Source of the DNA: Mobula hypostoma
Taxonomy: Eukaryota
DNA length: 64,000 nt
NCBI RefSeq assembly: GCF_963921235.1
Contig: NC_086097.1
Location: 47,556,001 to 47,620,000 of the forward strand
Reading direction: 5' to 3'
Part shown: in pieces, positions 1 through 64,000 of the stretch
How the letters are laid out: each line of letters opens with the position of its first letter
Numbering within the stretch: the stretch's first letter is position 1
Notes under the pieces: model-generated
Databases searched by the model: none
What the model was told of the DNA's origin: nothing
Seen by the model: the letters and a program-made list of their open reading frames with translations, nothing else
Position numbers and translations under genes: made by a program

Positions 1-573
1 TCTGCTTAACAATTGCTTTCTATTCCTTTTGATATCAATGTAATCTTTTTCTTGTACTTTATCCAATATTCAGATCATTCGGTAAAATAACTCAACACAA
101 TCTATGGTCTAACCTAGACTTTAGTTGTTCTACAAATCTGGATTCTATTCCTCCAGAAAAGGAACTGCAATCTTTGTTCTGATGAAGAGTCTTAACTGGA
201 AATATTTAATTCTGCTTTTCCTTTCACAGATGTTACGTGCCCTGCCAAGGATTTCCAGTATTTAATTCTACTATTTTGGTAATTTATATCATTACCTTTA
301 AAAAAAAATGCAAATACGTACACCTACTTACCACTTTACCTCTATTGAATTATATTTTATTAACTTATTTATGGTAATATTTTGTTCTATGCACAGTGTG
401 TGATACATGTACTGTGGTGCACTGTGGTCTGGAGAAACATTTTGTTTGGTTGTATATGGGTCAGAGGACAATAAACTTGAACTATTTCATTTGGATTCTT
501 ATGGTTACGTTTCATGGCACAAAATAATTCGTTAGTTAAATGCAAATGAATAGGCAAAATAAATTATACTTGC

Positions 574-620
574 CCTAATTGATTCTGAGCCAAATGAGAA
601 TCACTTACTGCATCTGCTAC
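574..620 (-). CDS. XRCC3: XRCC3 coding exon 6 ([16 protein letters not shown]), predicted GC donor
   Basis: Acceptor ttcttgcag, phase 0, continuing NQ|V; 47 nt to GG|GCAAGT. Size and phase match the short penultimate XRCC3 exon as I recall it. Confidence 0.75.
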
Positions 621-3600
621 CTGCAAGAAAAGTACAGAAGATCACTTTAGATTTAATTAAATTACTAATACCACTGGCTTAATTATATGCATACATTATG
701 AACATACAAACTAGGAGGCCATTTGGTCCTTCAAGCCCACTCCACTATAGCTGACTAAGTTGAAACCTCCATATTCCTGACTACCAATGGTTATCTTTCA
801 CCACTTAGCTTACTAAGCATCTATCTACCTCTACTTTACAAATATTTAAAGAGTCTGCTTCCTCACCCAGGGGAAAAAAAACCCACTTCTTCTGTCTTAA
901 ATTGATGAACCCAGTCCAGTTACCTTGCATCCTTCTAGATATACAGTGCCTATAAAAAGTATTCATCCCCCCCACCTTTGTCAAGGAGGATGTCAAAGAT
1001 AAGTTTTTCACACAGACAGTGGTGAGTATGTGAAATACACTGCCAGCAACGGTGATAGATACAATAGGGTCTTTTAAGAGACTCTTAGATAGACACATGG
1101 AGCTTAGAAAAATAGAGGGCTATGCAGTAGGGAAATTCTAGCCAGTTTTTAGAGTAGGTTACATGGTCAGCACAACATTGTGGGCTGAAGGCCCTGTAAT
1201 GTGCTGTAGATTTCTACGTTTTATGAAACCTATCCTGAGGTTTCTTATCTTTTTTTTGCGATATGGCAAGCAGAACTGTATATAGTACTCAGTGTCATCT
1301 AAAGAAGGTTTCATGTGTAACTCTCTAATTGTATCCAATTCTATCTAATTCTTGATTTTTTTTCCTTGAAAAGAAAATTGGCTTTGGTAATTAATCTATA
1401 GTGCAACTTTTATTGATGTGCTTGTGCTCCAAGATCCCTTTGTTCCACTACTCCACTTAGATTGACACTTCGAAGTAATAAAGTGACCTCCCCGCTTTTC
1501 CTAGCAATCTGTATTGAACTTCATTTGTTAGGTTTTTGCCCACTCTCCAAGTTTGCTCATGGTCTTCTGTAATTTGTTGCAGGCTGTAATTTGATATCTC
1601 CTGGAAATTAAAAAAAAATACATTTTCTATATGATATACCCTTTTCAGGATCATGACTGACAGCAAGAGAACTGTCAGAAAAGACCTGCATATGGAGAAA
1701 GCAGCACCCGTTACTCTTTTAGGAAAAAAAAGTAACTATGTTCAGGACTAGGTTTTTAAAAATGCTTTCATACTTCATTTTCTTGACCCAAAATTACTGG
1801 CTTCAAAATACCTTGGCATTAAATTAAAAACATTAAGTCAATCTTTAGTATGGATTAACGGTACACGACAACCCCATAACTATTTAAAATCTTTTAATTA
1901 TTGTAGCATACTTACAGCTTCAACATAAGCCACAGACTAATAACAGTACTTTAGTGTTCAGTGTACATTTGATTACAACCATTTTGTCTGAAAAAAATTC
2001 AGAATACTACAACATGTTCTTCATAAAATGCATACTCTATATCATCAAATAATTTATTGCTTTGTGCATTTGGGGGTTCTCTTTTCAGATTTGAAACATG
2101 GGAATTATTGGCAAGATAGGCATTGGTTATTCAAAGATTGTTAAACTACTGTAATCACTCCAAGGAAGATGCTTCTACAATGATAGTGAGGGAATTCCAA
2201 ACCCAACAGCATTAAATAAATGAGTTTAGAATAGTATACAAATTGGAAGTAGTGGTAAACTTACATATAGTTTGCTTTTGTCATTCTACGAAGTGTAGAT
2301 TGAAGATTTAGAGTAGGTAAGAATTCCAAAATATGTAGCTAAGTATTCAAAGATCAACACATTGTGTTAATTTGGAAAGCAATACCTGGTTGACACAGAT
2401 GACTGGGCTAGTAAACCTGTGGCTGAGATGGTGGAGCATGGCACCAAACTCCTGAAGACATCGGGCTTTTGTAATGGAATTACTGGCTCCAAATTCACAT
2501 CTGAATAAAGCTGCAATGGAATCAATCACCACTAGGCGTATCAAACCACGTGACAGTAATACTGGTAATCTTTTACTAAGACAGTGATTGAAGGATTCCT
2601 ACAAAACCAAAAAAAAAAGTTGCAGGCATTTAATTACCTCTAAACCAACGTTGCAAGGACAACAGTGTTAGTATTTAATGTGTACAAGAAAAATCAAACA
2701 TTCATAATTCAACTTTTAACATGAGAATTCCAAAGGGAGCTGGATCTTTACACTCTATATTATCACCAATCTTGACTACTCCAATACAAACTATTGAGCA
2801 TTCCAACAAATAATAATGTTTTAGTGATGAAAATACATTTGAGTTATCAATTACATTCTAAAGGGCCAAATTGTTTCAGTCAGCAGTGAATTTCCTGTAT
2901 TCATCTCCGATTTAAAAGTTGCCTACATATTAGTTAATGTAATTTTCAAGTGATATCGAGTAATTGGATCCATATCCTCATTGTAAGCCCCTTTATAAAG
3001 ATGGGGCCTCCTGCAACCTTAAACTACTCAATGAGAACCAGCCCACCCATAAGTCAAGGGGATAAAGGACAATGGACAGTTGATTCACCAAATCTGGTTC
3101 AACCATCTATCAAAGTTATTAAATCAATGATGTGTGCAGCATTGGAACATAATTATAGAAATGCTAGAAGGTGGCTGCCGTGAAGTTCAGAAATTTATTC
3201 ATGTACAGTAATGCTGAACTTGTAGGTATTAACACACAAGTACACTTCACCATTTACTCCAGATTTACTAAGGAAATTGCAAATCATAGTAAATCCAGGC
3301 AACAAAATCAATGGGAACCACGGAAGACTATTTAATAATATTGATCTCAATATGCACCCAAAAAATTACAATAAATTAAATAAAATTCCAATATTTGCAA
3401 ATTCTATTAGGTGAATCTAGAATCACACTGTACTATATTTTTCTTCAGTAAACTGGGATAGTTTGTGACAAGGGGAAATTGTAAAAGAAGCTGAATTATT
3501 TACATGTCTGTACACTTCAAGGTAAATGATTGAAGTTTATGAAATATGCAGCTCAAGTATTTCAGTTTAGACTTAATTCTAAGATTAATGCAGACTTGGT

Positions 3601-6600
3601 TTCAGTTAACCGAGAATGACATTCTGAATGTAAGCACTTTTGTGAACTTGCATAGTATTTTCTCCCCCAAAATACAATTTAAAAACACAAAGTATTTATT
3701 TATATCAACTACACTCTTTTAATAATTTTTAACTCACATACACCCAGTACAGAATCTTAATTGGCCACCTATTCATTTCTTTAGTACCAACATCTGGCAT
3801 ATCACATATGTCCAAATATTGCTTATAGTATTAAGCATCTTCAACCTTAATTAGTATCATGTTAATCCCTGTACAGATTTTAGTTTTGCATGTGAAATAT
3901 AACAACTCACTTGTGCACATTGGACTCACCACATCTGCAACATGTTCAATAAAGATGTTGTTACCAAACTTAATATTGTTGACAACATCAGCAGGTACAT
4001 CAGCTCTTAACACAGGCTGAAAGGCAATCAACTGCTGCAAACGTTTATTTGGAAATGTATCTTCCGTACAAATATACACGGCACCTAAAGGGATAAGAGA
4101 TTCAAAAAGTTCAAAGGGTTGGGGGGGGGGGAAGACATAAGAAAAAGCAAAAAAAAGAGAAGCAAGCAAAGATTGAGAATATTCATATATAGGAATGTAG
4201 AATTTACGATGTTTGATGAAATCAATTGAATTTAATAAAAAATGTAAAGTAGCATTATCTTTTTCTGTTCCAGTGATCACAAGAGCCTTGTACTGATAGT
4301 AACTGTTTAAATGCATTTTAATACAGATTCAGGACAAGTTCAGTTCAAGTGTGGATTCTTTGACTAAATACCTTACATTTACAGTGTATTCACTGGAAAA
4401 TTCTGTATCATACTCATGGAGACACAGGAGTCATTTCCCCCTCAAAATGTATGGAAGGTAAGAATTGAATAAGCATTGGACAAGAATGCAGTTGTTTTAA
4501 AAGACTTGTTATTAATTGACACCGTAATTTAATTTTTTTTGAATGTCTAGAAATATTTTAAATATTTAGGTATGCTGATTGTTTTATAAGCATATAGAAT
4601 TTTTTTAAAAGTTTAATCAACCTGACTTCTGGCTAAGTTTTACAGCGTAACAGCCAAATTCTTTTTCTCATGTCCTATTTTGAAAAATGGAAGATGAACA
4701 CTAGCTGTAGATCATAAAAATTATCCTTATTATTAATCATTTATTTTCTTCACGATTGAATGCCTTTGAATTAAGTCTACATAGAGTATTTTAGTTTAAG
4801 GTACCATATTTTAGGGCAAGATCTCTTCTACCGCACAAGCAGTATACCACAATCATTCCATTACAAATGAGATAGAGATTGGATAATTAACTAAATAACT
4901 CCAAGAACTACTTTAAAAATAATTGATTATATATATTGAAGATCTAATAAAGCAATTACAACAGATCTATAAAGTAACAAAAACTAAAAGAAACTGGGAA
5001 AACTCAAAATAAGGAAGCATCTGTGGAAGAAGAAACGGTTACATTTCAGCTCAAGCTCCTTTGTAACAATTACAGTATCCAAATTAAAATTCTTTTACCT
5101 GAACCAAGAGCTTTCCCTTTCAATCCTTTACACCCCTGCGAGAATAGATTTACTTTCTTTTGCCTTATTTAACACATTTATTCAACTTGTAGAAGAATAA
5201 GTCACATCTAAAACAATGTTTACCTGATTCTTGTCCACCATAATTACATGGGAACTGTACAGACAAACAGAGCTGCATGCAAATCTGAGTCTTCCCTGAT
5301 GAACTCTCTCCAACAATTTCCGTAATCCCCATTAATGGAATTCCACCTCCTAGTAGCAAGTCCAGTATTGGGCAACCCATACTAAGTCTTTGATTCTGAG
5401 TTGGAAAAGGACACTCTCCATTGTATATCTGAAGGGCTGGAGAACGAACAATATATAACAGATGTATTATTTCATACTTCCTTGTTACTTCTATTTCCTT
5501 ACTTCACATTTATTTCCCGACCAAAAGAACAGGTAGAAAAGTACTTAATGTATTGGCTAGGTGTGGAAGGTTGAGAAATCAGCTCACTAGGTAATATTTC
5601 TTTACTCATGCTTCCAAATTCCTCTATTTAAGAAAGAATGAATTAACTTGGAGAAATCATTTGGCTAGAGAAGATCAGGAAACCAAAACATCCAATATGC
5701 AATGAAGTTTTTGATAGCCAGGTTTATGATAAATAATCCAGGTTATTTATCCTACCTCATGTCCATCAGTTTGCTACTTCAAACATCTAGGTCAATTTCT
5801 TCCAATTTTAGAATCACACAGACCAAAGTCTACTATATTGGTACTTCCATTATTTCGCTAATCCTCAATTCTAAAGTGAATGTATACATTTTTTCCTCAG
5901 GGAGTCTACTCTACAAATTCAATAGTAACAAAAAATTCTCATGTTTTATTTAATAAGATTGTTTCATCCTCATTTCTTTCCATCTTATGTTTGAATAAAT
6001 TGACTTTTACAGAGTACAATTCCACATACACTGGCTGTGTCCAAGCAGTGCAACATGGAGGAACAGCAGGCAATATTGTTGCCTCAGAGTTCCAATGACC
6101 AGCACTATATTGTTGAGTTTGGATGTTCTCCTTAAACATGTACGAGTTTCCAAGTGCAGTTTTCCTCCAACATTTCAAAGACATGCTGGCTAGAAGACTA
6201 ATTAGCATTTGTAAATTGCCTCTAATTTGGTTCAGTATTATAATATTTCATATACAAATTCTGTCAAACTGCTGGAGCACCATTAAAACCTTTAATTCTT
6301 TTTGATAATTTCTTATTAGAGAAAAACAATCTCATAGCCAAGTTCTGGAGCAGCTCTTGCCAGTCTCTGAATGAGGGTACATTCATAAAATGATAGCCAA
6401 ACTTTAAAAAAACAGATTGTTGCTTAGCAGTTTTAAATGAATTATATGGATTAAGATAAAAATAAATGACTGAAATATATATTTCAAATAAATATAATGT
6501 TGAATGTTGGTCTTAATAATATTTTATTTCAATCCTACAAAGATTTTGCAGCACATCTTTTTACACACCTGTTACCACTGGATCACTCTTTATAGCCGCA

Positions 6601-9600
6601 GCAACAGTTTTATGCAAATATTGCACATCACGATTGGACAGTTTAGTGAGCCGTTGCAGATCTGGTCCTGACAACTTCAAGATCTCTTTCATGGAATGAA
6701 TGTTTGCTGCAGAGTAAAAAAAAAATTGTAAGTATTGCAAATCACAAATCAATAATAGACAAAACTATCCAAGTTAAAATCTGTAATACAACCTCACATT
6801 ATGGAGGGGTTGCATTCCTAGAAAACTATCCATACCACAAAATGTGAACCTTTGATTTTTTTTTAACAAATGCTATTTCTTTTGCATGTGTGATTTTGTT
6901 GTTTTTTTCTTCACTAAGTTCTGTGAGAGTGAATTTCTATTCTGTATCTCAATTTTTTTGGTAATGATTTGTAAATTCTTCAAAGACGAATTTCCATTAC
7001 CTAAACTGCCTTAACACAGGCATACACTGTACTGTTTTCATTCCGTTTAAGTAAAATATTTAAAAATGTTTATTTCATAGCACACTATCAACATGTTCAG
7101 AGATTATACTTGCATAGAATTCTGAACTGAAGAAATTTGACTAGATAATAAAAAATTTTAAGTATAAAAATATATTTGTCCCACAGTGCTCCAAACCTAT
7201 CACTTTCCTTCAGAAGCTTTCAGGAGTGATTCCCTAAAATATGTTTATATTAAAAAAGGCACATTTTTGAAAACACATTCTGAGATGGTGTGCTTTAAAA
7301 AAAACTATTTTAAAAGTTAGCACAATTTCTGAATTCCTATCCATGAATCAGGCCACAATCTTCTCTCTGGAAGTGTATTATTCTGCACTCTAGATATTAG
7401 ATTAGATTCAACTTTATTGTCATTGTGCCGAGTACAGATACAAAGCCAATGAAATACATTTAGCATCTGACCAGAAATGCAAAGAATAGTGTTATTTACA
7501 AAATAACTGCGAATAAAAGAACACAACACAAATATAAAAGTACTGAGACAGTACAATACAGATGCAATACTGCTTAGCGCTGTGATGAGAGGTTCAGCAG
7601 TGTCACAGCCTCAGGGAAGAAGCTCTTCCTGTGCCTGCTGGTGCAGGAGCAGAGGCTCCTGAAGCACCTACTGGATGGGAGGAGAGTAAAAAGTCCATGG
7701 TTAGGGTGAGATGCATCCCTGATAATGCTTATCGCCCTGCCCAGGCAGTGTTTATGGTAGATGTTTTCAATGGTGGGCAATTGGGTACCAATAATCCGCT
7801 GGGCAGTTTTCACCACACGCTGGAGTGCTTTGCGGTCTGATACGGGATAATTGCCATACCACACTGAGAAGCAGCTGGTGAGTATGCTCTCAATGGTACA
7901 GCGGTAAGCGGTAAATATAAAAGATTTTGCCACGTAATTAGAAATTTAGAGTGAATTTTCCATGCCAGGTTAAAAAACCTATTTAGACTAATCCATACCC
8001 CAGCTCCAGGCCGGCAGCCGACAAGCTTCAGTATATTAAATACTTCTTTGATTTAAGAATGAGAGCACCCAGATGGAGACTTTTGCACCTTTGTTAGCTA
8101 TAAGTGAGGTTCCAGAAGACTGGAGGATAACTAAAGTTGTTCTTTTATTTAATAATGCTAGCAGAGATAAACCAGATAATTACGGGCAAGTGAACCTTGC
8201 ATCAGAAAATTATTGAAGAAAATCCTAACAAATAGGATTTATGTATGTTTGGAAAGGCAGAGAAAATCCTGAATCACATTGGTCGAATTTTATTGTGGAA
8301 ATTAGTAAAATGATTAATGAAGGCAGGGTAAAAGCTATTAATGATATGGACTTTAGCAAGGCACCTGACAAGTTCCCCACATAGTCACCTGTTTATGAAA
8401 AGGTTATAGCACATGGAATCAAAGGAGAGTTGGCCTATTTGATCCAAAATTAGCATGGTGGTAGGAGGCATATTGCAATGGTGTACATTTCTGCTTGGGA
8501 GTCCATACCAGAGATATATCATAAGAATTGGCGCTGGGATACTTGTTGGCATTCAGAATTGGCAATCTTGGTACGACCTCCGGAAGGCTATCTCACACAC
8601 AAAGCGATCATTTCAAACTAAACCTGAATCACAGACGAATGTTCAACAAGTGTGGTAGGGCTTGAATAACATCACCTCCTACAAAGCAAAGCGAAGCAAC
8701 ATAAATGGTAACAAGATTGCGTTCCCAGACTAGCTCAATACCTTTTATGCTCACTTTGACCAAAAGACCACGGGGGCACCTTCACGAGTCCCCCACAGCC
8801 TTGGATGACTATGTATCTGTGTGACTGAAACAACATGCAAGCATCCTTCATGACAGCAAACCCACAAAACTCATCTGGCCCAGAGAGTGGATCTGGCCAC
8901 GTACTGGAAACCTGTGCTAATCAACTAGCTGGAGTGTTTAGACCTCTTCAACCTCTCACTTTGGCAGTCTGAGGCTCCCATCTGCTTTAAGCAGGCTTCA
9001 ATCATAACAGTGCCCAAGAACTCGTTTCAATGACTATCATCCAGTAGCACTTACATCCACTGTGTAGAAGTGCTTTGAGAGTTTGTCCATAAAGCACATC
9101 AACATCTACCCGAGGAGTGAACTGGATCTGCTCCAATTTGCCTACGTCACAAGAGGTTAAGATGTAGTTTCATTGGCTGTTCACTCAGTTCTAGAACACC
9201 AATACAATGAAGATACATAGGCCCAGATACTCTTCATAGACTATAGCTCAGCATTCAACACTTTCAATCCCTTGAAACTGATCATTAGGCTCCAGAACCT
9301 GGGCTTCAATACCTCCCTGTGCAACTGGATCTTTAATTTCCTCACTGGCAGACCCCAGTTAGTACAAATTAGCAACAACATCTCTTCCACAATCACCACA
9401 GTACAGGAGCATGAGGCTGTGTGCTTAGACCCTGCTTTACTCACTATGCCTATGATTGTGTGGATAACTACAGCTGCAGTTCCATATTTAAGTTTGCTGA
9501 TGATACCACTGACATTGGCTGAATCAAAGGTAGTAATGAATTGGTATATAGGAGGGAGATTGAAAATCTGGTTCATCAGTGGTACAACAACCTCTCAGTC

Positions 9601-11802
9601 AACACCAGGAAAACCAAAGAGCTGGTCATTGACTACAGGGGAAGAAGCTAAAGGTTCATAAACCAGTCCTCATTAGGGGATCAGAGGTGGAGAGGGTCAG
9701 TAGCTTAAAATTCCTTGACCGGCATTAGCAAACCTGAGGATATGATGGCAAGTAGATTCCATCACAGAGAAGGCATGACAGAACCTCAACTTTCTTAGGA
9801 GATTGCATAGATTCAGCATGACACCAAAAACTTTGACAAACTTCTATAGATGCACAGTGGAGAGTTCCTAACTGGTTGCATCACAGCCTGGTATGGAAAC
9901 ACCAATGCCCAGAAACTGAAATGTCTACAGAAAATGTTGGATACGGCACAGTCCATCACAGACAAACCTCTCCCCACCAGTGAGTATATTTATATGAAGC
10001 ACTGCCACAAGAATGCAGAAACCATCAAAGACCTCCAGCATCCAGGCTATGCTTTCAGGCAGAAGGTACACCACAAGGTACAGGAAATTATTACCCTATA
10101 ACCATCACACTCCTGAACCAGCGTGGTTAATTAACTTCACTGACTACAACTCTAACCTGATTTTATGACCTACAGACTCACTGTCAAGGACACTTTTACC
10201 GCTCACGTTCCCAGCATTATTTATTTTTTATATCTGCACACTAATACACTGGTTGTGTCAGTCTTCCGGTAGTTTTTGTAGATTCCATTGTATTTTTTTA
10301 ATTTTTCCTGTAAATGCCTGCAAGAAAATGATTCTCAGGCTATTATAATGTAATGTATTTGCACTTTGATCATAAATTTACTTTGAACTTGTTGCTTTTA
10401 TGTGCATCAATGAATTGGATGCAAGAAGTGTGATTGGAAGTTGAAAGCATCATGGATGATATAGCCCAGATGGGAATATGGGGAGAGCATTGGCAGATAA
10501 AATTTAATCCCAAATTTGTGGTGATATTTTTGGTAAATCAAATGGGGTAGGATGTATACAGTAAATGATAAGGAGCTAAGGAATATTCATGAAGAGAGAG
10601 ACCTTGGTATTCAGTTCATAGTTCCCTAAAAAGTGGCAACACATGCAGATTCCGTGATGGCATGTGGAATGCTTGGCTTCATAAATCAGGAAAAAGAATA
10701 CGAAAATTAGGAGGTTATGTTGCTACTTTACAAAATACTGTACTAGTCATTTGGTGTATTGTAAGACATTGGGGTCACTACCATTTGGAAATATGTGATT
10801 GTGCTGCAGGGATTCCAGAGCAGATGAACCATGATGCTGCCTGGATGGAGGGGTATAGTTATGGGGAGAGATTGGATAGGCTGGATTGGTTTTCCTTTGA
10901 AAAAAGGTGGGGAGAGGAAGAGGTCACCTGATAGAGATAAAACACAATTACAAAGATCCTTTGGTCCTGCCCAAGGGTTCTCTGCTGGAAATCTCGACTA
11001 TGCTCTTTTCCATAGATGCTGAGTTCCTGAAGCATTTTGTGTGTGTTGCTTGAATTTCCAGCATCTGCAGATTTTCTCTTGTTTGTGACAAGTATAAAGA
11101 GATACATGGAATCTTTTTTTCATGGTAGGGATATCAAAAACAAGAGGGCATAAATTTAAAGTAAGAAGTAATTTAAACAGGATTTCAAGAATACAAACAT
11201 AAAATAGTTCGACATAGAAGCAGGCCCTTGCGCACCAGAACATTTAAGCTGCATAAGATCTACATCCTACATTCTCCGCCTGTTTACGTGCCTCTATTAA
11301 CGCCTCAAACACTGCCATCATATGTGTTCCCACCACCTGTCTCGGCAGTGTTCCCAGCACCTACCACTCCACGTAGAAAAAGGCTTTGCTCGAATACCCT
11401 TTAAATTCCCCGCGCCCATTCACCTTAAAAGCTATGTTTACAGATTTCTGATATTTTCACCCTGAGAAAAAGACTAACCATCTATTCTCACATTGTTTTA
11501 TGAACATCTATCGATAGCTGTACTCTTTTGATTCACAATTTTTTTATCCTTATTGTATCACGTTGATGTCACAAATCATTTTGCTTTCTGAGAATATCGT
11601 GCATGCAGTCCAGATCAAGTACAGTACTCCATTCTCCCCCATTAGTGCCGATCCTTTCTCATTCATACGTCCATTAATAGACCTACTTTCTTGCCTTCAG
11701 ATTTGTAGCATCCTATTTCCTTTTTAAAAAATAACACAGAAGCTGACCTTTTCTAACAGCGACCACCACTTTCGGGTTGAGGTCCAGCTGCCCCCAATCC
11801 AT
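574..11802 (-). CDS. XRCC3: XRCC3, RAD51 paralog DNA repair protein; spliced, 6 coding exons in window, final exon beyond left edge
   Basis: Exons 11802-11748, 6706-6569, 5436-5224, 4084-3930, 2598-2386 and 620-574 join in frame (55/138/213/155/213/47 nt). They give [18 protein letters not shown]..., Walker A GESSSGKT and Walker [14 protein letters not shown]. Confidence 0.97.
944..975 (+). mobile_element. Solo Tc1-like terminal fragment
   Basis: TA|CAGTGCCTATAAAAAGTATTCA, the same terminus as the Tc1 element at 21098. Confidence 0.6.
985..1225 (+). mobile_element. CR1-type LINE 3' end fragment
   Basis: Degenerate FFTQ.VV..WN.LP coding remnant followed by a ttctacgttttatg tail. Confidence 0.7.
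2386..2598 (-). CDS. XRCC3: XRCC3 coding exon 5 (Walker B)
   Basis: Acceptor ttttgtag, donor CAG|GTATT, 213 nt; [16 protein letters not shown]...PVICVNQ. Confidence 0.97.
3930..4084 (-). CDS. XRCC3: XRCC3 coding exon 4 ([19 protein letters not shown]...IEHVADV)
   Basis: Acceptor cctttag, donor GTG|GTGAGT, 155 nt. Confidence 0.97.
5224..5436 (-). CDS. XRCC3: XRCC3 coding exon 3 (Walker A)
   Basis: Acceptor ttctccag, donor G|GTAAA, 213 nt; [39 protein letters not shown]. Confidence 0.97.
6040..6230 (+). mobile_element. Degenerate V-SINE (tRNA-derived)
   Basis: V-domain-like gagtttggatgttctcc...ttttcctccaacatttcaaagacatgc. Confidence 0.6.
6569..6706 (-). CDS. XRCC3: XRCC3 coding exon 2 ([24 protein letters not shown]...PVVT)
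   Basis: Acceptor ctctgcag, donor G|GTGTG, 138 nt, phase 1-1; SGPDL motif. Confidence 0.95.
7395..7905 (-). mobile_element. Rex1/Babar-type LINE 3' fragment
   Basis: ORF 7574-7933, [29 protein letters not shown]; ends with AATAAA and a short (atcta)n tail. Confidence 0.8.
8060..11190 (+). mobile_element. Decayed CR1 LINE interrupted by a Rex1/Babar LINE (~8560-10390) and a Penelope pLTR fragment (~10950-11085)
   Basis: CR1 RT remnants (ccagaagactggagg..., gactttagcaaggc) at 8060-8540 resume at ~10395. The inner element has Rex1 motifs ([26 protein letters not shown]) and a ctttgaa tail. Confidence 0.75.
11748..11802 (-). CDS. XRCC3: XRCC3 first coding exon ([18 protein letters not shown], phase-1 end)
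   Basis: ATG at 11802, 55 nt, donor G|GTCAG; resembles the vertebrate XRCC3 N-terminus. Too short to appear in the ORF track. Confidence 0.92.
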
Positions 11803-11859
11803 TGCCCGGGTCGGGCCGCCGCCACCACACTCCGCCCGCTAACGGAGAAAGCGCGCGCC

Positions 11860-11894
11860 GGGTCATGGGTCACGGGTCACGGGTCACGGGTCAC
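11860..11894 (+). repeat. 7-bp tandem repeat (GGGTCAY)x5
   Basis: gggtcat gggtcac gggtcac gggtcac gggtcac, read directly. Confidence 0.95.
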
Positions 11895-11936
11895 CGGGCA
11901 ACTCTGCGCCCTGCCTCTAGGTGGCAGCCCCCCACA

Positions 11937-12185
11937 AACGAAGGGTCTCGGCCCGAAACGTCGATGCTCTACTTTTCCGTAGGTGCTGCCTGGCCCGCTG
12001 AGTTCCTCCAGCATGTTGAAATTCAGAACTCATTTTGTTTAAAACGAAGCTACACGTTCTGATCGGCACTTATCAATGACGCCGCAAACATGTTTTTCTT
12101 AAGGGTTCCGGCCCGAAACGTTGGCTGATCGTTTCCACGGATGCTGCCCGACCTGCTGAGTTCCTCCAGCGTGTTGTGAGTGTTT
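11937..12185 (+). mobile_element. Two tandem Penelope pLTR-derived fragments within the bidirectional promoter
   Basis: aagggtctcggcccgaaacgtcga...gctgagttcctccagcat (11937-12020) and aagggttccggcccgaaacgttgg...gctgagttcctccagcg (12100-12185). Confidence 0.8.
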
Positions 12186-12532
12186 TTGTTAAAATTTTAA
12201 ATTTCCGATTTACAACCAGCTGGCGGCAGGAGAGATTTAGTGCCTTGGGATTTGTCCGAGTTTCGACTCTCCCGTCTATCATTGGCTAAAAAAGCCACAA
12301 GTCGATTGGCTGAAGAATAAGGGTTTCGTATGTCAATCGAGTGAGCGCTGATTGGTTAAACGCGCTTAATCTTGGGTAATTGGTTAATATGATGACAGTA
12401 TGTGGGAAAGTCTTTTATCTGATAGGCTATTATTGTTTTTTGCCTAGTTGAGGCGATACCTGAAAGAGTTGATTGGCTATAGGTAACAAATCCTGACAAT
12501 TGATTGGCCACAGTGTTGGACAGCGTTTATGA

Positions 12533-38472
<25,940 letters not shown>

Positions 38473-39469
38473 CCATTTCAGAATCCTGAAAAACAAAGAT
38501 ACAGCTGTCAGCCTGAAGAGGAATGGAAAATACTTTTTCCTGCTCTGGAGTACAGTCGGTTTTTAGTACTTTTGTATTAATGATTTTTCTGAAAACACTT
38601 AAAAATGCAGCAAATTTCAGGACTATTTTTGGTGCATTTAAATATTCAGTATAGTGCAATATAAATTTACAATGTTTTAAATGTAACCTTACATTTAAAT
38701 TAAATTTGCTAAATATTAATCTATTTTTTAATCATTAACTGAAAACTGCACTGCAGTATTTTGCAAATATTATTTTAATGTTGAAGTGTAAGATTCTAAT
38801 TACAAAAGTAGAAGATTGTTTGTGTAGACTTCAGTTCTGTATTTAGCAGGTAGTTTTGACCTGTGACTGAAGATTGAAAATGTTTACATTTAATTTTAAT
38901 AGCAGGAAATGCTGAAGCCCACAAAGTGCCATCGTTTTGCTTGGATTTTATATTGTTGCTTTTCCTTTCCCCTAGAATTTAATTGATATACCAAAGGAAA
39001 CCCCTCCCCCATTGTGGATGCTTTGCATAACCCTGCTTATTCCTGCAATTATGTATTGATAGGTTAAGAAAGTTATTGGATATTAATGTGTGAAGTCTGT
39101 AGCAACTGCATGAAAAAAACTGGATTGTTAGAAGTTACTTTTGAAGTACTAAAAGTTGCAGATGAGGTAATATTATACCAGTTTGTTGAATGTTCTGGAA
39201 ACTGAACATTATGTATAAACCTAACTTTTTATTTCTTTGATTACTCAAGTATTGCATGTAGAGTCTGAATTTGAAATTTGTTTTTGATGCAACTTGGGGT
39301 GTGGGTAGAAAGAAGGGAAAGCAGACCAGCTGTTAAGTTTTCTGGACCAAATATTATAATTTAAGTTCTGGTTATGTACAGGACTCACCTTGACTAAAAT
39401 TGTACTTTAAGTTTGTATTCATTCTAGATAAATATCTAATCTTTGGTCAGTTTCAAGCACCTTCTGTAT

Positions 39470-39485
39470 AATAAAAAAAAATAAA
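39470..39485 (+). terminator. Probable ZFYVE21 polyadenylation signals (two AATAAA)
   Basis: AATAAA at 39470 and 39480, ~1 kb after the stop, followed by GT/T-rich sequence. Confidence 0.6.
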
Positions 39486-40102
39486 TTTAAGTTTGGGGTG
39501 ATTAATTAAACTTGTTTCTTACTTCTGGCCAAACAACATGAATAGCTGAAAGACAGGTATTCATGCACATGTTCCATGAGCAGTTTTTTATTTGGCTTTG
39601 TAATGAAATCTTTTGATGCTGAGCAAAATTAAATAGAGCTATTTATTTTACTGGTTGATTTAAAAACATAGCAATAGACTGTTGTGGCCTCAGAGGAAAA
39701 GGAGAGACACACACAATGATGCAGGAACAGTTTCTTTCCCTCTATTTGATTTCTGAATGGACACTGTACCCATGAACACTACCTCACTACTTTAGTTGTT
39801 TATTAAATTTAGTTGTTTGCGCTCACTACTTTATTTCTATTTTTGCTCTATTTATTTAATCCATTTTATATATATATACACACACACACACATATACACA
39901 CACACAGTAATTCATGAATTTTCCATTATGTATTGTAGCCACAAGGACAATAAATTTTACGGCTTATGCTGATGATATTAAACCTTGAACTCCAAACAAT
40001 CCAGTTTTCAGTTTAGGACTATCAATTAAAAACCTGAAATATCCATAGCAAACTAGAATCAAAATGAATCAACTAGAAACGCTGTTGTTCATGCCATTGT
40101 AT

Positions 40103-40108
40103 TTTATT
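40103..40108 (-). terminator. Probable PPP1R13B polyadenylation signal
   Basis: AATAAA on the minus strand ~870 nt after the stop, at the end of an AU-rich 3'UTR-like stretch. Confidence 0.6.
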
Positions 40109-40977
40109 GTGTTTACATAACAGTTGTTAAGCAGTGCATTACTATCAACTATGAAAAATTTAGTTGTCACATACATAATAGCTCACTGTTAAAATCTTAT
40201 ACATCACAATATTTACATTCAATACTACAGTGCTCAGTTAACAACTTAAATGATGAAATCTGGAACATGGTATTCAGGCCAAATATCAAGCTTACTGCAG
40301 CTAAAGTTTCAAAGAAATATTATTGGAAAAAATAAGGCTCTTTAATATAGAAATATTTGAATACTTATAACAAGTGCTGTAGTGTTCTGCAACAAACATT
40401 GGGTAAGTTATTGCATTATTTCCATTGGCAACATAGGTTAATGTTTTGCAATATTCTCGTGCTCTTCTCCCATTCATTCCATTAATCACATACACCATTC
40501 CATTAATCACATACACTTCATTTACCTCAACAATTCTGGCAGTACACATCTTGCAAAAGCCACTGTCTCAATTATAATAAATTTTCCTTCATGTTCAAGC
40601 ATACATTCCAAAATTCTTGCACAGTTGTATCATAAACCAAATTAAATCCAAGTCCATCCACACAGCCATTCTATAAATTAAAATTCTCTCTGAAACCAGG
40701 TTTGTATGAAACATTTTCTTTGATACCATTTCTTGACAACTACAAGGTCACTCTACCACTGTGTGATCCATGAGTGTAAGCAAATGGGCTGTGTGCATGC
40801 ACACGCCAGCATATATATGTAGGTGTTGTTCAAAGAAAAAGCACCATAAAAGAAACTACTGCATATCCAAATCACAGCACATAAATATCTACTTTCTCCT
40901 CTGGTTGGAGGACACCCCCAATATGAAGAGTGTTGTGTCTGTCTATTCCAGGTTCTAATCGGAAAGGCTAAATGATT

Positions 40978-41019
40978 TTAAGCCAGAGATCGTTGTCGAG
41001 GTTTTATTCTTGGATATAA
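40978..41019 (-). CDS. PPP1R13B: PPP1R13B last coding exon ([13 protein letters not shown])
   Basis: Acceptor cttttacag; TAA at 40980-40978. Confidence 0.96.
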   Translation of the reverse strand, partial: LYPRIKPRQRSLA

Positions 41020-44000
41020 CTGTAAAAGAAAGAAAGGTCAACAATTGGTTTTATTGCCTACAATACATTTTCTTTACCACTTCAAGCTGTACTAGTACTG
41101 TTCTAGATCACAGAGCAACTTGGGAGTTTTAATGTGCCTTTAATATCCAATGGTCAATGATTAGGAAGCAAATTTAGTAACTTATGGATGTCTGAAGAAA
41201 CAGCAGAAGAGTCTAGAAGGAATATATTCTTAGAAGTGCAGAGGACTGAAGTTAGTTATACATGTGGAGTAAGATTTAACAGGCATTCAAACACAAGGAC
41301 GAGAATTCAAACTGGACATGTAGATCACCACTATAGATCAGTTGCGTATGGCATAAACGGGACATAATTTGGTTTAGTATAGGCACCAAAATTTTTGAAC
41401 TTTAGTGCATTACAGGATATACAAGGCTAGTAGTAAAGCAATACAACTGTGTGAAAAATTTACTCCCCTTCTACTAACTGTCTTTCATCTCTACCCCCTC
41501 AGACAAAACTATCACAGCAAATCAGGCCTGTGGCACAGTATTAACAATGACCACTACGAAATTTGATGTAGGATAATTTGAAAGTTAGCACTTAAACTTA
41601 ACAATTTTTGACTCCATTTTGTTATAACTGGTAATAAAGTAATCTTAAAAGGAAAGAATGATGTGAGGCAAGTCAAAAAGAAATGCACTTAAGTACATCA
41701 AGGAAACTTTTATAGCTAACAAATGATCAAAACAATTGGCTAAAATCTATATAAAAAAATAGAAATAGCAATTTCCTTTTGATCACATTTGGATCTTGGA
41801 ACACTGATTCACTATAAAGTTAAATCATCCAAAACAGAAGCAATTTTCATGCAATCTCAAGATTTTTGTTCTTAGAACTAAGCCTTTTCTATTTAATGTA
41901 AAATCAGTACCTGTCTAAAAGTACAATTAGTATTTGACCTCTTCTGAAACTCAACTGATCCTAAGTCCAATATAGGCAGTTAAAGAATTTAAAATGGCAT
42001 TTGGCCTTTAATTGCAGAGTACATGAGGAAAAATACTGCAGTAATATAGGGCTCCAGTGAAACCACTCCTAGAGTTCGGGCAATATTGAAAAAAAGCAAG
42101 ACCAAAACAAAATATTATTGTAGAGGGGGTTGAACAAAGATGCAATGTACTGTTTTCTGGGATGACAGGCCTGTCATATTGAGTAGCTTAGGCCCTTCCT
42201 CGACTTTAGAAAAGTTAGAGGCTACCTCAGCAAAACACAATTTTTAGTAAGCTGAACAATCTTTCTCCTGGCTAAGGAGTCTAGAACTACAGGGCACAGT
42301 GCTCTAATTAAAAGATAGGCACTTTAGGGCTGGAATGAGGAAACATTTCTCTACCCTCAGAAGTTCAGTCACTGACCTCTTTCAAGACAGAGACTGATAG
42401 ACCTTTCGATGCTAGAGGAACTAAGAAGTTTGGGACGTAAAATGTTTCCAGGTAGAAGACCAACCAAATTGTTGAATGGCCAAGCAGGCTTTTGAAGAGC
42501 AGACTGGCCTACCCGGCTCCTATTTCTGATGTTCTTACGTTACATTGGGAGGCAAAAGAATGTAATCACTAAGCTTCTTAAATTTTCTTTCTTCCTAATT
42601 CTAGAACACACCACACTTAAATAAAGTAAGTCTATGCTGGGCCGAGAGCAAGATACCTCATGTTTGAATGGAGCCACTTGTCTTTAAACTACTTTTATGA
42701 ATTAGTATTATTTGGTTATTTTTGTTCCACTAGTATCTATTTTATTGAGAACATCTAAAAATTACAGAATCAAAAAAATTTTAGGGCATACTTACCCCAA
42801 GCAGATTACGAGGAACATAGCCTTCTTTATCATTAAAACGAGCCCACCACCAGTCTGTTTCAACATCATCTTTATATCTCACAATTGTCAGAGGGTCTCC
42901 TTCGTGGAATGATAATTCATCACTGTTCTTGGCTTCATAATCCCACAAAGCATAAACAACACCTTTGTTCATGACACCCATTTTTTCTTGCACTCCTATT
43001 GTGGGTAGAAAGTAATTCTCAATCATCTTAGATGAAGGTAAACACGCACAGGTTATTGTACATAATATTTGCTATATAGTTCTGTCTGCAAGATCAAGCT
43101 TAATTTTGCCTCTTTTCAGAATATATATAACTTTAAAATTCTAAGAAATGAAGGGAGAGAATTCTGCTTAAATAGTAGCTTGTCATCAACTGGCAATCCA
43201 TTACATGGTCTAAGGAAAAAAAAGAACTAACTTTTCACAGCTTAAGCACCAAGTAATCATCTACTCAAGGCGAACCTTCATATTTGAGGAATCTATAAAC
43301 TGTTGTATATAGCTCTAATATACAGTACTGTGCATAAGTCTTAGGCACACATATATAGCTAAGGCACCCAAGACTTTTGCATAGTACCATAGTATTCTAT
43401 CCATTGCACTACACCGCTGCCACAAAAAAAACAACAAATTTCATGACATGCGAGTGATGATAAATCTGATACTGATATGGTCTCTTGTGAACTGAGAGTG
43501 GGATGGGGGCAAGGAAAGAAGAATCATGATTGGGAAAAGGGAGAAGGAAGCACCAGAGAGACACTCTATAATGATCAATGAACCAATTGTTTGGAATCAA
43601 ATGACCTTTCCATTAATAACTCATTTACATTTACTATAAGCCAAACATGTAATAAATGGAAGAGATAGCTTGTGTATTGGTTTCCTAAACATAACATCTG
43701 ACACCGATGTGGCTCTAAATGATAAATTCTCAACACATCAAGCTTGAGAGGACTATCAAAAGCAGAGACTGGGAAAATAATGAGAAAAAGTATCATTGTA
43801 TCCATCAACATGCAGTAGTAGTCAAAAATAAAACAATGGATACTCCAATACCGAAATACTCCACAAGTCAATTAGCATCTGTGAAGAGAGAAACCTTATA
43901 TGGTTTATGTCAATGACTTTTCATCATTACTAATTAGTTCTATTTCTGACCTGGACAGAGCAGGAAGATTGGACATATGATTGAGAAATCTATTATATAT

Positions 44001-47000
44001 GGCTTATGTTATTTAGTTAGATTTAAAAAAAGTGATAAATTTTTGTAAGAGATGCACAAAATTCAGACATATTTACCATAAAGAAACTGCGAGCACTGTA
44101 CAAAACCGTCTTCCATTTCTTCACATTTATCTGCTGCTGTTTCAACATCACTAATTGTAGTGGCAAAAATGGCAGCACCAGATTCCACAAGGAGCTTGCA
44201 GAGTTGGACACTGTTGCATGAAGCAGCACAGTGTAGTGGGGTCCTGAAAAGATAAAGTCTATTTGAGATGATTTTCAAAATAAAAGTCACTCAGAAGCCA
44301 AGCTAAGCATACATCTTAGAATTATGAAAATCACCCTTTCACATATAGAAAAGCATAGTTGTTTAAATCACAGGAACAGCTTTCCCAATTGTTAAAATAA
44401 CACAACTAGAGACACTCTGGTATGTGCAATCAGTTCTTTAGTAGAGATAATATCATTAGCTTTGTAAGGAAATATCATTTTGGGGAAAAGTAGTAATGCT
44501 AGCTTTTGTCCAGAAAAACAATTCTGTGAATTTTACTCAGCAATTTATAGGACATATTCTCAGTTTATTTAAAGACTTCATGCAAATCCTAGAACAACTT
44601 TTAATTAAATGAGTGCATGAGAGATTTGATTTGAATTAGGGAGCTTAAGGTACAGGAACTCTTTGGAGATGGTGATCATAATATGACAGAATGCAAACTG
44701 CAATTTGAGAGAGAAACAAAAATCAAATGTATTAGTACTACAGTGGAGTAAAAGCAAACTAGAGTCATGAGAGAGTAGCTGGCTTATGTTGATTTGAAGG
44801 GGATACTAGCAGGAATGATAGTAGAGCAGCAGTGGCCGGAGTTTCTGGACATAATTTGGAAGACACCAGGTCAGTTCATCTAAAGCAGCAGCAGCAACCA
44901 TGGCCAAGGGAAGTTAAAGATGGCATAAAAACAAAAGAGGGCATAGAACGGCAAAATTTAGCAGGAAGCTTTTAAAAACCAACAGTAGGCAAATAAAAAA
45001 GCAATCACAAGAGAAAAGCCAACATGAAGTTAGCATTAGCACAGCTATATGATGTAACTGCCTATCCTGATGCTCCTTCATCATAGCTGGTGATTTCAAC
45101 CAAGCCAGACTTAAGACAGTATTCTCTAAATTTTGCCGGAATGTGAAATCACCATGTTTACACCAATACGGCAGGCACATACAGGGCTCATCCATGTATT
45201 CAACTAGGACTGTCCAACCACCTGCATTTATTCCTAACTCCGGCCCCAGTGATAAGGAAGGCAAAACCAATTACCAAGTCAGTGACAGTAAGGCCTGAGG
45301 GAGTGTCTCACAGCTTCCAGTGCATAAACTGGATCGTGCTTGCATGCCAAGCAATGCATGATTTGAGAATTAACTTAAAGGAATACGCCATCACGGTCAT
45401 GCACTATATCAAATAGTGTGTAGACAGTGTAACCAGCAATAAAAATATCTGCGTATTCCTGAATGAGAAGCCATAGATGTACAAAGCCAGGAAACAACTT
45501 AGGGCTTGGGATGCTGTGTTCAGTTTAACAGAGACAATGAATCAGTGATGAAGGCCTTGACACCCGAGAAGGACACAGTGCTGACACTGAGCACACAAGG
45601 TTTCAAAGTTTCAAAAATACATTAACGTCAGAGAAATATAACAATATACATCCTGAAATGCTTTTTCTTTGCAACCACCCACAAAAACAGAGGAGTGCCC
45701 CAAAAAATGAATGACAGTTAAGTGTTAGAATCCCAGAGTTCTGCTCAGCTCCCCCTTCCCACGTGCAAGTTGCAACAAGCACGATCCCCCTTCCCACCAC
45801 CGGCAAAAAAGAAAGTATCAGCACCCATCACTGAGCACTCAAGCATGCAGCAAAAGCAACAGCACTACTGACACAGACTTGCAGCACTCCAAAGACTACA
45901 TTGTTCACCCAGCATTTGACATACCACAGGCTCCCTCCCTCCCTAATAAGGGAGAAATATGTCTCTGTTTCACAGCGAGAGGGAAGACATAACAAACAAC
46001 TCGCTGGTCTACGATGTTAAAAGTCCATTGCATTGCTTTATTCGAGCTCTGTGCCTAAAGATCTCAAGTCTCTGGGCACACGCCAAAGATGTACTCTCCA
46101 CAATATTCAAGCACACAGAGCAGCTGGACCAGATGGCATACCTGGGTGAGTTCTCAGGGATTGCGCTGACCAGCTAGCAGAGGCAGAGGTCTGTGCCTTG
46201 CTGTGATCTCTGCTTGCTTCAAAACATCAACCACCATATCATTCCCAAAGCAATCAGCGGTAATATACTTCAACTACAGACTGGTCGCACTCACGCACCC
46301 ATAGCTGCCAAATGCCTGGAGAGACTAGTTATTTCCCACATACAGTGCCATCACTGCTACTCGGGACCAGCACCACTTTGCCCAAATGGCAAACAGATCA
46401 ACCGAGGATGCCACCTCCATCGCTCTCCACATCGTACTGGAACACCTGCAGCATAAGGACACCGATGCCAGAACGCTTTCTAATCTACTATAGTTCAGCT
46501 TTCAACACTATACTCCCGAACAAGTTGACCATTAAACTACACAGTCTGGCATTGAGTACGTCAATTTCCAACTGGATTCTGGAATTTCTTACCAATTGCA
46601 CCCATATAGTCAGACTGGGTAAGTACACATCAACCTCCCTGACCCTGAACACCAGTGCACTGCAGGGATGTGTACTGAGCCCAGTCCTTTACACTCTTTT
46701 CACCCATGACTGTGCCCCTGTCATGTCACCAACTCTATCATCAAATTTGCAGACAACGCCACAGTAAATGGATTAGTTATAAATAACAACAAAACAGCAT
46801 ACAGAGAAGAGACACAGAAACTGACTGAATGGTGCAATAACCATTTCACTCACTATCAAAAAAATGATTATCAATTTCAGAAAATCAAGTAGGTCTGAAC
46901 AAGCTCCACTACTCCTAATTGGTAAAGCAGTGGAGGTCTCTAGCTTGAGGTTCTTGAGAGTCAACATCAGAGAGGAGCTCTCTTGGACCAACAACTCCAA

Positions 47001-50000
47001 GAAGGCTCAGCAGTGCTTATACTATCTTAGGAGATTAAAGAGAGAAAATCACCCCAAAAGCTGCTGCTAAACTTCTACCAATGTGCCACAGAGTGCATAC
47101 TGACCTACTGCATGATAGCATGGTACACTAGCTGCAACAAGATCGACCAAAACACACTTCAACAAGTGATTAGCACTGCACAGAAGGTTTTTGGGACACA
47201 ACTATCAGATATGTTCAATCTCCTACTATCGAGCAGGAGAAACAGAAACATCTCCGCATGAACATACAGGCCAAAAAAAAACTTTTTACCCAGGGCTGCC
47301 GTGCAACTTAACAATGACCCCCCCACCCACCCATAGTCACGATGGACAACCTCCAAGTGCAATACATGGGCATGTGTACTATTTGGATTTAATTAGGGCA
47401 CCTACCTTTCTTTGATTTCAGTGTTCTTCATTAAATTTCAGCTTTAATTCTCCATGCTATCCTACACTTAATCACTGTATTTTATAACATGGGCATGTGC
47501 AATACCTGAATGGGGCAGCCACTGTTTCTTTTAATTTAGAGTTGCTTGTTTTTAATTCAGTGTAACATAGATGTCATTCTAAGTAACTTGGACATTGTTT
47601 TAGTCATGGTGCTTTTAGTAATTGAATTGCCAGGATGCAGTTTTGCACTGAATGGAGTAGCACTGCAATCTCATCCCGAGCAATGACAATAAAGCTCTAA
47701 TCGACAAGATAAAATATGAATGTAAGATAGCCAATAATATAAAAGGGGATATCAAAAGTTTTTTTTCAGATATGCAAATAATAAAAGAGAGGCATCAGAC
47801 TGCTGGAAAATGACACTGGAGAGTTGGTAACGGGGTCAAAGAAATGGTGGCTGATATTTTGCATCAGTCTTCACTGTGCAAGGCACCATCAGTATGCCAG
47901 AGATTTGAGTGTCGGGGGAAAAAGTGAGTGCTGCTACTACTAAACAGAAGGTGCTTGGGAAGCTGAAAGATCTTAAAGTAGGTATGTTGCCTGGGCCAGA
48001 TGCGCTACACCTCAGGGCTCTCAAAGAGGTAGTTGAAGAGAATGTGCAGGTATTAGTAATGATCAAGAATCAATAGTTCCAGAGGACTAGACTATCCCAA
48101 ATGTCACTTTTTAAGAAGGGACTTCAGTGGTTGGCCTTTACTAAGGAATAGATTTCAGAATACTTGGAGGCGCATGATAAAATATGCCAAAGGGGAATAA
48201 TGATGGGAAATCTTGCCTAACAAATATGTTAAAATTCTTTGAGGCAGTAGCAAGCATGATAGACAGAGAGTCAACGGATGTTGTTTACTTGGCTCTTCGG
48301 AAGGCCTCTGACAAGATGCCACACACGAGGCTGCTAAACAGGATAAGACCTATGGTTTTACAGAAAAGATGCTAGAATGCACAGAATATCAGCTAACTGG
48401 CAGAAGGCAAAGAGTGGGAATAAAGGTGGCCTTTTCTAGTTGACTGCTGGTAACTAGTGGTATTCCACAGGGTCAGTGTTGGATCCGCTACTTTTCACAT
48501 TATATGTTAATGATCTGGATGACAGAATTCAAACACGAGGAAATCTGCAGATGCTGAAATTTCAAGCAACACACATAAAAGTTGCTGGTGAGAAACAAAA
48601 ATCAAATGTATTAGTACTACAGTGGAGTAAAAGCAAACTAGAGTCATGAGAGAGTAGCTGGCTTATGTTGATTTGAAGGGGATACTAGCAGGAATGATAG
48701 TAGAGCAGCAGTGGCCGGAGTTTCTGGACATAATTTGGAAGACACCAGGTCAGTTCATCTAAAGCAGCAGCAGCAACCATGGCCAAGGGAAGTTAAAGAT
48801 GGCATAAAAACAAAAGAGGGCATAGAACGGCAAAATTTAGCAGGAAGCTTTTAAAAACCAACAGTAGGCAAATAAAAAAGCAATCACAAGAGAAAAGCCA
48901 ACATGAAGTTAGCATTAGCACAGCTATATGATGTAACTGCCTATCCTGATGCTCCTTCATCATAGCTGGTGATTTCAACCAAGCCAGACTTAAGACAGTA
49001 TTCTCTAAATTTTGCCGGAATGTGAAATCACCATGTTTACACCAATACGGCAGGCACATACAGGGCTCATCCATGTATTCAACTAGGACTGTCCAACCAC
49101 CTGCATTTATTCCTAACTCCGGCCCCAGTGATAAGGAAGGCAAAACCAATTACCAAGTCAGTGACAGTAAGGCCTGAGGGAGTGTCTCACAGCTTCCAGT
49201 GCATAAACTGGATCGTGCTTGCATGCCAAGCAATGCATGATTTGAGAATTAACTTAAAGGAATACGCCATCACGGTCATGCACTATATCAAATAGTGTGT
49301 AGACAGTGTAACCAGCAATAAAAATATCTGCGTATTCCTGAATGAGAAGCCATAGATGTACAAAGCCAGGAAACAACTTAGGGCTTGGGATGCTGTGTTC
49401 AGTTTAACAGAGACAATGAATCAGTGATGAAGGCCTTGACACCCGAGAAGGACACAGTGCTGACACTGAGCACACAAGGTTTCAAAGTTTCAAAAATACA
49501 TTAACGTCAGAGAAATATAACAATATACATCCTGAAATGCTTTTTCTTTGCAACCACCCACAAAAACAGAGGAGTGCCCCAAAAAATGAATGACAGTTAA
49601 GTGTTAGAATCCCAGAGTTCTGCTCAGCTCCCCCTTCCCACGTGCAAGTTGCAACAAGCACGATCCCCCTTCCCACCACCGGCAAAAAAGAAAGTATCAG
49701 CACCCATCACTGAGCACTCAAGCATGCAGCAAAAGCAACAGCACTACTGACACAGACTTGCAGCACTCCAAAGACTACATTGTTCACCCAGCATTTGACA
49801 TACCACAGGCTCCCTCCCTCCCTAATAAGGGAGAAATATGTCTCTGTTTCACAGCGAGAGGGAAGACATAACAAACAACTCGCTGGTCTACGATGTTAAA
49901 AGTCCATTGCATTGCTTTATTCGAGCTCTGTGCCTAAAGATCTCAAGTCTCTGGGCACACGCCAAAGATGTACTCTCCACAATATTCAAGCACACAGAGC

Positions 50001-53000
50001 AGCTGGACCAGATGGCATACCTGGGTGAGTTCTCAGGGATTGCGCTGACCAGCTAGCAGAGGCAGAGGTCTGTGCCTTGCTGTGATCTCTGCTTGCTTCA
50101 AAACATCAACCACCATATCATTCCCAAAGCAATCAGCGGTAATATACTTCAACTACAGACTGGTCGCACTCACGCACCCATAGCTGCCAAATGCCTGGAG
50201 AGACTAGTTATTTCCCACATACAGTGCCATCACTGCTACTCGGGACCAGCACCACTTTGCCCAAATGGCAAACAGATCAACCGAGGATGCCACCTCCATC
50301 GCTCTCCACATCGTACTGGAACACCTGCAGCATAAGGACACCGATGCCAGAACGCTTTCTAATCTACTATAGTTCAGCTTTCAACACTATACTCCCGAAC
50401 AAGTTGACCATTAAACTACACAGTCTGGCATTGAGTACGTCAATTTCCAACTGGATTCTGGAATTTCTTACCAATTGCACCCATATAGTCAGACTGGGTA
50501 AGTACACATCAACCTCCCTGACCCTGAACACCAGTGCACTGCAGGGATGTGTACTGAGCCCAGTCCTTTACACTCTTTTCACCCATGACTGTGCCCCTGT
50601 CATGTCACCAACTCTATCATCAAATTTGCAGACAACGCCACAGTAAATGGATTAGTTATAAATAACAACAAAACAGCATACAGAGAAGAGACACAGAAAC
50701 TGACTGAATGGTGCAATAACCATTTCACTCACTATCAAAAAAATGATTATCAATTTCAGAAAATCAAGTAGGTCTGAACAAGCTCCACTACTCCTAATTG
50801 GTAAAGCAGTGGAGGTCTCTAGCTTGAGGTTCTTGAGAGTCAACATCAGAGAGGAGCTCTCTTGGACCAACAACTCCAAGAAGGCTCAGCAGTGCTTATA
50901 CTATCTTAGGAGATTAAAGAGAGAAAATCACCCCAAAAGCTGCTGCTAAACTTCTACCAATGTGCCACAGAGTGCATACTGACCTACTGCATGATAGCAT
51001 GGTACACTAGCTGCAACAAGATCGACCAAAACACACTTCAACAAGTGATTAGCACTGCACAGAAGGTTTTTGGGACACAACTATCAGATATGTTCAATCT
51101 CCTACTATCGAGCAGGAGAAACAGAAACATCTCCGCATGAACATACAGGCCAAAAAAAAACTTTTTACCCAGGGCTGCCGTGCAACTTAACAATGACCCC
51201 CCCACCCACCCATAGTCACGATGGACAACCTCCAAGTGCAATACATGGGCATGTGTACTATTTGGATTTAATTAGGGCACCTACCTTTCTTTGATTTCAG
51301 TGTTCTTCATTAAATTTCAGCTTTAATTCTCCATGCTATCCTACACTTAATCACTGTATTTTATAACATGGGCATGTGCAATACCTGAATGGGGCAGCCA
51401 CTGTTTCTTTTAATTTAGAGTTGCTTGTTTTTAATTCAGTGTAACATAGATGTCATTCTAAGTAACTTGGACATTGTTTTAGTCATGGTGCTTTTAGTAA
51501 TTGAATTGCCAGGATGCAGTTTTGCACTGAATGGAGTAGCACTGCAATCTCATCCCGAGCAATGACAATAAAGCTCTAATCGACAAGATAAAATATGAAT
51601 GTAAGATAGCCAATAATATAAAAGGGGATATCAAAAGTTTTTTTTCAGATATGCAAATAATAAAAGAGAGGCATCAGACTGCTGGAAAATGACACTGGAG
51701 AGTTGGTAACGGGGTCAAAGAAATGGTGGCTGATATTTTGCATCAGTCTTCACTGTGCAAGGCACCATCAGTATGCCAGAGATTTGAGTGTCGGGGGAAA
51801 AAGTGAGTGCTGCTACTACTAAACAGAAGGTGCTTGGGAAGCTGAAAGATCTTAAAGTAGGTATGTTGCCTGGGCCAGATGCGCTACACCTCAGGGCTCT
51901 CAAAGAGGTAGTTGAAGAGAATGTGCAGGTATTAGTAATGATCAAGAATCAATAGTTCCAGAGGACTAGACTATCCCAAATGTCACTTTTTAAGAAGGGA
52001 CTTCAGTGGTTGGCCTTTACTAAGGAATAGATTTCAGAATACTTGGAGGCGCATGATAAAATATGCCAAAGGGGAATAATGATGGGAAATCTTGCCTAAC
52101 AAATATGTTAAAATTCTTTGAGGCAGTAGCAAGCATGATAGACAGAGAGTCAACGGATGTTGTTTACTTGGCTCTTCGGAAGGCCTCTGACAAGATGCCA
52201 CACACGAGGCTGCTAAACAGGATAAGACCTATGGTTTTACAGAAAAGATGCTAGAATGCACAGAATATCAGCTAACTGGCAGAAGGCAAAGAGTGGGAAT
52301 AAAGGTGGCCTTTTCTAGTTGACTGCTGGTAACTAGTGGTATTCCACAGGGTCAGTGTTGGATCCGCTACTTTTCACATTATATGTTAATGATCTGGATG
52401 ACAGAATTCAAACACGAGGAAATCTGCAGATGCTGAAATTTCAAGCAACACACATAAAAGTTGCTGGTGAATGCAGCAGGCCAGGCAGCATCTCTAGGAA
52501 GAGGTACAGTCGATGTTTCAGGCTGATACCCTTCGTCAGGACTAACTGAAGGAAGAGCTAGTAAGAGATTTGAAAGTGGGAGGGGGAGATCTGAACTGAT
52601 AGAAGACAGGAGGGGGAGAGATGGAGCCAAGAGCTGGACAGTTGATTGGCAAAAGGGATATGAGAGGATCATAGGTCAGGAGGCCCAGGGAGAAAGAAAA
52701 GGGGGAGGGGGTGGGAAAAGCCCAGAGGATGGGCAAGGGGTATAATGAGAGGAAGAGAGAGAGAAAAAGAATGTGTGTATATAAATAAATAACGGACGGG
52801 GTACGAGGGGGAGGTGGGGCATTAGCAGAAGTTAGAGAAGTCAATGTTCATGCCATCAGGTTGGAGGCTACCCAGATGGAATATAAGGTGCTGTTCCTCC
52901 AACCTGAGTGTGACTTCATCTTTACAGTAGAGGAGGCCGTGGATAGACATATCAGAATGGGAATGGGAAAAATAAATAAATAAGGGATGGGGTAAGAAGG

Positions 53001-56000
53001 GGAGGTGGGGCATTAATGGAAGTTAGAGAAGTCAATGTTCATGCCATCAGGTTGGAGGCTACCCAGACGGAATATAAGGTGCTGTTCCTCTAACCTATCC
53101 CTCATTCTCAGTGCAACTTGTCAGGCAAAATTCAAGATACATTTTAAAACTGACAAATGTCTTGAAAATATTTTTTGTATTTGCACAACTAATCTTCTTT
53201 TGTGCATTGATTGTTTATTAGTTTTTGTCTGTGGATACTTTTTCATTGATTCTGTTGTATTTCTTTGTTCTATTGTGAATGCCTACAATAAAAGAATCTC
53301 AGGGTAGGATATGGAGAAACATACATACTTTGATAATAATACTAGTTTGAACTCCATTATTGAAGGTAACAGTTTAGAATATCTGGCACAAAGGAATTAT
53401 ACTTGTGTATAACTATGCATTTCCTCTGACTTCGGCAATTGAATCTGATGTTTCCGCCCAGAACTAAATTAGAAAATAACCATACTATTGTCTAATTTTC
53501 ATAAGACATAAAACATGAGCAGAATTAACCTCTTTAGCCTATCAAGTCTACTCCACCATTCCGTCAGCACGCATGGGCCAGAGAGGCAGACAGACAGACA
53601 GAATGAAAGAGAAAGAAATGAGCAAATTTCCTTTTGAGGGAGTCCAAGAAGGCCAATATATCATCAATCATGTCAGGCTGGCAAAGTATAAGAAGGAATG
53701 GATAAAGAAAGAAAGAAAATTCACAGAAAGCCAGGACTTAGAAAATTATGTTTAATTTACACCACTTAATGAATTTTTTTATATAGATCTATATTGCAAA
53801 AATCTATTCATAGCTTTGTAACTGAACTGTAGTTCATAAAACAAGAAACTATTTTCAACTGATTTTCATGTCTTACACAACAAAGTGAACAGCAAACTTC
53901 AATTTGCATGCGTCTTACCATCCATCACTATCCGCTGCATTTGTATTTACACCAAAATCAACAAGGAATTTCACAATATGATGGTGACCAGCACAAACGG
54001 CATTATGTAATGGCGTAATCCCTTCATCATTAGGTTGACTGGGATCATTAACCTGACCAAAAAAAATTTTCAAAAGGTTAACACATCAAATAGCAGTTAA
54101 AACATTACATTCTAATATAGCAATTTTTAATTCCAAGTGCAACAAACAATACAGTAAATAGAGAAAGACTACCTCATAAATGATGCGTTGCACAAGATCA
54201 AATTCTCCCTCTAAGGAAGCATCTAGTAGTAAAGCAAGAGGATCAAATTTTACCCTCATTCCACATCCTGTTCTCTCTGAATCAGGCTTTTTTAAATTTG
54301 TACGTTTAATCTGAGGAAAGACAGAAGAAAATTCAACAATTCAGGCAACAGATATTGGTAACTCAATTTCAAACAGCAAACTACTTGCAGCCCTGAAAAG
54401 GAACTGCAAATGAGATGTCCAGTTCTTTGAGATCGTTGCTAAACAAGTTTGCCACTATTTGCAACTAGCATTCTGTGCCTTTTTTTTGAGTATACACAAA
54501 ATGTTAATTTAATTTCACTGCTATTTACTTATTCTGCAATTCAATTTCTCCAGCCTTAGTTACCTTGCCTGACCATTTTCTAAATACGTACCGATTGGTT
54601 GTTATGTCTGTTTTTCTATTTTCCCCACGAACTGACACTTGTACAAGAAATCCATTTACTCATCTTTGCCTTCATCTTCCACTTGGCAATTGGCAGGAAT
54701 GCAGTGTATTTTTTTTTGACATTTTAAACTTTTTTCTTTGATTTAATGTCATCTTTAATTTTGCTTGATAGCTGTAGCTGGATCAAGTTACCTGAACTTT
54801 TTTGCCTTACATTAAAATAATATTACTTGTAGACCAATTCTTAAAGAGCTAGCCATTACTCATTTACTGTCACATTTTTAATGTAGCTTTCTTATCTTGG
54901 CCAACTTGACCTTCAGATTTAAGACCCTAATTTCAGATTGAAACCAATCACGTCAAACTTTTATAAAATTTTACTATCTTATGATCACTGTTCCCTAAAG
55001 GCCTCTCAACTACTATTTACATTGCTTTCTCTAGTACAATACTAGATCTAAAACAATTTGCTACTTTATTAATTTCATACATTAAAATGCTGAGAAATCT
55101 ACTTTTGCTACTTATTTGGTTTGCCCAGTGTGTACATCCAGATTTAAAGTCCCCATGATTGTTATATTACCCTTCCCAGACGCCTCTCTAATTTCACAAC
55201 TTATTAACAATACTCCCTCCTATGTTTGCTGGCAATTGCTATTTCATAGTTCCCCACAACCTCCCAAAATGAACTCTACTCCTTCATATTTCAAGCTAGT
55301 TCCCCCCCACCCCCATCAGATCTCCTTTTCCATACTGCCTAAATGCTTAGTAGAATCGTCCACAATTACGTTTCTATACAGGTTAGATCCTACTAGTTTG
55401 TTCCTATTCACTTGTCTTGTTATGAATTAACACACATCCTGTTATAAATATTATGCACCTTCATATAAAGCCTATACTTTTGTTTTAATAAGCTTTTTCC
55501 TCTGCTCTGATTCTAGCTGGAGATATACTATCACGTTTGTCTTTACTGTCCCCTCCTGACAGACTCTGGCTAGCATTACTGATTTTACTACCCAAGCTCC
55601 ATCTTTTTACTTACTGAATTTCCCCACGCTAAAACCACACTTTTCACCAGTTTAACAACTTACTTACCTACATCCCTAGTTATTCACTTCACTGGGATTC
55701 TTATCCCAGCCTGATTTTAGTAAAGCCCATTTCAAAAGAATAGCTCCTACTTTTCAAGGCCCGAATTGAAATCTACAGTTCACACAATGTTTGAAACAGG
55801 TCTTCAATTGTCTGAGCTTATTTTTTTCTGTGCCAATATGAAAATTTTTTTAGGTAGTGATCCAGAAATTAAATTTGTGGTTCTACTTTCTAAATTGCAC
55901 CCTAGCTGCTGATATTCCCTCAACAGAAACCCCTCTTTTGTCCTACATCGATTCAGGCATCAATAACTGAATCATTCCTTTCTCATTCAAAATTCTTCTG

Positions 56001-57998
56001 CAGATGAATGGACAATATTCTAACTGTAAATCATTTAATCTCAGGGAACGCAGCCTTAAAAACATTACACACAGTTTTTTTGTTTATTTATAATAAGCAT
56101 GACAAAACTTACAGCTGGTGGTGGTGGGACAGCAGGTGGTGGAGGAACATCTTCCTCTGGTGATACAGCCTCTGGTATAGGGCTTGATAGCTGTTCTGTT
56201 TGAACAACAGCAGGATTATTATTATTATCCTCCACTGTAGCAGGGATGTCATTGTTATCTGTCTGAATTAATTCAGAATGCAGTGGAGAAGGCAACTGAT
56301 TATCATTGGCATCTGATGATGGTTGATTTTCAAGCTGAGTTATTGGTTCAGGCTGGACTGATCCAGACTCCACTACGCTGGTGTTACCATTATCAACATC
56401 TGTTAAAGCACCGACAAAGTCGTGCGAGTTACTAGGGAGATAAAATGGTGTGTTATCCATACCCCCAGCTAGAGTATTAAAACGTTGATACAACAGTTTC
56501 TGAATATTTGGTCCACTAGGCCCTTCTGGCTCCGTTATGGAACTGCGTTTCTTTAGAGGTCTTGGTGCATGAGCCAGTTTTTTCCTTAGAACTTCCAGAT
56601 CAGCATCACTTTGATAACGCAGTGGTGAGTGCACAATTGGCAATAGCTTTGTAGGACTGAGAGGACGTGGGATGTTTTCAACATTCGAATTAGTGCTTGG
56701 CAAGTTCTCTTGTTCTGGTTCCTTCCCATTCATTTGGATTTCATCAGTTGCCTGGGGATGGGAACCATAGGACGGCTGGGGATGAGCAAAAGGCAATGGA
56801 GATGGAGAAGCTGAACCAGAACCCGATCCTGATCCTGATGGCAATACAGGCTTCCCATACACTAGAGAGAAGAAAACTTCAGTTAATCAAATGTAATTCT
56901 AATTCACTATATGCACAACTCTATACACCTGTTAATAGTTTTGATCACACAATTAATAAACCACTTACTTGCTTTAACAGTATGTGCTTTGTTTAAGGTA
57001 TTATATGCAGATTGCTGATAGTTCTTTGGTGGCGTAGCTTGTTGAAGGTACATCGAATAGATTGAACTGGAGTTAACAGTTTGAGGCCCTTTTCGTGGAG
57101 ACTGTGGTCTTGAGCCTTTATCAGCCAAGAATGGTCTTACAGCTACTGCTAGTGGTGGATCGGGTCTGTTATCTCCAGTGGGGAACAATGGTGAACCAAC
57201 AGACTGATAAGTTGGACTTGGAGGTACAGTAATTCTCTGCTGAATTTGTTGAGAGGTACCAGCCTGAAATGTGCTAGCAGGAGTTTGAGGCTGGGTAGGT
57301 CTTTGCCAGTTTTCTGTAGCTATGTTAGAAAGTGACCCCATACTAGGTCGGGGCTGAGTTGTATCTTTCATTCTTTCCAGTGAATTTGTAGAGCCAATAG
57401 CCACGAGAGGTTTTGGGTGAGGTCCATAAGACTGAGGCAGTTGCTTTACTGCATTAGGTGCAGCTGGAGGCACTCTTCCTGGTTCAATACCCTAAATTAA
57501 AGGCAATATTAATTATTTTTAACTATCTTATCAAAACAAACTTGTACATAGTTTAAACAATTTGGAATTAATGGCTATTTAATGCTAAATATGAAAACAT
57601 CAACATCAGTTGAAAGCATAAAAGCAACTACTAAATCACATTATTCAATGAACACAGGCACTTCAAAATGTTTAGATAAAGCTTTGACTCTGACAAAATC
57701 AAATTTTGTTTTGAGAAATAGCAGGATATTCCAACTTAAAGTCCACAAACTTGAAATTATTTTTATGTATCAAAATAGGAAAATGTAAATCAATCAGAAC
57801 ATTCTGAAGTTCAGACAAATCTTACCATTTTCTCACTGCTTGGAACAGTTGAAGAAGTGGACAGGACCTGACTTGACCCAGTTCCTGGCTTCAAAACTGT
57901 ATCCATGTTGGATTCCTTCCAGTCATTTTTTGCCGTTGGAGGTAGTTTCCCTATGGCAACAGATCCTGGTGGGGGTGTTGGCCAGCTTCCATCATTAG
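40978..57998 (-). CDS. PPP1R13B: PPP1R13B / ASPP1 (apoptosis-stimulating of p53 protein 1), 3' part: Pro-rich region, RVxF motif, ankyrin repeats, SH3; 5' exons beyond right edge
   Basis: Exons 57998-57826, 57491-56969, 56861-56113, 54310-54173, 54052-53919, 44243-44077, 42995-42796 and 41019-40978 join in frame. ASPP motifs [32 protein letters not shown] and [16 protein letters not shown]; adjacent to ZFYVE21. Confidence 0.95.
41940..42540 (+). mobile_element. Old CR1 3' fragment
   Basis: Degenerate aatggcatttggccttta and ggctaaggagtctagaac remnants; tail ctcctatttctgatgttcttacg. Confidence 0.65.
42796..42995 (-). CDS. PPP1R13B: PPP1R13B SH3 exon ([21 protein letters not shown]...GYVPRNLLG)
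   Basis: 200 nt, donor GGG|GTAAGT; SH3 ALWDY and WW motifs. Confidence 0.96.
43323..43388. mobile_element. Tiny Tc1-type MITE (TIR-only hairpin)
   Basis: TA|CAGTACTGTGCATAAGTCTTAGGCAC ... GCACCCAAGACTTTTGCATAGTAC, imperfect inverted repeat. Confidence 0.6.
44077..44243 (-). CDS. PPP1R13B: PPP1R13B ankyrin exon ([23 protein letters not shown]...CSQFLY)
   Basis: 167 nt, acceptor ttttcag, donor G|GTAAAT. Confidence 0.96.
44711..52470. repeat. Direct tandem duplication, unit 3879 bp (44711-48589 / 48590-52468), made of nested CR1 > Rex1/Babar > short element fossils
   Basis: Every ORF from 44914 to 48375 recurs identically at +3879; the junction ...gctggtGAgaaac... has 2-bp GA microhomology. 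Confidence 0.97.
52409..53095 (-). mobile_element. Penelope-like element 3' part (GIY-YIG C-terminal remnant plus pLTR with hammerhead motif), with a partial tandem copy
   Basis: ORF 52822-53013, [39 protein letters not shown]; ~52810-52905 is repeated at ~52998-53095. Confidence 0.88.
52508..52543 (-). ncRNA. Minimal type-I hammerhead ribozyme motif (Penelope pLTR), likely attenuated by a CpG transition
   Basis: AGTC-CTGACGA-AGGGTATCAGCCT-GAAA-CA-TC-GACT: stem I AGTC/GACT, conserved CUGANGA and GAAA boxes, stem II hairpin, UH site. Confidence 0.65.
53919..54052 (-). CDS. PPP1R13B: PPP1R13B ankyrin exon ([45 protein letters not shown])
   Basis: 134 nt, donor TG|GTAAGA. Confidence 0.96.
54173..54310 (-). 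CDS. PPP1R13B: PPP1R13B exon with PP1-binding RVKF motif and start of the ankyrin region
   Basis: [46 protein letters not shown]; 138 nt, AG/GT flanks. Confidence 0.96.
56113..56861 (-). CDS. PPP1R13B: PPP1R13B large exon (YGKPVLP...RPLSPTKL...[14 protein letters not shown]...PPPPA)
   Basis: Acceptor ctctctag, donor GCT|GTAAGT, 749 nt. Confidence 0.95.
56969..57491 (-). CDS. PPP1R13B: PPP1R13B Pro-rich exon (GIEPGRVPP...[17 protein letters not shown]...VKA)
   Basis: Acceptor aatttag, donor A|GTAAGT, 523 nt; within ORF 56907-57473. Confidence 0.94.
57826..57998 (-). CDS. PPP1R13B: PPP1R13B exon ([11 protein letters not shown]...SEKM)
   Basis: Acceptor gatcag, donor ATG|GTAAGA, 173 nt, phase 1-0. 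Confidence 0.9.
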
Positions 57999-58509
57999 CT
58001 GATCAGGATATGAAAAATTGTAATACATTTATTAAATTTAAGATTTAAATAGTTATCGCATTTTGATAAAATTTATAACACCCATTTCGTTTCCCCAGTC
58101 TGCCACAGCCTATGTAGCAGGGTGGAAGGAAACACAACAACATTTTGGGAACATGAAAAAATTATCTAATGCCACTTATGCATCTAACGTATGCAACCAG
58201 TTGAGTTTTTATTAATAATGAATTCATATTTGCTCAGAAGACCTACTATAAATAGTAGTATTAGGTGATAAGTAACAAATTACAGCACAATAGAATTATT
58301 TTCTTAAAGAATTTGCACAAGTCTAATGAGCCAGCACTTAAACAACATTGCAAACCTTGTATCATTAGTTATCAGTACGCAAATTTCAAATAAAACTTCT
58401 ATCTTAATTGTCTTAAAGGAACAATAAACAAGTTATTTCCATGAATCTGTTAGTTACATTTATCAAAGAAATAGAAAGTAATATAATGGTAGCCAGAAAA
58501 TAATGGAAT

Positions 58510-58658
58510 GCAACACACATAAAAGTTGCTGGTGAACGCAACAGGCCAGGCAGCATCTCTAGGAAGAGGTGCTGCCTGGCCTGTTGCGTTCACCAGCAAC
58601 TTTTATGTGTGTTGCTTGAATTTCCAGCATCTGCAGAATTCCTGTTGTTTGCGTTTTT
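58510..58658. mobile_element. Palindromic Penelope pLTR-derived insertion (51-bp stem)
   Basis: Arms 58510-58560 and 58565-58615, 4-nt loop; exact 16-bp TSD AAATAATGGAATGCAA at 58498-58513 and 58659-58674. Confidence 0.88.
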
Positions 58659-61600
58659 AAATAATGGAATGCAATCAGTGACTTTGGAAATTTCAGTCAA
58701 GTAATTGATATTTAACCTTTTTTCACATTCAGTTGTTCTTTCAAGATAAGTATACTTGCAAGTGAAAAAAACATTTCTATAAATATTGACTGCACAAATT
58801 TAATGATCAACTAAATTCAAATGATTTGTGTCATCGTTTTGCTCTGAATTTCCAAAAAAGCAAAGTACATCTCTTACTTTGTCTGCATCCTCAATTCTCA
58901 ACAAACATCAGAAAGAAATGGACAACTTGAAAAGAAAACCCAAATCTCTGCACTAGTTTCTTTCACTGTTTTTTTGTTTTCACCTCCATTCTGCAATTTG
59001 AGTAACACTGAGTTACAGCTCCAACCACCTATACCTAGACCAAGTGGCTAATATTACTGTAAGAGATTAAAAGCCATTTATCCAACTTTGGAAGTGAGGG
59101 ATTACCATCACTACCATGCTGCTTCTAGCTAGTATTCACATCTACATTTCTAGCAAAAGAGGTCACTAAACAGCTAAATGGGGCACCACAGCCATCTTCC
59201 CCTGCAGAATCCCCAAACCGCACTAAAGCTAATTGTTAAGGATAATTGAAATTGCAAATTTACTACTTGAAAATAATAAAATTAGCAAATACATCTTATA
59301 AAATTGATGTATATGACAATCTAAGGAAGCATCATAAATCACAGGAGAAGGCCAAAATTGATTTGGTTTATCTGGCAAAGTGTTGTTGACAATATATAGA
59401 GTATTTCATATTTAACTTTATTTGTCTTAGTTATGCCAAGTTTAAGACGACTTTGTGGATCTCTATACTCACCCAGATAATTTAATATCACTTTGAACCT
59501 TTTTTTTTGGTTCTGGTGAAAAGTTATCAAACCAAAATACCAATTTAGTTTCTCCCTCGACAGATGCTTCTTGATTTGTTTAGTAGTTTCAGCATTTACA
59601 TTTTCTAATTTCAGACTCAGAGAATCTTCCACAATTTGCTTTTGCGCAACTTAATAAATCTTGTGCACATATAGTGCACATTTACAAAAAATTTGTAGTG
59701 TATGCATTGTACTCTAAATATTTCCAATTCGCAAGTTATTTTTAATCTTTCTGTTAAAGATATTAAAACAAGGAATTATTTTATAGTTTGAAAATATTCC
59801 TTATTAAAATATACATTTAAGTATATTAGGATATTCAGTGTAATTATTACTCAACATTAACAAGATAAATGACCAGTCTTATTTCTTGTTTGATCTAGTA
59901 AATATAATCATCTAACATCCAACATATCTATGTACCTAATGCTTAGTTTTAGATGCAAATGATTTTTGTTTATTTAGTCAAGGGCAATGCCTGCAAGGCA
60001 ATCTTCTACTTCCCATCAAATTAATGCAGAGAAGACAAACTTTTTTTAAAGTCTCAGTTTTGAGTCGTACCTTACTTTCAGCAAAACCAGATGATCACCT
60101 TTAAGTTTAATAATACAAACAATATTTATTTGTGACTAATGCATAAAAAATGCAATTCAGGAATATCAAGTTTCAAAAATTTTCAATCAGGAAGTTAACT
60201 AATTCTAGGTGCATAGTTAGGAATATGCAGCTTCTAAATTATGTGCAATTACATCGGTGTACTAAAAAGAACACTACAAATATACAATCTAAGCCTTACT
60301 TTTCATATATGTAGAATGAAAAAATGCAGAACTTGATTTAATTTTTCATTTCACGTCAAATTCATTTCCTTTAAATGTGAGTAAAATATTTAATTTACAT
60401 GGCACAAATACTTATAAGTATGAAATAATTGCAACAAAATAATAAATTTGCCATCTTCAAAGCATTACATTTAAGACATGATAAACTATTTCACTGAATA
60501 GGTAATAAAGCACTTTCCTCCTTTAAGCAAAGACAGTAGTAGTTCCACAGACCCAAAATATAGTTTGTCAGGAATAGAAGCTGTCAAATGGATCATCTGT
60601 AGATTTTAGAGAGTCAGTAGAAGAAAATAAAACAGATCCACTATGGCGTCTAAATCTGAAACTTTCCAAATGTCTGAATATTTTTCAAATTCCCACTTGT
60701 TTTTGTCCAAGAAGTCAAAGGGAAGTGAGACACTGAAGGACACAAAGCAAAAGTACACAAATACAAAAGAACAAAATGAATCCAAACAAAGTGTAAAGGT
60801 CAGAAAAACAAAGTTTAAATTGGAAATATAAAGTAATAAAATCATGAAATAGTACTTGAACAAATGTTTGACTAAATTGCGTTATATTAATGTTAAGCCT
60901 TTTAAGAAACTGATATTGCACTACAAAACTAGAGCCTTTTCTGTTTCAGGAGCTTGAGTTTACACCAAGCATGCTAATGTCTGGCACAACATAATTAGAA
61001 GAATTGAACCACCAGACTCAAGAACAGCTTCTAGCACACTGTTTCTAAGACTACTAAATGGTTCCCTAGTATGGTCAATGGACTCTTGACCTCACAATCT
61101 ACCTAGTTACAAGATTGCATCTCATTGTTTACCTGCACTGCGCTCTCTGTAGTTGAATTGATTTGACTTTATTTCTTACATCCTTCGCATACATGAATAA
61201 AACTCTTTTTACATCTGTCTAAATGTGCAATGTGCAAATTATAATTTGTAATAAATAGTATGTACAGCAACAGAACAGCTTAGAAATACAAACTTGGTAC
61301 ACATTATTCTGCATTATTTTTCCTTTAATTTGATCTACCTCAATGCTCTGTGTAATGATTAATCTTAGGAACAGTATACAAGACCAGCTTTTCACTGTAT
61401 CTCAGTACATGTGACAATAATAACCCGATTCCAATAATTTATTAGCCTTGATTTCATTCCACTCTGAACTTCAAAAGGGAAAACCCATTGCAATTAATTA
61501 CCAAACTAAACAGGTTTTATTAGTGGTGTATGAAAACAAAGTCTACTAAATTGCTAATTTGCTTTCGAAAGTCTTTCATTTGAAACTTAAGGCTTCCACA

Positions 61601-62072
61601 ATTAGGTCTTCTAACAACCATCAACTGACTAATGAGATTAAAGCAAAAATTAGTATTTATTAGCAAATGCATCAGGGCATGGTTTCTAATATCTACTTTA
61701 TTGTTATACTTTATTGTTGACAAATAATTGATACTATCACGTACAATCATCACAGCGATATCCGATTCTGTGCTTCCCGCTCCCTGGATTACAAATCGAT
61801 AGTAAGTAAACAATTTCACATGCTGGTAAAAATCAGATATGTGATCCATCAATACACCAGAAACTTAAGATAAACTTTTTCTCCTCAAAATTATTGCAAT
61901 TCGGAAGCATGAATAATTGAACTGACTACAATACTCTTAAATGGATATAAGGTAAGCATACAAGGAAGAATGAAACTGAAGGATACACTGATGGTGGGGA
62001 ATAAAGACAGCATGGGGTACCTTATCAAATGCCTTGCTGAAATCTATATACACTACATCTACTGCTCTTCCT

Positions 62073-63845
62073 CACAAGATCACAAAACAAAGGAGCATAA
62101 GTAGGCCATTCGGCCGATCAAGTCTGCTCCACCACTCCACCATGAGCTAAACTATTCTCCCATCTAGTTCCAATTTCCAGCTTTTCCCCCATATCCCTTG
62201 ATATCCTGACCAACTAGATACCTATCAATCCTCCCCTTAAACACCCTCAATGATCAGGCCTCCACAGCTGTATGTGGCAACGAATTCCATAAATCCACAA
62301 CCCTCTGGCTAAAAAAATTTCTCCTCATTTCTGTTTTAAATGGGTACCCTCTAATTCTAAGACAGTGGCCTCTTGTCCTGGACTCACCCACCAAGGGAAA
62401 CAGCCTTTCCACATCTACTCTGTCCAACCTTTTCAACATTCAAAATGTTTCTATGAGATCCCGTCTCATTCTTCTATACTCTAATGAATACAGTCCAAGA
62501 GCCGACAAATGCTCCTCATATGTTAGCCCCTGCATTCCAGGAATCATCCTCATAAATCTTCTCTGAACTCTCTCCAACATCAGTACATCCCTTGTAAGAT
62601 GGGGGGCCCAAAACTGCACACAGTATTCCAAATGAGGTCTCACCAGTGCCCCATAGAGCCTCATCGACACCTCTTTACTCTTATACACTATTCCTCTTGA
62701 AATGAATGCCAACATAGCATTCGCCTTCCTTGCTGCCGATCCAACCTGGTGGTTAACCCTTAGGGTATCCTGCATGAGGACCCCCAAGTCCCTGTGCACT
62801 TCTGATTTTTGAATTTTCTCCCCATCTAAATAATCTGCCCGATTATTATTCCAAAATGTACATTTCTCAACATTGTATCTCATCTGCCATTTCTTTGCCC
62901 ACTCTCCTAAACTGACCAAGTCTCTCTGCAACCTTTCCGTTTCTTCAACACTTCCTGCTCCTCCACCTATCACGGTGTCATCCTCAAACTTAGCCACAAA
63001 ACCATTTAATCCATAATCTAAATCATCGATATACATTGTAAAAAGAACCGGCCCCCACACCAACCCTTGCAGAACACCACTAGTAACCGGGAACCAACCA
63101 GAATAGGATCCCTTTATTCCCACCCTTTGCTTTCTGCATATCAGCCAATGCTCCACCCATTCCAATATCTTTCCTGTAATTCCATGGGCTCTCATCTTAT
63201 TAAGCAGCCTCTTATGCGGCACCTTATCGAAGGCCTTTTAAAGATCCAAATAGACAACATCCACAGCTCTCCCTTGTCAATCTTATTTGAGATTACCTCA
63301 AAAAGTTCCAATAGGTTGGTGAGGCAGGATCTTCCCTTCATGAAACCATGCTGGCTTGGACCTATCTTGTCATGCACCTCGAGGTATTTCATAACCTCGT
63401 CCTTGAGGACTGACTCCAATAACTTTCCAACTACTGATGTCAGACTGATAGGTCTGTAATTTTCTTTTTGCTGCCTCCCTCCTTTCTTAAACAGTGGAAC
63501 TACATTTGCGACCTTCCAGTCCTCCGGAACTATGCCAGAGTCTACTGATTCCTGGAAGGTTATCTCCAATGCCTCCACAATCTCCAAAGCCACCTGCTTC
63601 AGAACCCGTGGGTGCACCCCATCCGGTCCAGGAGACTTATCTGTTCTTAGTCCATTTAGCTTCCCAAGCACTTTCTCTCTCGTAATCTTGAATGAACTTA
63701 ATTCTATTCCCTGAGACCTCTGGCTATCAGGTATGTTGCTAATGTCTTCCACTGTGAAGACTGATGCAAAATACTCATTTCGTTCCTCTGCCATCTCTTT
63801 GTTACCCATTATAATTTCTCCAGCATCACTTTCAATTGGTCCTAT
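62073..63845 (-). mobile_element. CR1-clade LINE, second subfamily, frameshifted
   Basis: ORFs 63192-63809, 62440-63222 and 62254-62439 are consecutive ORF2 pieces; catalytic FADD mutated to FEDD; (TCTTGTGA)-type tail. Confidence 0.93.
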
Positions 63846-63847
63846 AT

Positions 63848-64000
63848 AGTCATACTTTATTGATCCCAGAGGAAATTGGTTTTCGTTACAGTTGCACCAT
63901 AAGTAGTAAATAGTAATAGAACCATAAATAGTTAAATAGTAATATGTAAATTATGCCAGTAAATTATGAAATAAGTTATGAAATATTTAAAACAGTATCC
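63848..64000 (-). mobile_element. 3' end of another LINE (Rex1-type UTR) abutting or inserted in the CR1
   Basis: CR1 similarity stops abruptly at ~63845, followed by catactttattgatccc (minus-strand AATAAA) and AT-rich UTR-like sequence. Confidence 0.5.

What the first reader, a model, noticed from the sequence alone, without database searches (positions are those of the whole stretch)
52508..52543. Dispersed family of minimal hammerhead-ribozyme motifs in Penelope pLTRs
Seen: a recurring motif with consensus (C)AGTC-CTGAYGA-AGGGTCTCGGCCC-GAAA-CG-TC-GACT(G). It has both hammerhead core boxes, a stem II hairpin, stem I formed by AGTC/GACT, and a loopless palindromic stem III (ACGT). The best copy is here on the minus strand, attached to a GIY-YIG C-terminal remnant. 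Other copies lie at 17045-17069(-), 11938-11964, 12100-12125, 37936-37975 and, decayed, near 179, 10965, 12885 and 35315. Known: Penelope-like elements carry minimal hammerheads with palindromic stem III, thought to cleave as dimers. Inference: these genes' introns and promoter are seeded with about 9 ribozyme relics; each copy I can read has a lesion (here CG->CA in stem III, elsewhere loss of CTG).
Basis: partly seen in the sequence, partly recalled or inferred. Interest (0 to 1): 0.7.

Follow-up and report, generated by a model that had tools for sequence, protein, structure and literature searches.

The report
Penelope hammerhead relics in ray introns
The repeated 36-base motif is the already described minimal hammerhead ribozyme motif from the end of a very abundant Penelope-like jumping gene, and the copies in this window, probably from a ray, are mutated or cut short and likely no longer cleave.

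Summary
52543-52508(-) has both hammerhead core boxes, stem I, stem II and a loopless stem III, with the predicted cut between 52512 and 52511. It lies about 280 nt downstream of a Penelope-like GIY-YIG C-terminus that is 95% identical to a Mobula protein. Eight of the nine listed copies beat shuffles, two only narrowly; 12885 does not. The same core in 121 metagenome loci shows stem I covariation and often sits behind the same endonuclease. In four public runs the family majority keeps the CG of stem III, so this copy's CA is a private lesion. One correction: 'loss of CTG' is mostly not decay. 37840-38034 and 12100 are flanked by target-site-like repeats and were likely inserted already truncated or inverted. 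This is the known minimal hammerhead of Penelope-like pseudo-LTRs (PMC4209133), on a likely Neptune-type element. No cleavage was tested. The one open lead is that several 5' junctions fall inside the ribozyme. Low interest.

The parts
52508..52543 (-). Minimal type I hammerhead motif; both core boxes intact, G10.1-U11.1 closing pair, C.A mismatch in stem III; predicted cut 52512/52511; sense in an intron of the PPP1R13B-like gene
52825..52953 (-). C-terminal 43 codons of a Penelope-like GIY-YIG endonuclease (40 of 42 aa identical to P0001)
52972..53096 (-). Partial tandem second copy of the endonuclease end (93% identical, 191 nt spacing); 5' end of the remnant
   Evidence: (D9)
52544..52824 (-). 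Pyrimidine-rich 3' UTR between ORF end and ribozyme motif; related copies diverge from this one right at 52543
   Evidence: loose ends at 52543 in 3 of 4 runs
52409..52507 (-). Segment downstream of the motif, ending at the family terminus 52409; second terminus near 52446, which makes a 36-37 nt tail
   Evidence: (D3)
37840..38034 (.). Palindromic insertion: long arm (-) from the terminus to stem III, short arm (+) from G5 of the core box, joined over 4 shared bases; 15-bp target-site-like repeat at 37825-37839 and 38035-38049
   Evidence: (I6)
58510..58651 (.). Palindromic insertion with no hammerhead core; junction about 10-20 nt downstream of the motif; 16-bp target-site-like repeat at 58498-58513 and 58659-58674
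   Evidence: (I12)
16974..17075 (-). Older subfamily copy; core boxes intact, stem III CA, position 17 U, stem I broken; antisense in a ZFYVE21-like intron; probable inverted arm at 17150-17183(+)
11937..12018 (+). Copy starting inside the first core box; CpGs kept; in the CpG island between the XRCC3-like and ZFYVE21-like genes
12101..12180 (+). Copy starting at stem II, between 12-bp target-site-like repeats (12091-12102, 12181-12192)
10964..11085 (+). Decayed copy with full terminus; core boxes destroyed
35311..35390 (+). Heavily decayed probable copy (13.4 bits against 7.7 best shuffle)
176..249 (+). Heavily decayed probable copy (12.3 bits)
48531..48591 (-). Terminal 61 nt of the 52409 insertion, copied inside a 3879-bp tandem duplication; no hammerhead

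Best explanation
The motif is the minimal type I hammerhead motif in the terminal repeat of a high-copy, likely Neptune-type Penelope-like retrotransposon, and the copies here are insertion leftovers that likely do not cleave. In the parent element the motif follows the endonuclease end and 3' UTR (shown). Its ACGU stem III cannot close a loop, so two copies in a tandem transcript would pair through it and cut after GUC, possibly helped by the element's protein (inferred from PMC4209133 and PMC11167929, not tested here). Reverse transcription likely starts at two sites about 65 and 103 nt downstream of the cut site (two termini shown, mechanism inferred). Most cDNAs are short, so the genome fills with terminal scraps, some joined head to head as palindromes with a one-sided 36-37 nt tail. 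Copies then lose CpGs outside the CpG island. Copies without CTG were likely born that way.
For: Remnant matches full RT-thumb/GIY-YIG proteins of rays, E 4.7e-18. P0001 shows a C-x4-C-x2-C linker, which PMC8557442 assigns to Neptune and Nematis. Anatomy fits the published consensus. Same core in 121 metagenome loci; 28 of 121 have a tblastn hit to P0001, 24 of those 28 upstream on the same strand. Stem I of 4 or more pairs in 40 of 97 distinct motifs against 12.6% in shuffles; G-C/C-G swap 24/15 and A-U/U-A 33/6 in 45 aligned motifs, covariation 0.293 against 0.104. G at 16.2 holds 56-86% of depth in 4 of 4 runs. 157,929 contig records of run X1 lie on 631 bases. Target-site-like repeats at 3 of 8 insertions tested. 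CpG o/e 0.9-1.0 round the copies that keep CpGs, 0.04-0.37 round the other significant copies.
Against: No cleavage assay. Rfam found no hammerhead. A model built from the metagenome motifs scored this copy only E 0.17, among chance hits, and missed 17069. Covariation comes from other organisms' families, and the search pattern fixed the core, three stem II pairs and stem III. The outer stem I pair is unpaired in 24 of 45 motifs. One published representative also has CA in stem III, so CA may not always be decay. No tree was built, so Neptune rests on a motif. 5 of 8 insertions showed no repeat above chance.
Confidence: 0.88

Rival explanations
1. The hammerhead fold or its cleavage sets where cDNA stops and where inverted arms join, so the short insertions record the ribozyme acting in vivo. 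This adds to the best explanation and does not replace it.
For: Long arm of 37840 starts 0-4 nt from the predicted cut; its partner starts at G5; 12100 starts at A9/G10.1; 11938 starts between A6 and G10.1. Summed depth falls 2- to 3-fold between bins 52484-52505 and 52506-52527 in 4 of 4 runs. Many metagenome palindromes join just 5' of the motif.
Against: Only a handful of junctions. The 58510 palindrome joins outside the motif. Short cDNAs are expected from steep 5' truncation alone. The metagenome set was picked for an intact core, which forces one arm past it. Depth is no copy number, palindromes count the tail twice, and this copy has 4 substitutions in the motif. In the anole element, ribozyme mutants did not change insertion and no RNA reads ended at the cut site.
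Confidence: 0.2
2. The short units are a separate non-autonomous family (SINE-, MITE- or retrozyme-like) that spreads on its own from the terminal repeat.
For: Most copies here are 80-200 nt; two are near-perfect hairpins (-142.7 and -111.6 kcal/mol); two lie 158 nt apart; a preprint derives retrozymes from such repeats and reports them in one chondrichthyan.
Against: 5' ends differ from copy to copy while 3' ends are shared. The two palindromes have different centres. The two close copies are of different subfamilies, one with its own target repeat. The best copy is still attached to the ORF end.
Confidence: 0.08
3. The 52543 copy is a kept, working intronic ribozyme that cuts the host pre-mRNA.
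For: It is sense to the PPP1R13B-like gene, keeps both core boxes, and folds stems I and II.
Against: Stem III palindrome is broken where the family majority is intact. No second sense copy with a core lies in that gene within the window. Single minimal motifs showed no cleavage in vitro. It is 91-96% identical to other copies over 105 nt, so it is young.
Confidence: 0.03
4. The hammerhead likeness is chance within an ordinary repeat.
For: No Rfam hit; folding z -0.13; weak model score.
Against: Descriptor chance rate 0.02 per window; covariation and PLE linkage elsewhere; near-identical core in a published coral Neptune element.
Confidence: 0.02

Closest known systems
Minimal hammerheads (min-HHR) of metazoan Penelope-like element pseudo-LTRs (Cervera and De la Pena 2014, PMC4209133)
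   Same: Type I, CUGANGA plus one extra base, G at 10.1, GAAA, loopless palindromic stem III, short stem I, place in the terminal repeat, thousands of solo copies from truncated elements. The Acropora Neptune entry has nearly the same core. G-U closing pairs occur in several published entries.
   Different: No chondrichthyan is in the species lists read. Stem II is 4 bp, at the short end. Activity of this family is untested.
Neptune-clade EN+ Penelope-like elements (PMC8557442)
   Same: RT thumb, Zn-finger-like linker, C-terminal GIY-YIG; 5' truncation, partial tandems, adjacent inverted copy, 30-40 bp tail at one end.
   Different: Only terminal scraps are in the window; no RT region. Clear 12-16 bp target repeats at three insertions. 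Clade not confirmed by a tree.
Poseidon element PAc of the green anole (PMC11167929)
   Same: Hammerhead in the terminal repeat; two termini 30-40 nt apart matching two RT start sites.
   Different: Different clade; there the ORF starts inside the ribozyme, which was not examined here.
Non-LTR retrozymes (bioRxiv 10.64898/2026.07.22.740005)
   Same: Non-coding, type I hammerhead, derived from Penelope terminal repeats.
   Different: Defined by tandem units that each hold a full motif; none is present here.

Membership tests
PLE minimal hammerhead (min-HHR) | CUGANGA and GAAA core boxes with NUH, type I order | tested here: met
   52543 copy; also 17069 for the boxes
PLE minimal hammerhead (min-HHR) | Extra base between 9 and 10.1; G at 10.1 closing stem II | tested here: met
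   A at 52532, G at 52531; partner is U here and in 3 of 4 runs by majority; G-U also in published entries
PLE minimal hammerhead (min-HHR) | Palindromic loopless stem III | tested here: met
   Met by the family majority (G16.2 in 56-86% of depth) and by 11938, 12100, 37941; not met by the 52543 and 17069 copies themselves
PLE minimal hammerhead (min-HHR) | Covariation of stems across families | tested here: inconclusive
   Stem I covaries in metagenome relatives; not testable within rays (no genome); stem II fixed by the pattern
PLE minimal hammerhead (min-HHR) | Location in the terminal repeat behind a PLE ORF | tested here: met
   24 of 28 loci with a protein hit
PLE minimal hammerhead (min-HHR) | Self-cleavage as a dimer | not testable with these tools
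   Contigs cannot show RNA ends; no pile-up of ends listed
Rfam hammerhead families | Covariance-model match | tested here: not met
   No hammerhead among 9 matches at E up to 5
EN+ Penelope-like element | RT followed by C-terminal GIY-YIG | tested here: met
   In homolog P0001: GIY-YIG E 4.6e-4, below Pfam's cut-off; RT-end motifs read by eye; window has only the last 43 aa
EN+ Penelope-like element | Partial tandems, inverted 5'-truncated partner, 30-40 bp one-sided tail | tested here: met
Neptune clade | CX2-5CxxC linker between RT and EN | tested here: met
   Present in P0001-P0003; shared with Nematis
Neptune clade | RT phylogeny | not tested
   No reference set at hand
Non-LTR retrozyme | Two or more consecutive tandem units, each with a complete hammerhead | tested here: not met
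   The only close pair (11938, 12100) lacks the first core box in both

The most novel reading that the evidence does not exclude
The ribozyme shapes its own insertions: cleavage, or the fold of two element RNAs paired through stem III, stops reverse transcriptase inside the 36-nt motif and brings two cDNAs together, so the head-to-head palindromes of ray genomes are a fossil record of the hammerhead dimer working in vivo. With a family this abundant, junction mapping in one genome would make the unknown role of Penelope hammerheads directly testable.
Probability: 0.15. Interest if true: 0.55.

Novelty: new member of a known kind. Interest (0 to 1): 0.15.

Why it matters
As a class it is known, and the copies here look like ordinary leftovers. 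Its use is as a data set. The in vivo role of Penelope hammerheads is still called unclear (PMC8557442), and the one in vitro test found cleavage unnecessary for insertion. A very high-copy, young family with target-site repeats allows counts of junction positions and of sense versus antisense intact cores that low-copy families do not.

Tried and rejected
No whole genome was held, so genome-wide counts and the sense/antisense test could not be run. Rfam: no hammerhead; its mir-4529 hit at 37899-38012 is far below the gathering score and reflects the palindrome. Pattern scans of viral contigs and prokaryote genomes found nothing. The covariance model from 45 metagenome motifs was too specific: 17 matches at E up to 5, mostly chance. 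Monomer folding gave no signal; cofolding cannot model the dimer core and was not used. Read laying showed no pile-up of ends, which contigs cannot show; runs X13 and X15 are only guessed to be RNA, so their higher share of intact stem III (84-86% against 56-66%) is not taken as proof of expression. Inverted junctions in metagenome loci were set aside as biased by the pattern. No target repeat above chance at 52409, 17069, 10965, 35314 or 11938. 12885 rejected as unproven. Lunse et al. (RNA Biol 14:1499) was not held and is known here only through a review. Look-ups of earlier notes by sequence and by words were empty.

Full report
Observation. The motif is present as described. On the minus strand, 52543-52508 reads stem I, CUGACGA, an extra A, a 4-pair stem II, GAAA, CAUC and the second stem I strand. 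Hammerhead numbering is from my own knowledge. The predicted cut falls between 52512 and 52511. A relaxed descriptor, tolerant of a stem III mismatch, hit only this place, against a mean of 0.02 hits in 100 shuffles. A 21-nt core matched 4 places against 0 in 100 shuffles. A profile from 5 copies (52543, 37941, 17069, 11938, 12100) recovered held-out 10965 strongly, 35311 and 176 narrowly above the best of 30 shuffles, and 12885 at chance level. Rfam gave no hammerhead, and the monomer is no more stable than shuffles.

Host and genes. The closest named proteins are from Mobula, Hypanus and Rhinoraja, so the genome is probably a ray. A Rad51-family exon lies at 5168-5503(-). Exons of a FYVE-type gene lie on + from about 12560 to 36600, and ankyrin/SH3 exons on - from 56526 to about 42800. 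The names XRCC3, ZFYVE21 and PPP1R13B are my recall from motifs and gene order, not tool results. The flagged copy is sense in an intron of the last gene; 17069 is antisense in the second; 11938 and 12100 lie in the CpG island between the first two. The gene context of 179 and 37840 is unresolved.

Parent element. Upstream of the motif are a pyrimidine-rich 3' UTR and two tandem ends of a GIY-YIG endonuclease, 191 nt apart. The 43-residue end is 40 of 42 identical to P0001, which has a weak GIY-YIG hit and a C-x4-C-x2-C linker. PMC8557442 (passages) assigns that linker to Neptune and Nematis, so Neptune is likely; no tree was built. Contigs of four public runs were laid on 52330-52960 at 85% likeness: 157,929, 61,827, 7,822 and 7,717 records. 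Shared loose ends fall at 52409 (3 of 4 runs listed) and 52446 (1 of 4), 37 nt apart, the size of the published tail that matches two RT start sites in the anole element (PMC11167929, parts 1-2 of 4). Related copies part from this one at 52543, the outer edge of stem I (3 of 4 runs listed).

Family state against this copy. At 52520 C11.1 has only 33%, 58%, 24% and 35%, while the neighbouring CpG at 52524 is kept in 64-92%. So the G-U closing pair is likely a subfamily state, not a lesion (depth-weighted, biased to copies like this one; 47 rows not shown). G-U closing pairs appear in the published alignment. The two copies that keep most CpGs sit in flanks with CpG o/e 0.9-1.0; the other significant copies sit in 0.04-0.37, which fits methylation-driven decay (inference).

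Structure support. An exact pattern for the core found 121 metagenome loci, from 29 of 64 parts of the collection; their organisms were not determined. Of these, 28 have a tblastn hit to P0001, 24 of the 28 upstream on the same strand; 41 loci had short flanks. Of 99 distinct motifs, 97 had full flanks, and 40 of 97 form 4 or more stem I pairs against 12.6% (highest 21.6%) in 2000 shuffles. In the 45 of 74 distinct motifs with a 28-nt core, 82.2% of cells pair against 69.6%, covariation is 0.293 against 0.104, and slid controls reach at most 0.131. The two inner stem I pairs swap; the outer one is unpaired in 24 of 45. The core, three stem II pairs and stem III were fixed by the pattern and say nothing. 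A model from this alignment scored 11938 at E 0.004 and the flagged copy at E 0.17 among chance hits, and missed 17069.

37936-37975 is the loop of a hairpin insertion: a long minus-strand arm from the terminus up to stem III, a short plus-strand arm from G5, 4 shared bases at the join, and a 15-bp flanking repeat. 58510-58651 is a second palindrome with a 16-bp repeat and no core. 12100 starts at stem II between 12-bp repeats. Random nearby pairs reached these lengths in 0.03-0.33% of 3000 trials, but I chose the windows by eye, and 5 of 8 insertions showed nothing above chance. These copies were likely inserted without the first core box. Inverted 5'-truncated partners and one-sided tails are standard for these elements.

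How it works. Shown: anatomy, linkage to the endonuclease end, two termini, family majority, lesions. Inferred from papers: dimer cleavage through the ACGU palindrome. PMC4209133 (parts 1-2 of 4) found no cleavage by a single motif and low cleavage by dimers. PMC11167929 found protein-assisted cleavage that was not needed for insertion. The flagged copy has a broken palindrome and no sense partner with a core in its gene within the window, so it is likely inert. One published representative also has CA in stem III, which leaves some doubt.

What is known. The motif fits the published consensus (supplement file 2, parts 1-2 of 3; file 1 could not be searched), and a coral Neptune entry has nearly the same core. 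I saw no chondrichthyan in those lists. A 2026 preprint (parts 1-2 of 5 and passages; its supplements were not seen and may name this family) reports hammerhead retrozymes in one chondrichthyan. Searches (listings only, plus passages of PMC6155905) gave no paper on this ray family; the library lacks most subscription papers and repeat databases. Lunse et al. is cited only through passages of PMC6765202. Earlier notes of this scan on the same genome reach the same class (81 notes fit, 8 shown); they are leads, not support.

Open lead. Four arm ends lie inside the motif, one within 0-4 nt of the cut site. The numbers are small, the 58510 join is outside it, and short cDNAs alone could explain the pattern. 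Two earlier notes say ends cluster at the motif's outer edge with little role for the cut site; I could not test this.

Verdict. Real feature, right class, new member of a known kind. Interest 0.15; novel case probability 0.15, interest 0.55 if true.

Noticed in passing
window 44711-48591 and 48590-52470: A 3879-bp tandem duplication with no mismatch over 3881 positions; its right break lies in the Penelope tail. It may be very recent or an assembly artefact.
   Followed up: partly
window 37840-38034 and 58510-58651: Near-perfect hairpins of about 66 and 51 bp per arm that would form long double-stranded RNA if transcribed; possible small-RNA or editing substrates.
   Followed up: partly
window 11250-13500: CpG island between two head-to-head genes, holding two Penelope scraps 158 nt apart that keep their CpGs.
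   Followed up: partly
window 18807-20867(-): 686-codon open frame with a reverse transcriptase domain; other RT pieces at 24613-25662, 46264-46767, 62440-63950 and RNase H at 22745-23680.
   Followed up: no
window 13954-14223: Four to five copies of a roughly 54-nt unit in an intron (D5 and D17).
   Followed up: no
L002 and L003 (one contig): A long Penelope-like ORF, 47% identical to P0001 over 366 aa, between two hammerhead motifs on opposite strands: probably a near-complete element with an inverted 5' repeat.
   Followed up: partly
L082, around 300: A short palindrome whose inverted arm ends in the GAAA box next to stem I, a join inside the motif like that at window 37946.
   Followed up: no
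P0004: A skate receptor gene model ends in a Penelope endonuclease fragment: exon capture or a misannotation.
   Followed up: no
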